Assembly: GCA_964589485.1 (NCBI GenBank)
Contig: CAZPRK010000001.1
Coordinates: forward strand, 184,401-248,400
Reading direction: 5' to 3'
Length of the DNA: 64,000 nt
Origin: an uncultured Methanosarcinales archaeon
Lineage (GTDB): Archaea; Nanobdellota; Nanobdellia; Woesearchaeales; CAYSVS01
Made by a program: the position numbers and the translations under genes. The notes under the pieces are model-generated. The model was not told the origin of the DNA, did not search any database, and worked only from the letters and a program-made list of their open reading frames with translations. Shown here one piece after another: positions 1-64,000 of this stretch; position 1 is the first letter of the stretch, and each line of letters opens with the position of its first letter.

Positions 1-1
1 G

Positions 2-541
2 GGTGGAGATTTGAATGTTAAAGAACTATTGCAAGTTTCAGACATAGATTTTATTACTAAAGCTCCTGATGGAAAGGAAGTAGAAGAATTAACTAAAAAG
101 GAAATCCATAAGGCAATTAGAAGTAAAATTAGTTCAGAACAGGCAAAATTAGATATATCTACTGAGACTAAACAGGAAGAAAAGAAACCTCAGCAAGCTT
201 ATGTTCAAAAAAAACCTTTTGTTGCAGCTAAACCAAGACAACAATTCATTAAACCTGATGAAAAAGCTAAATTTAAATCTATGTTAGAGGATTTATTTGG
301 TACAAGGGGAGCTTATCTTTTAGATGATAAGTTAGATATTTTAGGAAAAGTTCCGTTTACTGAATTGGGATCTACAATTAAAAGTTTAAAAACAGGAATT
401 CATGCTGTTATTTTTGATGGTGCTTTAGATAAAGAACTATTACAAACCGCAGAATATTCTAGAATTAAATTTGTTTGTGCTATGGAATCCAAAGCTATAT
501 CAAATAAACTTAGTATTTTAACATTGAACGAATTAGCATGA
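2..541 (+). CDS. dnaG: C-terminal part of an archaeal DnaG-type primase (5' end lies outside the window)
   Basis: The frame is open to the window edge; the listed start is a TTG preceded in frame by GGD. The tail LFGTRGAYLLDDKLDILGKVPFTELGSTIKSL..IHAVIFDGALDKELLQTAEYSRIKFVCA matches my recollection of the conserved archaeal DnaG C-terminus. The Toprim core is not inside the window. Confidence 0.5.
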   Translation, partial: GGDLNVKELLQVSDIDFITKAPDGKEVEELTKKEIHKAIRSKISSEQAKLDISTETKQEEKKPQQAYVQKKPFVAAKPRQQFIKPDEKAKFKSMLEDLFGTRGAYLLDDKLDILGKVPFTELGSTIKSLKTGIHAVIFDGALDKELLQTAEYSRIKFVCAMESKAISNKLSILTLNELA

Positions 542-1687
542 AGCTAATTTTTTCAATTCTTCTTTTGTTTTATAACCAGGGTGTAATTGTTCATTTATTT
601 TCCAAGTAGGATAACCTTTAATGTTACAATCATTCTCGTTACAATTAATTATTTTAACTTTAGAATTATCAATTTCTTTTAGTTGCAAATCACAATATTT
701 ACAATTATTTACTACATATAATGTTGAATCTTTTAAACATCCTTCAATTTCTTCTTTATTGTATGTGATTTTTGCTTCTTTTCTAAGATTTTTAACAAAT
801 AATTCAAATTCTGTTTTTTGTTTTTCAATAAATAATAAACTTTGTATTTGATCATGAACTTCTGAAAGACTTACTTTGTTAGTTTGTCTAAATATTAAAT
901 GCCATCCGAATTGGGTTTTAACTGGTTTTGATATTTCGTTTTCTTTTAATTTAAATAATGCTTCTTCGAATTCCTTTACCAATTGACCTTTTTGAACAAT
1001 TCCTAATTTTCCACCATTTGATTTACTTGGACCTATTGATTTTTCAATTGCAATTTCATGAAAGTTTTCAGGTGTTATTAGTTTAAATATTTCTTTTGCT
1101 TCATCTTCATTTTGTACTAGGATGTGACTAACTCTTGCTTGTCCTTCCAATGCATTTAAATTGTTATTTTCATAATATTTTTTTATTTCATCTTCATTGA
1201 TTTTAACTTTTGAAAAAATAGATTTATTAAGAAAATCATTAATTAATATCTGTTTTTTGAAAGTTTCTGTTAATTCAGCAAGTGAACTACCTTGGGTTAT
1301 TAAAGTACTTTCTAATTGTTCTTTTGTAACTCCAGTAGAGCCAGTTACTTGATCAAAATATTGCTTTAATCTACTTTCATCAACTGTTTTATCAGTAACT
1401 TTTTCTAAAATTAAAGTTTCGGTAATTATTTGTTCCAATAATTCATCTTTTGAAATTACATTCTTATACTCAGTAGGTAATTTATTAAATTGGGTTTCTA
1501 TTTCTTTTTCAGTTATTGGTATTCCATTAATATATACTAATACATTAGAAACTTCTTTTTTTTCAAATGTTTTAAGAATATCTCCTTTATAGTAAAACCC
1601 AATAACAAGTAAAGTAATAAAAATAATTCCTAACACTCTGCCTTTTCTTAGTTTGTATTTTTCACTCATATGTTTTTGAAGAATCAC
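533..1687 (-). CDS. membrane-anchored parvulin-type peptidyl-prolyl isomerase (SurA-like N-domain) fused to a C-terminal thioredoxin/glutaredoxin-like CxxC domain
   Basis: N-terminal TM segment VLGIIFITLLVIGFYY. Parvulin core VSHILV..GGKLGIVQKGQLVKEFEEALF..KPVKTQFGWHLIF. C-terminal YVVNNCKYCD...CNENDCNIKGYPTW (CxxC plus a cis-Pro-like GYPT loop). Confidence 0.75.
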   Translation of the reverse strand: MILQKHMSEKYKLRKGRVLGIIFITLLVIGFYYKGDILKTFEKKEVSNVLVYINGIPITEKEIETQFNKLPTEYKNVISKDELLEQIITETLILEKVTDKTVDESRLKQYFDQVTGSTGVTKEQLESTLITQGSSLAELTETFKKQILINDFLNKSIFSKVKINEDEIKKYYENNNLNALEGQARVSHILVQNEDEAKEIFKLITPENFHEIAIEKSIGPSKSNGGKLGIVQKGQLVKEFEEALFKLKENEISKPVKTQFGWHLIFRQTNKVSLSEVHDQIQSLLFIEKQKTEFELFVKNLRKEAKITYNKEEIEGCLKDSTLYVVNNCKYCDLQLKEIDNSKVKIINCNENDCNIKGYPTWKINEQLHPGYKTKEELKKLASC

Positions 1688-1740
1688 AACTCCTAAATAA
1701 AGCTTTCTGTATTTTTCTATTTTATAATGGTTACAACAAT

Positions 1741-1750
1741 ATTTATATAT
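1741..1750 (+). promoter_or_regulatory. TATA box for the HerA-like gene (leaderless-type spacing)
   Basis: ATTTATATAT is centred about 26 nt upstream of the ATG at 1772. The same spacing recurs at several other genes in the window. Confidence 0.45.
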
Positions 1751-1771
1751 TAATACTTTATAAATTAATTA

Positions 1772-4399
1772 ATGGCATATGACATAGTAGTAGGAAGAAA
1801 CGAAGCAGATAAAGAAAAGTTCGGAATGAAAGGAACTATTTTGATTGCAAAACACTATGTAAAGATGGGCCAAGTAACTACTCTTTCAAATAAAGTGTAT
1901 ATGGATATAGCAAAAGCGCATGTTTTGTTTATATGTGGAAAAAGAGGCGGCGGAAAATGTCTTACTGGTGATACTTTAATTACATTAAATGATGGATCTA
2001 GACTCCCTATTTCTGAGTTAACTAATACTGATAAAGATATTATTACTTTAAATAGTAAATTAAAACTTCAAACAGCAACTAAATCTGATTTTTTTAAAAG
2101 AACAGTAAAAAACATTTTAAAAATTAAACTACGGACAGGTAAAATAATAAAATTAACTCCAGAACATCCACTTTTAACTGTTAGTGGTTGGATTAAAGCT
2201 CAAGATTTAATTAAAGGTAGTAGAATAGCGACTCCAAGAAAAATTAATTTTTTCGGGGATAAACCTTTAACTGAAAATAAAGTTAAATTATTAGCGTATT
2301 TAATTGCCGAAGGTCATTTAGGTAATAAAAAAGTTTTATTTTCAAATCAAGATTTAAATTTAGTTTCAGATTTTAAAAAAGCAGTAACTGATTTTGATTC
2401 TAGACTTTTAGTAAAGTCGCATGGAATTAATTCATATTGTGTTGTACAAAATGATCTTAAAAATAAAATTGAAATAAATAAACGCGATTCTTCAGGTAGA
2501 TTTGAGAAAGGTATAAAATTTGTAGAGAGAAATCATTTAAAAAAGTATTTGAAAGAAATAGGTCTTTATAACCGAAATTCCTATACTAAATTTATACCTT
2601 CTTGTATTTTTACTTCAACTAAAAATAATATTTGTTTATTCTTAAATAGATTATTTAGTTGTGATGGAACTATTTATTATGATACTAATAAAAAAGCGTG
2701 GCAAATAAGTTATTGTAGTTCATCTTTAGAATTAATCAATGGGGTTCAAAGTTTATTGTTAAAATTAGGTGTTTTGTCTATAATAAGAACTAAAACAATA
2801 GTAACTAAAATGAAGGTTTTTAAAAGTAATGAATTATCTATTCAATCTGCTTTTTTAAATAAATTTATTCATGAGATTGGTTTTTTTGGTAAGAAAGAAA
2901 CATTACAAAAAAAAGCATTAATGGAAATTAGGAATGTAAAAAATAATCCTAATTTAGATACTATTCCAAAAGAAATTTGGGACATGTATAGGCCTAAAAG
3001 TTGGACTAATATTGGAAAAATAATGAATTATTCAGTTCATAAATCTGTTAGAAGTAGTATTAATTATTCTCCATCTAGACAAAAACTATTACAAATATCG
3101 GTAGCCGATGAACGTTATGATATTGCTAATTTAGCTATGTCTGAAATTTATTGGGACGAGATTTTAAGTGTAGAAAAACTAGAAGGCGAATTCGAAGTAT
3201 ATGATATATCTGTCCCAGATCATCATAATTTTGTTGCGAATGATATTATAGTTCACAATTCATACACTATGGGAGTTATTGCAGAAGGTATGCTTGATTT
3301 GGAACCAGAAGTAAAGAATAATTTAAGTATAATAATGTTAGATACGATGGGTGTTTATTGGACTATGAAATATCCTAATCATAAAGATGAAGAGTTACTT
3401 AGGGAATGGGGTTTGGAAGGAAAAGGTTTAGATGTTACTATATATACACCTAAGGGATATTTTAAGAGATATAAAGAAGATGGAATTCCAACTGACTTTG
3501 CTTTCTCGTTAAAACCAAGTGATTTAGATGTTGATGATTGGCTTTTAACTTTTGATTTAGAAGAAAATGATCCTATTGGAGTTTTAGTTCAAAGAACATT
3601 GAATACTATGAGAAAAGAAAAACCTGATTTTTCTATAGAAGATTTTATTGCGTTTGTTGAGAAGGATGAAGAAGTAAATAAAGAACATAGGATGGCTCTT
3701 ATTAGTAGATTAAAAGGAACAGAAGATTGGGGTTTATTTGATGAAAATGGAACTGCAATTAAAGATCTTGCATTGCCAGGAAATGTAGTAATTTTAGATG
3801 TAAGTTGTTATGCAACAATGCCGGGTGGATGGAAAGTTAAAAGTTTAGTAATAGGAATAGTTGCAAAAAAATTATTTATTGATAGAATGATCAGTAGAAA
3901 ATTTGAAGAATTTAGAAGTATAAGTAGTTCAGAACATTACTTTGAATCAGAAAAACCAAAAGAAAAAGAAGAAATGCCATTAGTTTGGTTAGTAATAGAT
4001 GAAGCACATGAATTTTTACCAGTAAAAGGTAAAACTTCAGCCACTGACGCATTAGTAACTATAATGAGAGAAGGAAGACAACCAGGTATAAGTTTAATTT
4101 TAGCTACACAACAACCGGGTAAAATTCATACGGATGTTATGACACAAAGCGATATAGTATTATCCCATAGAATTACGGCAAAGCTAGATGTAGATGCTTT
4201 AGGTATGTTGATGCAATCTTATATGAGAGATGGCTTAACTCAGCAATTAGATAACTTGCCGCGAGTAAAAGGAGCAGGGATATTATTTGATGATTCAAAT
4301 GAAAGAATGTATCCAATAAGAATGCGTCCTAGGTTTACTTGGCACGGAGGAGAAGCTCCTTCAGCTGTTCATAAAGAAAAAGAAAAATTAGATTTCTGA
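1772..4399 (+). CDS. HerA/FtsK-like (DUF87, COG0433-type) P-loop ATPase interrupted by an intein
   Basis: The Walker A motif GKRGGGK|(intein)|SYTMGV is split by the intein. Walker B is LVWLVIDEAHEF. A typical HerA C-terminal block REGRQPGISLILATQQPGKIHTDVMTQSDIVLSHRI is present. The mature extein is about 441 aa. Confidence 0.8.
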   Translation: MAYDIVVGRNEADKEKFGMKGTILIAKHYVKMGQVTTLSNKVYMDIAKAHVLFICGKRGGGKCLTGDTLITLNDGSRLPISELTNTDKDIITLNSKLKLQTATKSDFFKRTVKNILKIKLRTGKIIKLTPEHPLLTVSGWIKAQDLIKGSRIATPRKINFFGDKPLTENKVKLLAYLIAEGHLGNKKVLFSNQDLNLVSDFKKAVTDFDSRLLVKSHGINSYCVVQNDLKNKIEINKRDSSGRFEKGIKFVERNHLKKYLKEIGLYNRNSYTKFIPSCIFTSTKNNICLFLNRLFSCDGTIYYDTNKKAWQISYCSSSLELINGVQSLLLKLGVLSIIRTKTIVTKMKVFKSNELSIQSAFLNKFIHEIGFFGKKETLQKKALMEIRNVKNNPNLDTIPKEIWDMYRPKSWTNIGKIMNYSVHKSVRSSINYSPSRQKLLQISVADERYDIANLAMSEIYWDEILSVEKLEGEFEVYDISVPDHHNFVANDIIVHNSYTMGVIAEGMLDLEPEVKNNLSIIMLDTMGVYWTMKYPNHKDEELLREWGLEGKGLDVTIYTPKGYFKRYKEDGIPTDFAFSLKPSDLDVDDWLLTFDLEENDPIGVLVQRTLNTMRKEKPDFSIEDFIAFVEKDEEVNKEHRMALISRLKGTEDWGLFDENGTAIKDLALPGNVVILDVSCYATMPGGWKVKSLVIGIVAKKLFIDRMISRKFEEFRSISSSEHYFESEKPKEKEEMPLVWLVIDEAHEFLPVKGKTSATDALVTIMREGRQPGISLILATQQPGKIHTDVMTQSDIVLSHRITAKLDVDALGMLMQSYMRDGLTQQLDNLPRVKGAGILFDDSNERMYPIRMRPRFTWHGGEAPSAVHKEKEKLDF
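1958..3259 (+). mobile_element. 434-aa intein with LAGLIDADG homing-endonuclease domain, inserted in the ATPase P-loop
   Basis: Begins with Cys (TGT 1958-1960) in CLTGDTLITLNDG (block A). Block B is LTPEHPLLT. LAGLIDADG motifs are LLAYLIAEGHLG and FLNRLFSCDGTI. It ends ...NFVANDIIVHN (AAT 3257-3259), followed by the +1 Ser of SYTMGV. Confidence 0.9.
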
Positions 4400-4441
4400 A
4401 GTATAGAGAAATTTATAAATGATTTATTTTTAACTAATTTT

Positions 4442-5698
4442 ATGTCTGATATAAGGTGGCACACAGGATATCAATTAGCACTAGTTCCGGGGGCTCATGA
4501 TGTCGACAAAGAATTAACCCGTATGATTCATAAAGTTCTAAAAGAAGGTTTTAAACTTAAAGGTGCAAAAGTTGTTCCAACTTTATCCAATAATCCAAAA
4601 AATGATAGGTATCATAGGAAAGAACAACAATCTCATATTTTAGGACAATTTCCTGTTGGTGAGGTGCGTCATGATGCTGGAAAAGCAGTCTTATCGGAAT
4701 TAATCAATAAGGAAGCTGTTTACTTTATAACTCACCCGTATAACTATTCAATAGGTGTTGATGTTGAAACTACTATAGCTCAAATATGTTTACTTGGAAG
4801 AACTCTTAAAAAGAAAAATATAGGTGTTGAACAATTAACTTTAGTTACTACAATAGGTCCATATGATTTAAATCATAGTTTTAAAAGAAATGAACGTGAA
4901 GGTTCAATTGAAAGTGAAAGTTTACCTTGGTTTTTAGAAAGGTTACAACAATCAGGTTATAGTGAAATTATTACAATTGGTTCACATTCTTCAAAAACTA
5001 GTGAACTTGCAAAAGATTTAAACATATATTTTCGTGATATTGATCCTTTTAGGTTTATTTTACCTTCTGGTCCACTTGGACCTTTTTTATATGATAATCC
5101 AGGAAATAAAGGAAAAAGATCTGACTTTAAAGAAAGAACTGAACAGATGTTGCCTTTTGTAACTTATTTAAAACAAAATTATGGAAGACAAAAAAAAGAT
5201 CTTTATTTCACTGCTACTGATGAAGGTAGTACTGAATTAGCTAGACAACTTGCTTATTCTATTTGGGGTAGTGATGAACATGTTGCTTTGGTACGTAAGT
5301 TAAGAAAAAGTGTAGGGGTTTCAGAAATTGCCGGAGTTGATGCTCAAAGAAGTACTGCTAGTTTAGAAGACTTAGAAGGAAAAATTGTAATTATGCCTGA
5401 TGATAGAAGATTATCAGGTGGAACTACAAATCAATTAGCTAAAGAACTTAAAGAAAGATATAAAGTTAAAGAAGTAGTATGTTTTATTAGTCACGATATG
5501 TCTTATGTTGATAATTTTGGAGGTCATACTTCAATAGATAAACTTGTTTTTTTGGAAACTAATCCTAATTCTGCTTTGGATTCTGTAGATGAAAGAATTC
5601 ATAGGTTACCGATGGAAACTACTGCTTTAACATTAGCTGCAGAAATTTATGATAGTTATGTAAACAAAAGAGAACAAGGTAAAATAAAAATAAGATGA
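4442..5698 (+). CDS. divergent ribose-phosphate pyrophosphokinase (PRPP synthetase)-like / phosphoribosyltransferase-fold protein
   Basis: Two-domain layout resembling Prs. The stretch TTIGPYDLNHSFKRNEREGSIESESLPWFLERLQQSGYSEIITIGSHS sits where Prs has PY..YARQDR...DLH. The C-terminal PRPP-binding-loop-like motif is KIVIMPDDRRLSGGTTNQLAKEL. At 418 aa it is much longer than typical archaeal Prs. Confidence 0.5.
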   Translation: MSDIRWHTGYQLALVPGAHDVDKELTRMIHKVLKEGFKLKGAKVVPTLSNNPKNDRYHRKEQQSHILGQFPVGEVRHDAGKAVLSELINKEAVYFITHPYNYSIGVDVETTIAQICLLGRTLKKKNIGVEQLTLVTTIGPYDLNHSFKRNEREGSIESESLPWFLERLQQSGYSEIITIGSHSSKTSELAKDLNIYFRDIDPFRFILPSGPLGPFLYDNPGNKGKRSDFKERTEQMLPFVTYLKQNYGRQKKDLYFTATDEGSTELARQLAYSIWGSDEHVALVRKLRKSVGVSEIAGVDAQRSTASLEDLEGKIVIMPDDRRLSGGTTNQLAKELKERYKVKEVVCFISHDMSYVDNFGGHTSIDKLVFLETNPNSALDSVDERIHRLPMETTALTLAAEIYDSYVNKREQGKIKIR

Positions 5699-5886
5699 CT
5701 TACTCTAAATCATTTCCAAATACACTTGAAGGAAGTTCTTATCCTAGATGGGAAGAAATATCATTAACTCAAGATGAAGAAAAAGAACAAGAAGAATTAT
5801 GTAGGAAAGAAAATATTGAATTAATGAAACAATGTATAGATGATGTAAAAAATCTTATGCAAGAAAAAGAATTAAAAGATTATTAA
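5695..5886 (+). CDS. small acidic hypothetical protein, ATGA-overlapped with the preceding gene
   Basis: 63-aa ORF whose start overlaps the upstream stop by 4 nt. No recognisable motif. Confidence 0.4.
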   Translation: MTYSKSFPNTLEGSSYPRWEEISLTQDEEKEQEELCRKENIELMKQCIDDVKNLMQEKELKDY

Positions 5887-6000
5887 AGTGATTTAATTAA
5901 TATTGCAATTTCTTTATTTGAAAAAAGAGCTTCTTTTGCAATTCATTATAAAGAACAAAAATCAAAAGAAAAATTTGATTTAAAATTTAAAAAATAAAAA

Positions 6001-6384
6001 TTATCTTCTTTTAGAAGATTTTTTTTTAGCTACCTTTTTTTTAACTGCTTTCTTTTTAGTTACTTTTTTCTTTACAGTTTTTCTTTTCTTAGTAGCTTTC
6101 TTTTTCGGTTTAGAAACTTTTTTAGTAGTTTTTCTTTTTTTAGGTTTCTCAATTATTTCCGCATAAGTTCTTTTTAATTTTGGAACTTTATTTGATTCTA
6201 AGCTAATCAAGGAAGCAAAAAACATTAATGCGAATACTAATCCGAAAGTGAATCCCCAAGTATTACCATTTCCTGCAAACCATTCATCAAATCTACCACT
6301 TCCTGTATAAACAATAGTGATAATTAAACCTAACATACTTGCTAACATAAATGTTGCTGGTAAAGGTCTTCTTTTGTAAAACAT
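6001..6384 (-). CDS. small membrane protein with a poly-lysine (histone H1-like) C-terminal tail
   Basis: Hydrophobic segments (LPATFMLASMLGLIITIVY; WGFTFGLVFALMFFASLISL) are followed by KPKKRKTTKKVSKPKKKATKKRKTVKKKVTKKKAVKKKVAKKKSSKRR. Confidence 0.6.
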   Translation of the reverse strand: MFYKRRPLPATFMLASMLGLIITIVYTGSGRFDEWFAGNGNTWGFTFGLVFALMFFASLISLESNKVPKLKRTYAEIIEKPKKRKTTKKVSKPKKKATKKRKTVKKKVTKKKAVKKKVAKKKSSKRR

Positions 6385-6388
6385 TTTT

Positions 6389-7465
6389 TCACCTCTTTAA
6401 AAATTTATCAATGTTTACTTTATTCCTCTTAATATTATGTTCTTTTAAAAACTTTTTTATTTTTTCGATAAGAATTTGTTTTAATTCTCCAGTTAATAAT
6501 TTTCCCGATTTATAATTTTTATTTATAGTTTCTAATTTTTTATCATTTTCTTCAAAAAATAATTTTAAATATTGAAATGAAACATCTACATCTGGGTTTC
6601 CACCTAATTTTCTATGTTCTTCTAATGTTGCTTGTCCTCCAGAAAAAGCATATTTTTTGATTTTTCTTTCCGCCTCTTCAGGAGTATCTGTTAACGCTAT
6701 ATATGAATTAGTATCGGAACTTGACATCTTACCTCCATTTAATCCTGGCATAAATTTATGATATGTTGAAGCTAAAGTATTAAATTTAAATTCTTTAATT
6801 CTTTTACTTATGTCTCTTGCTAACCTTATATGTGGGTCTTGATCTATACCAACAGGAACAATTATTGGGATGTTATTATCTAACAACATAGGGTGCAACA
6901 TATCTGAAGCTTGTAATAATGCAGACATCATTTTACCTGGAGAAATTTCACCATATATTGCTTTAAACTCATTAAATGTTGCATGCCTTGCCAACAAATT
7001 TTGTAACATATAATATTTATTACTTTTATTAGCATCTTTAGATCTTTCACTCTGAAAATAAATTTCACAATTTTTTGTTTTTAATCCTAATGCAATATAA
7101 TTCTTAATATATTCTTCTTCTGCAATTTTTCTACTTTCTTTTAAAGATTGTCCTCTTGCATTATAACTTTCAACATCTGCAACTGCAATGTAAATTTTGG
7201 CACCTAAACTTTGCCAGAATATCATTTGTTGAGCAACCATCATATGACCTAAATGAAATTTACCTGATGGCATTAACCCAGTCATCATTACAAAAGGTTT
7301 TTTTTGTTTAATTCTTTCTATAATTTTGTCTAAGTCTCTATGTGCATAAATTATATTTCTTCTAAAAAGTAAATGATCTAGTTTATTTTTAATTTCCTTT
7401 AAACCAAAATCTTTGATTAACTTATTATAATCAATATTACCTTTAACTTCCCATGGGTTCAACAT
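6389..7465 (-). CDS. trpS: tryptophanyl-tRNA synthetase (archaeal/eukaryotic type)
   Basis: N-terminal PWEV..IDYNKLIKDFG. HIGH-type motif PSGKFHLGH. KMSKS-type motif KMSSSD, followed by AFSGGQATLEEHRKLGGNPDVDVSFQYL. Confidence 0.9.
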   Translation of the reverse strand: MLNPWEVKGNIDYNKLIKDFGLKEIKNKLDHLLFRRNIIYAHRDLDKIIERIKQKKPFVMMTGLMPSGKFHLGHMMVAQQMIFWQSLGAKIYIAVADVESYNARGQSLKESRKIAEEEYIKNYIALGLKTKNCEIYFQSERSKDANKSNKYYMLQNLLARHATFNEFKAIYGEISPGKMMSALLQASDMLHPMLLDNNIPIIVPVGIDQDPHIRLARDISKRIKEFKFNTLASTYHKFMPGLNGGKMSSSDTNSYIALTDTPEEAERKIKKYAFSGGQATLEEHRKLGGNPDVDVSFQYLKLFFEENDKKLETINKNYKSGKLLTGELKQILIEKIKKFLKEHNIKRNKVNIDKFLKR

Positions 7466-7486
7466 TCAATGAATTAATAATATTGT

Positions 7487-8146
7487 TTATTTAAATGTTT
7501 TTAAAAGCCAAACTGCACCATTATATAATTCAGCGTGTGCTGAATTAATTGCTTTTTCTACTTTACCCCAAATAGTACCGGTTTTAGATTCAACAGAATA
7601 TTCCGTAGTAATTAAAAATTTCACTCTTTCTGCATCCTTTTTTTGTGGTTTGCTAGCATATGAAACTCCAAAGTCTAAATAATTTTTAACTTCTTCAAAT
7701 TCCATGCCTTTTTTTAACATATTAATAGTTCCTTCAAAAAAATTTCTAGAATGTTTACTAAGATCAGTATTTGTTATATAATTTTCTAATCCACCTTCAT
7801 TTGTCAATACATAATTGAGAATAATTAAATCTTCCACTTCTTCTGACTTATTAACACCTTTAAGTGTTTTAGTTAATTCATTAAAATTGATTTTTAAATC
7901 TTGACCACTTGCTAAACTATCCATTATACTGTACAAATTATTTGCAATCTCATCACCGACTAACTCTGAAATATATTCCTTAGTAGTACCTGTTCTTGTT
8001 TCAATGTCTTCGGTTTTTTGCTCTAGGTCTTTATCTGTAACTAATTTACCTTCAAGATGTTTTTCTTCTTTAGGTAAATGGCTTCCATCGTAAGTAACTA
8101 CGTCTTTTCCACTAAATGGATCAAAAGTTGAATTATTTTCGCTCAT
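7487..8146 (-). CDS. hypothetical acidic protein
   Basis: 219-aa ORF in a co-directional gene array. No motif recognised. Confidence 0.5.
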   Translation of the reverse strand: MSENNSTFDPFSGKDVVTYDGSHLPKEEKHLEGKLVTDKDLEQKTEDIETRTGTTKEYISELVGDEIANNLYSIMDSLASGQDLKINFNELTKTLKGVNKSEEVEDLIILNYVLTNEGGLENYITNTDLSKHSRNFFEGTINMLKKGMEFEEVKNYLDFGVSYASKPQKKDAERVKFLITTEYSVESKTGTIWGKVEKAINSAHAELYNGAVWLLKTFK

Positions 8147-8205
8147 ATGTTAAGAAATTCTCGTTAGTTTATAAATGTTACTGTCGTAACACTACTTATA
8201 AGTAG

Positions 8206-9537
8206 TTAATCTTCTAAGTCTTCTATGTTTCTTCTGGTTTCTTCGATTTCTCTAAGTAGGTTTCTACTGCTTTTTAAGGCTAGTTCGGCAGCATCTTCTT
8301 GACTTAATTCATCTGTTAAACCATATCCCATTTTTCTTGTTCTTTGTAAAATTATATCAGAAGTACTTTTTTGTCTTTTAATTTGTTGCATTAATTTATC
8401 TACTGTTGGTTGATATTTGTCTAGCATTAAACTTGATGCAGTTTTCATAAATTTTTTTATGTAAGTTCTTATTAGTTTACTATCGTATCCTTTGTATACT
8501 GATTCATATTGTAAAGTGTTTCTAACATAACTATGCGGGGGAACATACATGATATTACCTTCTATTTTGAAAGGGTCGTCTATTCCTATATCGCTTGGTA
8601 AAACAACAATGAACTCTCTTTGGATGTATTTTAACATATCTTTTAGTAAAACGCATGCACCTAACACATATTTAGGATGGTTCATATCCATTCCACGATA
8701 TTCTAAAGTACCATGTGGGTTTAATTTTACTGGATTCCACATTGGAATTAATTTACTTGGATAATATTTATTTATATCTTCATCTGGTGAAACTGATTTT
8801 GCTAATTTTATCCATTTATCATGTTTCATGTTTATTGTTTGAATTAAATCCGTACAAGTTTGTTTATATGGTTGTAACCCACCTAATAATTGTAAGTTAG
8901 AAAATAAACCATCTGTATTTTTTAGTTTTTTTCCACCTCTATACCAAATTGCTCTAGAATCTTTTCCATAATGTCTTCCTTGGTAATAAGGAGAGGATTG
9001 CATTAAAGTTGTAAAAACAGGATCCATTGCAATTAAACTATTATAACTATGTAATAATGCTTCTTTATTTTTACTTCTTACCATTTCTTTGATAAATCTA
9101 GTTCTTTTATTGAAAACGCCTTTAGGCATTTCATAATGAAAATGAAATCCAGTACATCTTCCCTCGATACCTAACTTTTCTCCCCAAATTTTAGTTTTTA
9201 TGCCATAATGACCATCTTTTCTACTTTCTGGTTCAAATTTTCCAGGATAAGTTGCTAAAGGATATAATCTCAAATCTAATTTTTGCGCTGCTTCTAAAGC
9301 ATTACTTAAATTATTTAATAAATCTGTTCCAGTATTTTGTACTTTAATACTAGGAAATGCCCCAAATTCAACAATATTGGTCATCATTTCTTTTACAATA
9401 TTACATTTTTTGTTAATTTTTTTAGTATGTTTGATTAATTCATCTGATTTATTGACAACCTTTCCCTGGTTATCTAGAATAAACATTTCAATTTCTAAAC
9501 CCGAAAGAGATCTTTTTAATGGTCTTTTATCTTCCAT
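8206..9537 (-). CDS. carboxylate-amine ligase / glutamate-cysteine ligase family 2 (GCS2)-like protein
   Basis: The N-terminal LSGLEIEMFILDNQGKV resembles the GCS2 vGvEeEf.lvd start. Later blocks GFHFHYEMP and TLEYRGMDMN resemble the family's h.H...p and lE.R..D motifs. Confidence 0.5.
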   Translation of the reverse strand: MEDKRPLKRSLSGLEIEMFILDNQGKVVNKSDELIKHTKKINKKCNIVKEMMTNIVEFGAFPSIKVQNTGTDLLNNLSNALEAAQKLDLRLYPLATYPGKFEPESRKDGHYGIKTKIWGEKLGIEGRCTGFHFHYEMPKGVFNKRTRFIKEMVRSKNKEALLHSYNSLIAMDPVFTTLMQSSPYYQGRHYGKDSRAIWYRGGKKLKNTDGLFSNLQLLGGLQPYKQTCTDLIQTINMKHDKWIKLAKSVSPDEDINKYYPSKLIPMWNPVKLNPHGTLEYRGMDMNHPKYVLGACVLLKDMLKYIQREFIVVLPSDIGIDDPFKIEGNIMYVPPHSYVRNTLQYESVYKGYDSKLIRTYIKKFMKTASSLMLDKYQPTVDKLMQQIKRQKSTSDIILQRTRKMGYGLTDELSQEDAAELALKSSRNLLREIEETRRNIEDLED

Positions 9538-9572
9538 ATAATTTCTGAAGAATTCATTATTTATATACTTTG

Positions 9573-10007
9573 TTAAGGTTGAATTATACTTTCAATTACT
9601 TTTTTTGCATTATCTTTGGTTTTAGGAAAAGCTGCTACTGTAATTTTAATATGAATACAATTTCCACTGTCTGTAATGATATATTTATCTTTTAAAAATT
9701 TATCTTTATCTATTCTTACATAAAAATTATTATAACTATCCATTCTTGAATCTATTTGTTTTATTAATATTTTTTTTTGATCTTTCTCCATTGCTTGGAA
9801 AAAATTATTTAAAAATTCATTTATTTCTTTATTTTTTTCTAATATAGTTTCCAAAATAATAATTTCCTTTTCATCAAATCCAGTAGCAATATTTTTATTA
9901 ATTTTAGCTTTTTTAACCAAAATAAAAGTTTTAAATTTATTTAGAATTAAATCCTCATCTTCATGTTCTTTAATAAAAACACTTATTTTTATTGTGTGGG
10001 CTTTCAT
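9573..10007 (-). CDS. small archaeal protein, possibly PF01877/COG1931 (predicted RNA-binding, exosome-associated) family
   Basis: The start MKAHTIKISVFIKEHEDEDLILNKF resembles the i.i.vfvh.TEDeekV start of that family. Size is 144 aa. Confidence 0.4.
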   Translation of the reverse strand: MKAHTIKISVFIKEHEDEDLILNKFKTFILVKKAKINKNIATGFDEKEIIILETILEKNKEINEFLNNFFQAMEKDQKKILIKQIDSRMDSYNNFYVRIDKDKFLKDKYIITDSGNCIHIKITVAAFPKTKDNAKKVIESIIQP

Positions 10008-10591
10008 TATATTATTTTTTTTACAAATTTTAATATTTGGTTATACATATTTTTATGTTGCTTTATATTAGGGTGTAATCCATCGTTAGTTTCAGTTTTA
10101 CATAATATTGTAAGAAAAGGAACTTTATTTTTTTTACATTCATTTTTAACTATTTCATTGTACTTTTTAATTATTTTATTTTCATAATTATATTCTTCCC
10201 AGGGCATTGTTTTAGATTCATCTAGTTCTGTTATACCTATAAATGCTAATTTTGCAGGGACTTTTTTGCTTATTTGTATTATTTTTATTATATTCCTTCG
10301 ATATTCTAAGTAAGAAGTATGTTTAATTTTATCATTATATCTTGCATCATTAGTTCCAATTGAAACTAAAATTAAGTGTTTATCTTCTTTTCTATTAATT
10401 TTACATCTCGAAATAGCTTCTGTTTTAAATCTATAAAGTAAATTTTTACTAGTATCTCCTGGAATTCCTAAATTATAAACATAATTATGTTTTTTCTTTT
10501 CAAATTCTTTTTTTAATAACGAAACCCAACAATTATCCATATCTGTTTTTCCAAACGTTATGCTATCTCCAAAGCAAGAAATTGTAATCAT
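10007..10591 (-). CDS. SGNH/GDSL-family hydrolase
   Basis: Block I is CFGDSITFG (GDS nucleophile). IGTNDA is present. The C-terminal NDGLHPN gives the DxxH catalytic pair. Confidence 0.8.
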   Translation of the reverse strand: MITISCFGDSITFGKTDMDNCWVSLLKKEFEKKKHNYVYNLGIPGDTSKNLLYRFKTEAISRCKINRKEDKHLILVSIGTNDARYNDKIKHTSYLEYRRNIIKIIQISKKVPAKLAFIGITELDESKTMPWEEYNYENKIIKKYNEIVKNECKKNKVPFLTILCKTETNDGLHPNIKQHKNMYNQILKFVKKII

Positions 10592-11406
10592 TATTGTTGA
10601 TATTGATCTATATTTAATAAATTTTGTTGTTTTGCTTTAGCTGCGTAATTTCCAGGAGAAACTACCATTCCATCTTTAGCTGCAATAACTTGAGTTTTAG
10701 TTTTTTTTTGAATTTCTCTTGCTTCATAAATTGGATCAGATTTTAACATTTTTAATCCGAAGTGAGTAATTATTGCTAATTTTGGTTTAATCTTTTCAAT
10801 TAATTTAACTGCATCATCTGAATTTAAATGTCCTTCAACTTTAATTCCTGAAGGAGCAGTAATATTCATAATCAATATATCTGATCCTTTATATTGAGCT
10901 GCAATTTCGTTTGTAAATTTAGTATCCCCAGTATATCCTAAGGTGAAATAAGGAGTAATAAACTTGAAACCTAGAGAGTTTTCTCCATGCTTTGCTTCCA
11001 TTCCTATAATGTCTACTTGTTCTATACCAATTTTTTTACCTGGTTCAACAATCATAATTCTTTCAACACAATCTGTATGAAAGTCTGTTAAATACTTATT
11101 TTGTCCGTTCATTAAATCAGAATTACAAATTAAAATTCCTTTTTTATCTAGGCCAGAATATGTCATTGCATCTATTACTGCATTAACATCATTACAATGA
11201 CCAATATGATTATGGCTAATTAGTAAACAAGTATTTTCTCTAATGTTTATATTATTTTCAGCAGCTTTAACTAAAGCTCCTGGTCCGGGATCTATGTGGA
11301 ATTGAGCTTCATCGATATTAATAACAATCCCTCCGCTTCCTCTAAATTGTTTAGCATATGTGTAAGTATCCCCCGCAGTTCCTAAGAAAGTAATCTTTGA
11401 TTTCAT
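10591..11406 (-). CDS. metallo-beta-lactamase-fold hydrolase
   Basis: FLGTAG start. HxHxDH-like motif ISHNHIGHCND. Later HG and THF metal-ligand-like positions. Confidence 0.7.
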   Translation of the reverse strand: MKSKITFLGTAGDTYTYAKQFRGSGGIVINIDEAQFHIDPGPGALVKAAENNINIRENTCLLISHNHIGHCNDVNAVIDAMTYSGLDKKGILICNSDLMNGQNKYLTDFHTDCVERIMIVEPGKKIGIEQVDIIGMEAKHGENSLGFKFITPYFTLGYTGDTKFTNEIAAQYKGSDILIMNITAPSGIKVEGHLNSDDAVKLIEKIKPKLAIITHFGLKMLKSDPIYEAREIQKKTKTQVIAAKDGMVVSPGNYAAKAKQQNLLNIDQYQQ

Positions 11407-11481
11407 TGATTTTAAGTGTAGAAATTGATTTAATAAAGATTTCTATAGTGTATAATTGATATTTTTAGTTATTGCCCGAAA

Positions 11482-11492
11482 CCTTTAAAAAA
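11482..11492 (+). promoter_or_regulatory. TATA-like box upstream of the SRP RNA
   Basis: CCTTTAAAAAA lies about 25-30 nt upstream of the GC-rich RNA start near 11514. Confidence 0.35.
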
Positions 11493-11513
11493 CATCTATA
11501 TTTCTTATTCTTC

Positions 11514-11758
11514 GGAAGACGTAGCTGGGTAGTTAGTCCCTATCTATAACCACAAATGGGCTATATGGTGGAGTGAGTCAGGGCAAAGGTATAATGGTTA
11601 TATTTTAGTCTTGAGCCGTACATTGAAGCTCTGTCCTTATTGACTGATGATTTAAAGAATCAGGTCAGATCAGGAATGAAGCAGCCTTAATTTAAGTTTT
11701 TGGTGCTTTAAGGGTTGCGGAGTGGAGGAAAGCTCGAGGTAGCTAGAATATGGTTTTT
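11514..11758 (+). ncRNA. ffs: signal recognition particle RNA (7S / SRP RNA); ends approximate
   Basis: GC-rich island in AT-rich DNA. Contains the conserved helix-8 motif CAGGTCAGATCAGGAATGAAGCAGCC (compare E. coli 4.5S CAGGUCCGGAAGGAAGCAGCC). Ends in an oligo-T tract (GGTTTTT). Confidence 0.8.
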
Positions 11759-11761
11759 ATG

Positions 11762-12544
11762 TCAATGTTTTGGCGTGTCTTCCACTTCTATATATTTTAA
11801 ATTTTCACCTACACTAACTTCTAAAATATCTCCATCTTTAAATGGATATTCTTTACTTAAAGCATCAAGTACAACTATCCCATTGTTCATTTTACTTTGA
11901 ATGATTACTTTTTCATTGTCGTTTAGAACTCCATTTTTCATAGTATGTTTGAATAATTGTCCATCGTATGGTTCTCTAACTACAAATTCAAATCCTTTTG
12001 AAATAACTTTTCCATTTGCACTTTTAATCCATGCATTACTTCCGAATGGAGTTCCAATTAAAACTCCTGATGATTTTTGAGTTTCACTTTTTCCAGAAAT
12101 ACTTATATTATATCTTGACATTTGATATGGTTTTTTAGTTCCAATATAGACTTCATTTAAAGCATATTCTTGTATTTTTTTTCCATTTAATTTAGCTTTT
12201 AGCCTTGTTAATTTTTTTATTTTAAAATTATTATTAATCCATTTATCTAATACTATTTCAAAATTTTTCCTATTACATTGCATAAGAAAACCTTCTTTGT
12301 TGTTAATATCTGAATTTACTCCTATTACTAGTTGATTTTCTATAAAATGACCTGTTTTAAGAAATGTTCCATCTCCTCCAATTACAACAACTAAATCAAC
12401 ATTTAATATTTTTTTTGATAGTTTATTTCTATTATATGCACTGTAATTTACATGATTTTCTTTTAATGTTTTTTCTACTTTAATTAATGTTTTTTTATGT
12501 TCCTCTGTATGATAATCCATGTATATAATAACGGCTTCTCTCAT
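11762..12544 (-). CDS. nadK: NAD kinase
   Basis: GGDGT motif in LVVVIGGDGTFL. NEVYIG block. ATGA overlap with the leuS stop. Confidence 0.85.
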   Translation of the reverse strand: MREAVIIYMDYHTEEHKKTLIKVEKTLKENHVNYSAYNRNKLSKKILNVDLVVVIGGDGTFLKTGHFIENQLVIGVNSDINNKEGFLMQCNRKNFEIVLDKWINNNFKIKKLTRLKAKLNGKKIQEYALNEVYIGTKKPYQMSRYNISISGKSETQKSSGVLIGTPFGSNAWIKSANGKVISKGFEFVVREPYDGQLFKHTMKNGVLNDNEKVIIQSKMNNGIVVLDALSKEYPFKDGDILEVSVGENLKYIEVEDTPKH

Positions 12545-15381
12545 TTTACTAATATAGCTGGCTTATTAGGCATTGCTTGGTTTGATTTATTTTCTGTTGA
12601 CTTTTCGCCTATTTCAATAATAATTTTGGAACTGTTAAATTCAGATGATAAAAATTCTTCTGCAGATTTGATAATGTTTAACTCAAAATCTTGACTAAAC
12701 ACTTCAGGAACTTGACCAAGTTTAATGTATTTAGGGATTATTTTAGTTATGTCTTTTCCATGTTTTTTTAAATCTCCAATCATTACATTTTTTAATATTA
12801 GTTTAAAGTCTCTTGTTGCAATACAACTTTTTAACTTTGTCATAAATTTATATTTCCAATTTGAAGAAATTATTAATTTGATTTCTTTAGGTTTTTCAAT
12901 TTGGGCTAACTTTAATACAGCTTGAATATCTGTGACGATATTTGATATTAATTCTTCGCCTTTCATACTTTCTGAATTAATTTTTTTATTATCAAATTTT
13001 GGCCAATTTGCATTACTAATAAATCCTTCACCTTTAATTTCTTGCCATATTTCTTCTGCAATATGTGGTGTAAATGGTGCTAACATTTTTGCTTGAGTTT
13101 CAATAAATAGATTAATTGTATTTTTATTGTAAGAATTTTGTGTTCTTCTAGAGTACCATTTAAGGTGACGTTGCATATCAAAAAAACTTTTTAATAATGC
13201 AGACTTAAATTCGATATTATCCATATGTTGTGTTGTTTTATTTATTGATGTGTGTATGGTTGATTCAAACCAAGTATCTACTGAAAGTTTTTTATTTCTT
13301 CCTTTATTATAATTATTTTTACTAAACTCTAATGTTTCAATTAATTTTTTATCAATACTTTCCATAAATTTCATGTCAAAATTAGCGTCATCAATTCCTT
13401 CTCCTGAATTTGCGGCAGTTATTCTTACAACATCTGAAGAATTTTTAGTATAAAGTTCTCTTGCGGTAAAAAAATTACCTTTTGATTTTGACATTTTTTC
13501 ATTATCTACCATGACCCTTCCATTTAAAGAATAAGACTTTGGCCATAATTTCTCAGGAAATATTGCAGTATGGTTAAATAAACAAAAAGCTAAATGATTT
13601 TGAATTAAATCTTTTGCTGAATTTCTAAAATCAAAAGGATACCAATATGTAAATTCTTTTCTTAATTTTTCTATTTTATTTTCATTTATTTTTGTTGACT
13701 TACTTACTTCATTAAGTTTTCCTTTATTTAAGAAAACGTAATCAAATAAACTATCATTTAAATTTTTAACATCAATTTCTTTAATATCTTTAGATATTGT
13801 ATTATATGCCATTTGTAGTGTGCTATCTGATAAACTTTCAATTATCCATTTATCGTTCCATGGTAATTTTGTTCCAAGTCCAAATTCTCTTGAACAAGCC
13901 CAATGATGAAGCCAATCTAACACATATTCAAACTGTTTTCTAACAACTTCTGGGTATAATTTTAATTTTGTAAGACATTTATGTGTTTTTTTCTTCCAAT
14001 TTAAATCATTATATTCAATAAACCATTGTTCTGAAACTATTTTAACAATACATTCAGTTAAACACCTACATTTAACTTTTCTAGTTAATTCATAAAATAA
14101 TTCAATTTTTCTTTTTTCTATAAGGTATTTTTGAATTATTTTTTGGCCTTTAGAAACTGCTTTACCTTGCAAATCTATTTTTTTATATTTATTGTTGAAT
14201 TTGGATTTAGCAAATGTTAGTTTATATAATTCTTTTTTAATTTGGTCTAATTTATCTCTTTGATTTTGGTTTTTGACATTATATTTATCTAAAAAATATT
14301 TGGCAGAATTGCTTCCAATTTCAGGAGTATCAAAAATTTCTATTGGTTCAATTGTTTTTATATAATCTAATTTATACTTCTTAATTAATTTTTCATTTTG
14401 TTGCAAATCCATTAATGCAATTAAATCATCTGCGCTATCGCTAGGAACTGAATGTACAATTCCAGTTCCATAATTTATGTCTAAGAAATTAGCGGGTAAG
14501 ACCGGGATATTTTTATTTTCAAGGAACTCTACTTTTTTACCAATTAATTCTTCACCTTTTATTTCATTATCTTCTTTTATATCATACCCTTGTTCTTTTA
14601 ATTTAGTTAATATTGGTTTACCTACAATCCAAGTTTCTTTATTAACTTTTACAGTAATATAATTTTCGTTTGGATCTAAAAAAAGGTTAGTTATTCCCAT
14701 AAAAGTATCTGGTCTAAGTGTAGCAGTAATGATAAATTTATCATCTAGTTTAAATTTAAATAAACAAAATTCTTGAGGAGTTTCACCTTCTCCTTCGCTT
14801 CTATCATGATCTCCAACTGGAAGGTTATCTTTTGGACACCATACAACTGGGTGTTTTCCTTTTTTTACAAATCCTAATTCTTTTAATTTATTAAATTGCC
14901 ACCTAATAAAAGCATCATATTGTTTATTTAAAGAAGTTGTGATAAAAGAATACCTTTCATCTATAGAAAAGCCTAATGCATTTAAATCTTTCAAAGTTTC
15001 TTTTGGAAAATATTTAATCCAATATTCTGGGTCACTAAATTTATTAATTTCTGATTTAGGTATTCCCATTTTTAATAATGTGTCAATTTGAGTTTTTTCA
15101 TTTTCTTTAACTCTTTGAGCAGCAGCAACTATTGGAGTTCCTGTACAATGGAATCCAAATTTAAACATAACATTGAATCCTTGCATACGTTTATACCTTG
15201 ATAAAATTTCTGGGAAAATATACGTGAATACATGTCCAAGATGTAGTAAACCAGACATATACGGGTAAGGGGTTGTTATGTAATACTTTTTTTTAGAATA
15301 ATCTTTTACTTCTACATTAAAAATAGAATTATCTTTCCACTTTTTTTGCCATTTATTTTGAATTTTGTGTAAATTAAGCAT
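12541..15381 (-). CDS. leuS: leucyl-tRNA synthetase (archaeal type)
   Basis: HIGH-type motif PYPYMSGLLHLGH. KMSKSKGN. N-terminal IQNKWQKKW. I place the start at the ATG at 15381 (MLNLHK...) rather than the TTG at 15396, because a TATA box sits about 25 nt upstream of 15381. Confidence 0.9.
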   Translation of the reverse strand: MLNLHKIQNKWQKKWKDNSIFNVEVKDYSKKKYYITTPYPYMSGLLHLGHVFTYIFPEILSRYKRMQGFNVMFKFGFHCTGTPIVAAAQRVKENEKTQIDTLLKMGIPKSEINKFSDPEYWIKYFPKETLKDLNALGFSIDERYSFITTSLNKQYDAFIRWQFNKLKELGFVKKGKHPVVWCPKDNLPVGDHDRSEGEGETPQEFCLFKFKLDDKFIITATLRPDTFMGITNLFLDPNENYITVKVNKETWIVGKPILTKLKEQGYDIKEDNEIKGEELIGKKVEFLENKNIPVLPANFLDINYGTGIVHSVPSDSADDLIALMDLQQNEKLIKKYKLDYIKTIEPIEIFDTPEIGSNSAKYFLDKYNVKNQNQRDKLDQIKKELYKLTFAKSKFNNKYKKIDLQGKAVSKGQKIIQKYLIEKRKIELFYELTRKVKCRCLTECIVKIVSEQWFIEYNDLNWKKKTHKCLTKLKLYPEVVRKQFEYVLDWLHHWACSREFGLGTKLPWNDKWIIESLSDSTLQMAYNTISKDIKEIDVKNLNDSLFDYVFLNKGKLNEVSKSTKINENKIEKLRKEFTYWYPFDFRNSAKDLIQNHLAFCLFNHTAIFPEKLWPKSYSLNGRVMVDNEKMSKSKGNFFTARELYTKNSSDVVRITAANSGEGIDDANFDMKFMESIDKKLIETLEFSKNNYNKGRNKKLSVDTWFESTIHTSINKTTQHMDNIEFKSALLKSFFDMQRHLKWYSRRTQNSYNKNTINLFIETQAKMLAPFTPHIAEEIWQEIKGEGFISNANWPKFDNKKINSESMKGEELISNIVTDIQAVLKLAQIEKPKEIKLIISSNWKYKFMTKLKSCIATRDFKLILKNVMIGDLKKHGKDITKIIPKYIKLGQVPEVFSQDFELNIIKSAEEFLSSEFNSSKIIIEIGEKSTENKSNQAMPNKPAILVK

Positions 15382-15400
15382 ATACAAATAAAACAAGAAT

Positions 15401-15410
15401 CTTTATATAA
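15401..15410 (-). promoter_or_regulatory. TATA box for leuS
   Basis: The minus-strand reading TTATATAAAG is centred about 25 nt upstream of the ATG at 15381. Confidence 0.45.
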
Positions 15411-15417
15411 ATTTAAC

Positions 15418-15615
15418 TCAAAATTTTTTGAATTTGGATGCAACATCAATAAGTTCAATTTGACTTAAGAATAAAGTTCTACAACAATATCTTTCTAAAC
15501 CTAAATCATCCATAACTTTTTTTGGTTGCTCTCCTCTTTCAGTTTTAGTTGTGAATTCTTCCCATAACTGTGCAACGGGTTTATTACATGAAAAACATCT
15601 TATTGGTATTATCAT
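15418..15615 (-). CDS. rpoN: DNA-directed RNA polymerase subunit N (Rpo10/RpoN)
   Basis: MIIPIRCFSCNKPV...RYCCRTLFLS. Zn-binding CxxC...CC arrangement and 65-aa size. Confidence 0.9.
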   Translation of the reverse strand: MIIPIRCFSCNKPVAQLWEEFTTKTERGEQPKKVMDDLGLERYCCRTLFLSQIELIDVASKFKKF

Positions 15616-15619
15616 TTTT

Positions 15620-16018
15620 TCACCTGTAACTCTTCTGTCTTTTTGCCCTAGCTTTTGAATCGTTAGGCTTATACATTTCTTTTCTTCTTACATCTGCAAT
15701 TAACAAATGTCTATCATAATTAAGAAAAACTGTTTTTAATTTTTCATCTTTTGAATATTCTACTAATGCTCTTGCAAGTGCTAATCTTGCTGCTTCAATT
15801 TGACTCATCATTCCGCCACCGTTAGCATTAATATTTACATCAACTTTATCTTTTAGTTTTTCAGCTAGTATAAGTGGTTCGCTTAATTTAAGTCTTAAAA
15901 CATCTGGTTTGATGTTATTTAGTAAAACTTTGTTGAATATAACATTCCCTTTACCTTCTCTTAAGGTAGCTCGAGCAATTGCTCTTTTTCTTTTTCCAGA
16001 TGTATGTACTATTTTCAT
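15620..16018 (-). CDS. rps9: 30S ribosomal protein S9 (uS9)
   Basis: GKRKRAIARA...GGGMMSQIEAARLALARAL...KRQKSYR C-terminus. Confidence 0.95.
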   Translation of the reverse strand: MKIVHTSGKRKRAIARATLREGKGNVIFNKVLLNNIKPDVLRLKLSEPLILAEKLKDKVDVNINANGGGMMSQIEAARLALARALVEYSKDEKLKTVFLNYDRHLLIADVRRKEMYKPNDSKARAKRQKSYR

Positions 16019-16431
16019 ATTTTTGACCCCAATAATTTGCTAATTTTTCCCAATGATATATATTTTAAATTAGGTAATTTATCAATTTTAGCACTTTCAA
16101 TTGTTTCTGCTTTTTGACTTTCTAATTCACTAGGTATTCCTACATAACATTTTACTCTTTTAAATGCATCTAATCCTCTGGATGTTTTGTATGGCAGCAT
16201 TCCTCTTATTGTTCTCTTAACAACTAAATCTGCTCTTCTTGGAAAATGAGGTCCATGACTAGGTTCTCCTCTTTCTCTTTTTTGTTGATAATTAGAAATT
16301 ATGTTTTTTTTATTTCCTGAAATAACTACACTTTCACAGTTGATAATATTAACACTTTCACCAAGTATTGCTTTTTTTGCAACGACTGTTGCCATTCTTC
16401 CTAATATTAAATCTTGTGCATCAATTATCAT
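16015..16431 (-). CDS. rpl13: 50S ribosomal protein L13 (uL13)
   Basis: IIDAQDLILGRMATVVAKK...RTIRGMLPYKTSRG. Conserved operon position. Confidence 0.9.
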   Translation of the reverse strand: MIIDAQDLILGRMATVVAKKAILGESVNIINCESVVISGNKKNIISNYQQKRERGEPSHGPHFPRRADLVVKRTIRGMLPYKTSRGLDAFKRVKCYVGIPSELESQKAETIESAKIDKLPNLKYISLGKISKLLGSKI

Positions 16432-16437
16432 TTTTAT

Positions 16438-16776
16438 TCACCCTATAATTCTCACTTTGTTACCTTTTGGGTTTTTTTCCATAAGTTCTCTGATTGTTAT
16501 TGCTTTATTTTGAAGTTTTTCTTGTGCAATTTTTGAAAAGGAATATGCTGCAACTTCTGACTTTTTATTCATTTCTCCTTGGCTTAAAACTTTTCCAGGG
16601 ATTAGAGCAATTTCTCCTTCTTTAATATTTTTTTCAATTCTAGTTAGATTAACTTCTCTTCTAATTCTTGATGGTTTATTCAAATCTTTAGCAACTCTTT
16701 TCCAAATGTTTGCTTTTTCTTTAATTGATAATTGATTTAAATCATCTATTAGTGTTTGTAATTCTTGATTTTTCAT
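16438..16776 (-). CDS. rpl18e: 50S ribosomal protein L18e (eL18)
   Basis: IWKRVAKDLNKPSRIRREVNLTRI...IALIPGKVLSQGE. Operon position between RpoD and L13. Confidence 0.85.
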   Translation of the reverse strand: MKNQELQTLIDDLNQLSIKEKANIWKRVAKDLNKPSRIRREVNLTRIEKNIKEGEIALIPGKVLSQGEMNKKSEVAAYSFSKIAQEKLQNKAITIRELMEKNPKGNKVRIIG

Positions 16777-16805
16777 TTTTTCCTCAACTATAACTTAAAC
16801 CTTAG

Positions 16806-17582
16806 TTATGTGTTTTTCACCTTTTCAATAAAATCATTACATTTATCATTAATTATTTCTGTGCTTTTTTTTGCAATAACTTTTGGATCTAATTGACCCC
16901 ATGATTCTATTGTAAACATAAATGAATCTTTTTTTTCGGAAATTCTAACATCTCCATTTTCTTCACATGCAAGACATAAATGGCATGCATTTTGATCTTT
17001 AATTGCTAATTTTCCATTTTTGTTTTCAAAAACATTAACTGGACAAAGTTTTGCAGTTTCATCTGCGTTATTATTATTTTTAATATCTATTATTGCAGGG
17101 TGTTTGTAATATGCAAGACATGGACTCCATTTTGTATGTTTTTTACCTTGACCAAGAGTTGCAGTTGCAATTAATTCTAATTCTTGATTTTTTAATAATT
17201 TAGTAATAATTGTTTTTTCATGAATTGGATTGCATTTAGGATCTTCTGATTTTAAATCTCCAGCATAAACATAACCAGGTCCTTTTGCTTTTAATATTAA
17301 TTTTAGTTGGCATTGTGCACAACCTTCACCTTTACATGTACATTTTTCAGGTAAATTATAAGATTTTAAGTCTGTTTTTAGAACAACTAATCCTAATCTG
17401 TGTGCAATCATTTCATCATATTGAATTCCTGAATTTTTTTTAATTTCGACAGATTCAATCGCCATAGCCGGCACTTCATTAATCATTGTTCTTCTTAATG
17501 CGTTTGCAAATGCAGCTGTTGATTTTTTCAAAATAAAACTATGTTTTAACTTATCTTTATTTTTTAAAGCTTCAACTTCCAT
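16806..17582 (-). CDS. rpoD: DNA-directed RNA polymerase subunit D (Rpo3) with Fe-S (ferredoxin-like) insertion
   Basis: FANALRRTMINEVPAMAIE plus a Cys cluster (CTCKGEGCAQC; CPVNVF; CHLCLACE). I place the start at MEVEALK (ATG at 17582), directly after the S11 stop. The longer ORF-track start would overlap S11 by 71 nt. Confidence 0.85.
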   Translation of the reverse strand: MEVEALKNKDKLKHSFILKKSTAAFANALRRTMINEVPAMAIESVEIKKNSGIQYDEMIAHRLGLVVLKTDLKSYNLPEKCTCKGEGCAQCQLKLILKAKGPGYVYAGDLKSEDPKCNPIHEKTIITKLLKNQELELIATATLGQGKKHTKWSPCLAYYKHPAIIDIKNNNNADETAKLCPVNVFENKNGKLAIKDQNACHLCLACEENGDVRISEKKDSFMFTIESWGQLDPKVIAKKSTEIINDKCNDFIEKVKNT

Positions 17583-17583
17583 T

Positions 17584-18000
17584 TTATACTCTCCTACCCC
17601 TTCTACCACCTTTTTTTCGACATCCGTCATGTGGAAGAGGTGTAATATCTTCAATTACGCCAATTTTTAGACCCATTCTTGATAATGCTCTCACTGCTGC
17701 TTGAGCTCCTGGTCCAGGGTTATTTGGTCCATTATGTCCGCCTGGTGCTTTAATTTTTACATGAATTGCGTTAATTCCATTTTCTCTTGCAATCTCTGCT
17801 GCTTTTTTTGCAGCCATCATTGCTGCTGTTGGGGAACTTTCCAATCTGTCTTGTTTAACAACCATACCGCCAGAAGTTCTGGCAATGGTTTCGCAACCTG
17901 TTATATCAGTAATGTGAATAATTGTATTGTTATATGAAGCAAAAATGTATGCAACTCCCCATCTTAATGGTGGTCTTTTGGGTCTATTATCAGTTGTCAT
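17584..18000 (-). CDS. rps11: 30S ribosomal protein S11 (uS11)
   Basis: [19 protein letters not shown]...[24 protein letters not shown]. Confidence 0.95.
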
Positions 18001-18658
18001 CTTTTTTAACCTCTTTATCTTCTGAAGTTTCTTCTTTAACCTTCTTTTTAGGTTTTTCTTCTTTAACTTTTTCTACTTTTTTTTTAGTTTCTTTTTTAAC
18101 TTCTTCTTCAGTTTCTTTAACTTCAGGAGTTTCTGCTACAACTTCTTCTATTTTTCTTTCAGGATGTTCTTCATCACTTAAATTTGATTTTTCAGAGAAA
18201 GAAACTTGTTCATCTTCATTTAATGGAACTAAGTAACTAGGAACAGTTATTTTTTTGTCTCCTATAGATACATGTTCATGAACAATAAATTGTCTTGCTT
18301 GTTTAATTGATCTTGCTAAATTTTTTCTAAATAAAATTGTTTGTAATCTTCTTTCAAGAATACTTCTTGTATTAATATCTAAAACATCTTTTAGTACAGC
18401 ATCGTGGGGAAGTAATCCATATCTTTGAATCCTTTGCATTAATTGTTTTCTTTCTTTTTCTGCTTGATCAGTTCTTAAGGCAATTAATTTTTTAGCTTGT
18501 TGAGCTAAACCAACAGCAATTGAATTCATTTTCCAAATCTCTTTTTTGTTTTTTAGACCGTATTCTTTAATTAGAACTTTTTCTTCATCAATTCTTGATT
18601 TACTCCACGGATGTGAAGGTGTTTGGTAACTTGCTCTTCTTTTTCTTGGATCTCCCAT
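17990..18658 (-). CDS. rps4: 30S ribosomal protein S4 (uS4) with an E/K-rich C-terminal extension of about 60 aa
   Basis: [17 protein letters not shown], an S4 domain [29 protein letters not shown], then a tail [40 protein letters not shown]... Confidence 0.9.
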
Positions 18659-18668
18659 GATTATCTAC

Positions 18669-19118
18669 CTATTTCTTTCTTTTAACTCCAGTTGCTTTTC
18701 CTTTATTTTTTCTAAAATTATTTTTAGTTTTTTGACCTCTTACAGGTAATCCAGCACTATGTCTTGAACCAATGTAAGATTTAATTTTTCTTTGAAGTTT
18801 AATATCATTATCTTGTATAAATTTAATATCAGAAGAGACTAAATGCATATCTTTACCAGTTTCTGGATCTTTTTTTCTGTTATAAGTCCATGCTGGAGCA
18901 CCTAATTTTTCAGGATTTCTAATTGCTTCATCTAATTTTGAAACTTGTTCTTCACTTAGATCTCCTACTTTTAGATTTTTATCTATATTTAATAAATTTA
19001 AAACCATATTTGAAAACATATGACTAATTCCTTTAATTCTAGTTAGACCTAAATAAATAGATTTGTTACCATCGATGTCCGTATTAACAATTCTTACAAT
19101 GTGTCTAAATTCTGCCAT
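18669..19118 (-). CDS. rps13: 30S ribosomal protein S13 (uS13)
   Basis: FRHIVRIVNTDIDGNK...GLTRIKGI...SYIGSRHSAGLPVRGQKTK. Confidence 0.95.
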   Translation of the reverse strand: MAEFRHIVRIVNTDIDGNKSIYLGLTRIKGISHMFSNMVLNLLNIDKNLKVGDLSEEQVSKLDEAIRNPEKLGAPAWTYNRKKDPETGKDMHLVSSDIKFIQDNDIKLQRKIKSYIGSRHSAGLPVRGQKTKNNFRKNKGKATGVKRKK

Positions 19119-19277
19119 TATTTATTCCTCCAAAAACATTATAGAATTAACTTTATTCTACAATGTCACAGCAAATTGCTGAGATTCAAAGATCATATCC
19201 TAAGATACGACATTGTTATAGTTTCATGAAATTTGAGTTTGTTTATAAAGCTTTCGGAGAAGCATTGTTAAAGAAAG

Positions 19278-19350
19278 GGCGATCGGCGGGAATCGAACCC
19301 GCTCCTAAAGCTCCACAGGCTTCAATGCTAACCGTTACACTACGATCGCC
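19278..19350 (-). tRNA. tRNA-His (GTG) with genome-encoded G-1, no intron, no encoded CCA
   Basis: Minus-strand reading: G(-1)-GCGATCG-TA-GTGT-AACGGTTA-GCAT-T-GAAGC-CTGTGGA-GCTTT-AGGA-GCGGG-TTCGATT-CCCGC-CGATCGC-C. The anticodon loop is CT-GTG-GA. G-1 lies opposite discriminator C73. Confidence 0.9.
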
Positions 19351-19396
19351 ATATCATCTAGAAATAATTAAATTGCTTATAAAATTATCTAAAAGT

Positions 19397-19891
19397 TTAT
19401 TTTTTTTTCTTTAAGTTAATCCATATATAAGGAATTAAAAAAGTAACTATATATGATGTGCCTATATATATTGGGTTATGTCTAATTTCAGTTTTAAAAA
19501 CATCTGAGAAAAAATTAGCTCCTTGTACCATAAAGTAAATGTTTAATAATGCTATTAAAGGAACAAATATGGCAGCAAATAAATGATGTTTTGGTTCTAA
19601 ATGTTCAATATCTTTAATTAAAAAACTAAACAATATTCCAAATAATAAACCCATTATTGCTACTATAATTATTGAAAATGTATCTTTAAATACTATTAAG
19701 AATGGGATTAAGAATAAAGAAATACCAAAATTACAAACTGCCATTATTAGCAAAGACATCCAATATAACAATTTATTTAATTCTTTTTTACTATTGGATT
19801 TATCACGTAATTTGAAGGATTCAATTGAAGCATTTAATTTATGAAAATCTGATTCTTCCCACCCTTTTTTATGTAAATTATCTATTTTCAT
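19397..19891 (-). CDS. polytopic membrane protein (hypothetical), ATGA-overlapped with MinD
   Basis: Four hydrophobic helices (e.g. LLYWMSLLIMAVCNFGISLFLIPFLIVF). The start overlaps the upstream stop by 4 nt. Confidence 0.6.
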   Translation of the reverse strand: MKIDNLHKKGWEESDFHKLNASIESFKLRDKSNSKKELNKLLYWMSLLIMAVCNFGISLFLIPFLIVFKDTFSIIIVAIMGLLFGILFSFLIKDIEHLEPKHHLFAAIFVPLIALLNIYFMVQGANFFSDVFKTEIRHNPIYIGTSYIVTFLIPYIWINLKKKK

Positions 19892-20601
19892 TCTGTGCTT
19901 CCAATTAATTTGATTGCCAGGTTTTTAAAACTTTTGCTTGATTCTGCTTCAGGGAAACTAAACACTACTGGATGTTTTGTGTTTAATGCTTCTTTAACTT
20001 TTGTATCGCTTGGAATTTGACCTAATATTACTTTATCTAACATTGATGCAATATTATGTGGAGACATTTCGTATTTATCATTTCTTATTTTATTTATTAT
20101 TACTCCTAATACACTAACTCCTTTTTCTTCACAATAATGTATGGTTCTTAATGTATCTGTAACTGATGCTAAGTCTGGATTTGTAACAACTATAGCTTCA
20201 TCTATGGCATTTATTGTATGTTGTGCATCTTGATTTAACCCCGGTGGACAGTCTATTAATAATAATTCTGTTTTTCCTTTTATTTGGTTGACGTGTTTAT
20301 GTATCTCGTCTAATTTAACAGAATTAATATCTTTAAATTTTATACTTGAAGGAATAACTTTCATTCCGCTTGTATGTCTATAAACTGCTTCAGAAATATG
20401 AGCTTTGTTTTGAAGTACATGGTTAAAATATGTTGGTAAATTAGTACAACCTAAGTGGATTGCAACATTTGGCATTCCTATGTTAGCATCAAGAACACAT
20501 ACATCTCTTTTATATTCACGTAAAGCTAAAGCTAAATTTAATGTAGTGGTAGTTTTACCAACACCTCCTTTTCCGCTTAAAATTCCAACGCATCTACTCA
20601 T
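19888..20601 (-). CDS. minD: MinD/ParA-family P-loop ATPase
   Basis: Deviant Walker A GILSGKGGVGKTTTTLNLA. Walker B LLLIDCPPG. Size is typical of archaeal MinD homologues. Confidence 0.85.
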   Translation of the reverse strand: MSRCVGILSGKGGVGKTTTTLNLALALREYKRDVCVLDANIGMPNVAIHLGCTNLPTYFNHVLQNKAHISEAVYRHTSGMKVIPSSIKFKDINSVKLDEIHKHVNQIKGKTELLLIDCPPGLNQDAQHTINAIDEAIVVTNPDLASVTDTLRTIHYCEEKGVSVLGVIINKIRNDKYEMSPHNIASMLDKVILGQIPSDTKVKEALNTKHPVVFSFPEAESSKSFKNLAIKLIGSTE

Positions 20602-21082
20602 AGAGTTCGTTCTCTTCTGGTTTGACTATATTTTTATATTCTTGCCAAAATTGTCTTGTTTGATCAAAATATTCTCTTAAATTATCTATTTCGACTTCAA
20701 CTATAGTTTCTGTATCTGTTTCTAAATCTATAATCGTACTTGTCATAGTTACATGTCTTCTAAATTCTTTACTAGCAGTATATTTAGCCCTATAAAGTTT
20801 TCTTAAAAATAAATAATGTTCTACAAAAGATTTAATTTCTTCTTCTTTGTTGTGTTTTTTAATCTGATTAATTTTAGCTAAAGGTGCACTTGCAGGTTCT
20901 TCGATTACATTTTTTCCTTGTAATAAATCTAAATAACCGTTTATTAAGAATTCATGTGCAGTAATTAGTCTTTTAATAACATTTCTTATTACATCTACAG
21001 TTCTTGCATATTTCAAGCTAACGAACAATAAATGTTCTGCTCTTTTAATTTCATCTTCTGAATCAGTTAAATATTCTGTCAT
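20594..21082 (-). CDS. helical hypothetical protein, paralog of 21582..22061
   Basis: It aligns with the 159-aa ORF across three blocks. Block 1: EIKRAEHLLFVSLKYARTVDVIRNVIKRLITAHEFLINGYL vs ELKRADFLIFVSLKYSAVVEIMRNGISRLVDAMEHVINGYL. Block 2: EFRRHVTMTSTI vs EFRKKLTMISTI. Block 3: IDNLREYFDQTRQFWQEYKNI vs IESLKEYYKQTQEFIDKYKQI. Confidence 0.65.
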   Translation of the reverse strand: MTEYLTDSEDEIKRAEHLLFVSLKYARTVDVIRNVIKRLITAHEFLINGYLDLLQGKNVIEEPASAPLAKINQIKKHNKEEEIKSFVEHYLFLRKLYRAKYTASKEFRRHVTMTSTIIDLETDTETIVEVEIDNLREYFDQTRQFWQEYKNIVKPEENELYE

Positions 21083-21545
21083 TTTTAAGTATGTTAGATG
21101 TTACATTGTAATAAAGCTTTGCCTTTGCTATGTTTTTTTTAAGTTCATCTACTGAAATTGTTTTAATAGTATAATTTTCGTTACATATGACAAATTTACC
21201 ATTTTTAGAAAATTCTACTGGGCTTGATTTATGAGATTTTATTACTTCTTTGATTTCTTTCATTAAAATAATAAATTCTTTATCAAAACTATATCTTTGT
21301 GCTACTTCTTGTTGAAAAATATTACATTTACTTTCAAAGCTATCCCCATAATATCCTATTCTTTTGTAATATTTGTCAAATTCTAAAATTGTTTCCATTA
21401 AAAGTGTTAATGAATTACTTATATTATCAACAACAGCTAACAACATTTTTGGGTCTTGTATTAATGGATATGTTGTAGTTAACATATGATCTGCTGCCAT
21501 TAAATGTTTTTTAGCTTTATTGTGTTTTTCTTCAAATTCTGTCAT
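21063..21545 (-). CDS. helical hypothetical protein (possibly distantly related to its two neighbours)
   Basis: 160-aa ORF that overlaps the downstream gene by 20 nt. N-terminal helix KAKKHLMAADHMLTTTYPLIQDPKMLLAVVDNISNSL. No known motif. Confidence 0.55.
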   Translation of the reverse strand: MTEFEEKHNKAKKHLMAADHMLTTTYPLIQDPKMLLAVVDNISNSLTLLMETILEFDKYYKRIGYYGDSFESKCNIFQQEVAQRYSFDKEFIILMKEIKEVIKSHKSSPVEFSKNGKFVICNENYTIKTISVDELKKNIAKAKLYYNVTSNILKNDRIFN

Positions 21546-21581
21546 GTGAGGTAAAAAATATGTTGTAGTTGTTTTTAAAGT

Positions 21582-22061
21582 TTACTCCTCATCACTTTTG
21601 ATTTGTTTATATTTATCAATAAATTCTTGAGTTTGTTTGTAATACTCTTTTAAAGATTCAATGTTTACATGAACAATCTCTTCTTTATCACTATTTTTTA
21701 TTGTAGAAATCATTGTAAGTTTTTTTCTAAATTCGCCTTCTTTTTTATAACTAGCTTTTAAAAGGCTTTTTAAGAATCCATAAAATTCTAAATGTGATTT
21801 AAGGTCTTGGTTATTTTCTTCTAATAGTTTAACTTTTGCAATGTTGTTATTAGGTATCTCAATAATTTTATTACTTTTTTCTAAATCATTTAAGTATCCA
21901 TTGATTACATGTTCCATGGCATCTACTAATCTACTAATTCCGTTTCTCATTATTTCAACTACTGCGCTATATTTTAAACTAACAAAAATTAGAAAGTCAG
22001 CCCTTTTTAGTTCAAATAATGAGTTTTCTAAAAACTCGTCCATTTCTAATAAGAATTCCAT
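21582..22061 (-). CDS. helical hypothetical protein, paralog of 20594..21082
   Basis: See the alignment blocks given for 20594..21082. Confidence 0.65.
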   Translation of the reverse strand: MEFLLEMDEFLENSLFELKRADFLIFVSLKYSAVVEIMRNGISRLVDAMEHVINGYLNDLEKSNKIIEIPNNNIAKVKLLEENNQDLKSHLEFYGFLKSLLKASYKKEGEFRKKLTMISTIKNSDKEEIVHVNIESLKEYYKQTQEFIDKYKQIKSDEE

Positions 22062-22076
22062 ATGGGTTTTATTAAT

Positions 22077-22415
22077 TTATTCTTTTAGACCCATAATTGC
22101 TTCTGCAATATCTCCTTTTGTAATAGCTAAAGCTTCTTTTGCTGTAGTTTCATTAACATTAGCTTGTTCCATAACTGTCTTAATATCATCATCATTAATT
22201 TCAGGAGTGGTTTCTTTTGTAATTTCTTCTTCATCTCCTGAAATTTGATATGTCATTTGCCCCATCATATTAACTCTACTTACTTGAGGATTTTTTATTA
22301 TTATTTCTTTATCTGAACATTTAATAATTATTTCATGAGCATCTAATTCTTGTTGTGCAATGCCTAACTTTTTCATTGCTTGTTCCATTTTTTTTGGGTT
22401 CATTCCAGGAATCAT
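22077..22415 (-). CDS. nac: nascent polypeptide-associated complex protein (archaeal NAC, NAC plus UBA domains)
   Basis: MNPKKMEQAMKKLGI..QELDA.EIIIK...IIIKNPQVSRVNMMGQMTYQISG, plus a C-terminal UBA-like ETTAKEALAITKGDIAEAIMGL. Confidence 0.9.
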   Translation of the reverse strand: MIPGMNPKKMEQAMKKLGIAQQELDAHEIIIKCSDKEIIIKNPQVSRVNMMGQMTYQISGDEEEITKETTPEINDDDIKTVMEQANVNETTAKEALAITKGDIAEAIMGLKE

Positions 22416-22417
22416 TT

Positions 22418-22594
22418 TTAAGCACCTATAAGTGAAGGGCCATAAATATGGAGAATTATCATTAGAATCATTACAACAAAAATAAGAACTACAACTGCCC
22501 CAGGGGAAATTTCAATTTTACTTTTATATTCTTCAAAATATCTTGTTAATCCGCCCCCAGATGAAGGCATTGTAACTTTATTATCTCTTGCCAT
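22418..22594 (-). CDS. secG: preprotein translocase subunit Sec61-beta (SecG); 58 aa, absent from the ORF track
   Basis: My translation of the minus strand gives MARDNKVTMPSSGGGLTRYFEEYKSKIEISPGAVVVLIFVVMILMIILHIYGPSLIGA. This matches the archaeal Sec61-beta pattern (pSSgaGL.RYf.e...i.i.P, then a C-terminal TM helix). The stop lies 2 nt before the nac start. Confidence 0.8.
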   Translation of the reverse strand: MARDNKVTMPSSGGGLTRYFEEYKSKIEISPGAVVVLIFVVMILMIILHIYGPSLIGA

Positions 22595-22630
22595 TTTTTC
22601 ACTTAAAACTTTTCTTTATTTAAAATTATT

Positions 22631-22930
22631 GGTAGAGCAAGCATAAGCCGCCTTCTGTCAGTCTTTACGATAAACATAAACAGACTGTCTTTGCATTCTA
22701 CTTAGCCTCTTACGAGTTGCACAAGCCAGGACTCACCGTTTCACCTATCCCCATAAAGACGTCAGCGGATTAACTTAGTTATTGTTGCCAAAACCTTCAC
22801 GCGCATCATTCCATAATTTATGGGAAGTATCGTTTCTGAGTGGTTGCCATCCTTTTCAAGATCTCAAAGAGTGGCCTTTTATTGTGGGCGGACTTTCCTC
22901 ACTTACGCGATAGCAAAGTACTCCCCTACC
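22631..22930 (-). ncRNA. rnpB: RNase P RNA (ends approximate)
   Basis: GC-rich island. The minus strand carries GAGGAAAGTCCGCCC (CR-I, consensus GAGGAAAGUCCGGGC) and ACAGAAGGCGGCTTATG (CR-V-like ACAGAA.CCGGCUUA). A P1-like pairing GGTAG..GAG / GCTCTACC joins the ends. A TATA box (ATTTATAAATA, plus 22951-22960) lies about 25 nt upstream. Confidence 0.85.
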
Positions 22931-22953
22931 AAGTTAAAATAACATAAGATTAT

Positions 22954-25900
22954 TTATAAATATTTTGGTCTTTTTATTTTTCTGTAGATTAAATAAAATA
23001 AGAAATAAATAAATATTGTACTTATTATATGCTTTGAGTAATTCTTTTTTTCTTCTATGATTTGTTTAGGTTCTTCAACTTTAATTTCAATTACAGGTTC
23101 TGCAACTTCTTTAGCTTCATTAATAACTTTTTCTTTATAATTTTCATCTATTTCATTTATTCTTAATACTATTTTATCATTATTTATATCTAATAATGTA
23201 AACATAATATCGTATATACCATCTTCATTAAAATCAAGTTTACTATTTTTATCAAAATTTAAATCTACTACAAATTGTTTTGAATTAAATAGTAATTTTA
23301 CATTATTATCTTTAATCTCTATTATTTTTATTACATGATTTTCGCTTTTAATATATATAGGATATTCTAAATTAAGTCTTAAAACTAATTCATTTGGTTT
23401 ATCTTTTTTGGTAGATATTCCTGTACTTATACTACCTCCTCCTCCGCTAGAAGTACTTGATGATGAACTAGAAGAGCTTGATTCTGCAACAGTTCCTCTA
23501 ACTGCTGAATGTTGTAAATTATTAATTTCAAATTTACTTCCTTGATCAATACAAGTAATTCCGTTAATAGTAGTTTGTCCATCTATACAAGAAGTAAAAT
23601 CGGTTTCATTCACGCCAGTACAATCGCTACTCATTTCACTTATTGTATTAATTTCTTGATCTTTTACGCAGAGAGTTGTATACTCACTATCATCTAAATA
23701 TATTGTTTTATTTCCTTGAATTTCTGTTGATGCATTAATTAGAATGTATGAAGCTGCTTTAATTATTTTTATTTTACTCAAGTCAAGGTTATCTCTTGTG
23801 AAATTATGTGTGAAATTAACTATCAATTGCGCTCTATCATATAATTTAATTTGTTTTTTACCAGTATAAGAATTATTAGTTCTATTGCCGCCTATTGTAA
23901 TATTTAATCTAGTAAATCCAGAAGCATTTACAGCAGATTCATTGTATAACAATCCATCTTCATTATCAATAATTCCATCTCCATCTGTATCTGTAGTTCC
24001 ATTTAGAATTAAGCTTCTATTAATTGACCAATTTGAGTTTCCTGCATTGTCGTATGATAAACAGTTCCATGTATAATTTCCTGTTTTTAAAGATAATGTC
24101 CATTGTGCAGATGTGTTAGTTCCAGAAATTAGAGCACTTTGATTTTTTACAAAACTTTGATTTGTCTTATTTGTAATATAGAGTGATATATTTTTTAATT
24201 CTATATTATCTGTAACTGAACAATTAAAATTAAATGATAAAGGGTTAGTAGAACTGTTGATGTGAGCAGTTGGTGATACTAAAGTAGTTACAGGGGAAGT
24301 TGTATCTATTGTAAAAGTAACACTTGAACTGTTTACATTTCCTGCGCTATCATTAACCCATATTGTTACATTATGTTCTCCATCTTTCCATGTAATTGAC
24401 GTAATATTAGAACATCCTGCTAAAGTTGTATTGGTAGTCATTGAATCATTGCTGTACCAACAAGTATCAACATTGTTGTCAAAAATGGTATAATTAACAT
24501 TTAATACATTATTTGTTGAGTTAGTATTATTGTTAGGATAATTAATTATTATTGATGGATTAGTTGTATCTATTGTAAAAGTAATACTTGAACTGTTTAC
24601 ATTTCCTGTGCTATCATTAACCCATATTGTAACATTATGTTGTCCTTCGCTCCACGTAATTGAAGTAATATTGGAACACCCTGATAAAGTTGTATTTGTA
24701 GTCATTGAATCATTAGAATACCAACATTGGTCTAAATTTGTGTCAAAAACTGTATAATTAATATTTATTTGAGAATTTGAACTGTTTGAATTATTTGAAG
24801 GTGAAGTTATAGATAAACTTGGACTTGTACTATCTAAAGTAATAGTTCTTAGTATTGTTTTATTTTGATTTCCTGAAGTATCTTTTGCATAAGTAAAATA
24901 AGTGTAATCCCCGTCGCTTAATAAATTAGTTGCATTCTTGCTTTGATTTACATACAACTCCCATTTATTTGTATCGTATTTTCTTAAATTACTTGTATAT
25001 GTTTGGTAAACTTCGGAACTAGATAAACTTCTATTCCAAATTCTTAATTCATCTATTGAACCATCCCATCCAAAATTTCCGTCATGTTTCCTTCCAATGT
25101 AATATTGTGAAGTGATATACATATCTCCTGTAATAAAACTATGATTAACTTTTCTTCCATTTTCATATAATACAGCAGTTGTCCCATTATATGTAAATAC
25201 TAAATGCATCCACTGTCCGACTACTGGTGCGGAACCTTCAAGCAAAATTGCAGAGGTGCTAGTGTTTTGGAACTCTGTGCCCCATTTGTCATTTTGTGAA
25301 ATACCGAAATTAGCACCCCAATTATTACTTCCTGTTCCATATGCAAAATGCCATGCACTATTTACTATATTAGTTTTTAACCATGCAGAAACAGTCTGTT
25401 GATTTACATCTAAACTTGAAGGGTTGCTTAAATTAATATAATCATTACCGTCAAATTCAAATTGACTATGGTATCTTCCAGTTACATTTCCTTTAGCTCC
25501 AGAAACAGTTCCATTATTTCCAAAATTGGAATTATCAATTACAAAAGTAGAATTTTCTCCTATTGCAGAGTAATTATCAAAATTCATAAAAAGTATTAAA
25601 GAATCATTAAACAAAGTATAATTAGTTCCATTCCAGTTGTATGTTATTTTTTTAATATTTGTTTCTTCAATTGAAAAATTAAGCTTCACATTTTGTTGAG
25701 TTTGAATTGTTGCATTATTGGGAGTTAAAGTTGAAAAATCTATTAATGGTTTTATAGTGTCTGCTCTTTCGATATAAACTGACCAAATAGAAGTTTGATT
25801 TTGATTTCCAAAAGTATCATTAAAATACCAAGTCCAATTTAAAGTACTTCCATTTTGAGATATGTTTTTTATAATTGAAATTTCTAAACCATTATTAAAT

Positions 25901-26961
25901 GAAGATGTTGAATCATTTATCCAATTAGTTCCATTATAAAATCCAAAAATATATTGATCTGCATTAGCATCGTTTAAAGTAATGTTAAAATAAACATTAC
26001 TTGTAGAAAAGCTTGTCAGGTTAGTTTTATTTCCTGTCCAAGTGGGGTTAATGCTGTCAATTCCAAAATAAATAGAAGAACTATTAATATTATTTACGCT
26101 ATCATTAATCCAAATTGTTAAATTATGTTGACCTTCTGACCATGTTACTGAAGTAATATTAGAACACCCTGCTAAAGTCGTATTGGTAGTCATTGAATCA
26201 TTGCTATACCAACAAGTATCAACATTAGTATCAAAAATTGTATAATTAACATTTAATGCATTATTTGTTGAGTTAGTATTATTGTTAGGAAAATTAATTA
26301 TTATTGATGGATTAGTTGTATCTATTGTAAAATTTACAGTTGCACTTTCTTTATTGTTATTTGAATCATTTGCCCATATTGTTACGCTATGGCTACCTTC
26401 GCTCCAAATAACAGATGTAATATTTACACAATTAGCTAAACTTATATTGGTTGTCATTGAATCATTACTGTACCAACATGAATCTAAAGTTTCACTAGAT
26501 GCAGTAAAGTTTACATCTTGATTTGTATTATTTGTGAAAGTATTTGCAGATGGAATAATAATGGTAACGCTTGGTCCAGATGAACTTGCTATTATTGAAA
26601 TGTTAACTTGATTTGTGGAATTAGTAACTAATATGTCATTTGTTCTAACTGCATCTGCTTGAAAACTATAATTGGTTAAAACACCTGTTGCATTGATCCA
26701 AAACGTTATTATTGTAGACTCATTTCGGTTTAAAGTAATGTTTTGAGGGTTACTAAAATTAGTATAGAACGGTGTTGTTGTTATATTTGTATCAATAACA
26801 GTTTTTGGTTTACAATCAAAAGTTCCTGTTGCTGCCCAACATATAGCTTGCTTTGTTATATTTGCATCTGAACCTGTTGAACTAGGATAAGTATCAAAAG
26901 TATCCCATCCCAAGCCATACAAATTTTCCTGGATTTGTTCCAGTAGTAGCTTGCCCTGCAT
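22954..26961 (-). CDS. giant surface protein, C-terminal portion: repeated two-Cys Ig-like modules, LamG/concanavalin-like domain, DxDxDG Ca-binding-like motif, poly-Ser linker, C-terminal TM anchor. Probably continuous with 26894..29572.
   Basis: There are four copies of the ..CWYSNDSMTTNTTLAGCSNITSITWSEGQHNVTIWVNDS.GNVNSSS.TFTIDTT.PS module. The LamG-like block is about 24982-25599 (GNNGTVSGA..FEFDGNDYINL...TVSAWLK...GSIDELRIWNRSLS). Other elements are TDTDGDGIIDNEDG, SSSSSSSSSTSSGGGGS and a terminal TM segment IISTIFIYFLFYLIY. N-x-S/T sequons are very dense. There is no signal peptide at its own N-terminus. Confidence 0.8.
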   Translation of the reverse strand: MQGKLLLEQIQENLYGLGWDTFDTYPSSTGSDANITKQAICWAATGTFDCKPKTVIDTNITTTPFYTNFSNPQNITLNRNESTIITFWINATGVLTNYSFQADAVRTNDILVTNSTNQVNISIIASSSGPSVTIIIPSANTFTNNTNQDVNFTASSETLDSCWYSNDSMTTNISLANCVNITSVIWSEGSHSVTIWANDSNNNKESATVNFTIDTTNPSIIINFPNNNTNSTNNALNVNYTIFDTNVDTCWYSNDSMTTNTTLAGCSNITSVTWSEGQHNLTIWINDSVNNINSSSIYFGIDSINPTWTGNKTNLTSFSTSNVYFNITLNDANADQYIFGFYNGTNWINDSTSSFNNGLEISIIKNISQNGSTLNWTWYFNDTFGNQNQTSIWSVYIERADTIKPLIDFSTLTPNNATIQTQQNVKLNFSIEETNIKKITYNWNGTNYTLFNDSLILFMNFDNYSAIGENSTFVIDNSNFGNNGTVSGAKGNVTGRYHSQFEFDGNDYINLSNPSSLDVNQQTVSAWLKTNIVNSAWHFAYGTGSNNWGANFGISQNDKWGTEFQNTSTSAILLEGSAPVVGQWMHLVFTYNGTTAVLYENGRKVNHSFITGDMYITSQYYIGRKHDGNFGWDGSIDELRIWNRSLSSSEVYQTYTSNLRKYDTNKWELYVNQSKNATNLLSDGDYTYFTYAKDTSGNQNKTILRTITLDSTSPSLSITSPSNNSNSSNSQININYTVFDTNLDQCWYSNDSMTTNTTLSGCSNITSITWSEGQHNVTIWVNDSTGNVNSSSITFTIDTTNPSIIINYPNNNTNSTNNVLNVNYTIFDNNVDTCWYSNDSMTTNTTLAGCSNITSITWKDGEHNVTIWVNDSAGNVNSSSVTFTIDTTSPVTTLVSPTAHINSSTNPLSFNFNCSVTDNIELKNISLYITNKTNQSFVKNQSALISGTNTSAQWTLSLKTGNYTWNCLSYDNAGNSNWSINRSLILNGTTDTDGDGIIDNEDGLLYNESAVNASGFTRLNITIGGNRTNNSYTGKKQIKLYDRAQLIVNFTHNFTRDNLDLSKIKIIKAASYILINASTEIQGNKTIYLDDSEYTTLCVKDQEINTISEMSSDCTGVNETDFTSCIDGQTTINGITCIDQGSKFEINNLQHSAVRGTVAESSSSSSSSSTSSGGGGSISTGISTKKDKPNELVLRLNLEYPIYIKSENHVIKIIEIKDNNVKLLFNSKQFVVDLNFDKNSKLDFNEDGIYDIMFTLLDINNDKIVLRINEIDENYKEKVINEAKEVAEPVIEIKVEEPKQIIEEKKNYSKHIISTIFIYFLFYLIYRKIKRPKYL
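24295..24828 (-). repeat. tandem pair of about 90-codon module cassettes (block A), near-identical at DNA level to 26047..26577
   Basis: For example, the plus-strand stretch near 24388-24585 (ccatgtaattgacgtaatattagaacatcctgctaaagttgtattggtagtcattgaatcattgctgtaccaacaagtatcaac...) matches about 26140-26335 with only scattered substitutions. Confidence 0.8.
26047..26577 (-). repeat. tandem pair of module cassettes (block B), counterpart of 24295..24828
   Basis: Same module pair (aa 129-305 of the 1335-aa ORF). The two pairs flank the central, non-repeated part of the protein that contains the LamG-like domain. Confidence 0.8.
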
Positions 26962-29572
26962 CTAAAGCAAAACCGGAAATTCTATTTGAAGCTCCTCCCT
27001 CAAATAAATAACTATAAGGGTCATTAAAATTAGAATTTGCATAATACCCTACGTCGTCACTATATGAATCTACAGTTACTGTTCCACTATATCCTGTCAT
27101 TATATTATGAGAAGATATGTTCATTATTGTAGTTTGAGAGCTATCAACTGTTCCATCAGTTGTAGTAATTCCCATATCCAAGCATGCATCACATTCATCT
27201 GATACTATAACTGTTGGCATAGCTTCATCTTCAAATGCATCTCTTGGTGCATCAGCAGCATTATCAAAACCATAATCTTGAGCTAAGTAATATCCACCTG
27301 CGACCATTACGTCAAACGCCGTAGTATTCAATGTAGCATCGCTCCATGTATTATATTTTTTTTTTGTTATATTAAACCCTTCATCTGATAAAAAACCACG
27401 TAAGTCATCTGAATATGTACAACTAGTATCGTAACATACAAACGCCATTTTAATATCGCTTTCATTTCCATAAAAAGCTGATAAACTGATGTTAACTAAT
27501 CCACAGTTTGCCCTATTACAACTTAGATTTATTGTAACGTTAAATAAAGAATTTTTACTTACATTAATTGCAGTATTTGGATATATGAAACTTATTCCAA
27601 CTTTTCCTACTAATGTAACGTTTACTCTCATTATTTTTGAATTAGTATTCCCTAAAGTATCATTTACAGTTAGGTTTATCCACCTTTGACCAACTGATAA
27701 ATTAGTGTTGTTTGATAAATAACCTGAACAGTTGATTGCAAAATTAGTTGTATCATTTATTGAATAACAACTTACTGCAACATCGTCTGTTGCATTAATG
27801 TCATAACCGAATGTTCTTTTTTCTCCTATTGATTTATTTGTTAAATTAAATGAAGGAGCTGTTAAATCAATTCTAAATATTATATTATTAGAACCTACGT
27901 TTCCTAATGTATCATTTGCCCATATTGTCACATTATGTTGTCCTTCACTCCAAATTATTGATGTTAAATTAGTACAACCGGCTAACGATGTGTTTGTTGT
28001 CATAGTATCGTTACTATACCAACATGAATCTAAATTATCATCTGATGCAAGGTAAGTTACGTTTAATTCAATGTTTGTTGTATTAAAATTATCAATAGGG
28101 CTTAAGATAGATATGGAAGGTGAAGTTTGATCTGGAGTAATAGTTCTGTTAACTGACCAATCTGAATTATTTTGTGAGTCAAAACTTAAACATCCCCATG
28201 TGTAAGTTCCTTCTGAAAGTTCTAAAGTCCAACCAGAAGAGTTGCTTATTCCAGATATATTTGATGTTCGGTTTAATGTAAAATTAGCATTATTATTATC
28301 GGTTATGTATAAACTAATGTTCGTTAAACCTTCTGTTGCATAACTTGTACAATTAAAACTAATATTTTCTCCTAAAGAGCTTATTTCGTAGCCATTGACT
28401 GGAGATAATAAAGCTGTTACTGGCAGAGTTGCACTTAGCTGATAAAAAGTATTACCTGATGCAAAATAAATATTTCCGTCTACTATTACAGGAGTGTCAG
28501 CGCTAGATACTGTATAATTGGAAATTTGTTTACTGATATTATTAGCATCTAATTGAAATAGTGTAGAAGTTCCACCAACTAATAGATAATCGTCAGTTAC
28601 AGTTACTCCTTCGGCAGTTGAACCAGTACTATAGTTTGCTATTTGCTGAGAAACATTCGACGCATTTAATTGATAAGTATATCCATCATTACTTACTATA
28701 TAAGCATAACCATTAGCTACTGCTGGGGTTGTATCAAAATCTCCTCCTGCGGTATAAGTTGCTATTACTTGCGATACGTTGGAAGCATTTAATTGATAAA
28801 ATATATCGTTATCATTACCAAAGTAAAGAAAACCGTTAGCAATAGCTAAACTACTCCCTGTATCATAACCACCACCGTATGAATGTTGGGTAATCATTTG
28901 TGAGACGTTAGTTGCGTTCAATTGTACCACCGTACTTGATCCACAAATGTGATAATAATAACCATTAGCAATTCTTGGTCCACCATCGCAATTACTTATA
29001 GAATATCTTTCAAACCATTGAGTTACATTACTAGCATTGGCTTGATATATATAATTTCCACCAGTACTATGCCAATCAGTGAAATACACGTATTCTTCAT
29101 AAACTATTGGTGAACTATAATGTTGGCCATTTGAATTAGAATTTGTGGCGATTATTTGGCTAATGTTTGAAATATTTCTTTGGTTAATTTGTCCATTTTC
29201 ATGACCTGTATAAATAAAAGTATTCCAAATAGGAGCAATAGGAATTTGATATACATTAGAAGATGACGCTACTTGTATTTCCTGACTAATATTACTGGCA
29301 TTTAATTTTGCAATTTTTGATCTTAATGCTAACCCATAAAACTCTCCATTAACAATAATTGGATCTCCTGCACTGCCTCCAGCAGCATAAGTATTTGCAG
29401 TTAATTGAGAAATATCTCCGGGGATTGGCCCAGGATAATAATGTGTTCCGTTAAGTGTTCTACCATCCATTCTCCATTCTGATGTGTTTTGAGATTCAGA
29501 TGATGATGCTAATACGACTATAGGTAAAGCTAGGAACACTAATAAGAATAAAGTAAATTTTCCTCTCACCAT
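26894..29572 (-). CDS. giant surface protein, N-terminal portion: signal peptide, repeat-built (beta-propeller/PQQ-like) region, then the same Ig-like modules as the downstream ORF
   Basis: Signal peptide MVRGKFTLFLLVFLALPIVVLASS. About 7 repeats of roughly 40 aa are punctuated by LNASN(V/I)SQ.I (about 28433-29455). One CWYSNDTMTTNTSLAGCTNLTSIIWSEGQHNVTIWAND module lies at 27851-28126. A second module type (NISLYIT..GTYTWGCLSFD) is shared with the 1335-aa ORF. Confidence 0.8.
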   Translation of the reverse strand: MVRGKFTLFLLVFLALPIVVLASSSESQNTSEWRMDGRTLNGTHYYPGPIPGDISQLTANTYAAGGSAGDPIIVNGEFYGLALRSKIAKLNASNISQEIQVASSSNVYQIPIAPIWNTFIYTGHENGQINQRNISNISQIIATNSNSNGQHYSSPIVYEEYVYFTDWHSTGGNYIYQANASNVTQWFERYSISNCDGGPRIANGYYYHICGSSTVVQLNATNVSQMITQHSYGGGYDTGSSLAIANGFLYFGNDNDIFYQLNASNVSQVIATYTAGGDFDTTPAVANGYAYIVSNDGYTYQLNASNVSQQIANYSTGSTAEGVTVTDDYLLVGGTSTLFQLDANNISKQISNYTVSSADTPVIVDGNIYFASGNTFYQLSATLPVTALLSPVNGYEISSLGENISFNCTSYATEGLTNISLYITDNNNANFTLNRTSNISGISNSSGWTLELSEGTYTWGCLSFDSQNNSDWSVNRTITPDQTSPSISILSPIDNFNTTNIELNVTYLASDDNLDSCWYSNDTMTTNTSLAGCTNLTSIIWSEGQHNVTIWANDTLGNVGSNNIIFRIDLTAPSFNLTNKSIGEKRTFGYDINATDDVAVSCYSINDTTNFAINCSGYLSNNTNLSVGQRWINLTVNDTLGNTNSKIMRVNVTLVGKVGISFIYPNTAINVSKNSLFNVTINLSCNRANCGLVNISLSAFYGNESDIKMAFVCYDTSCTYSDDLRGFLSDEGFNITKKKYNTWSDATLNTTAFDVMVAGGYYLAQDYGFDNAADAPRDAFEDEAMPTVIVSDECDACLDMGITTTDGTVDSSQTTIMNISSHNIMTGYSGTVTVDSYSDDVGYYANSNFNDPYSYLFEGGASNRISGFALDAGQATTGTNPGKFVWLGMGYF
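27851..28126 (-). repeat. fifth, more diverged copy of the two-Cys module cassette
   Basis: Encodes TSPSISILSPIDNFNTTNIELNVTYLASDDNLDSCWYSNDTMTTNTSLAGCTNLTSIIWSEGQHNVTIWANDTLGNVGSNNIIFRIDLTAPS. Confidence 0.7.
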
Positions 29573-29610
29573 CTTTTATATAAATATATTTAATATATAA
29601 TATATAAATT

Positions 29611-30621
29611 TTATCTTCTTATAAACTTGATTGCATATAATTTATCTTTGCCTGAGAAAATTTCTCTTTTTTCCATAACTTTAAATTTTTCAGCTTTATC
29701 TATTAAAAATTCAGGATTATGTAACAATGCCACTATAATTCCTTTTTTACTAAGAATAAAATCCACTTGATAAAAAAATTCTTTGTATAATTTTTCAATT
29801 TCTTTCTTGTCTGTTCTTTTACTTACTTCTGGAAATTGACTACAAATAATATCTATTTCATTTTCTTCTAATTTAGTATCTAGCCATTCAACATCAACTT
29901 TACTTGTTTTAAAGAATTTTTCTATTCCTGCAATTTTAGCATTTTTTTTAGTTTTTTCAACATTTGCTAAAAGTGAATCAAATGCATATATTTTATTATT
30001 TTCTTTCAATTTATTATTTTCATAAGTTAATCCTAATTTATCTTTATCGTAATGTCTAACTGATTTACCCACTGAATATGAAGTAGTTTCAATTGCAATA
30101 ACTCCATTCCCTGAAAAACAATCTAAAAATGTTTTTTGTTTATTATAATCAGCAAACCTAATCAAAGAATAAGCTAATGGTCCTTTTAATGATCTTGGGG
30201 TGCTATAAATTTTATAACTTCTTTTACTAATATCTCCATAATAATCAAAACCTAAATACTTTTTATTTTTTGTAATATAAACAATAACAGTAACTTCTGG
30301 TTCCTCTAAATCAACTTTTCCTTCTATTATTTTTCCTACTTTATTTTCAATTTCTAATGAACTTTCTTCAGAATTTCTTTTGATACATCTTACTGCAAAT
30401 TTTTTATTAACTTTTATGTTATTTAATTTATCTAAGTCAATTTCTTTTACATCAACTAAAATTCGATGTGAGCTTTGAGTATAATATACAATTTTTTCAA
30501 TATCTTTTGTTTCAAACTCAATACAAGAATCAAGAATTTTTATATTACTCCCATTTAATTCAGATATTTCTTTTCCGCATATATCTTCAAAACCAGGAGT
30601 ACAAATTGCCAAACATTTCAT
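29611..30621 (-). CDS. THUMP-domain class I methyltransferase-like protein (Trm14/RlmL-like), motif IV degenerate
   Basis: The N-terminal [19 protein letters not shown].. resembles THUMP-containing COG0116 proteins. The SAM motif I-like segment is [14 protein letters not shown]. The position of the (D/N)PPY motif reads CSQFPE, so activity or substrate is uncertain. Confidence 0.55.
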
Positions 30622-33197
30622 TCTTCAACTTCATCTCTTAATTCAATATCTCCCAGATCTTCTTTTTCTTCTTCTGATAGTTTATTGTCTATTTCTTCTT
30701 TTTCTATGTCTGTATCTGTCGGATCTCGATCTTCATTGATAATTTTAGCAGCACTAACAACATAATCATCTGAACTTAATTTCATTATTCTAACTCCTTG
30801 TGTGTTTCTTCCTATTGTAGAAATTCCAGAAACAGGAGTTCTTATTATGATTCCTTTTATGCTAATAAACATAACATCATTATCTGGGTAAATACTTTTT
30901 ATTGCCACAACCTTTCCATTTCTTTCGGTTGTTCTTATATTAATTACACCGCTTCCTCCTCTATTGATTAATCTGTATTCTGGAAGTGGTGTTTGTTTTC
31001 CGTAACCATTTTCTGTTATTGTTAATAAATTCTTTTTTTCTGTAGCAATTTCCATTCCTATTACTTCATCATCTTTTTTTAGTTTAATTCCGCGAACCCC
31101 TCTTCCTACTCTTCCAATAGCTCGGACATCTTTTTCTCTGAACTTAATTGCCATTCCGTTTTTAGTTCCTAATATTATTTCCCTTTCTCCATCCGTAAGT
31201 TCAACGTTAATTAAATGGTCTTTTTCATCTAAAGTTATTGCTCTTATTCCACCTTTTCTTGGTTTTGCGAATGCTCTTAAATTTACTTTTTTTACAACTC
31301 CTTGTTTAGTTGCCATAATTAAATTATGTTTAGAATCGAATTGTTTAATTTTTACAACTGTTGTTACTTTTTCATTTTCATCTAATTCAATTAAGTTAAT
31401 CATTGCTTTACCTTTTGATTGTCTGCTTGCTTCTGGCAATTGATATACTTTAAGCCAATGTACTTTTCCTGAACTAGTAAATAATAATATATAATCATGA
31501 GTTGATGAAACAAATAAATTTTCAACAAAATCTTCTTCTTTTGTTCCTGTTGCAATTATTCCTTTTCCACCTCTCTTTTGCTGTTTGTAAATGTTTAAAG
31601 GTGTTCTTTTAATATAACCTGCGTGTGTTACTGTAACTACCATTTCTTCTTCTTTAATTAAATCTTCATATTCAATATCTTCATCTTCGAGTTCAGATAA
31701 AACTGTTTTTCTATCATCGCTATATTTTTCTTTTACTTCATTTAATTCCTTTTTTATAATTCTTAGGATTATTTGTTCATCTGCAAGAATTTCTTTAAGT
31801 TCAGCAATAAGTTCTATTATTTCTGCATGTTCTTCTTTTATTTTATTTTGTTCAAGGTTGGTTAGTTTTTGAAGTTTCATGTCTAATATTGCTTGAGATT
31901 GTATTTTACTTAATTCAAACCTTTCTTCCAATAATCCTAATGCAACTTCACCTGACTTAGATGCTTTAATTAATTTAATTATTTCATCAATGTTATCTAA
32001 TGCTACAATTAAACCTTCTAATATGTGGCACTTTTTTTCAGCTTTATCTAATTCAAATTCTGTTCTTCTACGAATTATAATTCTTCTATGTATTATATAT
32101 TTTTCAAGAATTTGTTTTAATGTTAAAACTTTAGGTTCATTATTATCTAATGCAAGAAGAATTATTCCAAATGTTGTTTGCATACTTGTTAATTTAAATA
32201 ATTGATTTTCAATAACTTGATTATTTGCATCTTTTTTTAATTCTATAACTATTCTCATTCCATCTCTATCACTTTCATCTCTTAAATCATGAATTCCTGT
32301 GATTTTTTTTTCTCTTACTGAATCAGCAATTTGATTTATTAAATTAGTTTTATTAACCATATAAGGGATTTCGGTTACAATTATTGCTTGCCTATTATTT
32401 ACTGTTTCAATTGATGTTTTACCTTTAACTCTTACTTTTCCTCTGCCGTATTTATACGCTTGTTTTATACCTTGTTTACCGCAAATAATTCCGCCTGTTG
32501 GAAAATCTGGTCCTTTAACATGTTCAATAAGTTCTTCAAATTCTATTTCAGGGTTATCTATTATAGCAATTGTTCCATCGATTATTTCACATACATTATG
32601 TGGGGGAATGTTGGTAGCCATACCAACTGCGATTCCCGCACTTCCATTAATTAATAAATTAGGAAGTTTAGATGGTAAAACAGATGGTTCTTTTAATGAT
32701 CCATCAAAATTTGGTTTAAAATCAATTGTGTTTTTATCAATGTCTGTTAACATTTCATCAGATATACGTTTAAGCCTAGCTTCAGTATACCTCATTGCTG
32801 CAGGGTTATCTCCGTCAATACTACCAAAATTACCTTGCCCATCTATTAATGGATATCTTAAAGAGAAGTCTTGAGCCATTCTAACCATTGTATCATAAAC
32901 TGCAGTATCTCCATGCGGGTGGTACTTACCTAAAACTTCACCAACAATTCTTGCTGATTTTTTAAATGGTTTATTGTATTGCATGCCCATATCATTCATA
33001 GCGAATAAAATTCTTCTATGAACAGGTTTAAGGCCATCTCTTACGTCAGGGAGCGCTCTTGAAACTATTACTGACATCGCATAGTTCAGAAAATTACTTC
33101 TCATTTCGTCTTCTATAACTTGTTTAGATATAGACTCGATTGGAAGGTCGTTTTTGTTCTTCTGTAACTCTATTTTTTCTTCTTCTTGTGGATCCAT
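30618..33197 (-). CDS. gyrA: DNA gyrase subunit A
   Basis: [29 protein letters not shown]; [20 protein letters not shown]; active-site region [10 protein letters not shown]; C-terminal beta-pinwheel repeats. Confidence 0.95.
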
Positions 33198-33278
33198 TTT
33201 TATATCTTAGTTTTGCTTTATTTCGTCGTGTTTAGTCTATTTAAAGAAAATTCTTTGACCTTTTAAAATTAACCTTTT

Positions 33279-33422
33279 TTAATCAATTTTTTTGATAATA
33301 TTTTCTCTAATTTTGAAGGTTTTATTACAATAAACGCACTTTTTTTTCTTGTTATTAAGAATCGTATCTCTTGTGTGATATTTCATATTATTTTTACAAT
33401 TATTACATCTTGTTAGAAACAT
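33279..33422 (-). CDS. 47-aa zinc-ribbon peptide (absent from the ORF track), start shares one base with the scpB stop (TGATG)
   Basis: My translation is MFLTRCNNCKNNMKYHTRDTILNNKKKKCVYCNKTFKIRENIIKKID, with a CxxC...CxxC arrangement. The coupled start suggests real translation. Confidence 0.5.
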   Translation of the reverse strand: MFLTRCNNCKNNMKYHTRDTILNNKKKKCVYCNKTFKIRENIIKKID

Positions 33423-34336
33423 CATTTTTTAGGGTGTATAATTCTTTCAACTGCTTCATCTACAGCTTTTTCGTCAACTTTTAGATTACTTTTTGGTATT
33501 TCATTATCTTGAGTTATTGGTTCATCCTTACTTTCTTCAATTTTATTTGAACTTTCTATTTCTTTATTGTTTTCTGTTACTTCAACAACTTCTAATTCTT
33601 TATTTTCATTAACTGGCTTATCTTTACTTTCATAATTTTCAAGTTCTACTTTTTGACCAGTATTTTCATCTTCAATAACAACATGTTTTTCTTCAATTTC
33701 TAACCCTTGTTCAAGTTGCGCTTGTTCTTTTTTTTCTTTTTTAAGTTGTTCCATTATGATTTTTTCTTTTTTTCTAATTTCTTGACTTAATTTTTCTGCA
33801 GAAATAATATCGTTTTCAGCTTGTTCTAATTTTGCTTGAAACTGTTCGGGCAATAATTCTTGAAAAACATTTTTAGCTTTATCTTTAGGTAAGTCAAAAT
33901 ATTGAAAGAATTTTTCAGTTAACCTTATTGTTCTTGTTCTGCCATGTTTTGATCTATTAATAAAACCTCTTTCTTCTAATTCAGTTAAATGATCATATGC
34001 TTTGTTGGTTCTTATGTGGATAACATCATTTTGAAGAATTGGATACTTCCATGCTATCACAGCTAAGGTTTCCATTACTGATTTGGTTAATTCTGTTTCA
34101 ACTCCTAAATTTTGTATTACTGGAACAAACTTTTCATCTACACTAAGTTTCCAGAATTCATTATCTTGCACTAACTTTATACTTCCTTTTCTTTCTTCAT
34201 AATTTTTTTGAAGTTCTTTAAGTGCCGCATTGGCAGAATCTAAATCAATTTTGCAAATTTTAATTATTTCGTCAATATGAACTTTTTTACCTATTGCAAA
34301 TAGAACTGCTTCAATGTTATGTTTAATTTCATCCAC
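33422..34336 (-). CDS. scpB: segregation and condensation protein B (ScpB)-like with a long acidic C-terminal extension
   Basis: N-terminal IEAVLFAIGKKVHIDEI (ScpB lEAlLFasg.pl...l signature). Tandem winged-helix-sized region including RGFINRSKHGRTRTIRLT. Confidence 0.65.
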   Translation of the reverse strand: MDEIKHNIEAVLFAIGKKVHIDEIIKICKIDLDSANAALKELQKNYEERKGSIKLVQDNEFWKLSVDEKFVPVIQNLGVETELTKSVMETLAVIAWKYPILQNDVIHIRTNKAYDHLTELEERGFINRSKHGRTRTIRLTEKFFQYFDLPKDKAKNVFQELLPEQFQAKLEQAENDIISAEKLSQEIRKKEKIIMEQLKKEKKEQAQLEQGLEIEEKHVVIEDENTGQKVELENYESKDKPVNENKELEVVEVTENNKEIESSNKIEESKDEPITQDNEIPKSNLKVDEKAVDEAVERIIHPKK

Positions 34337-34901
34337 TCTTGGTCACCAACACATATTTATCATCTTCTTCCTTAATTCTATTCTCATTAATTAATTCATC
34401 TATAAATGTGTCGATTTCTTCTACTTTTGTTCCTGTTCCCTTTGCTAATTGTTCTTTACTTAATTTTTTACCTATAAGAATTACTAGTATTAAATTTTTA
34501 ATTAAAATCTTTATGTTATTTTTTAAAAAATTATTTTCACTATTAAATTGTTTAGTCACCATGTCTATTGAATGTAATTTTCCTTGTAGATCGTTCATTA
34601 TATTGTTAAGTTGTGCGGCCGTAAGTTTTAGTTCTGATGGTTCAACTATATCTATACTTGCAGGCATATAATCAAAGCAAAATCCAGTTAAATATTCTAA
34701 TTTTTCAGTTTCTAATTCTATTTCAACAAATGTGCTAAAAAAATCATCATCTTGTTCTTGTACATCTGCAAATTCTTCAGAAATTACTTTATAATTTTCT
34801 TTTTTTTTGATGTCTTCTACATATTGTTTAATGGTTTCTTCTACATGTTTTTTTGGTTTTCCTAGTACTTCCATTATTATTTTTGCTTTTATTTTAGACA
34901 T
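34329..34901 (-). CDS. hypothetical protein with C-terminal winged-helix-like region
   Basis: 190-aa ORF overlapping scpB by 8 nt. The C-terminal KLSKEQLAKGTGTKVEEIDTFIDELINENRIKEEDDKYVLV looks like a wHTH. I could not support kleisin (ScpA) homology. Confidence 0.5.
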   Translation of the reverse strand: MSKIKAKIIMEVLGKPKKHVEETIKQYVEDIKKKENYKVISEEFADVQEQDDDFFSTFVEIELETEKLEYLTGFCFDYMPASIDIVEPSELKLTAAQLNNIMNDLQGKLHSIDMVTKQFNSENNFLKNNIKILIKNLILVILIGKKLSKEQLAKGTGTKVEEIDTFIDELINENRIKEEDDKYVLVTKSG

Positions 34902-34946
34902 TTTCTTTAGAATTGGGTATTATCTTTTATAACTTGTGTTTTTTTT

Positions 34947-37900
34947 TTATTTTTTTGGTAATCCTATTATTAATGCTACGCATAGAGTAAGCATAGTAAA
35001 AAACATAATATTTGGTATGTATTTTATTGATTTTTTTGAATTTGATTCGTATATAGTTTCAAAATTTGATTCTTTTTTGTATTCAAGTGCGGTATTTATT
35101 TTGTTTATTTGATTTTGTAAAAATTGACTTTCTATAGTATTTTGGTTATTTGTGTTTATTTTAAGTTCTTTTATATCAATTATTCTATTTTTATCTTTTA
35201 AAATTAAGAAAAATATATTTTCACCAGAAAATAAACGTGCATTTATTTTAATATTTTTTTTAATATCGATTTTTTTACTTTGTAAGAATGATTTAAATTC
35301 CAAATCTAAATTTTCTTTTGCATTTATTTCTGCTAATAGTATAATTGAATCTTTATCTATTTCACTTGTTTTAAACTTTATTATTTTATCTTTATTTTCA
35401 ATAATTTTTATTTTTCTAGTAAGTTCTTTTGGAGTTTTTTGGTTGTCAATATATATTTTAACTTTAATATTATATTCTCCTGGTTTCATTTCGGAGATTA
35501 ATTCAGTATTTAGACCTATTGTAATTGATTTTTTATTATCTAAACTTATTTTTTGAATATTATGTTCTCTTGTAGGGGAATATGCTTTACTTCCTCGATA
35601 AACATATGAATATAATTCTATTTCTTTATCTTCTTTTCCATTATTGGTTAATTTCACATCAATTAAAAAATTTGTTCCTAGCTCAATTTCAGAGGGAATG
35701 TTTTCAATATAATATTCAAAATCTTTTTTTTCTAATTCTTTTTCAATTTCTACGTACTCTACATCACATAAATTTGAATCACCTTGAACTATGATATTTT
35801 TTGTCAAATTTGTTCCTATTCCTTCGATATTTATTTTATAAATTCCATCTTTTAATGCATTATTACAATTAGGTTTTAATTGGATTGGGATTGTTAAGTC
35901 ATAATCTAAATTTTTTGTTTCTAAGTTAAATGAAGTATCTTCTTGAGTTGCTTTATTTCCTTCTTCATCTTTTATTTCTATGGATATTGATTTTTTATTT
36001 GTATTGTTTTTGAAGATTTTTAATCTGATTTTAAAGATATTACCCCATTCTGATTCATTGTTTGTTAAGTGTATTTTGTGAATGTTAATTTGAGAATTCA
36101 CAGAGCTACTAATTGGAATAAATTCTTCTCCTTTTATTAAGATGTATTGGCTATCTGAATTATCATTTATATTTGAATCATTACAAGCTAAGAAAGATAA
36201 TCTTGAATGTATTACATATATTCTATCTTCTTCATCTATAGATTTGGTAAAAGATTTTTTATTTGTATTTGATGTATTTACTTTATTTTTGATTATGTTA
36301 TTAAATAAATCCTCAATCCAATATTCTATTAAATATGGAAAACTTTCATTATTTAATTCATTATAAAATTTAATACTTTGACTACTTGTTTCTACTTTGT
36401 TTTCTTTTGCTATATTTAGCGAAATATTACACGGAGTAGAAGATGTGTCTATTACTGTAATATTTTCGCAAAAATTTTGCTCTTCTATGTTTGCACATAA
36501 AAAATGTATACCTTCTTTTAATGGTAACCAATCGATACTTTTTTTTGATTTTTTTATTTTTAATTCTGAAGTATTTTTTTCTATAAGCGATGAATTTTTG
36601 GTTATATTGTAATTAATAGTTACATTACTTTCTTTATTACATGGCTTATAATTTTGATTTTCAATTTTAAATATATTTTTGTAAGGAAACTGCATTATTG
36701 CTTTTGTTTGATCGCATTTATTGTTTAGGCATAAAGTTATGCTAAAATTAGCATTTTCTTCTGTACAATAATAGTTTATTTCATATTCTGCAAAATTATT
36801 ATTTTTGTTGGTATCATTAATTCCGATATATGATAAATTAGCTTTAATTATTATTGATGTTTCTGAACTATTAGTGTTGGGCCTATATGATTTTTCATTT
36901 ATGTTTAATGTGGTTACTTTTTTTCTCAAAATTGTTCCAAATTCATTTTCAAACCAATAATCTATTTTGAATGGGTATGATGTATCTGAAATAAAGGGTT
37001 GAAATTTGATTGAATCTGGGTATTCGTATTCATTATATTCTGGAATAATTTCTAATGAAATATCTTCTTCAATTTTTTCAGTTTCTATAACTTCGAATTC
37101 TTGGCAATCTAAGGTAAATGGTTTTGATTTAATTTGTCCACATAGTTTGTACATTCCGTTCGTTAATTCAAGTGTTCCAGTATTTGAGGTCTTGCTACAT
37201 CCTATTTCAACTGTAAAGTTTTTATTTATTATTGTTGAATTATCTTCTGTAACGTTAAATAAAACTGTTACATTTTCTTTTATTCTACAATCCTTTTCTT
37301 TAATTTTTATTTGAAATAGATTCTTATATTCTGTGTTTTCAAATAAGAATTCATTTATTTTTGTTTTTAAGCTATGTCTTTCTTTTGGTTTTTTCTGATT
37401 TGCTTCGCCTGGAGTTGGTTCTGCTTCTTTCCATGTTTTATTTATTAATTGTAATGATTTTCCATTACCATCTCCGCCCATTGATGAATTGTAAATAAAA
37501 ATATCTTCTAAGTCACACCAAGTTGCTATATCATCGCATGAATCAAAGTCATAGTCCCAAATACAATTTTCTTGATCATCGCAATCAATATCGTTTTCGA
37601 ATTCTGAACATTCTATTTCTACTTCTTCTGATTCTCCGCACCACCATAATTCTATAAAATCTTCGCTATTTTTTAAGTTGTTACCTATTTTATCGCATAG
37701 TAAAAAACCATTTTTATCAAATTTCGGAACTCCGAAATCATCTAAGTTTATTGGATTAAAAATAAGATCTTTATTTGTGATTGAATCGTACAAAATGGAA
37801 TTACAAGGTGAAATTAAGATGTATGTTGCATTTGTGCCGTTGTCATACCCTCTTAGTTTTTGTTTATATTTATCATCGGAAATAAACCAATGATCATCAT

Positions 37901-38051
37901 ATTCTATCCAAATATTTGTTGGATTATATAGTTCGATGTATTCTTTACCGCTATCGCTTCCTTTTGGGTTGTACATAATTTCATTTACTTGTATTGCGGT
38001 TACTAAATTGATATTAATTATTATTAATAAAACTAATACTTTTTTATTCAT
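34947..38051 (-). CDS. large secreted, C-terminally anchored protein with an N-terminal lamin-tail domain (LTD)
   Basis: Signal/TM segment KKVLVLLIIININLVTA. LTD signature VNEIMYNPKGSDSGKEYIELYNP. Cys-rich acidic segment. C-terminal TM segment IMFFTMLTLCVALIIGL. Confidence 0.75.
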   Translation of the reverse strand: MNKKVLVLLIIININLVTAIQVNEIMYNPKGSDSGKEYIELYNPTNIWIEYDDHWFISDDKYKQKLRGYDNGTNATYILISPCNSILYDSITNKDLIFNPINLDDFGVPKFDKNGFLLCDKIGNNLKNSEDFIELWWCGESEEVEIECSEFENDIDCDDQENCIWDYDFDSCDDIATWCDLEDIFIYNSSMGGDGNGKSLQLINKTWKEAEPTPGEANQKKPKERHSLKTKINEFLFENTEYKNLFQIKIKEKDCRIKENVTVLFNVTEDNSTIINKNFTVEIGCSKTSNTGTLELTNGMYKLCGQIKSKPFTLDCQEFEVIETEKIEEDISLEIIPEYNEYEYPDSIKFQPFISDTSYPFKIDYWFENEFGTILRKKVTTLNINEKSYRPNTNSSETSIIIKANLSYIGINDTNKNNNFAEYEINYYCTEENANFSITLCLNNKCDQTKAIMQFPYKNIFKIENQNYKPCNKESNVTINYNITKNSSLIEKNTSELKIKKSKKSIDWLPLKEGIHFLCANIEEQNFCENITVIDTSSTPCNISLNIAKENKVETSSQSIKFYNELNNESFPYLIEYWIEDLFNNIIKNKVNTSNTNKKSFTKSIDEEDRIYVIHSRLSFLACNDSNINDNSDSQYILIKGEEFIPISSSVNSQINIHKIHLTNNESEWGNIFKIRLKIFKNNTNKKSISIEIKDEEGNKATQEDTSFNLETKNLDYDLTIPIQLKPNCNNALKDGIYKINIEGIGTNLTKNIIVQGDSNLCDVEYVEIEKELEKKDFEYYIENIPSEIELGTNFLIDVKLTNNGKEDKEIELYSYVYRGSKAYSPTREHNIQKISLDNKKSITIGLNTELISEMKPGEYNIKVKIYIDNQKTPKELTRKIKIIENKDKIIKFKTSEIDKDSIILLAEINAKENLDLEFKSFLQSKKIDIKKNIKINARLFSGENIFFLILKDKNRIIDIKELKINTNNQNTIESQFLQNQINKINTALEYKKESNFETIYESNSKKSIKYIPNIMFFTMLTLCVALIIGLPKK

Positions 38052-38189
38052 ATTTATGGGTATTTTTTTAGTCTTCTAAATGATTAGTTACTTCTTAATA
38101 ATGTTTTTCAAAATACTCTACTTCTTAGTGACTAGAAATGTTTTAATATTGCTTGTGTTTAAATGGCTATTGAGGAGGTGTGTTACATT

Positions 38190-38639
38190 ATGGGATTTTT
38201 AAATTTTTTAAAGAGAAATAAGAGTGATACTAATTTTAAGTTTCCTACTAAAGAGGAATTAGATATTCCTGTTGCTCCTGATTTTAAACATGAAGCTAAT
38301 CAAGAAGCTCCTGTGTTTCCTAGTTTTGATGAAGATGAAGCTCCTGTTACTTCAGAGGACTTTCATGAAGAAGAACCTTCATTTGAAGAAGAAGATGTGG
38401 AATTGCCAATTGAAAGGGAAACTGGAAAAAAACCACTTTTTGTAAAATCAAGTTATTTTAAAGCAGCAATAGATGATTTAACAATGGCTAGAAATACTTT
38501 AAATGAAGCTGACAAAATAGTTAATAGAATACAAGATTTTGATTCAGATCAGGATAAAGAGTTTGAAAAATGGAAAGGCCAGATTTTTGAAATTCAGCGA
38601 AAATTAGTTTATGCTGATAAAATGTTATTCGATAGGTGA
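38190..38639 (+). CDS. coiled-coil hypothetical protein (paralog of 38645..38884)
   Basis: I prefer the ATG at 38190 (MGFLNFLKRNK), which lies 9 nt after the SD-like GGAGGTG (38174-38180). The C-terminal block PLFVKSSYFKAAIDDLTMARNTLNEADKIVNRIQDF..DKEFEKWKGQIFEIQRKLVYADKMLF aligns with the next ORF. Confidence 0.6.
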   Translation: MGFLNFLKRNKSDTNFKFPTKEELDIPVAPDFKHEANQEAPVFPSFDEDEAPVTSEDFHEEEPSFEEEDVELPIERETGKKPLFVKSSYFKAAIDDLTMARNTLNEADKIVNRIQDFDSDQDKEFEKWKGQIFEIQRKLVYADKMLFDR

Positions 38640-38644
38640 TAAAT

Positions 38645-38884
38645 ATGGAAGATTTACATGAAACAATGCCTGTTTATGTTAAGATTGATGAATATAAGGG
38701 AGTTACTGATTTAATGAATGCAATTAGAGCAAAGGTTAATGATGCAAGAGCTACATTATCTAAAATTAATGACCTTAAAAATGAAGAAGATGCTGAACTT
38801 GAATTATGGCATACAGGATTAGAAGAAGTAGAACGAAAAGTTGATTTCGTTGATAAAGCGTTATTTGAACCATCAGCACTTTAG
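38645..38884 (+). CDS. coiled-coil hypothetical protein (paralog of 38190..38639)
   Basis: The ATG at 38645 is preceded by AGGTGA. The block PVYVKIDEYKGVTDLMNAIRAKVNDARATLSKINDLKNEEDAELELWHTGLEEVERKVDFVDKALF aligns with the previous ORF. Confidence 0.6.
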   Translation: MEDLHETMPVYVKIDEYKGVTDLMNAIRAKVNDARATLSKINDLKNEEDAELELWHTGLEEVERKVDFVDKALFEPSAL

Positions 38885-38895
38885 GTGAATAAATT

Positions 38896-39330
38896 ATGGC
38901 AAAAAAACAACATTCACAAAAACAATTTTTTTATGTCGGAATTAATGACCCTATTGAGATTAGACGATCATTACTTGAGTCATCAAAAGAAATGCTTCAA
39001 TTGTTAAAAAGAAATGAAAAGTTCAAAGAAGTAAGAAAAGAAAAGAAAGAAAACATTTCTAGACTTAAAGACGACATGAAAGAAATAAAGAAATTGTTTG
39101 CTAAGTTGAAATCTCTTTTACCTGTGCATCATTTAAGAATTATCTTGAAAGCTGAAAAAGATAAATTGATAAAACAAAAGGTAAGCACAGTCAAAAAGAA
39201 AAAAACAGTAGCTAAGAAAAAAGTTGCAACCGTTACTAAACAAAAAGTGAATAAGGAAGACTTAAGTGAATTAAAAAAGCTTGAGCAAGAACTAGCAAAC
39301 ATTGAAAATAAACTTGGCGGATTAGTTTAA
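38896..39330 (+). CDS. coiled-coil hypothetical protein with a Lys-rich segment
   Basis: AGGTGA lies 8 nt upstream of the ATG. FFYVGINDPIEIRRSLLESSKEMLQLLKRNEKFKEVRKEKKENISRLKDDMKEIKKLF shows the same beta-strand-plus-coiled-coil layout. It also carries KKKKTVAKKKVATVTKQK. Confidence 0.6.
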   Translation: MAKKQHSQKQFFYVGINDPIEIRRSLLESSKEMLQLLKRNEKFKEVRKEKKENISRLKDDMKEIKKLFAKLKSLLPVHHLRIILKAEKDKLIKQKVSTVKKKKTVAKKKVATVTKQKVNKEDLSELKKLEQELANIENKLGGLV

Positions 39331-39401
39331 GTTAACTTTATATATTTTTTATTAATTCTTTTTATTTTATGCGGATGTGCCGGAGTGGCCAAACGGGACA
39401 G

Positions 39402-39430
39402 TTCATTTAGTAGATATTAAATGAGTCTAT
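39402..39430 (+). other. tRNA-Leu intron 1 (29 nt, non-canonical position 30/31)
   Basis: BHB geometry: central helix GGAC (39396-39399) with GTCT (39425-39428). The 3-nt bulges are AG|T and AT|A. The inner 7-bp helix is TCATTTA/TAAATGA. Confidence 0.65.
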
Positions 39431-39437
39431 ACTCAAG

Positions 39438-39485
39438 TCATTTGAGTAATGAGGTCTATCAAGATCGATGAAATACTTGTGAGCC
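39438..39485 (+). other. tRNA-Leu intron 2 (48 nt, canonical position 37/38)
   Basis: BHB geometry: central helix CTCA (39432-39435) with TGAG (39480-39483). The bulges are AG|T (39436-39438) and CC|A (39484-39486). Confidence 0.7.
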
Positions 39486-39531
39486 ATCTGTTGGCTTAGT
39501 GTCTACGCAGGTTCGAACCCTGCCGTCCGCA

Positions 39532-39539
39532 TTTTTTTT
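39532..39539 (+). terminator. oligo-T terminator after tRNA-Leu
   Basis: TTTTTTTT directly follows the discriminator base. Confidence 0.45.
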
Positions 39540-39572
39540 AGAAATATGTGTAATTGGCCTAATATAGATAAT

Positions 39573-39878
39573 TTAATCATATCTTTCGATTAAATTAACT
39601 TTAAGCTTAGATAAAACAGGATTTTGTATTTTCTTCAAAACTAATTCTATTTTTACATCTTCAAATAAACTTTTTATAAAATCTTTAATTGGTTGAGGGT
39701 TTGTTTCTGAAATTAACGCAAATCTTACTATAGCTTCTTTATCTTGACCATTTTCTACAAGAAAGTTTATTTTATTATTAATTGCGAATTTTCTTAATCT
39801 ACCTCTAACTTTATTTTTTATTAATGGATTATTATTTGAACTAATTTCATATACATCCCATTCGATTATATTATTCAT
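39573..39878 (-). CDS. hypothetical protein (101 aa)
   Basis: ORF only. A weak acylphosphatase-like pattern (VRGRLRKFA...VENGQDKEAIVRFAL) is not enough for a call. Confidence 0.45.
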   Translation of the reverse strand: MNNIIEWDVYEISSNNNPLIKNKVRGRLRKFAINNKINFLVENGQDKEAIVRFALISETNPQPIKDFIKSLFEDVKIELVLKKIQNPVLSKLKVNLIERYD

Positions 39879-39887
39879 TTTAAATCT

Positions 39888-40205
39888 CTAAACATTCAAA
39901 ACTATTATTGAAGTAAGCGCTAAACTTATTCCTATAACTTCCTTTAAACCTAAAGTTTCTTTAAATAAAGTAAACCCTACGATGGCTACGGTTATTAAGT
40001 TAAAACATATTAATACTGCTACTGCTACGGCCATTTCTTTTCTTTTAAAAGAATATGCTAACACAACTCCTGCAATAATATAAAATATGAAAGCAATAAT
40101 CATATCTTGTGAATTTGATTTATTTGCCCAGTATTTTAAAAAAATATCACCTATTGTAAAAAATATTCCGCTTGTACCTGCTAAAATAATAAATATCCAA
40201 TCCAT
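39888..40205 (-). CDS. small four-helix membrane protein, SMR/DMT-like
   Basis: 105 aa with four hydrophobic helices. Its size and topology resemble the EmrE/ArnE families. Confidence 0.5.
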   Translation of the reverse strand: MDWIFIILAGTSGIFFTIGDIFLKYWANKSNSQDMIIAFIFYIIAGVVLAYSFKRKEMAVAVAVLICFNLITVAIVGFTLFKETLGLKEVIGISLALTSIIVLNV

Positions 40206-40265
40206 ATTTGATTTTAAACTATTATATCTAATAAATGTATTGGTTGATCTACTTCAATCCAACCT

Positions 40266-40276
40266 ATTTATATATA
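40266..40276 (+). promoter_or_regulatory. TATA box for the RNase J gene
   Basis: ATTTATATATA is centred 26 nt upstream of the ATG at 40297. Confidence 0.45.
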
Positions 40277-40296
40277 ACTAAAACTTTTATTCTTAA

Positions 40297-41604
40297 ATGA
40301 TAGAAATTAGAACTATTGGGGGATTTGGAGAAGTAGGCAAAAATTGTACTGCAATAAAAATAGATGATTTTGCTTTTATTTTAGATATGGGTATTCATTT
40401 AGATAATTATATTGAATTAACTGAAAATGATTTTGTTGAAAATATTAGTACTAATCAATTAATTAAATCAGAAGCAATCCCTGATACATCTTTCATTAAA
40501 GATTGGAATATAAAAGCAATTATTCCAAGTCATGCACATTTAGATCATATTGGTGCAATTCCTTTTCTTAGTAATAAATTTGATGCAGACATTTTAGCAA
40601 CTCCTTTTACTAATGCTGTTATAAAAAGAATATCTAAAGACGCTAAATCAAAATTAAAAAATAAATTAATTAGTGTTAATCCAAATTCAAGCTATCAGTT
40701 AACTGAAAAATTAAAAATTGAATTTGTAGGGATTACTCATTCAATTCCACAAACTGCATTATTAGTAATTCATACGCCAAAAGGTGCAATTGTATATGCA
40801 AATGATTTTAAATTTGATAATCATCCTGTTATAGGAAATAAACCTAATTTCGATAAATTAAAACAAATAGGGGATAAAGGAGTATTGTGCTTAATTGTTG
40901 AATGTTTATATGCAAGTTATCCACGAAAAACGCCTTCAGAAAAAGTAGCAAGAGAATTGTTAAGGGAAGCTATGTTGGATACTATTACAGAAAATAAAAC
41001 TGTAGTTGCAACTACATTTTCTAGTCATTTAGCTAGGCTAAAAAGTATAATTGATTTTGGTAAAAAAATGAATAGAAAAGTTGTTTTGTTAGGAAGAAGT
41101 TTACACAAATATGTTTCAGCTGGTCAAGAAATAGGAATAATTAATTTTGAAGATGTTAAATTAGTTCCATATAAAAAACAAATTAGGCAATTTTTACGTA
41201 CAATTGAAGATAAAAGTAAATATTTATTTGTAGTAACTGGCCATCAAGGTGAACCTCAGGCAGTATTAAACAGGTTAGCTAATGAAGAATTTGATTTTAA
41301 GTTTAATCAAGGAGATCTTGTATTATTTTCATGTCAAGTTATTCCATCTGAAACAAATGTTCGTAATAGGGATATATTAGATAAAAAGCTTAAAGACCAA
41401 GGAGTAAGGCTATTTACAGATTTACATACATCAGGCCATGCAAGTAAAGAAGACCTTAGACAATTATTGGAATTATTAAGGCCCAAAAATATTATTCCTG
41501 CTCATGGTACTCATGCAATGATGGATTCTTTTAATGAATTAGCAAAAGAAATGAAGCATGAAAAGGTACATCTTATGAAAAATTTTGAAAAACTGATTCT
41601 TTAA
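40297..41604 (+). CDS. rnj: ribonuclease J (archaeal beta-CASP metallo-beta-lactamase RNase)
   Basis: IRTIGGFGEVGKNCTAIKIDD..ILDMG. HxHxDH motif PSHAHLDHIGAIP. beta-CASP region. C-terminal HTSGHASKEDL and PAHG. Confidence 0.75.
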   Translation: MIEIRTIGGFGEVGKNCTAIKIDDFAFILDMGIHLDNYIELTENDFVENISTNQLIKSEAIPDTSFIKDWNIKAIIPSHAHLDHIGAIPFLSNKFDADILATPFTNAVIKRISKDAKSKLKNKLISVNPNSSYQLTEKLKIEFVGITHSIPQTALLVIHTPKGAIVYANDFKFDNHPVIGNKPNFDKLKQIGDKGVLCLIVECLYASYPRKTPSEKVARELLREAMLDTITENKTVVATTFSSHLARLKSIIDFGKKMNRKVVLLGRSLHKYVSAGQEIGIINFEDVKLVPYKKQIRQFLRTIEDKSKYLFVVTGHQGEPQAVLNRLANEEFDFKFNQGDLVLFSCQVIPSETNVRNRDILDKKLKDQGVRLFTDLHTSGHASKEDLRQLLELLRPKNIIPAHGTHAMMDSFNELAKEMKHEKVHLMKNFEKLIL

Positions 41605-41659
41605 CTTAAATATTGGATTTGAGAAAACTTTATAAACCTTTTACAATTCTTGTTTTTCA

Positions 41660-42400
41660 ATGAAACTTACATTAGCTGAACCAAAATATCTAAAAGAGAG
41701 TATTTCTATTATTTCAGAGCTAGTTAATGAAGCTTCTTTTAAGATTACTAAAGATGCAATAGAATTAGTTGCTATGGATCCTGCTAATGTGGCAATGGTT
41801 ATTTATAAATTATTAGGTAGTTGTTTTACTGAATATAATGTAGAAAATGAAGTTGATCTTGCAGTTAATTTAAGTAACATTAAACAAATTTTAAGAAGAG
41901 CAAAACCAAATGATATGATTTCATTAGAATTAGAAGGAAATGAAAAATTAAAAATTACATTAAAGAGTAATACTTTAAGAACATTTTATATTCCTATAAT
42001 TGAATTAGAGGAAAGAGAACAAAAAATTCCTGATTTAAATTTTCCTGCTACTATTACAACAAACTCAACTGTTTTTAATGATGCAATTGAAGATGTAGAT
42101 GTAGTTGCAGAAAGTGTAATTCTATCATCAGAGCCAGGAAAGTTTAATTTATTGGCTGAAGGTGATTTGAGTAAAGTTGATGTTGAAATTAAAGAAAGTG
42201 AAGAAACTAAAATTGAAACTCAAGAAATGGTTAAAGCTAAGTATTCTATTGAATATTTAAAAAAAATGATTAACGGAAGTAAACTTTCAAATGAAGTAAC
42301 TATTAATTTAGGAAAAGATTACCCTTTAAAGATAAGTTATACAGTTGTAGATAAAGTTTTAATGTCATTTATTCTTGCTCCAAGAGTAGATAACGATTAA
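41660..42400 (+). CDS. pcn: DNA polymerase sliding clamp (PCNA)
   Basis: 246 aa. LKESISIISELVNEASFKITKDAIELVAMDPANVAMV. Typical two-domain length and an acidic C-terminus. Confidence 0.85.
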   Translation: MKLTLAEPKYLKESISIISELVNEASFKITKDAIELVAMDPANVAMVIYKLLGSCFTEYNVENEVDLAVNLSNIKQILRRAKPNDMISLELEGNEKLKITLKSNTLRTFYIPIIELEEREQKIPDLNFPATITTNSTVFNDAIEDVDVVAESVILSSEPGKFNLLAEGDLSKVDVEIKESEETKIETQEMVKAKYSIEYLKKMINGSKLSNEVTINLGKDYPLKISYTVVDKVLMSFILAPRVDND

Positions 42401-42440
42401 TCAACAAACATTTAAATATGATTTCTTCATTTATTAATAA

Positions 42441-43736
42441 GTGGTAGATAATACTCAAATTACTAAATGGTTGAATAAAGGAATAATTACTAAAATTCAA
42501 GCAAAAAAAATGCTTGAGGATATTCCTGAAAAGAGTAGATTTCTTTCTTCTGTAACATTAATAGGTTCAATTCTTATTTTTATAGGGTTTGCTTGGTTGA
42601 TTGCAAAAAATTGGCATCAAATAAGTTCAACATTTAAAGTTTTAATATTAGTTATAACAACATTATCAACTTTATCTTTTGGTGTTATTTTAAGGGAAAA
42701 AAATCATAGAGCAGTTGGAAGATCATTGATATTATTAGGATCTTCATTTTACGTATTAAGTTTATTTCTTATTTCTCAGATATATAATTTGGGAACAGGA
42801 TCAGAACATTATTCTTTACTTTTATTTTTTGGATGGACAGTTGTATTTTTAATTGCTTATTTTTTAGAATCATCTGAAAACATTATAATGGGGTTAGTTT
42901 TATTTTCAGTATGGTCTTTTTTTAAATATAATTTTTCAGATAATGTATCTGGTTATATTTTTTTAATACTAGGAATAGGTGTTTTACTTCAAGGTCTTAA
43001 TATTATACACAATTCTCTTAAACATAAATTTTCAACAATATATAGATTTTGGACTGTATTTTATTTTTTATTATTGTTCTTTTTAATTAGTTTTCAAACA
43101 ACCTTACAATACTTAAGTCAATATTATTTGAACGTTAAAATATTTACTCCGTTTCTTATTACTTTTTTAACCTTTTGTTTTTTTGTTTTTATATTTTCAA
43201 ATTTATTTGCTTTTAAGAGAAAAGATTTAAAACTAAAGGAAAGTTTAGTTTTTATTTTAATATTGTTAATATTAAGTAGTTTAATTTTTCTAACTAAAAT
43301 TGGAGCAGAAGATGTCGGACAATGTAGATTAAAAAACTTTGATGAATTTAAAGATTTAGAAAGGCCTTTAGAAAGAAATGAAGGGTGTAAAACATTTGAA
43401 AAAAATGAATGTGCTGATAATTGTATTTGGGATAAATCATATGAATCTGATCTTCCACAAAATTTATGGATACTTTGGATGATTAATAATATTTTATTTA
43501 TTGGTTTTATTATTTTTATTCTTTGGCATGGACAAATATTAAATGCTACTAATATTATAAATTTAGCATTTATATTTTTTGTATTGGAAGTTATTAGCAG
43601 ATACATTGGGTTTTGGATAGATTTTTCAGGGTATTTTGCATTTAGTCTACTCGCAATAAGTGGCGGTGTAATTTTATTACTTGCATCTTGGTTAATACCA
43701 AAATGGAGAAAAAAAGTTTTGTCTAAAGTAAAATGA
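42441..43736 (+). CDS. polytopic membrane protein (DUF2157/DUF4401-like partner of GDYXXLXY proteins) with a Cys-rich loop; GTG start
   Basis: At least 10 hydrophobic helices. Loop GQCRLKNFDEFKDLERPLERNEGCKTFEKNECADNCIWDK. The gene is coupled by 4 nt to the GDYXXLXY gene. Confidence 0.55.
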   Translation: MVDNTQITKWLNKGIITKIQAKKMLEDIPEKSRFLSSVTLIGSILIFIGFAWLIAKNWHQISSTFKVLILVITTLSTLSFGVILREKNHRAVGRSLILLGSSFYVLSLFLISQIYNLGTGSEHYSLLLFFGWTVVFLIAYFLESSENIIMGLVLFSVWSFFKYNFSDNVSGYIFLILGIGVLLQGLNIIHNSLKHKFSTIYRFWTVFYFLLLFFLISFQTTLQYLSQYYLNVKIFTPFLITFLTFCFFVFIFSNLFAFKRKDLKLKESLVFILILLILSSLIFLTKIGAEDVGQCRLKNFDEFKDLERPLERNEGCKTFEKNECADNCIWDKSYESDLPQNLWILWMINNILFIGFIIFILWHGQILNATNIINLAFIFFVLEVISRYIGFWIDFSGYFAFSLLAISGGVILLLASWLIPKWRKKVLSKVK

Positions 43737-44230
43737 AAAAGCAATATAAGAATTTAATATATTCATTAATAATAATAATATTAGTTTTGTTCAGTTTTAT
43801 TTCATATAACCAATGGCCTTTTTTAACTGGTAACACTATGGTCTTAGAAATTATTCCCATAGATCCATTTGATCCTTTTATGGGACAATATATGGTTTTA
43901 AATTATGATATTTCTAATATTTCTGAGTTAAAGCGTGAAAGTAAAGTATATGTAAGTTTAAATGAAGATGAAAATGGTATATGGAGAAAAACTAGTGTTT
44001 CAATTGTAAAGCCAGAAGGAGATTTCATAAAAGGAATAAGGGAAGAAAATTCTTCAATTGTCAAGTATGGTATTGAACAATTTTTTTTTGAGCGTAATGC
44101 TAAAGTTCCTACTGAGAATTTAACTGCCGAAATTAAAGTTGATAATACTGGGAGAGCTGTTTTAATTCAATTACTTCAAAATGGAAAACCAATTGAAATT
44201 GAATATCAAGAATTTGATATTAGAAGTTAA
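43733..44230 (+). CDS. GDYXXLXY-domain protein
   Basis: N-terminal TM segment followed by PIDPFDPFMGQYMVLNYDIS, which fits D.RdllrGDYv.L.Y as G-Q-Y-M-V-L-N-Y. Confidence 0.65.
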   Translation: MKKQYKNLIYSLIIIILVLFSFISYNQWPFLTGNTMVLEIIPIDPFDPFMGQYMVLNYDISNISELKRESKVYVSLNEDENGIWRKTSVSIVKPEGDFIKGIREENSSIVKYGIEQFFFERNAKVPTENLTAEIKVDNTGRAVLIQLLQNGKPIEIEYQEFDIRS

Positions 44231-44260
44231 TTTTATATAGATTATTATGTTTAAAGGCAA

Positions 44261-44635
44261 ATGAGTGTTAATATTAGATTACTTAGTATGACAAAACAGG
44301 GAAATATTTTTATTATTTTAAAGTCGTCTGTGCAAGAAGAAATACTTCCTGATTTAGAAAATACAATTCTATCTTATGCTAAAATGAAAATAAATGATGC
44401 TGAGTTAAATAAGCGTAAAGATGGAAAATATACATTAAATTCAAAAGAATTTGGATTTATAGCTAATGTTAGTATTTATTATAAAGATCCTACTTTTAAT
44501 GACGAAACTAAATTATTTTCAGGACAATATTCAATTTCTTTTAAACCAGCTATATTTAAAGATAAACCTAATTTTAGAAATCCTAATGTAACTAATAAGT
44601 TATATAGTTTTATTATGCGACAATATTTATTTTAA
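44261..44635 (+). CDS. hypothetical protein (124 aa)
   Basis: ORF only. Confidence 0.4.
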   Translation: MSVNIRLLSMTKQGNIFIILKSSVQEEILPDLENTILSYAKMKINDAELNKRKDGKYTLNSKEFGFIANVSIYYKDPTFNDETKLFSGQYSISFKPAIFKDKPNFRNPNVTNKLYSFIMRQYLF

Positions 44636-45034
44636 CTTATTATGAGCCTTTACGGCCTTTTTTAATAATTCTTTTCTATGTATTTTTTCATCTAATGTCC
44701 ATTTATCTGGCCCATTCATGAATACAACCATTGTTGCTACTGTTAAAACCATATCACGAATGGCTAAATCATTATATCCTAAGTTCATTGTAATTAACAT
44801 TAAATGTAAAGATAAAATTATAGAAGTAAATTTAGTAAATAGTCCTATCAATAAAAGAAAACCAAGTATTGTTTCAAATATACCATTAAAAATAATTAAA
44901 TTATTTCCATATTTTGCAGCCCAATCTGGAACATATCCAATAAACATATTTGTATTAATTATTTGATTTATCCCAAACCATAAAAACATTAAACTAATGT
45001 TTATTCTTAGCATTAAGTTAGCATATTCTTTCAT
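44627..45034 (-). CDS. DoxX-family membrane protein
   Basis: Four helices. The start LMLRINISLMFLWFGINQI is typical of DoxX. Confidence 0.55.
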   Translation of the reverse strand: MKEYANLMLRINISLMFLWFGINQIINTNMFIGYVPDWAAKYGNNLIIFNGIFETILGFLLLIGLFTKFTSIILSLHLMLITMNLGYNDLAIRDMVLTVATMVVFMNGPDKWTLDEKIHRKELLKKAVKAHNKLK

Positions 45035-45116
45035 ATAATGTATACATCTTCTCTCTTTTATAAATTTTTGTTTTAAACAATAATCATTATATAGAAGTTA
45101 TCAAATTTGATTTATC

Positions 45117-46235
45117 ATGGCAAGTTATAGTAATTCTAGAATTAATACTTTTGATCAATGTAGATTAAAATATAAATTACAGTATATAGATAAAATTAAA
45201 GTTGATATTCAAAATACAATTGAAGCTTTTATGGGTGATTTAGTACATAGAGCTTTAGAAAAATTATATTCTGATCTTAAATTTCAAATATTAAACTCTA
45301 AGGAAGAAGTTTTAAAATATTACGATGAACTATGGGAAAAAGAGTATACAACTGATATATTAATTGTAAAAAAACATTTGTCTGAAGGTCATTATAAACA
45401 ATTAGGAGAACAATTTATTATTAATTATTATGATACTCATAAACCATTTGATCAAATGAAAATAGTTGGTTTAGAAACTAAAGATAAATTAATGCTTCCT
45501 GATGGAAACATGTATCATGTTAGAATTGATAAATTAGGTTTTATTGGAGATACATTTTATGTTTGTGATTATAAAACTAGTAGTAGAATGAAAGGTCAAG
45601 GTGAAGCAGATAAAGATGCTCAATTGGCTATGTATTCTTTATGGGTTAAAAATAATTATAAAAATGCGAAAAAAATAGTATTAAAATGGTATATGTTAGC
45701 ATTTAACAAAGTAGTTACTTCTGAGCGGACTGAAGAAGAATTACTAGGGTTACAAGATCAAATTGTACAAAAGATTAAAGTTATTGAAAATGCAACTTCA
45801 TTTAATCCTACTATTACTCCATTATGTAATTATTGTGTGTTTCAAGAAGTTTGTCCAGCTCAACAAAAGAAAAAGGAAGAAAACATTGCAATGGAAACGC
45901 ATTTTGGAAAAACTATGGTTGATGCTTTATCTTCTTTGACTAACCAAAGAGAACAGATTGATTCTGAAATTGGAAAAATTAAAGATAGATTGATTGAATT
46001 TTCACAGAAAAAAAATATTCCAATAGTACATGGATCAAATACTAGAGCTTCTGTTGTTAGAGATGTAAGCATTTCTTATCCTAAAGATAAAAAATCTTTT
46101 ATGCATCTAGTTAAAGATGTTTATGAAAATGTTTCTGTGGTTAATTCAGATTCTCAATTATTACTTCAAGACATAGAAGAACATTTATCAGATAAGTTAG
46201 ATGTAGAAGTTAGTTATGATGTTAAGTTGGAATGA
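45117..46235 (+). CDS. PD-(D/E)XK nuclease (Cas4/AddB-like, 4-Cys cluster) with a C-terminal extension of about 120 aa
   Basis: SRINTFDQCRLKYKLQYI; GDLVHRALE; RIDKLGF..FYVCDYKTS (D..D/ExK core); CNYCVFQEVC. The 1+3 Cys pattern matches Cas4/AddB Fe-S nucleases. Confidence 0.7.
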   Translation: MASYSNSRINTFDQCRLKYKLQYIDKIKVDIQNTIEAFMGDLVHRALEKLYSDLKFQILNSKEEVLKYYDELWEKEYTTDILIVKKHLSEGHYKQLGEQFIINYYDTHKPFDQMKIVGLETKDKLMLPDGNMYHVRIDKLGFIGDTFYVCDYKTSSRMKGQGEADKDAQLAMYSLWVKNNYKNAKKIVLKWYMLAFNKVVTSERTEEELLGLQDQIVQKIKVIENATSFNPTITPLCNYCVFQEVCPAQQKKKEENIAMETHFGKTMVDALSSLTNQREQIDSEIGKIKDRLIEFSQKKNIPIVHGSNTRASVVRDVSISYPKDKKSFMHLVKDVYENVSVVNSDSQLLLQDIEEHLSDKLDVEVSYDVKLE

Positions 46236-47688
46236 TCAAACTTTCACTCATTTCTTTAGGTTTCTTTAATCTCATTAATTCAAGAATTGTAGGAGCTATA
46301 TTATGTAATGCGCCTTTTTTTAATTTTATTTTTTTGTTAATAAATAAATTAACATCATTCTTTGTATGAGTTGTTGCACTATTTCCTTCCATATCTTCAC
46401 AATTACCATGATCTGATGTTATTATTAAATTTATTTTCTTATTTAGACATTTTTTCTTTATTATCCTAATACATTTATTTAATATTTTAATTGCTTCAAT
46501 TGTTTTTTCTAAGTTACCTGTATGTCCTACCATATCTCCATTAGCAAAGTTCATTACAGTTAAATCATATTTTCCTATGGTTGGAAGTAAAGCTTTTGTA
46601 ATTTTTAAAGCACTCATTTCTGGTTTTTTATCATATGTTGAAACTTTAGGCGAATCTATTAAAATTCTTTTTTCTTTAGAAAATGGTTTTTCTCTTCCGC
46701 CATTAAAGAAAAATGTAACATGTGCATATTTTTCAGTTTCAGCTATTCTTAATTGTTTTAAGTTATTTTTAGAAATAATTTCTCCTAAACTATTTTTAGG
46801 AATTTCTAGTGGAAATAGTACTTTTGCTTTTATTTTTTTATCATATTCAGTTAAACAAATAAAGTCAACTTTAATTTTACTTTTTTTAAAATAATTAAAT
46901 TTATTATCTGTGAATGCTGTTGTTAATTGTCTTGCTCTATCACTTCTAAAATTAAAAAAAACAATACAATCTTTATTCTTTAATCTGTTTTTATTAATTA
47001 TTAATGGTTTTATGAATTCATCTGTTTGGCCTTGAGAATAAGCAAATTCAATTGCTTTTTTTGAACTAAAGAATTTTTTACCTTTGTTATTAACTAAACA
47101 TTCGTATGCAATATGTTCTCTTCCCCATCTTTTGTCTCTATCCATTGCATAATACCTTCCTATTATTGATGCAATTTTACCTATGCCAAGCTTTGAACAA
47201 AACTTTTCAATGTTTTTAATATATTTTATTCCACTTTTAACCGGAGTATCTCTACCATCTGTAAAAACATGAATATAAACTTCTTTTAATTTAACTTTTT
47301 TAGCTAATTCTAATAATGCAAATAAATGATTAATATGACTATGTACACCTGCATCTGAGCATAGTCCAATTAAATGTAATGCATTGTTACTTTTTTTAAT
47401 TTTATTAAGACTATCTAATAATGTTTTATTTTTAAAAAAAGATTTATCTTTAATACTTTTATTTATTCTAATTAAATCTTGATCAATTAATTTTCCTGAT
47501 CCAATATGAGTATGCCCAACTTCGCTGTTTCCTATAAAACCATTAGGTAAACCAACATGTTTACCGGAGGCTTTTAGCTTACATTTAGATAAATTATACA
47601 TGGAAGTTAAATATTTAGTTGTATCGTATTTATTTTCTTTACCTACTCCAACACCATCTAAAATCATAAGTAAAACTTTAGATCCCAT
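46222..47688 (-). CDS. gpmI: 2,3-bisphosphoglycerate-independent phosphoglycerate mutase (bacterial GpmI type)
   Basis: LLMILDGVGVG; NSEVGHTHIGSGK; C-terminal ITSDHGNCEDM...HTKNDV. Confidence 0.85.
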   Translation of the reverse strand: MGSKVLLMILDGVGVGKENKYDTTKYLTSMYNLSKCKLKASGKHVGLPNGFIGNSEVGHTHIGSGKLIDQDLIRINKSIKDKSFFKNKTLLDSLNKIKKSNNALHLIGLCSDAGVHSHINHLFALLELAKKVKLKEVYIHVFTDGRDTPVKSGIKYIKNIEKFCSKLGIGKIASIIGRYYAMDRDKRWGREHIAYECLVNNKGKKFFSSKKAIEFAYSQGQTDEFIKPLIINKNRLKNKDCIVFFNFRSDRARQLTTAFTDNKFNYFKKSKIKVDFICLTEYDKKIKAKVLFPLEIPKNSLGEIISKNNLKQLRIAETEKYAHVTFFFNGGREKPFSKEKRILIDSPKVSTYDKKPEMSALKITKALLPTIGKYDLTVMNFANGDMVGHTGNLEKTIEAIKILNKCIRIIKKKCLNKKINLIITSDHGNCEDMEGNSATTHTKNDVNLFINKKIKLKKGALHNIAPTILELMRLKKPKEMSESLIIPT

Positions 47689-48895
47689 ATTTTGACCTCT
47701 TTAAAAATTCTTCAATTCGTAATAATTGATTATATTTAGCTGTTCTTTCTCCTCTACAAGGAGCTCCTAATTTGATTTGTCCACAACCTAAAGAAACAGA
47801 TAAATCTGAAATAAAAGTGTCTTCAGTTTCACCGCTTCTATGACTTACCATAACTTTCCATTTATTTTTCATTGCTAGTTTAGCAGCATTTAATGATTCT
47901 GTAACTGTTCCTATTTGATTTACTTTTAATAATAAAGAATTACATAATTTATTATTTATAGCTATTTTTATTCTATTTGTGTTTGTAACTAATAAATCAT
48001 CACCCACGATTTGAATTTTACTTTTTTTAGTTAATTCTTGCCAAGGAGAAAAATCATCTTGATCAAATGGGTCTTCTAAAGATATTATATTATATTTTTT
48101 AATTAATTTCAAATAATAATCTACTAATTCCTCTTTACTTAACTTTTTTCCAATATTATACTTTCCTTTAGAATAAAATTCGGATGCAGCTGCATCTATA
48201 GCAATACCTAGTTTATATCCACTTTTATCTATTGCTTTTTGAATTAAGTTTAACGCTTGTTCAGCATTTTTCAAAGAGGGAGCAAATCCACCTTCATCGC
48301 CAACATGAGTAGAATTTTTTCCGTATTTTTTATTTATTTCCTGCTTTAAAATATGATATATTTCACTTATTTGTTGTGTAGCTGTAGAAAAAGATTTGGC
48401 TTTAACAGGTGCAATCATAAATTCTTGCATTGCTAATTTTCCTGCAGCATGTCTTCCACCATTAATGATATTGGAAAATGGAATTGGCATTATTTTTTTA
48501 CTTCCTAATGTTTGAAAAAGTTGTTTATTATTAGTTAATGCATTACATCTAGCCACCGCCATACTTATGCCTAAAATAGAATTTGCACCTAATTTTGCTT
48601 TATTATTAGTACCATCTAATTTTAGCATTAAATTATCAACTTGTTTTTGATTTAGACTATGACCTATTAGTTTTTTTTTAATTAAGTTAACATTTTTTAT
48701 TGCTTTATGTACACTTTTTCCAAAATATTCTTTTTTATTATCTCTTAACTCTAAAGCTTCATGAATTCCAGTTGAAGCTCCTGAAGGTACAATAGAACGA
48801 CCAATAATTTTACCAGAATGAACTTCTACTTCTAAAGTAGGGTTTCCTCTTGAATCTAGAACTTGTTTACCTTTAATATTTGTTATTTTACTCAT
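47678..48895 (-). CDS. eno: enolase
   Basis: ITNIKGKQVLDSRGNPTLEVEV; SGASTGIHEALELRD; SHRSGETEDTFISDL. Confidence 0.95.
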   Translation of the reverse strand: MSKITNIKGKQVLDSRGNPTLEVEVHSGKIIGRSIVPSGASTGIHEALELRDNKKEYFGKSVHKAIKNVNLIKKKLIGHSLNQKQVDNLMLKLDGTNNKAKLGANSILGISMAVARCNALTNNKQLFQTLGSKKIMPIPFSNIINGGRHAAGKLAMQEFMIAPVKAKSFSTATQQISEIYHILKQEINKKYGKNSTHVGDEGGFAPSLKNAEQALNLIQKAIDKSGYKLGIAIDAAASEFYSKGKYNIGKKLSKEELVDYYLKLIKKYNIISLEDPFDQDDFSPWQELTKKSKIQIVGDDLLVTNTNRIKIAINNKLCNSLLLKVNQIGTVTESLNAAKLAMKNKWKVMVSHRSGETEDTFISDLSVSLGCGQIKLGAPCRGERTAKYNQLLRIEEFLKRSKYGI

Positions 48896-48910
48896 TATAT
48901 GGACTTATTG

Positions 48911-49915
48911 TTAAGCTGATTTAAATATGTTTTTAATAACTTCTTGCAATCCATTTTCAAAATTAATTTTTTTAAATTTTTTATTCTTAAATTCATTAAA
49001 TTTACTCACATTAAATCTTTCACAGAAAAAACCATATTGCATCTTTTCAAGATAAATAGCATTAAAAACTTGTTCAAATTGTTTTTTTACCGGGATTGAC
49101 ATTATCGGTTTTTTTAGAAATAAGGCTTCACTTATCAATGTAAATCCTCCATTTGTTATTATTCCTTTACAGTTAGCCAAATCTTCATAAAATTCAATTT
49201 CATTATTTTTTTTAAAGTTAAGATTTTTTATTTGCTTAGTTTCATGAAAACCATATATTATGAATTTTTCTTCAATTTTTTGTAATTCATCTAATAATTT
49301 TTGATTAGATGTAGAAGTTTGATATACTAAATAAAAACCATTATTTTTACATTTTAATTCAGATATTTGTTTTCGAATTACAGGGTTAACTATTACTGTA
49401 TTAATATCTTTAATAGGGGGATGAAAAAAATGTGTTATTATATTTTTACTAGAATATGGAATTGTTAGAAATATTGCAATTTTTGATAATATTTTCTGAT
49501 AAATGTAATTAAATTTAGTATTGAGTTTAGATTTAGGAATTATATGTTGATTATCTATACTAATAACTTTACATTTTTTGTTCATTCCTAGGTAAGAACC
49601 TATTGGTTCAAAGTCAGTAATAATAATGTTTGGTTTAAATTTATCATATATTTCTTCTACTTTCTTGTAGCATGAATACATTTTTGGTAACTTAATTAAA
49701 TTTTGAAAAAATGTTCTAATATTTTTAACTTCATTATTTATATAAGTAATATTAAACGAAGTAATTACATTAACTTTTGAATTAGAAAAATATTTAATTT
49801 TATTTTTTCCGCAGAAAATTCTAACTTCATGTTCTTTTTCTAATTCTTGAATTATTGATTTGCTTCTTATAGAATGTCCCATTCCTTCCCCTGCAACAAA
49901 ATACATTATTTTCAT
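48911..49915 (-). CDS. GT-B fold glycosyltransferase (MJ1255/TIGR00661-like)
   Basis: IMYFVAGEGMGHSIRSKSI start. C-terminal GIITNGGFTLISEALFLKKP nucleotide-sugar-binding-like block. Confidence 0.6.
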   Translation of the reverse strand: MKIMYFVAGEGMGHSIRSKSIIQELEKEHEVRIFCGKNKIKYFSNSKVNVITSFNITYINNEVKNIRTFFQNLIKLPKMYSCYKKVEEIYDKFKPNIIITDFEPIGSYLGMNKKCKVISIDNQHIIPKSKLNTKFNYIYQKILSKIAIFLTIPYSSKNIITHFFHPPIKDINTVIVNPVIRKQISELKCKNNGFYLVYQTSTSNQKLLDELQKIEEKFIIYGFHETKQIKNLNFKKNNEIEFYEDLANCKGIITNGGFTLISEALFLKKPIMSIPVKKQFEQVFNAIYLEKMQYGFFCERFNVSKFNEFKNKKFKKINFENGLQEVIKNIFKSA

Positions 49916-50592
49916 CTTATTTCTATTCTTTCCTTATTATATTTTTTACCGAATATAAAGTTACTTATTCCACTTTTAATCCATTCATAAAATACATTGA
50001 TGTAGCCTAATTTATTATATCTTCTTCTTGATTCAAATATGATTAGGTCAAGAAATTTAATTTTACCTTTTTTTCTTAACCTTCTAAATAGCTCAACATC
50101 TTCTCCAACTGTAATATTTTCATCATATTTTTCAAAGTATGCTTTTTTAATAATTTGACATCCGCCTCTTCCTGTTCCAAATCCGATACTTAGCAGAAAT
50201 TGTATTAATTTATTTAAAGTTGTATGAACTATTATATCTATTGTTTTCTCTTCCTCTGGTTTAATTCTAATATTACACGTACCCCCAATAAAATTATTTT
50301 GCATTTTTGTATTTATATCACTAAGAAAAGATGTATTTTGAATAACCATGTCCGAATCTATAAAAATTAATATCTCCCCTTTTGCTAACTTTGCTCCATT
50401 GTTTCTTCCGTTTGAAGGATTATTTGATTTAGTAACTATACATCCAAAATTTTTAGCAATTTTTAAAGTATTATCTGTTGAATTATCACATACAATTATT
50501 TCATAATCAGAAAAGTCTTGTTTTTTAATTGATTCTAATAATAAAGGTAAGTATTTTTCTTCATTTTTAGTAATTATTATTATGCTTAACAT
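49912..50592 (-). CDS. family 2 glycosyltransferase
   Basis: LSIIIITKNEEKYLPLLLESIKKQDF..YEIIVCDNSTDNT. DxD motif in FIDSDM. Confidence 0.8.
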   Translation of the reverse strand: MLSIIIITKNEEKYLPLLLESIKKQDFSDYEIIVCDNSTDNTLKIAKNFGCIVTKSNNPSNGRNNGAKLAKGEILIFIDSDMVIQNTSFLSDINTKMQNNFIGGTCNIRIKPEEEKTIDIIVHTTLNKLIQFLLSIGFGTGRGGCQIIKKAYFEKYDENITVGEDVELFRRLRKKGKIKFLDLIIFESRRRYNKLGYINVFYEWIKSGISNFIFGKKYNKERIEIR

Positions 50593-51335
50593 TTTAAAAA
50601 TTCTCTAATTAATTTAAGTACTAATTGTGGGTTTCTTGATAAAATTATGTGTTCTTTATTTAGAACTAATACATTTTTATTCTTTTTAAGAAACTTTTCT
50701 TTAGATATTAATCCTTGATCTTTAATACAAAATACAAATAATGATTCTTTAAGAAAATTATTTTTATAATTAGAATGATATAACTCTAACACTAAATTTG
50801 AATAGTTTTTTAAACTTTTTTTTCTAAAATCAAAACCATTTAAATAATGATATACTCTTGGTTTTTTCCATTCATTTTCTAAATCATAAAATATATTTTC
50901 TCCAGGGATAAAATAAGAAATAAATTTTACAAATTTTGCAAAGTAATATAAAGCAAGACTTCCTTTAGTATCCTGAGATAATGGGTTTATTAGAAAACAT
51001 TTTGTTTTTCTTTTATATATTTCAGAGTGTTGTAATGCAATGTTTGCTCCTAAACTGTTTCCTATTATTATATAATCTTTAATCTTTTCTTTCTTTAATA
51101 TTAATTCAAAGTCTTTAACCATATTTTTAATTTTAACATTTTTGTTTTCAGATTTACCATGTCCCCTTAGGTCAATAGCTAATGTGCCATAATTTAATTT
51201 TTCTAATTCTTGGTAAACTTTTTTCCAAGATGTATGATTAGATATAACTCCATGAAGAAATATAAGCATTTTTTTCTTTTTATTCATATAATAATTAATT
51301 TTACATTTATCAAAACTTTCCATTAGTTTATACAT
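50586..51335 (-). CDS. alpha/beta-fold hydrolase
   Basis: LIFLHGVISNHTSW. Nucleophile elbow GNSLGA. Confidence 0.75.
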   Translation of the reverse strand: MYKLMESFDKCKINYYMNKKKKMLIFLHGVISNHTSWKKVYQELEKLNYGTLAIDLRGHGKSENKNVKIKNMVKDFELILKKEKIKDYIIIGNSLGANIALQHSEIYKRKTKCFLINPLSQDTKGSLALYYFAKFVKFISYFIPGENIFYDLENEWKKPRVYHYLNGFDFRKKSLKNYSNLVLELYHSNYKNNFLKESLFVFCIKDQGLISKEKFLKKNKNVLVLNKEHIILSRNPQLVLKLIREFLKC

Positions 51336-52431
51336 TAAGATTCATCTCCAAAAATATACTACTCCATAACATACCTTCATCTGAAACGTAAAATGGAGTT
51401 TTGTATATAGTTCCATTTGGATTAAATAGTTCCATATAATTTTTATTTTCTTCAATATTTAGTTTATATTGTTCAATATATTTTTTGGCTAGTTTTTTAT
51501 CGAAGTCATATGTAGTTTTAACAAAACATGCTCCTAAATGCATCCAAATAGTATTTCCTTCATAGTTTGGAGCAAAAAATTCTGGTAAAAACATTTCTTT
51601 CTTTTTTTGGTCTTTTTGTACATATTTTAATGGCCAAGGTTTATCTAATGCTTTTTCTTGAATTTTATTTAAACAACTTTTAAACATTTTTTTTGATGTG
51701 AAATTTTTAGTCCAAAAAGGAAATGTATTAGCATCTCCGGCTACATGGATATTTCCACTTAAATCATCAAGAAAATATTCACCAGTCCAAAAATGTTCTT
51801 TTTGTATTTTTTTAAAGTTATAAGATTTAAATGGATTTTCTAATTTTAATTTATTTAATTCATTAGATAACATAAAAATCATACTGTTAGTATACATTGA
51901 ACTTTGTTTAATGTAATGATCTCTCATTTCAGAAAAATGTTTATTTTTTTTAATTATGCCTAATTCTTTATCGAATGAAAGAGAAAAAGCTTTATTAACT
52001 TCTTTATTGATAAAATTCTCATACTTAGTTAATAATTCTTTATCTTTTGTTAACCTTAAATTTCTAAGCATATATGCAATTGACTCTGGGGTATAACAAG
52101 GAAAATCAATAGCATATCCATCAGGTGTAATTTGTGTTGTAATTCTATTTTGTTTTGAAAATATATTTAATGCATATTTCATACTCTTTTTAACTTCATT
52201 TTTATATCCTAATTTAATCAAACTTTCACTACACATACCAAAGTCTCTACTCCAGAATTGATTGAAATTCCCACCACCTGTTTTAAAAAATTGTCCATTC
52301 CAACAATTCTTAATTATTTGTTTACAGATTTCATTACTATTGCCTCGGTATACTTTATTATTAGTAAATCTTCTTTTTAATGCTCTAAATATAAATCTAG
52401 ATCCTTCTTTTAATAACAATAAGTTATCCAT
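51328..52431 (-). CDS. (alpha/alpha)6-barrel glycoside-hydrolase-like protein (GDE_C/GH63-like)
   Basis: FWSRDFGMCSESLIKLGY resembles the f.gRD..i...gl block of glycogen-debranching/GH63-type enzymes. An aromatic-rich C-terminal half is present. Confidence 0.4.
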   Translation of the reverse strand: MDNLLLLKEGSRFIFRALKRRFTNNKVYRGNSNEICKQIIKNCWNGQFFKTGGGNFNQFWSRDFGMCSESLIKLGYKNEVKKSMKYALNIFSKQNRITTQITPDGYAIDFPCYTPESIAYMLRNLRLTKDKELLTKYENFINKEVNKAFSLSFDKELGIIKKNKHFSEMRDHYIKQSSMYTNSMIFMLSNELNKLKLENPFKSYNFKKIQKEHFWTGEYFLDDLSGNIHVAGDANTFPFWTKNFTSKKMFKSCLNKIQEKALDKPWPLKYVQKDQKKKEMFLPEFFAPNYEGNTIWMHLGACFVKTTYDFDKKLAKKYIEQYKLNIEENKNYMELFNPNGTIYKTPFYVSDEGMLWSSIFLEMNLNV

Positions 52432-52491
52432 AAGATAAACTATAAAGAGTTCTTTTATATAGGTTTTGTGTTGAAATAACTAGGAATTAAA

Positions 52492-52566
52492 CGGGTCAGG
52501 GAGGATTCGAACCCCCGGTCTGCAGCTTAGGAGGCTGCCGCCCTATCCAGGCTAGGCTACTGACCC
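52492..52566 (-). tRNA. tRNA-Arg (CCT), no intron
   Basis: Minus-strand reading: GGGTCAG-TA-GCCT-AGCCTGGATA-GGGC-G-GCAGC-CTCCTAA-GCTGC-AGACC-GGGGG-TTCGAAT-CCTCC-CTGACCC-G. Confidence 0.9.
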
Positions 52567-52610
52567 ATAAATATGCCAAAATTCAGTAATTTAAAAAGCT
52601 TTACATTGGT

Positions 52611-52620
52611 TTTATATATA
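52611..52620 (+). promoter_or_regulatory. TATA box for truD
   Basis: TTTATATATA is centred 26 nt upstream of the ATG at 52641. Confidence 0.45.
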
Positions 52621-52640
52621 ATTTAACTTCATTTCATTCT

Positions 52641-53570
52641 ATGTATAAAATAAAACAACTTCCTGAGGATTTTATAGTAAAAGAAGTTACAAATATAATC
52701 CCTAATAAGGGCCATTACAAATTATTTTGGATGACAAAAACTAATTTGAACACAAATCAAGCTGTAGATTTTATTTCAAAGAGATTAAATATTTCTAAAA
52801 AATTTATTGGATTTGCTGGAGCTAAAGATAAATTAGCTATAACAACTCAATTAATTTCAATAAAGTGTAATAAAAGAGTAGGAAAAATAAAAGATATTTC
52901 TTTAGAACCGTTTGGAGATTATAATCAAAAATTAGCATTAGGTGATCTAAAAGGAAATAATTTTGAAATTACTTTAAGAAATTTAGATTCTAGAATTAAT
53001 TTAACTAAAACTAAATTTATAAATACATTTGGAGATCAAAGGTTTTCTAAAAATAATGTAGAAATTGGAAAGTTAATATTACAAAAAAAGTTCAAAGAAG
53101 CAATAAATTTAATTTTAGAGTCTGATGGGTATTATGAAAAAAAAATAAATAGTTACATAAATAAAAATAAAACTGATTTTATAGGTGCTTTAAGGTTATT
53201 AGATAAAGTAACTTTGAAAATGTTTATTCATGCTTATCAAAGTAAGATTTGGAATGATTGTTCAGAAATTAACAAAAATCTAACCTTACCCTTAGTTGGA
53301 TTTGGAACTCATTTTCAGGATAATGAAATTGAAAAATTAATATTACAAAAGCTCGATAAAGATAAATTAACATTAAGAAGTTTCGTAATTCAATCAATTC
53401 CATACCTTTCTTCTGAAGGGGATGTAAGAGATTTATACATTGAGACTAAAATTGAGGAAGTTTCATTTGAAGATGATGAAATTAATAAAGGAAAGAAAAA
53501 ACAAATAATTAAATTTTATTTGCCAAAAGGATCTTATGCTACTGAAGTAATTAAACAATTATTTTCTTAA
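52641..53570 (+). CDS. truD: tRNA pseudouridine synthase D (TruD/Pus7 family)
   Basis: LPEDFIVKEV start. The catalytic block FIGFAGAKDKLAITTQ matches the family pattern gyaG.KDk.A.T.Q. Confidence 0.8.
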   Translation: MYKIKQLPEDFIVKEVTNIIPNKGHYKLFWMTKTNLNTNQAVDFISKRLNISKKFIGFAGAKDKLAITTQLISIKCNKRVGKIKDISLEPFGDYNQKLALGDLKGNNFEITLRNLDSRINLTKTKFINTFGDQRFSKNNVEIGKLILQKKFKEAINLILESDGYYEKKINSYINKNKTDFIGALRLLDKVTLKMFIHAYQSKIWNDCSEINKNLTLPLVGFGTHFQDNEIEKLILQKLDKDKLTLRSFVIQSIPYLSSEGDVRDLYIETKIEEVSFEDDEINKGKKKQIIKFYLPKGSYATEVIKQLFS

Positions 53571-54377
53571 TGCCATTATTTTATAACATAGTTTTGCTAA
53601 AGAAAACGCTTCACTTTGAAAATTTTCATTAGGTGAAAATTCTACAATGTCAGCTCCAATTACATTTTTATATGAAAAAATTATTTTTAAAATATTAATT
53701 ACATCATTCCAAAAAAATCCACCTGGTTCAGGAGTTCCAGTATTACGAATAAAACTAGGATCAAAACAATCTACATCTATAGAAATATAAACATCATTTT
53801 CTAATTCATTTAATTTTTCAATAAGTTTAGTTTCATTAAATTCATAAGCTTTAATGATATTAACATTTTGATTTTGTTTGATAACGTCACTTTCATCTTT
53901 ATCCATTGATCTAACTCCTATATTAAGAACTTTTTTATTACTTGCTATACTTTGTGCAACACATCTATGATTAAATTCAGAACCATTCCAACTATGAAAC
54001 ATATCAGGGTGAGCATCTAACATGATTACTGAACATTTTTTATCTTTAACGCATCCAATTGTAACTGAATGATCTCCACCTAAGCTAATAACAAATTTAT
54101 TTTTATGCTTTAAATGTTCATTTCTAATTTCGTTAAATGCAGCTTTTGGAGACATTTCATTTAGTTTCAAAGAAGGTAAAGTATGAATTCCCTTTTCAAA
54201 AGGTTCTACATCAAATTGTTCATCATAATATTCTAAATGTTGAGAAGCTTTTATTATTTCTTGACTTCCTTTAGATGCACCTTTACCATAAGTAAGACTT
54301 TTTTCATATTCAATAGGTAGGATGTAAAAGAAAGAATCTTCTTTACTATATTCTTCTGGTAAATTCATAAATTTCAT
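53559..54377 (-). CDS. speB: agmatinase (arginase/ureohydrolase family)
   Basis: Mn-ligand motifs GGDHSVT, LDAHPD, SIDVDCFDPSF and TPEPGG. Confidence 0.85.
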   Translation of the reverse strand: MKFMNLPEEYSKEDSFFYILPIEYEKSLTYGKGASKGSQEIIKASQHLEYYDEQFDVEPFEKGIHTLPSLKLNEMSPKAAFNEIRNEHLKHKNKFVISLGGDHSVTIGCVKDKKCSVIMLDAHPDMFHSWNGSEFNHRCVAQSIASNKKVLNIGVRSMDKDESDVIKQNQNVNIIKAYEFNETKLIEKLNELENDVYISIDVDCFDPSFIRNTGTPEPGGFFWNDVINILKIIFSYKNVIGADIVEFSPNENFQSEAFSLAKLCYKIMALRK

Positions 54378-54904
54378 TTTTCAAACCTATTCGCAATTAA
54401 TAAATATCCTATATCGTGAAATAATAAAGCTATCCAAATTAAAATATTACCAATAAAAAATCCTACTATTAATGTAATAATCTCTAGAATTGGTCTAGCT
54501 GATATTATTTTTTTAATTGTTTTATTTTTAATATGTAGTTTATCAAAATAATCATTAAAAAATTCTTCTACTACACAAATTATTGTAAAAAGAGATAATA
54601 AACTTAAACTATCAAATGATAAATTGAATACATAAAATAACAAAAAAGTAATACCTACTCCTGTATAATGTGCTGGAGCATCAATCTTTTTAGAAATAAT
54701 TAATCCAAAAATAATACCCATCCATAACGGAATAATAAAAGTAAACCTATACATAGTATAAAAAAGTAATAACCCATACATTGCACCTAATAATATTCTT
54801 ATAAAAATATTAGAGGTTTTTTTTGTATCTTCTAAATAATCTGAGTATTTTACTATAACCCCTGTAAAAAAACAAAGTAATATTAGAATAATTATATCGT
54901 TCAT
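54374..54904 (-). CDS. polytopic membrane protein (hypothetical), ATGA-coupled on both sides
   Basis: 176 aa with about 6 hydrophobic helices. 4-nt overlaps with both the SpeH-DHS fusion and the agmatinase gene. Confidence 0.6.
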   Translation of the reverse strand: MNDIIILILLCFFTGVIVKYSDYLEDTKKTSNIFIRILLGAMYGLLLFYTMYRFTFIIPLWMGIIFGLIISKKIDAPAHYTGVGITFLLFYVFNLSFDSLSLLSLFTIICVVEEFFNDYFDKLHIKNKTIKKIISARPILEIITLIVGFFIGNILIWIALLFHDIGYLLIANRFEK

Positions 54905-56229
54905 TCTATATCCTCATATTGCATATAAGTTGCAAGTAACGGGAATACAATTGTAGCATCGGATTCAATGCATACACTATTTCCTGATTTTTTTATTTTA
55001 CTCCAAGATTTAGCTTCTTTTGGTCTTGCACCTGAAAGTGAACCATCACCTTCGCTTGAAGTTGTTACATATATTGCATAATCAAGACCTTCTCTAAGTA
55101 TATTGACTCCTATTAAATGATGCTTTGCAATACCTCCTCCAAGAATAATTCCTGCAGTTTTATCTGCAGATAATACTTTATCTGCTAATTTTTTCATGTC
55201 TCCAGTAACATCAATACCAAAATCTGGGTTTTTTTGTTTAAAGAAATACAATTGTAACCCTATTGCCCCATCTGTTATTCCTGGACAAAAAATAGGTATA
55301 TTATTTTTAGTTGCCCAATATAAAATTGAATTTTCATCATTAATATTTTCACCTAGTTTGTATATAAATTCAGAAGGAGAAATTAATTTATTTTTTTCAG
55401 TTTGTTCTTTATTGAGTTTATGAAAAAAAGGAGTTAATACATCTTCTAATTTTTCATATCTGTCATCTGGTATAAAAATATTACCAACTCTGTTAATTCT
55501 TTTTTTATGTAATTCTATATCACTTACTTCAAAGTTTCCTAATAAGAATGGTTTATCTACTTTCATTAAATCTTCTTCAATTGATCCAGTTGAAGTAATT
55601 ATGGCATCTACTAATTTATGTTTTACCAATTGAGCAAAAATTTCTCTTAAGCCAGAACTTACCATATTTGAAGTAAAGCTAAGAAAAGTTGTTGCTTTTT
55701 CTTTTTTTATTTTTGAGAGTATTTCTGTTGCTTGTCCAAGGTGTGTTGCTTGAAATCCAATTTGTTTCATATCTTTTAATAATTCAATGATTTTTTTATC
55801 TTTAGATAATTCAAAACCTTTTATTTGATCTAATTTATCATTAGATTCATTTGTTAAAGTATGACCTCTTGAAATAACATTTGTTTCAACTTTTTCTGCA
55901 TTAAATTTTTCTTTAATATATTCTATTGCTTTATCATAATTAAATTCTTTACAACTAAATATATCTGCGCTTAAAAATTTTTTATTGGGGTAAGTGTGGA
56001 TTGCAATATGACTTTCGGCTACTATGACAAAACCAGTAATTCCACTTTCATTTGTATTTTCATGAGTGTATCTAACTACTTTTGGTTCTGTTATTTTATT
56101 CATTCCTATTAATTCAGGTAATTGGTTTAATATATTTTCAACTAATTCTTTATTATTAAGATCACTTGAACAGTTAAAAGCATCTATAGTTAGGTGATTT
56201 CCATCTCCATGTGTAGTTTTGGTCTCCAT
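54901..56229 (-). CDS. dys: fusion protein: pyruvoyl-type S-adenosylmethionine decarboxylase (SpeH-like, N-terminal about 125 aa) plus deoxyhypusine synthase (C-terminal about 315 aa)
   Basis: The N-terminal part HLTIDAFNC...GITGFVIVAESHIAIHTYPNKKFLSADIFSC contains the E-S-H self-cleavage motif of SpeH. The C-terminal part has GFQATHLGQA, SNMVSSGLREI, VDAIITSTGSIEEDL, RVGNIFIP, GGGIAKHH and EAKSWSKI (DHS catalytic Lys context). Confidence 0.8.
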   Translation of the reverse strand: METKTTHGDGNHLTIDAFNCSSDLNNKELVENILNQLPELIGMNKITEPKVVRYTHENTNESGITGFVIVAESHIAIHTYPNKKFLSADIFSCKEFNYDKAIEYIKEKFNAEKVETNVISRGHTLTNESNDKLDQIKGFELSKDKKIIELLKDMKQIGFQATHLGQATEILSKIKKEKATTFLSFTSNMVSSGLREIFAQLVKHKLVDAIITSTGSIEEDLMKVDKPFLLGNFEVSDIELHKKRINRVGNIFIPDDRYEKLEDVLTPFFHKLNKEQTEKNKLISPSEFIYKLGENINDENSILYWATKNNIPIFCPGITDGAIGLQLYFFKQKNPDFGIDVTGDMKKLADKVLSADKTAGIILGGGIAKHHLIGVNILREGLDYAIYVTTSSEGDGSLSGARPKEAKSWSKIKKSGNSVCIESDATIVFPLLATYMQYEDIE

Positions 56230-56308
56230 TTGGGCTAGAATGAGTATTTTCTTTATAAAGATTATTTAAAAAAGCCTCCGGCGAGAATTGCACTCGCGAC
56301 CTGCAGAT

Positions 56309-56323
56309 TGCTTGCATACCAGC
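56309..56323 (-). other. tRNA-Thr intron 2 (15 nt, canonical 37/38)
   Basis: The central helix is CTTG (positions 32-35) with CAAG of the intron. The bulges are TA|G and CA|A. Confidence 0.65.
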
Positions 56324-56330
56324 TACAAGT

Positions 56331-56346
56331 TTCGACCAATTAAATT
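56331..56346 (-). other. tRNA-Thr intron 1 (16 nt, position 30/31)
   Basis: In tRNA-sense numbering, the central helix is CGGC (nt 25-28) with GTCG (nt 41-44, one G.U pair). The bulges are AG|A and AA|A. The inner helix is essentially absent (relaxed BHB/BHL). Confidence 0.55.
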
Positions 56347-56422
56347 CTGCCGCAATAGCTACTATGCTACGGAGGCATAGTATAAATTAAAGAGAAAATA
56401 TTACTGTTTAAAAAGCTTACCT

Positions 56423-57025
56423 TTAATTAGGCCAAGAATAACTTGGATGGAATGGTTCTAAATCTAATTCAGGTAAGAATCCTTTCATATTTAGATATCT
56501 TTTAATTGTTCCTTGTAAGTTGTATACTTCTCTATAAAGTTCTCTTTTATGATCGTCTAAATTAGATTCAAATATTCTTAATCTAAAAACTTCAGGAAAA
56601 TGTTTTAAAAACCAATTATCTCTCCATCCCTCTTCATTAAATTCAATCCATGCTCTAATTTTAATTTCAACTTCACCAGTATCTGCTTTAAGTTTTTTTC
56701 CTTCATGCATAATTTCCTTTGGTTCTAATGCTACTACATGCCAATTCATTCTAATTTTATATTTATAATAACTCTTTGCATTAGTTTTTTTATTTATCTC
56801 CCACCAAATCCATAATTCGGTTTTTTTGTCTGGATCTGTTTTTTGGCCATAGAAGTCTTCATGATCTCTTAGTGGTTGCCATTCTCTATCTCTAATCCAT
56901 TCATGAATTAGTTTATACAAGTTTCTCATATGAAAAATATCTCTATATTTTATTCTGAATGAGGCAGCTACTAACCTAGGTTCACGAAGGTGACTATACA
57001 TGCTAACTAATTGGTTTTCTGCCAT
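56423..57025 (-). CDS. hypothetical protein (200 aa, Trp-rich)
   Basis: ORF only. No motif recognised. Confidence 0.5.
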   Translation of the reverse strand: MAENQLVSMYSHLREPRLVAASFRIKYRDIFHMRNLYKLIHEWIRDREWQPLRDHEDFYGQKTDPDKKTELWIWWEINKKTNAKSYYKYKIRMNWHVVALEPKEIMHEGKKLKADTGEVEIKIRAWIEFNEEGWRDNWFLKHFPEVFRLRIFESNLDDHKRELYREVYNLQGTIKRYLNMKGFLPELDLEPFHPSYSWPN

Positions 57026-57062
57026 TATTTTTATATTTACATTCGAGTTTAAATATTTTTCT

Positions 57063-57725
57063 TTAGAATAAACTCTTTATAGCTTCTTTAGTGACTTTAA
57101 TGAAACTTTTCCATGGTAAGGGTTTAGTATATAGATTTAATTTATTATTACGAATTGCATTCATTACACTATTTATATCTTTATTGCAATCAAGATATGT
57201 GAATGTATGTCCTATTTGACTTAATGAATGTGCATCTGAAGTTCCAATTATACTTTTATTAAATTTTTTAGCTATTTTTACTGCTTTATTGTTAAACCAA
57301 TTAATAAATGGTTTATATAAATGACAATATTCAATTCCATCGAATAAATCAATATTTTCTATTAATTCTTTACCTAAACAGTTATTTCTAGGATAAAAAG
57401 CATGTGGTGCTATTATAACAACATTATGTTTTCTTATTTCTTTAAGGTCATTAAAGCTTAAATTTTCATAATTATATCCTTCTGGAGCGTTTATAATTAA
57501 AGTGTGTTTTCCGTTAACATTTGCTTCAACTCCGGGAATTAGTAATATGTTTTTTTGCTTAGCATATTCTATTATTTCTTGATTAAAAAATCTATTTCCA
57601 TGATGAGTTAAAGAAAGTACTTCAAATCCTAATTTAGAACAATGATCAATTAATTCTTTAGAATTATATTTAATGTCATCTTTAGGGTCTTCTGAACTAT
57701 GTAAGTGAAAGTCTGCCTTTAGCAT
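57063..57725 (-). CDS. PHP-domain metal-dependent phosphoesterase
   Basis: N-terminal DFHLHSSEDPKD (HxH). Later ..APHAF.., SDAHS and GHTF metal-ligand-like motifs. Confidence 0.7.
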   Translation of the reverse strand: MLKADFHLHSSEDPKDDIKYNSKELIDHCSKLGFEVLSLTHHGNRFFNQEIIEYAKQKNILLIPGVEANVNGKHTLIINAPEGYNYENLSFNDLKEIRKHNVVIIAPHAFYPRNNCLGKELIENIDLFDGIEYCHLYKPFINWFNNKAVKIAKKFNKSIIGTSDAHSLSQIGHTFTYLDCNKDINSVMNAIRNNKLNLYTKPLPWKSFIKVTKEAIKSLF

Positions 57726-57797
57726 ATTTTTATTTATTTTACTTTTTTTATAAAACTTATGAAAACATTTTTAATAAAGCTATATTACTCTTAAAAT

Positions 57798-58994
57798 ATG
57801 CAAATAGGAGTAGTAGGAAAACCAAGTGTAGGGAAGTCAACTTTCTTCAAAGCTGCCACATTGGCAGAAGTAGAAATAGCTAATTATCCATTTACTACCA
57901 TTAAACCAAATGAAGCAGTTGGTTATGTGAAAATCGATTGCGTAGATAATTTTTTTGAAAAACAATGTAATCCAAGGGAAGGATATTGTTTAAAACATAA
58001 TAGGTTTATCCCTGTACAGATGATTGATGTTGCAGGTTTAGTCCCTGGAGCACATGAAGGGTTAGGTATGGGGAATCAATTTTTAGATGATTTAAGGCAA
58101 GCTGATGTTCTTATACATGTAATAGATATATCTGGAAGTACAAATGAAAAAGGAGAGCCAGTAGAAGTAGGAGCTTATAATCCTGAAAAAGATATTAAAT
58201 TTTTAGAGCTTGAATTAGATATGTGGTATTTTGGAATATTAAAGAAAGGTTGGGATAAGTTTGCAAGACAAATACAACAAGAAAAACAAGAAGTTCACAA
58301 AGCTTTAGGTAAACAATTATCTGGGTTAAAGGTAGATGAAGACATGGTTAAGAATGTAATAGCGAAATTAAGTTTAAATTCTGAAAATCCTTCATCTTGG
58401 ACTGAAGAAAATTTAAAACAAATATCAACTGAATTAAGAAAATTAACCAAACCTATGATTATAGCATGTAACAAGATAGATGCTGACATTAAAAATAATT
58501 ACGAAAGGATTAAACAACTACACCAAGATTACATATTAATTCCATGTAGTGCTGAATCTGAATTAGCATTAAAAGAAGCAGCCAAAAATAATTTGATAGA
58601 TTATGTTCCTGGAGAAAATGATTTTAATATTATTAAGAAAGAATCTTTAATTGAAAATCAAAAAAAAGCTTTATTGTTTATTAAAGAAAATATTTTAACA
58701 AAATTTAATTCAACTGGAATACAGGAAGCTTTAGATACAGCGGTGTTTAAGTTATTAAACTATGCTGCAATTTATCCTGGAGGTGTTAATAACTTAACAG
58801 ATCAACATGGAAATACTCTTCCTGATTGTTTTTTAATGCCGCCTAAATCTACTGCTTTAGATTTTGCTTATAGACTTCACACTGATTTTGGTAAAAATTT
58901 TATAAGGGCAATTGATGTTAAAACAAAAAGAACTGTTGGCAAAGAACATCCATTAAATCAAGGGGACGTAATTGAGATAATAAGTAATCGTTAA
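57798..58994 (+). CDS. Obg-family GTPase (YchF/DRG-like) with C-terminal TGS domain
   Basis: G1 GVVGKPSVGKST; G3 DVAGLV; G4 CNKID; C-terminal TGS-like ..KRTVGKEHPLNQGDVIEI. Confidence 0.8.
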   Translation: MQIGVVGKPSVGKSTFFKAATLAEVEIANYPFTTIKPNEAVGYVKIDCVDNFFEKQCNPREGYCLKHNRFIPVQMIDVAGLVPGAHEGLGMGNQFLDDLRQADVLIHVIDISGSTNEKGEPVEVGAYNPEKDIKFLELELDMWYFGILKKGWDKFARQIQQEKQEVHKALGKQLSGLKVDEDMVKNVIAKLSLNSENPSSWTEENLKQISTELRKLTKPMIIACNKIDADIKNNYERIKQLHQDYILIPCSAESELALKEAAKNNLIDYVPGENDFNIIKKESLIENQKKALLFIKENILTKFNSTGIQEALDTAVFKLLNYAAIYPGGVNNLTDQHGNTLPDCFLMPPKSTALDFAYRLHTDFGKNFIRAIDVKTKRTVGKEHPLNQGDVIEIISNR

Positions 58995-60502
58995 GTAACA
59001 TCAACAGCATTAGTTCCTTTTTTTAAAACAACTTTAGCTATTACTTGATTTCTTCCATTATTTTTTGCATCATACAAAGCTTTATCTGCTTCATTGATTA
59101 ATTCTTGTGGTGACAAAGATGCATCCATGCATGTAAGTAACCCCATACTTATTGTTACTTTTTTATTAGGTTGACTTTCTCTATTGAAAAATTTAGTATT
59201 TGCAACATTTTCTACAACTCTTTTTGCAGCAGTAAGAATTTCACTAGGTTTAATTTCCGGAAAAACTATTATAAATTCTTCTCCTCCATATCTTCCTACT
59301 GTATCTATGTCTCGTACAGAATCTTTTAAAACTTTAGAACATTCTTCAAGTAACACATCACCTTTTGGATGTCCGTTTGTATCATTGTAATGTTTAAAAT
59401 GATCTATGTCCAACATTGCAATAGAAATGCTATGTTGAAATCTTTTACTTCTAGAAATTTCTTGTTCAAGGACATCCATAAATTTTAATCTATTATATAA
59501 CCCTGTTAATTTATCTGTGATTGCTGTTTCTTTTATTAGTTCATATTGTTTAGCGTTATTGATAGCAATACTTGCTTGATTTGCAATGATTGAAAATAAT
59601 TCTATGTTTTGTTTTAATTTTTCAATTGAACTTTCATAAATGTTTAAAACTCCAAGTAAAACACCTTGACTAATTATAGGGAGACTAAATAATGCATCAT
59701 AAATAGTAAAATTAGCTTTTGAATTAAACCGTTTATCTTTAGATAAATTAGCTATTCCTCTACTTTTTTTATCTTTTAAAATTTCTTTAATCATTTTAGT
59801 TTCAAAGTCAGTATAATGCGTAGGTAAGGAAGATTCATTAAGTGTAAATCTTCTCATAGGGTTAAAAATAACAACTGAACACATTTTAGCGAAATTATTT
59901 GTAACTATAAATCTAATAATCTCTGTCATTATTTTTTTTATTTCTAAAGTTGAATTTAATAGGTTACTTATAGACTCTAACATTGACAATGCGGATAATT
60001 TTTTACGGCTAACTAATGCAGAGTTGATAAACATTGGAATATTATGTGAAAAAACTTCACTGATTTGTTTATAGTATGGAGAATCAGGTTTAATTAATTT
60101 AGAAAATGCATCTTTTAATTCATCTTCTTCTATGTTTAATTGTTTTGATATTTCTTGAAATTCAGCTTCGTTACTTTCTATTTGAAAAACAATTCCACCG
60201 ATTATTTCATTTCTAATATTTATCGGATAAATTATGTTAGAAACTAAATTTGAACATTTAAATTCTATAAAGTTTTTTTTTTCTCGTTTTAATCTATTAA
60301 GATAATGTTTATAACTTTCTTTGCAATTTAGTTTACCTTTATCTTTAGTTTTAACTAATTTACAATAATATGGTAAGTTACTATTATGTAATTCATTACC
60401 AAACAAATCTACTAATGATATTTTAGTTTTGTATATGTTAGAAATTTGATCTTGTAACTTTGTCCAAACTTTTATATCTAAGTGTTCTTTGATGTCAACC
60501 AT
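58991..60502 (-). CDS. PocR-GAF-GGDEF diguanylate cyclase
   Basis: The C-terminal domain reads DKLTGLYNRLKFMDVLEQE...IAMLDIDHFKHYNDTNGHPKGDVLL...VRDIDTVGRYGGEEFIIVF...SMGL...ADKALYDAKNNGRNQV. The catalytic GGEEF is intact. The RxxD I-site (RDID) lies 5 residues upstream, as in PleD. The guanine-specifying N (..YND) and D (..KGD) are kept. The N-terminus has a PocR-like LPYYCKLVKTKDKGKLNCKESY. The middle region is GAF-sized. Confidence 0.85.
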   Translation of the reverse strand: MVDIKEHLDIKVWTKLQDQISNIYKTKISLVDLFGNELHNSNLPYYCKLVKTKDKGKLNCKESYKHYLNRLKREKKNFIEFKCSNLVSNIIYPINIRNEIIGGIVFQIESNEAEFQEISKQLNIEEDELKDAFSKLIKPDSPYYKQISEVFSHNIPMFINSALVSRKKLSALSMLESISNLLNSTLEIKKIMTEIIRFIVTNNFAKMCSVVIFNPMRRFTLNESSLPTHYTDFETKMIKEILKDKKSRGIANLSKDKRFNSKANFTIYDALFSLPIISQGVLLGVLNIYESSIEKLKQNIELFSIIANQASIAINNAKQYELIKETAITDKLTGLYNRLKFMDVLEQEISRSKRFQHSISIAMLDIDHFKHYNDTNGHPKGDVLLEECSKVLKDSVRDIDTVGRYGGEEFIIVFPEIKPSEILTAAKRVVENVANTKFFNRESQPNKKVTISMGLLTCMDASLSPQELINEADKALYDAKNNGRNQVIAKVVLKKGTNAVDVT

Positions 60503-61599
60503 TTAATTACCCTTTCTTTGAAAATTTGTTTATCTTTTTTTAAGATTCTTCCGCCTGCTGCTGGTTTATGGCCTCCTCCGCCTGCTTTTTCTAAGCCATC
60601 AGTTGCAAATTCAAGCAAATCATTCATTTCCAGTTTATTATCTCTTCTTCTTGCACTTATTGTTATTTGTTCGTCATTTTCTGTTTCCTGTAATATTACT
60701 ACTGTTTTATTCGGAAAATCGTAACTTAAAAAAGTGCATAGGTTACTTTTAACTGGAAATTTAGGGTTAATTAATTCATAATAAATTAAAGATAATTCTT
60801 CATTTATTTCAGCTTTTTCATTTACTGAAAATCTCCACAATTTAATTTCTTTTTCAATTTCTTCTTTGTATTTTACTAATTCTGAATTTAATAAATCTTT
60901 GTGCGATGTAGCATTGTATACTAAATAATATGCATCTTTTATTTTATTTATATCATAAGCTTCAGTGCTGCTAAGGATTTCTGCAATTTGACCTATTTCA
61001 TTTCTAAATGGATCTTTGTGTAGTGGGATATTATATTTTTCCATTGTGCTTTCTACAAATTCTTGCCATGTTTGATACCCGCAATCTCCAATTATTCCTA
61101 TGCATGAAACCCAATCTAACTCTTCCATATTGATTAATTGGCTAAATATATCATAAGTAAATTTTGCAGTACAATATTGAGAAGGGTTAACATTTTCATA
61201 TATCATGTCTGGTTTAATTATTGTAATTCTATCTGAATTTAAATCTCGATATATTTTATGGTGATCTATAACTAAAATTTCTGCAAATTCTGCAACTTTT
61301 TCAATAAAATTTTCAGAGACATCTTGATCTAAAGCCATGTCTGTAGTTATTACTTTGTTTATATTATGTTTTTTAAGTTCTTCCATTGTAGATTCAGCTA
61401 CAAAAATTTCATATGATTTTTGATTTATTCTAAAATCTATTTTTTTATTTCTTAATTTTTCAACTCCTTTAGAGGTTATAACTCCTGAAGTAACTCCATC
61501 TGGATCTGTATGGTGAAAAACTGCAACTCTATCTTCTTCAGTAATGTTTTTAAGAAATTGGTGTGCTTTATTCAATAATTCTTCGTTGATTAATTTCAT
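60478..61599 (-). CDS. DHH/DHHA1-family phosphoesterase (NrnA/RecJ-like)
   Basis: Motifs VFHHTDPDGVTSG, ITTDMALD, VIDHH (DHH), and DHHA1 GGGGHKPAAGG. The 3' end overlaps the GGDEF gene start by 25 nt. Confidence 0.8.
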   Translation of the reverse strand: MKLINEELLNKAHQFLKNITEEDRVAVFHHTDPDGVTSGVITSKGVEKLRNKKIDFRINQKSYEIFVAESTMEELKKHNINKVITTDMALDQDVSENFIEKVAEFAEILVIDHHKIYRDLNSDRITIIKPDMIYENVNPSQYCTAKFTYDIFSQLINMEELDWVSCIGIIGDCGYQTWQEFVESTMEKYNIPLHKDPFRNEIGQIAEILSSTEAYDINKIKDAYYLVYNATSHKDLLNSELVKYKEEIEKEIKLWRFSVNEKAEINEELSLIYYELINPKFPVKSNLCTFLSYDFPNKTVVILQETENDEQITISARRRDNKLEMNDLLEFATDGLEKAGGGGHKPAAGGRILKKDKQIFKERVIKWLTSKNT

Positions 61600-61624
61600 G
61601 GGTTGAGAATTTAATAGATACTAT

Positions 61625-61921
61625 TTATAATTTGTGTTCATAGTATGCTGGGACAAATATGTCGATATATTTATTTAATGCTGTGTTGATAGATCTTTCT
61701 TGTTCTTGCCATTTTTGATCCCATTCTTTATAAAATGTACTTGGACTAATGCTATTTCTATGTTGTTCCATTATTTTAATAGAAAATGTTTCAATTCTTT
61801 CTTCTAATTGTGATTTTGCATCTGGAACGAATTTTTTTTCATTTGGTTTAATTTTCAGAGTTAAACTTTTATATACATTACTTTGAGACAAATTTTGCAT
61901 AAATCCTTGTATTACTCCCAT
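61625..61921 (-). CDS. hypothetical protein (98 aa), first gene of the DHH-GGDEF transcription unit
   Basis: The ORF ends 26 nt upstream of the DHH gene. A TATA-like TTTTAAAA lies about 28 nt upstream of its ATG. Confidence 0.5.
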   Translation of the reverse strand: MGVIQGFMQNLSQSNVYKSLTLKIKPNEKKFVPDAKSQLEERIETFSIKIMEQHRNSISPSTFYKEWDQKWQEQERSINTALNKYIDIFVPAYYEHKL

Positions 61922-61956
61922 GATGTAAGAAATAGTAATGTTGTTTTTAAAATTAA

Positions 61957-62271
61957 CCCCTCAAGTGTTGCTCATTTTAAAGAATAAGGGAAATATTTTC
62001 CCTGCGGGGTGTTTACTTTAAAGAAATATGAGGAAGACAAAACATTTAGCTTAAGTTGGATGCGCTCAGATTTGCCTTAAATATCCTTAATTTAGCGCGG
62101 GCTTGTTATAAGGATATTCCTCTAATGTTGTTTTTGTTGTTACTTTTTATGTCACTTGTCGACGGATCTCTCGATCACATACTCGAATTCGCTAGTATGT
62201 AAATTTTATGTAAATTTCGTGATGTGTGATCTTGGTATTCAATATTAAAAACCACCAATTGGGTTTTTTTT
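61957..62271. ncRNA. candidate structured non-coding element of unknown class (strand and ends uncertain)
   Basis: This is a 437-nt gap in a genome where gaps are usually under 100 nt, and it is visibly more GC-rich than its surroundings. Hairpins: AGGGAAA-TAT-TTTCCCT (61987-62003), nested in CCCC..GGGG; a 10-bp stem AATATCCTTA/TAAGGATATT (62080-62118) with a GC-rich loop; ACATACT..AGTATGT (62177-62200), which competes with GATCACAT..GTGTGATC (62173-62231). There is a tandem TATGTAAATTT x2 (62196-62217). It ends with an A-tract, hairpin and T8 terminator-like element (62247-62271). Confidence 0.35.
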
Positions 62272-62358
62272 GTTTGAATACAAGTATTATATAATTACAA
62301 AAGTTTATATACTTAATGTGAATATAACTGTTTTGTATGTACTGTTGATTTAAAAGAG

Positions 62359-63315
62359 GTGTTTAAAATTCATATAAGACGATTAGTTAAATCTGGTGAA
62401 GCTAGCCATACTGTTTCTTTACCTAAAAATTGGATAGATGATAATAAATTATCTAGGGGAGATTTGATTTATATTCAGGAAAATCCTAATAATGAGTTAG
62501 TAGTAACTTCAAATCCTCAAGAAAGAAAGAGGGAAGTTAAAGAAATAACGATTAATGTAGATGGTAAAAAGTTAGATTCTATTCAAAGAGAAATTACATC
62601 TGCTTATATTAATAATTATAATTCAATTACAATCATTGGTAAAGAATTGAGTACTATTATTAAGGAAATACGTCAAATTTTACATGATTTTGTAGCTCTT
62701 GAAATTAGTGAACAAACTGCAACTAAAATTGTTGCTAATGATTTGCTTAATGTTGATGAACTCTCTGTTGAAAAAACTATTAGAAGGATGGATATGATTG
62801 TTAGAAGTATATTGCAAGATTCATTGGCAGCATTAGATGGTGAAGATTTGCATGAAAGTATAGTTTGTAGGGATTTGGATGTTAATAGACAATATTTTTT
62901 AGTTTACCGTATTCTTAAAAGTGCCATGAAAGATAAAAACATTTGTAAAAGTTTTGGTTTAGATACTGTACAAGCTCATTATTATTGGTATTTATCAGTT
63001 AATTTAGAAAATTTAGCAGATCAAAGTAAAAATATTAGTCAACTTTTACGAGATACTAAAGTTAAAAAAGATGAAGAAATTAGGGAGTTATATTCAAAAA
63101 TGGAAAAAGCTTATTTGGATGTTATGAAATCTTTTTTTAATAAAAATGTTGCTTTGGCAGAAACTATTAATTCTTTTAGAAGATCTTATTCTGAAGAATT
63201 AGATGAGTTTTTTAAATTAAATAATAAACCAGAAATTGCACAGATTGTTGGTAACTTACGAGAAATGTCAACTTTAATTAGTAATATATCTAGGATTGTA
63301 ATGGATTATAGTTAA
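62359..63315 (+). CDS. PhoU-family phosphate-signalling regulator with N-terminal SpoVT/AbrB domain (archaeal architecture); GTG start
   Basis: The N-terminal RRLVKSGEASHTVSLPKNWIDDNKLSRGDLIYI is an AbrB-like swapped hairpin. It is followed by two PhoU-like helical repeats (..RRMDMIVRSIL.., ..LENLADQSKNISQL..). Confidence 0.7.
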   Translation: MFKIHIRRLVKSGEASHTVSLPKNWIDDNKLSRGDLIYIQENPNNELVVTSNPQERKREVKEITINVDGKKLDSIQREITSAYINNYNSITIIGKELSTIIKEIRQILHDFVALEISEQTATKIVANDLLNVDELSVEKTIRRMDMIVRSILQDSLAALDGEDLHESIVCRDLDVNRQYFLVYRILKSAMKDKNICKSFGLDTVQAHYYWYLSVNLENLADQSKNISQLLRDTKVKKDEEIRELYSKMEKAYLDVMKSFFNKNVALAETINSFRRSYSEELDEFFKLNNKPEIAQIVGNLREMSTLISNISRIVMDYS

Positions 63316-63695
63316 TCTTTATTTTTCCTGAAATTATCCATTGTAGTAGCAACATCAATCATATACTTACCATCTTCTAATCTGTATACTAATGCGTTAT
63401 CTTTGTTGAATAATTTAACTAAGTCAAGTTCAAATTTTCCTGGCGCGGATATATTTACTGATTCGAAATCAAGAACAATTGGTTCCTCTTTTTCATTCTT
63501 ACCTATAATTTCTTTAACATCGGTTTCTATTTTTTCAACATCTTCTTTAGTTAATTTTTCAGTAACGTTTTTTGCTTTTTGAACTTTATCTTTTTTTACA
63601 TAAAAAAATAATTTTGCACCGCATGTACAACCAGTTAAAATAGCGGCATTTCCATCTTCATAAAATTTACTGCATCTTACGCATTGGTGTGGCAT
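63312..63695 (-). CDS. zinc-ribbon protein conserved in archaea (COG3364/DUF2072-like)
   Basis: N-terminal MPHQCVRCSKFYEDGNAAILTGCTCGAKLFFYV (CxxC...CxC). Confidence 0.5.
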   Translation of the reverse strand: MPHQCVRCSKFYEDGNAAILTGCTCGAKLFFYVKKDKVQKAKNVTEKLTKEDVEKIETDVKEIIGKNEKEEPIVLDFESVNISAPGKFELDLVKLFNKDNALVYRLEDGKYMIDVATTMDNFRKNKD

Positions 63696-63696
63696 T

Positions 63697-63927
63697 TTAT
63701 TTTTTACGTCTCCTTTTTAGATTGCCTGTAAATAATTGAATTTTGTTAGGATCTCTTTTAATTTCTTTAACAACGCTAGCTGGGCCAATTACAGTAAAAC
63801 CTAACCTGTCACCTAAAAGAACATTAAAAAATGTATTTTTGATTTTATTAAGAAAATCTGAATCTTTTTTTTCAGGGTATACAACTGCTAACTCTATTCC
63901 TTTAAAATCTTTGTTTACTTCTTCCAT
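63697..63927 (-). CDS. small hypothetical protein (possibly DUF2073-like), 1 nt upstream of the Zn-ribbon gene
   Basis: 76-aa ORF. GIELAVVYPEKKD...VIGPASVVKEI. Its true start is uncertain because it lies near the window end. Confidence 0.4.
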   Translation of the reverse strand: MEEVNKDFKGIELAVVYPEKKDSDFLNKIKNTFFNVLLGDRLGFTVIGPASVVKEIKRDPNKIQLFTGNLKRRRKK

Positions 63928-64000
63928 AGTTGTTTTGATTAATTCTGTTTCTTCATCTTTTTTTAATCTTCCTTGAAGTAAAACTATTTTTTTTTCTTTT

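Follow-up and report, generated by a model that had tools for sequence, protein, structure and literature searches.

A predicted PocR-GAF-GGDEF diguanylate cyclase encoded together with a RecJ-like DHH/DHHA1 phosphoesterase in a Woesearchaeota-like archaeon

Genes at the locus

The window, i.e. the whole stretch of 64,000 nucleotides that was analysed, contains towards its end a gene for a PocR-GAF-GGDEF protein that overlaps a gene for a DHH/DHHA1 protein. The following features could be identified in this region:

56273-56376, minus strand: intron-containing tRNA of 104 nt, whose anticodon arm carries a 33-nt insertion (Rfam RF00005, 48.2 bits)
57798..58994, plus strand: YchF-related GTPase with a TGS domain (NF007171, 551.7 bits)
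58991-60502, minus strand: predicted PocR-GAF-GGDEF diguanylate cyclase gene, 503 aa (ORF, Pfam, NCBIfam, AF2, Foldseek)
59045..59524, minus strand: GGDEF catalytic domain, aa 327-486 (PF00990, alignment to DgcR 6zxm)
59561..59941, minus strand: GAF domain, aa ~188-314 (PF01590/PF13185, AF2 secondary structure)
60023..60484, minus strand: PocR sensory domain with PAS-like fold, aa 7-160 (PF10114, family alignment, AF2)
60478..60502, minus strand: 25-nt overlap between the DHH stop codon (TAG) and the GGDEF start codon (ATG) (read from the sequence)
60478-61599, minus strand: compact RecJ-like DHH/DHHA1 phosphoesterase gene, 373 aa (Pfam, AF2, conserved motifs)
61625-61921, minus strand: doubtful 98-aa ORF (Pfam: nothing above cut-off)
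62359..63315, plus strand: PhoU and AbrB/MazE-type regulator, divergent from DHH (Pfam)
63312-63695, minus strand: arvC/oapC (PF09845, 82.9 bits)
63697 to the window end (64000), minus strand: 3' part of arvB/oapB (frame open to the window end)

The initial annotation described a minus-strand trio consisting of the 98-aa ORF, the DHH gene and the GGDEF gene. All three are present, and the 25-nt overlap of the latter two is read directly from the sequence (ATGGTTGACATCAAAGAACACTTAG). The 98-aa ORF, however, does not belong to the conserved unit, since it has no homologue among more than 90 related loci and shows only weak similarity to the deoxyhypusine synthase (DHS) of the window itself (26% over 66 aa, E 0.006). 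The GTPase gene is convergent with the GGDEF gene, with 3' ends overlapping by 4 nt, and comes after GGDEF in most GGDEF-positive loci; it does encode a TGS domain, but its former label Obg should be replaced by YchF-related (PRK09602, 552 bits). On the other side, arvA is the next gene on the parent scaffold (L173), which contains the GTPase, OapB and OapC. The tRNA, which contains CUUGUAG, is probably the 'tRNA-Thr' mentioned earlier; ARAGORN and the default filters of Rfam did not detect a tRNA at this position.

The PocR-GAF-GGDEF protein

The domains previously assigned to the two overlapping genes were all recovered by HMM searches with scores exceeding the Pfam cut-offs. In the 503-aa protein these are PocR (66.5 bits, cut-off 23.9), GAF (residues 238-314, 26.7 bits, cut-off 22.4) and GGDEF (residues 327-486, 154.9 bits, cut-off 23.8), the last accompanied by a match to TIGR00254 of NCBIfam (167 bits). 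The AF2 model (pLDDT 87) has coiled-coil-like linkers, with the PocR strands at residues 28-110 and long helices (144-183 and 300-328) on either side of the GAF domain. A Foldseek search with this model retrieved sensor diguanylate cyclases (DGCs), including the GGDEF domain of WspR (rmsd 2.2 Å, 40% identity).

The GGDEF domain is complete, as had been claimed, with GGEEF, the I-site and the GTP-specifying Asn and Asp residues; the motifs LDIDHF, HYND...GHPKGD and RDID-TVGRY-GGEEF can be read in the sequence, in agreement with the alignment to DgcR (6zxm). The key residues are D365/D367, N373, D382, the I-site R397xxD400 (RxxD, five residues ahead of GGEEF), R404, G406-G-E-E-F410 and K480, all shifted by the same 38 positions relative to PleD numbering. 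Residues D365, D367, N373, D382, D400, R404, GGEEF and K480 are kept in all 29 aligned family members, and the I-site R397 is replaced in three of these. The catalytic residues are likewise kept in 20 out of 20 DHH-linked GGDEF domains, and Cys47 and Cys83 of the PocR domain are nearly invariant across the family (family alignment A1). With all catalytic, GTP-specifying and I-site residues intact, the protein is apparently a functional sensor-controlled c-di-GMP synthase, as judged from its sequence.

Bacterial sensor DGCs, such as PleD, WspR, DgcR, GAF-GGDEF proteins and the phytochrome-DGC IsPadC, have these catalytic, GTP-specifying and I-site residues in common with the archaeal protein, as well as the arrangement of an N-terminal sensor followed by long helices and GGDEF, and the WspR and DgcR domains are about 40% identical to the archaeal GGDEF domain. 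In contrast to them, the archaeal cyclase occurs in a DPANN host, forms a group of its own in a fixed archaeal neighbourhood, and has no EAL, HD-GYP or PilZ partners in the 64-kb window. No EAL, HD-GYP, PilZ or MshEN domain could be identified in the approximately 62 proteins of the window, nor could a c-di-GMP riboswitch be found within it.

The DHH/DHHA1 protein and its coupling to GGDEF

The 373-aa protein exceeds the Pfam cut-offs for both DHH (35.0 bits) and DHHA1 (35.6 bits), and its AF2 model has a pLDDT of 96. Its metal-binding and GGGH motifs are all intact, with D32, D34, D87, D112-H-H114, D172, S315, R317 and GGH342-344 being invariant. The initial annotation compared it to cyclic-dinucleotide phosphodiesterases of the NrnA/GdpP/Pde2 type, an assignment contradicted by the profile scores against solved proteins, which are highest for archaeal RecJ proteins (MjaRecJ2 70.8, PfuRecJ 69.9 and GAN 65.2 bits) and lower for PAP phosphatase (37 bits), TmPDE/DhhP (about 31 bits) and GdpP (20.6 bits). 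In a fold search the ranking was much the same, but PAP phosphatase 8a8k came up among the RecJ matches (TM 0.73/0.85 and rmsd 3.2 Å on the DHH model). The best matches by profile and fold, i.e. GAN/RecJ-Cdc45 of Thermococcus, Pyrococcus and Methanothermobacter, and MjaRecJ2, share DHH motifs I-IV and GGGH with the 373-aa protein, but the latter is about 100 residues shorter, lacks the GINS-binding insertion domain and is only 14-16% identical to them. The nanoRNases and dinucleotide phosphodiesterases NrnA, Pde2, PggH and DhhP, together with archaeal PAP phosphatase, are similar in size and two-domain layout, and theirs is the functional role proposed here for the 373-aa protein, but the sequence relationship is weak for both NrnA (14.8 bits against an NCBIfam cut-off of 350) and PAP phosphatase. 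The protein thus appears to belong to the archaeal RecJ/GAN/RecJ2 branch rather than to NrnA/GdpP/PggH. Firm clustering with RecJ/GAN had been named as an argument against a signalling role; archaeal RecJs are indeed the nearest relatives, but the clustering is not firm, as its score is far short of the curated cut-off (76 against 360 for RecJ_archaeal of NCBIfam) and the GAN insertion of about 100 residues is missing.

Dinucleotides and c-di-AMP are substrates of stand-alone DHH/DHHA1 proteins such as the RecJ-like NrnA homologue of D. radiodurans (PMC11229311). In the archaeon P. yayanosii, the DHH pAp phosphatase cleaves neither c-di-GMP nor pGpG (PMC8268124), and the DHH fold is therefore no guarantee of such activity.

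Start/stop overlaps of DHH and GGDEF genes, ranging from 8 to 25 nt, occur in six loci including the present one (8-19 nt in L084, L085, L088, L094 and L095), and in L001 the two genes are fused in frame into a single ORF (relative P0020, an 871-aa DHH-DHHA1-PocR-GAF-GGDEF chain). In L088 the pair is retained though every other neighbour differs. A gap of 264-506 nt separates the genes in 11 of the 20 pairs. On the DHH tree, the loci with GGDEF fall into coherent subclades, and these are matched by the nearest-neighbour groups of the GGDEF domains, which indicates that the pair has been co-inherited over one large portion of that tree. No coupling of the archaeal RecJ family to a GGDEF gene is described in the literature found.

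These observations bear on the earlier suggestion of a make-and-break module, which is favoured by the co-inherited, overlapping and once fused pair, but weakened by the RecJ-type nature of the DHH protein, which is far more widespread than GGDEF, and by its frequent occurrence alone. A rival account, which we consider possible but somewhat doubtful as a whole, is that the DHH protein is a housekeeping RecJ-like nuclease (GAN/Cdc45-like replication, repair, RNA turnover) independent of the cyclase, that an ancestral insertion placed GAF-GGDEF downstream of it, where the stable arvABC-PhoU-DHH synteny has kept it, and that any c-di-GMP produced is cleared by another factor or simply diluted. 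In keeping with this, besides the RecJ relationship by profile and fold, DHH lies beside PhoU/arvC, with PhoU(-AbrB) upstream, in 37 loci with or without GGDEF. Moreover, 31 of 42 informative metagenome loci have DHH next to PhoU/arvABC but no GGDEF, and GGDEF-negative loci have variable genes after DHH, e.g. an overlapping Rad50-like ATPase in L131. Loci with and without GGDEF do not differ in the DHH catalytic motifs, so that the function of DHH is not specific to c-di-GMP. Conversely, L002 and L172 keep GGDEF near arvABC without an adjoining DHH, and in L086 DHH is 6 kb away from the cyclase-family gene. Against independence stand the six overlaps and the fusion, the retention of the pair in L088, and the distance from RecJ_archaeal and missing insertion described above.

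GdpP (YybT) is a c-di-AMP phosphodiesterase composed of PAS, degenerate GGDEF and DHH/DHHA1 domains. The archaeal proteins likewise combine a PAS-like sensor, GGDEF and DHH/DHHA1, in a single chain in P0020, but in reversed order, usually as separate genes, without membrane helices and with a catalytically intact GGDEF domain, and the DHH part scores 20.6 bits to GdpP compared to 65-71 bits to archaeal RecJs. By this comparison, PocR-GAF-GGDEF could mainly be a regulatory subunit that gates DHH/DHHA1 by binding GTP or c-di-GMP plus a ligand, with no diffusible messenger. We regard this as improbable, although the translational coupling, the 871-aa fusion, the single-chain organization of GdpP (PMC11229311), a weak GGDEF_GdpP match in one GGDEF partner, and the failure to find a c-di-GMP receptor near the cyclase among the window proteins would fit. 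Unlike in GdpP, all catalytic residues are conserved in a family that has diverged to less than 30% identity, which argues for selection on catalysis, and many family members have no adjoining DHH gene.

An archaeal cyclase family and its proposed function

At 50% identity, the full-length members of the cyclase family fall into about 57 clusters, several of which carry Woesearchaeota labels. Homologues with 28-59% identity occupy the same archaeal neighbourhood, with the conserved order arvABC/oapABC, PhoU-AbrB, DHH, GGDEF, YchF. The archaeal GGDEF domains form their own group, separated from the closest bacterial GGDEF domains by a Kimura distance of 0.7 or more, with an NJ bootstrap for monophyly of only 34%. 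After the family itself, the next-best matches are bacterial GAF-GGDEF proteins, and the domain was likely acquired from bacteria long ago.

The flanking genes are archaeal, as previously noted: the contig encodes archaeal RNase P and SRP RNAs, PCNA, NAC, Rpb3-type RpoD, ribosomal proteins and OapC, as well as the intron-containing tRNA, an archaeal hallmark. Cyclase and DHH genes are embedded among archaeal genes of a 306-kb scaffold. Tetranucleotide correlation across 57-63 kb is 0.98-0.99 (window mean 0.972), codon-usage correlations are 0.966 and 0.945, and a second assembly, obtained independently from another sample, shows the identical gene order with one mismatch in about 5.5 kb. Contamination or chimerism, already doubted in the initial annotation, is excluded by this continuous composition and independent assembly. 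A bacterial segment, whether by contamination, chimeric assembly or very recent transfer, has a negligible chance of being the explanation: GGDEF, GAF and PocR domains are found overwhelmingly in bacteria, bacterial proteins provide the next-best matches, and PocR-GAF-GGDEF is also N-terminal in a 1525-aa protein (PocR-GAF-GGDEF-PAS-GAF-PAS-GGDEF-EAL) that is bacterial-type by architecture alone, but composition and codon usage indistinguishable from the remaining contig, the independently assembled order and the diverged homologues in the same neighbourhood refute it. The cyclase is native to a Woesearchaeota-like DPANN archaeon, as part of a conserved lineage-specific family.

We propose, with an even chance of being right, that the locus encodes a native, vertically inherited, sensor-gated cyclase together with a coupled RecJ-family DHH protein as candidate signal-clearing enzyme. 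Sequence and model show the PAS-like PocR and the GAF domain joined to a canonical GGDEF domain by long helices. The cyclase would dimerise via these helices, and a small-molecule or redox cue at PocR/GAF may set the helix register such that two GGDEF domains, each loaded with GTP, come together and c-di-GMP is formed, with product inhibition through the RxxD I-site. Translational coupling links the cyclase gene to the one upstream, which encodes the compact DHH/DHHA1 protein, with its catalytic motifs intact, that the archaeal group generally carries. This enzyme could hydrolyse pGpG, and perhaps c-di-GMP directly, and thereby remove the signal; it would also have a housekeeping nuclease/nanoRNase role, including in relatives without cyclase.

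To our knowledge, c-di-GMP signalling has never been demonstrated in archaea. Because this small-genome DPANN archaeon carries its own cyclase, inherited with a neighbouring RecJ-like phosphoesterase, its sensor-gated enzyme provides a directly testable candidate for archaeal c-di-GMP signalling.

The PocR-GAF-GGDEF protein and its family

The three minus-strand ORFs that the initial annotation had placed head to tail were all recovered at the same coordinates:

58991-60502, minus strand: cyclase gene, encoding a PocR-GAF-GGDEF protein of 503 aa
60478-61599, minus strand: gene of a DHH/DHHA1 protein of 373 aa, with Pfam DHH and DHHA1 both over their curated cut-offs
61625-61921, minus strand: ORF of 98 aa upstream of the DHH gene, with no homologue in related loci

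Pfam identified a PocR domain (PF10114, residues 7-160; 66.5 bits, cut-off 23.9), a GAF domain (residues 238-314; 26.7 bits, over the curated cut-off) and a GGDEF domain (PF00990, residues 327-486; 154.9 bits, cut-off 23.8) in the 503-residue protein, which also scores 167.2 bits with TIGR00254 (cut-off 37.4). Alignment to the solved cyclase DgcR (6zxm) shows the motifs LDIDHF, HYND..GHPKGD and RDID-TVGRY-GGEEF, with an RxxD sequence (R397-D-I-D400) five residues upstream of GGEEF. These scores and this alignment bear out the initial reading of a complete GGDEF domain with an inhibitory I-site and GTP-specifying Asn and Asp residues. The RxxD inhibitory site is present in many GGDEF cyclases, not all. 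Relative to the PleD numbering, the functional positions are displaced by a constant offset of 38: D365 (metal binding), N373 and D382 (guanine contacts), R397xxD400 (I-site), R404 and K480 (phosphate binding) and GGEEF 406-410 (active-site motif) correspond to PleD D327, N335 and D344, R359xxD362, R366 and K442, and GGEEF 368-372. The residues G406-G-E-E-F410, D365/D367, R404 and K480 are invariant across 29 aligned homologues, as are the guanine-specifying N373 and D382 and the I-site residue D400, while R397 is replaced in three homologues and retained in most PocR-type members. A Hypr-type Ser is not present, and the predicted substrate is therefore GTP.

The AF2 model (pLDDT 87) consists of a PAS-like PocR domain (an antiparallel sheet with flanking helices, residues 10-134), a 40-residue helix, the GAF domain, a 29-residue helix and the GGDEF domain. 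Foldseek matched it to sensor cyclases, including IsPadC, and the WspR domain was superimposed with an rmsd of 2.2 A at 40% identity. Long helices of this kind are used by parallel dimeric sensor cyclases, and the GGDEF protein presumably dimerises. We consider it probable that the gene encodes an intact, native diguanylate cyclase; this prediction is a strong one because the catalytic residues are invariant over deep divergence, the modelled fold is canonical and the gene is clearly native to its contig.

A search of 5.8 billion proteins retrieved about 30 proteins of some 500 aa that share the full PocR-GAF-GGDEF length and have 28-77% identity to the cyclase, several of which carry the NCBI name 'diguanylate cyclase [Candidatus Woesearchaeota archaeon]'; after this family the score drops sharply to bacterial GAF-GGDEF proteins that match the C-terminal half only. 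About 57 clusters at 50% identity were matched end to end in a profile search of 1.84 billion representatives. DHH-linked partners without PocR are shorter GAF-GGDEF proteins, all of which retain the catalytic residues, with RxxD lost in some. All archaeal GGDEF domains fall together in a neighbour-joining (NJ) tree, but with a bootstrap value of only 34/100, so that a single acquisition is no more than suggested. The sensor half alone (residues 1-320) retrieved only its five closest relatives and no source for the PocR-GAF part, and when contigs of GTDB genomes were scanned with the family alignment, the scan picked up generic GGDEF peptide patterns in bacterial loci only (L004-L083) and is uninformative for archaeal taxonomy.

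Two further GGDEF proteins were encountered. P0345, a protein of 1525 aa in the representative library, combines an N-terminal PocR-GAF-GGDEF part with PAS-GAF-PAS-GGDEF-EAL in a bacterial-type multidomain architecture; the sensor-cyclase module is thus not confined to archaea, and P0345 may mark the donor lineage. In the related locus L002 (GCA_028279725.1) a short GGDEF gene (7094-7873, minus strand; 259 aa) lies divergently beside the PocR-GAF-GGDEF gene, replacing PhoU and DHH, and could encode a second cyclase or a receptor.

Archaeal setting of the gene pair

The flanking genes had been read as archaeal from the start, which was corroborated by RNA and protein genes of the same contig. 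The RNA genes are:

Same contig: archaeal RNase P RNA, 129.9 bits
Same contig: archaeal SRP RNA, 121.9 bits
56273-56376, minus strand: tRNA of 104 nt with a 33-nt insertion in the anticodon arm, of intron type, 48 bits in a focused Rfam search

The protein genes include PCNA, NAC, an Rpb3-type RNA polymerase subunit and TruD, as well as an S13-S4-S11-RpoD-L13-S9 block and a fused S-adenosylmethionine decarboxylase (AdoMetDC)-deoxyhypusine synthase (DS). The tRNA, in which a CUUGUAG heptamer would fit Thr-UGU, was missed by ARAGORN and by the whole-window Rfam run with default filters.

A check of assembly and composition across 57-62 kb had also been proposed, and no discontinuity appeared. 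GC content is 0.22-0.32 over the whole window with no step at 57-62 kb, tetranucleotide correlations of the target segments with the whole window are 0.98-0.99 against a window mean of 0.972, and codon usage of the cyclase and DHH genes correlates with that of other long genes at 0.966 and 0.945, respectively. The window belongs to a 305,963-bp ENA scaffold, and its gene order recurs unchanged in another assembly, made from a different sample, with one mismatch over about 5.5 kb. The composition, the 306-kb scaffold and the independent reassembly exclude contamination, chimerism and recent transfer.

In composition only one part of the window stands apart (tetranucleotide r 0.89-0.91): two adjacent, very large ORFs at 22954-29572 (minus strand), of 1335 aa (Laminin_G_3, Big_13) and 892 aa, the latter covering 27.7-29.6 kb; they probably encode surface or adhesin proteins. 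An 875-aa protein at 1772-4399 (plus strand) contains an intein (Intein_splicing spanning residues 70-496, with a LAGLIDADG homing-endonuclease domain), for which no host protein was identified by Pfam at E<=1e-5. At the same threshold no Pfam match was obtained for a 1034-aa protein (34947-38051, minus strand) and several proteins of 100-160 aa (20594-22061, 38163-39878). The AdoMetDC-DS fusion (54901-56229, minus strand; 442 aa, with the decarboxylase at residues 12-122 and the synthase at 149-435) adjoins an arginase-family gene (53559-54377) and may represent a fusion within the hypusine/polyamine pathway; in relatives the DS gene stands alone (L084, 311 aa). The 98-aa ORF has weak similarity to residues 252-317 of this synthase (26% over 66 aa, E 0.006). 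As some relatives (L152, L134) have a DS gene beside DHH, the ORF may be a fragment of a decayed gene.

Affinities of the DHH/DHHA1 protein

The residues D32/D34 (motif I, DxD), D87 (II), D112-H113-H114 (III) and D172 (IV), together with the DHHA1 GGGH motif (G342-G343-H344) and the SxRR segment, are invariant in 38 DHH homologues, and no residue of the catalytic motifs was found that separates GGDEF-linked from unlinked proteins. Among NCBIfam models RecJ_archaeal ranks first (76.3 bits, cut-off 360), and the protein misses the cut-offs of this model and of GAN_nuclease (31.9 bits, cut-off 850), the two curated models for archaeal RecJ/GAN/Cdc45 (NF053576, NF053575), as well as that of NF053633 for NrnA-type nanoRNase/pAp phosphatase (14.8 bits, cut-off 350). 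Archaeal RecJs are its closest solved relatives, both by profile and by fold.

Scores of the DHH family profile against PDB sequences
MjaRecJ2: 70.8 bits
P. furiosus RecJ (PfuRecJ): 69.9 bits
T. kodakarensis GAN: 65.2 bits
S. aureus RecJ: 48.4 bits
M. thermautotrophicus RecJ-Cdc45: 46.5 bits
PAP phosphatase: 37.0 bits
DhhP: 31.0 bits
TmPDE (5o1u): 30.5 bits
GdpP: 20.6 bits

With the AF2 model (pLDDT 96), the top Foldseek matches were archaeal RecJs (E about 1e-18); the PAP phosphatase 8a8k gave TM 0.73/0.85, and NrnA, GdpP and PggH gave 1e-12 to 1e-8. Archaeal RecJ/GAN/Cdc45 proteins have about 430-480 aa with a CID-like GINS-binding insertion, whereas the DHH protein has 373 aa. Its alignments to 5x4h and 7bhi extend over 470-490 columns with about 100 target residues unmatched, which we infer to be the GAN insertion domain, missing here. 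The DHH protein is thus predicted to belong to the archaeal RecJ branch as a compact and active enzyme. Enzymes of related type differ in their activities: a stand-alone DHH/DHHA1 protein, DrRecJ-like, treated as a NrnA homologue, cleaves dinucleotides and c-di-AMP (PMC11229311), and an archaeal DHH pApase has no activity on c-di-GMP or pGpG (PMC8268124).

Homologue contigs and 80 metagenome loci (retrieved by DHH alignment) were scanned with HMMs of the cyclase family and the window neighbours. The recurrent order is small GTPase/OapB/OapC (plus), PhoU-AbrB (minus), DHH (plus), GGDEF (plus) and YchF-TGS GTPase (minus). PhoU-DHH adjacency occurs in 37 loci, with or without GGDEF. Of the 42 unbiased loci that extend for 1.5 kb or more downstream, 11 carry GGDEF behind DHH on the same strand, as do three additional truncated cases. 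For the DHH proteins nearest to that of the window (HMM score of 470 or more), GGDEF is present in 15 loci and absent from 6. Where GGDEF is missing, DHH is followed by variable genes (sugar epimerases, IMPDH, dCTP deaminase, DHS, an overlapping Rad50-like ATPase). The DHH gene is a general gene of the archaeal group. In the GGDEF-negative locus L131 (4989-8067) the DHH gene overlaps the start of the Rad50-like ATPase (AAA_23, Rad50 zinc hook), which hints at a DNA-repair role for the RecJ-like DHH family.

Pairing of DHH and GGDEF and its possible role

The start codon of the cyclase gene sits 25 nt inside the DHH gene, the overlap being exactly as first described. The 20 DHH-GGDEF pairs that were tallied differ in spacing.

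Arrangement of the 20 DHH-GGDEF pairs
Single in-frame ORF of 871 aa (DHH-DHHA1-PocR-GAF-GGDEF): 1 of 20, on one contig only
Overlap of 8-25 nt: 6 of 20
Gap of 25 or 103 nt: 2 of 20
Gap of 264-506 nt: 11 of 20

In an NJ tree of DHH proteins every GGDEF-positive locus lies in one large part, as coherent subclades broken by a few GGDEF-negative clades, and the basal clades have none. The nearest-neighbour groups of GGDEF domains correspond to these GGDEF-positive subclades, a pattern that indicates a single early gain followed by co-inheritance and later losses. One locus (L088) has an overlapping DHH-GGDEF pair amid completely different genes. Family members without an adjacent DHH also occur, directly after arvABC (L172) or beside a second GGDEF gene (L002), and in L086 the cyclase lies 6 kb from DHH, with a restriction-modification insertion in between.

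Translational coupling, the fusion and the L088 pair argue for a functional link, and that the DHH protein is the degradative partner of the cyclase is plausible but unproven, with a probability that we put a little short of even. On the other side, the DHH protein has its affinities with RecJ, is more widely distributed and keeps its motifs unchanged, all of which argues for a primary job of the enzyme elsewhere. The main rival, that the two genes are independent neighbours in a syntenically stable region, is a serious possibility which we hold to be well under even. A GdpP-like regulatory complex of the two proteins is improbable. GdpP itself is a single chain (TM-PAS-degenerate GGDEF-DHH-DHHA1), whereas here the genes are separate, their order is reversed and GGDEF is intact. 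For the combined statement, a diguanylate cyclase with the DHH protein as its degradative partner, we regard the balance as even.

The initial annotation had proposed scanning the rest of the genome for EAL, HD-GYP, PilZ, MshEN and GEMM elements; the scan covered the 64-kb window, where none was found. Specifically, no EAL or HD-GYP phosphodiesterase domain and no PilZ, MshEN or degenerate GGDEF/EAL receptor domain was found by Pfam among the approximately 62 window proteins, and no c-di-GMP riboswitch at the Rfam gathering threshold. A phmmer search for EAL in 0.71 Mb of related loci also found none, at low power, as a bacterial control gave only one match in 1.25 Mb. The idea of a defence island was dropped, as no PADLOC defence-system model matched the cyclase or the DHH protein. 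A sigma-70 promoter/terminator scan, which does not apply to archaea, was not above shuffles.

The Oap genes of the neighbourhood are now better understood as the ArvA/B/C operon, of which the GTPase drives extracellular-vesicle formation in Haloferax volcanii and which has DPANN homologues (PMC10927574). Because of the name 'origin-associated', the PhoU-orf98 spacer of 440 nt was examined for replication-origin repeats; nothing beyond short, AT-rich repeats of the kind expected by chance was seen, and the idea was dropped. The arvABC genes lie near the cyclase gene in each of the window (63312-64000, minus strand), its parent scaffold L173 (6871-8288), L172 (6484-9446) and L002 (5690-9572). 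In L172, which has no PhoU or DHH gene, PocR-GAF-GGDEF directly follows arvC on the same strand with an 85-nt gap. A functional link between the cyclase and arvABC is speculative.

According to reviews up to 2023, c-di-GMP has been detected in no archaeon and diguanylate cyclases occur almost only in bacteria (PMC10249747, PMC8646023); one author wrote that archaeal GGDEF matches "need to be confirmed in archaeal contigs" (PMC10086821). For one lineage such confirmation is supplied here by the 306-kb scaffold, the independent reassembly and a diverse, catalytically conserved, syntenic family. A single sentence of PMC8646023 mentions GGDEF matches in MAGs of DPANN and Asgard archaea, and some family members are auto-annotated by NCBI; the bare existence of archaeal GGDEF is therefore not new. 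In the literature searched, we found no description of the cyclase family and its conserved catalytic state, of the fixed arvABC-PhoU-DHH-GGDEF-YchF neighbourhood, or of the co-inherited RecJ-like/GGDEF pair or fusion.

The question whether any archaea use c-di-GMP is thereby reduced to two simple enzyme assays, with the RecJ-like DHH enzyme as a candidate non-canonical degradation route and the adjoining ArvA vesiculation operon as a candidate physiological context. It is conceivable, albeit rather unlikely, that DPANN archaea of the Woesearchaeota type have devised a genuine c-di-GMP circuit of their own, in which a PocR/GAF-gated cyclase would be paired with a RecJ-family DHH/DHHA1 protein replacing EAL/HD-GYP as phosphodiesterase, perhaps wired to arvABC and, through it, to what these episymbionts do at their surface, with vesicles or in contact with a host. 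Such a phosphodiesterase role, if true, would be an activity new to the archaeal RecJ proteins. If the DHH protein is only a housekeeping nuclease, the cyclase would still represent a clean case of a signalling enzyme of bacteria that is ancient and fully domesticated in an archaeon with a reduced genome.
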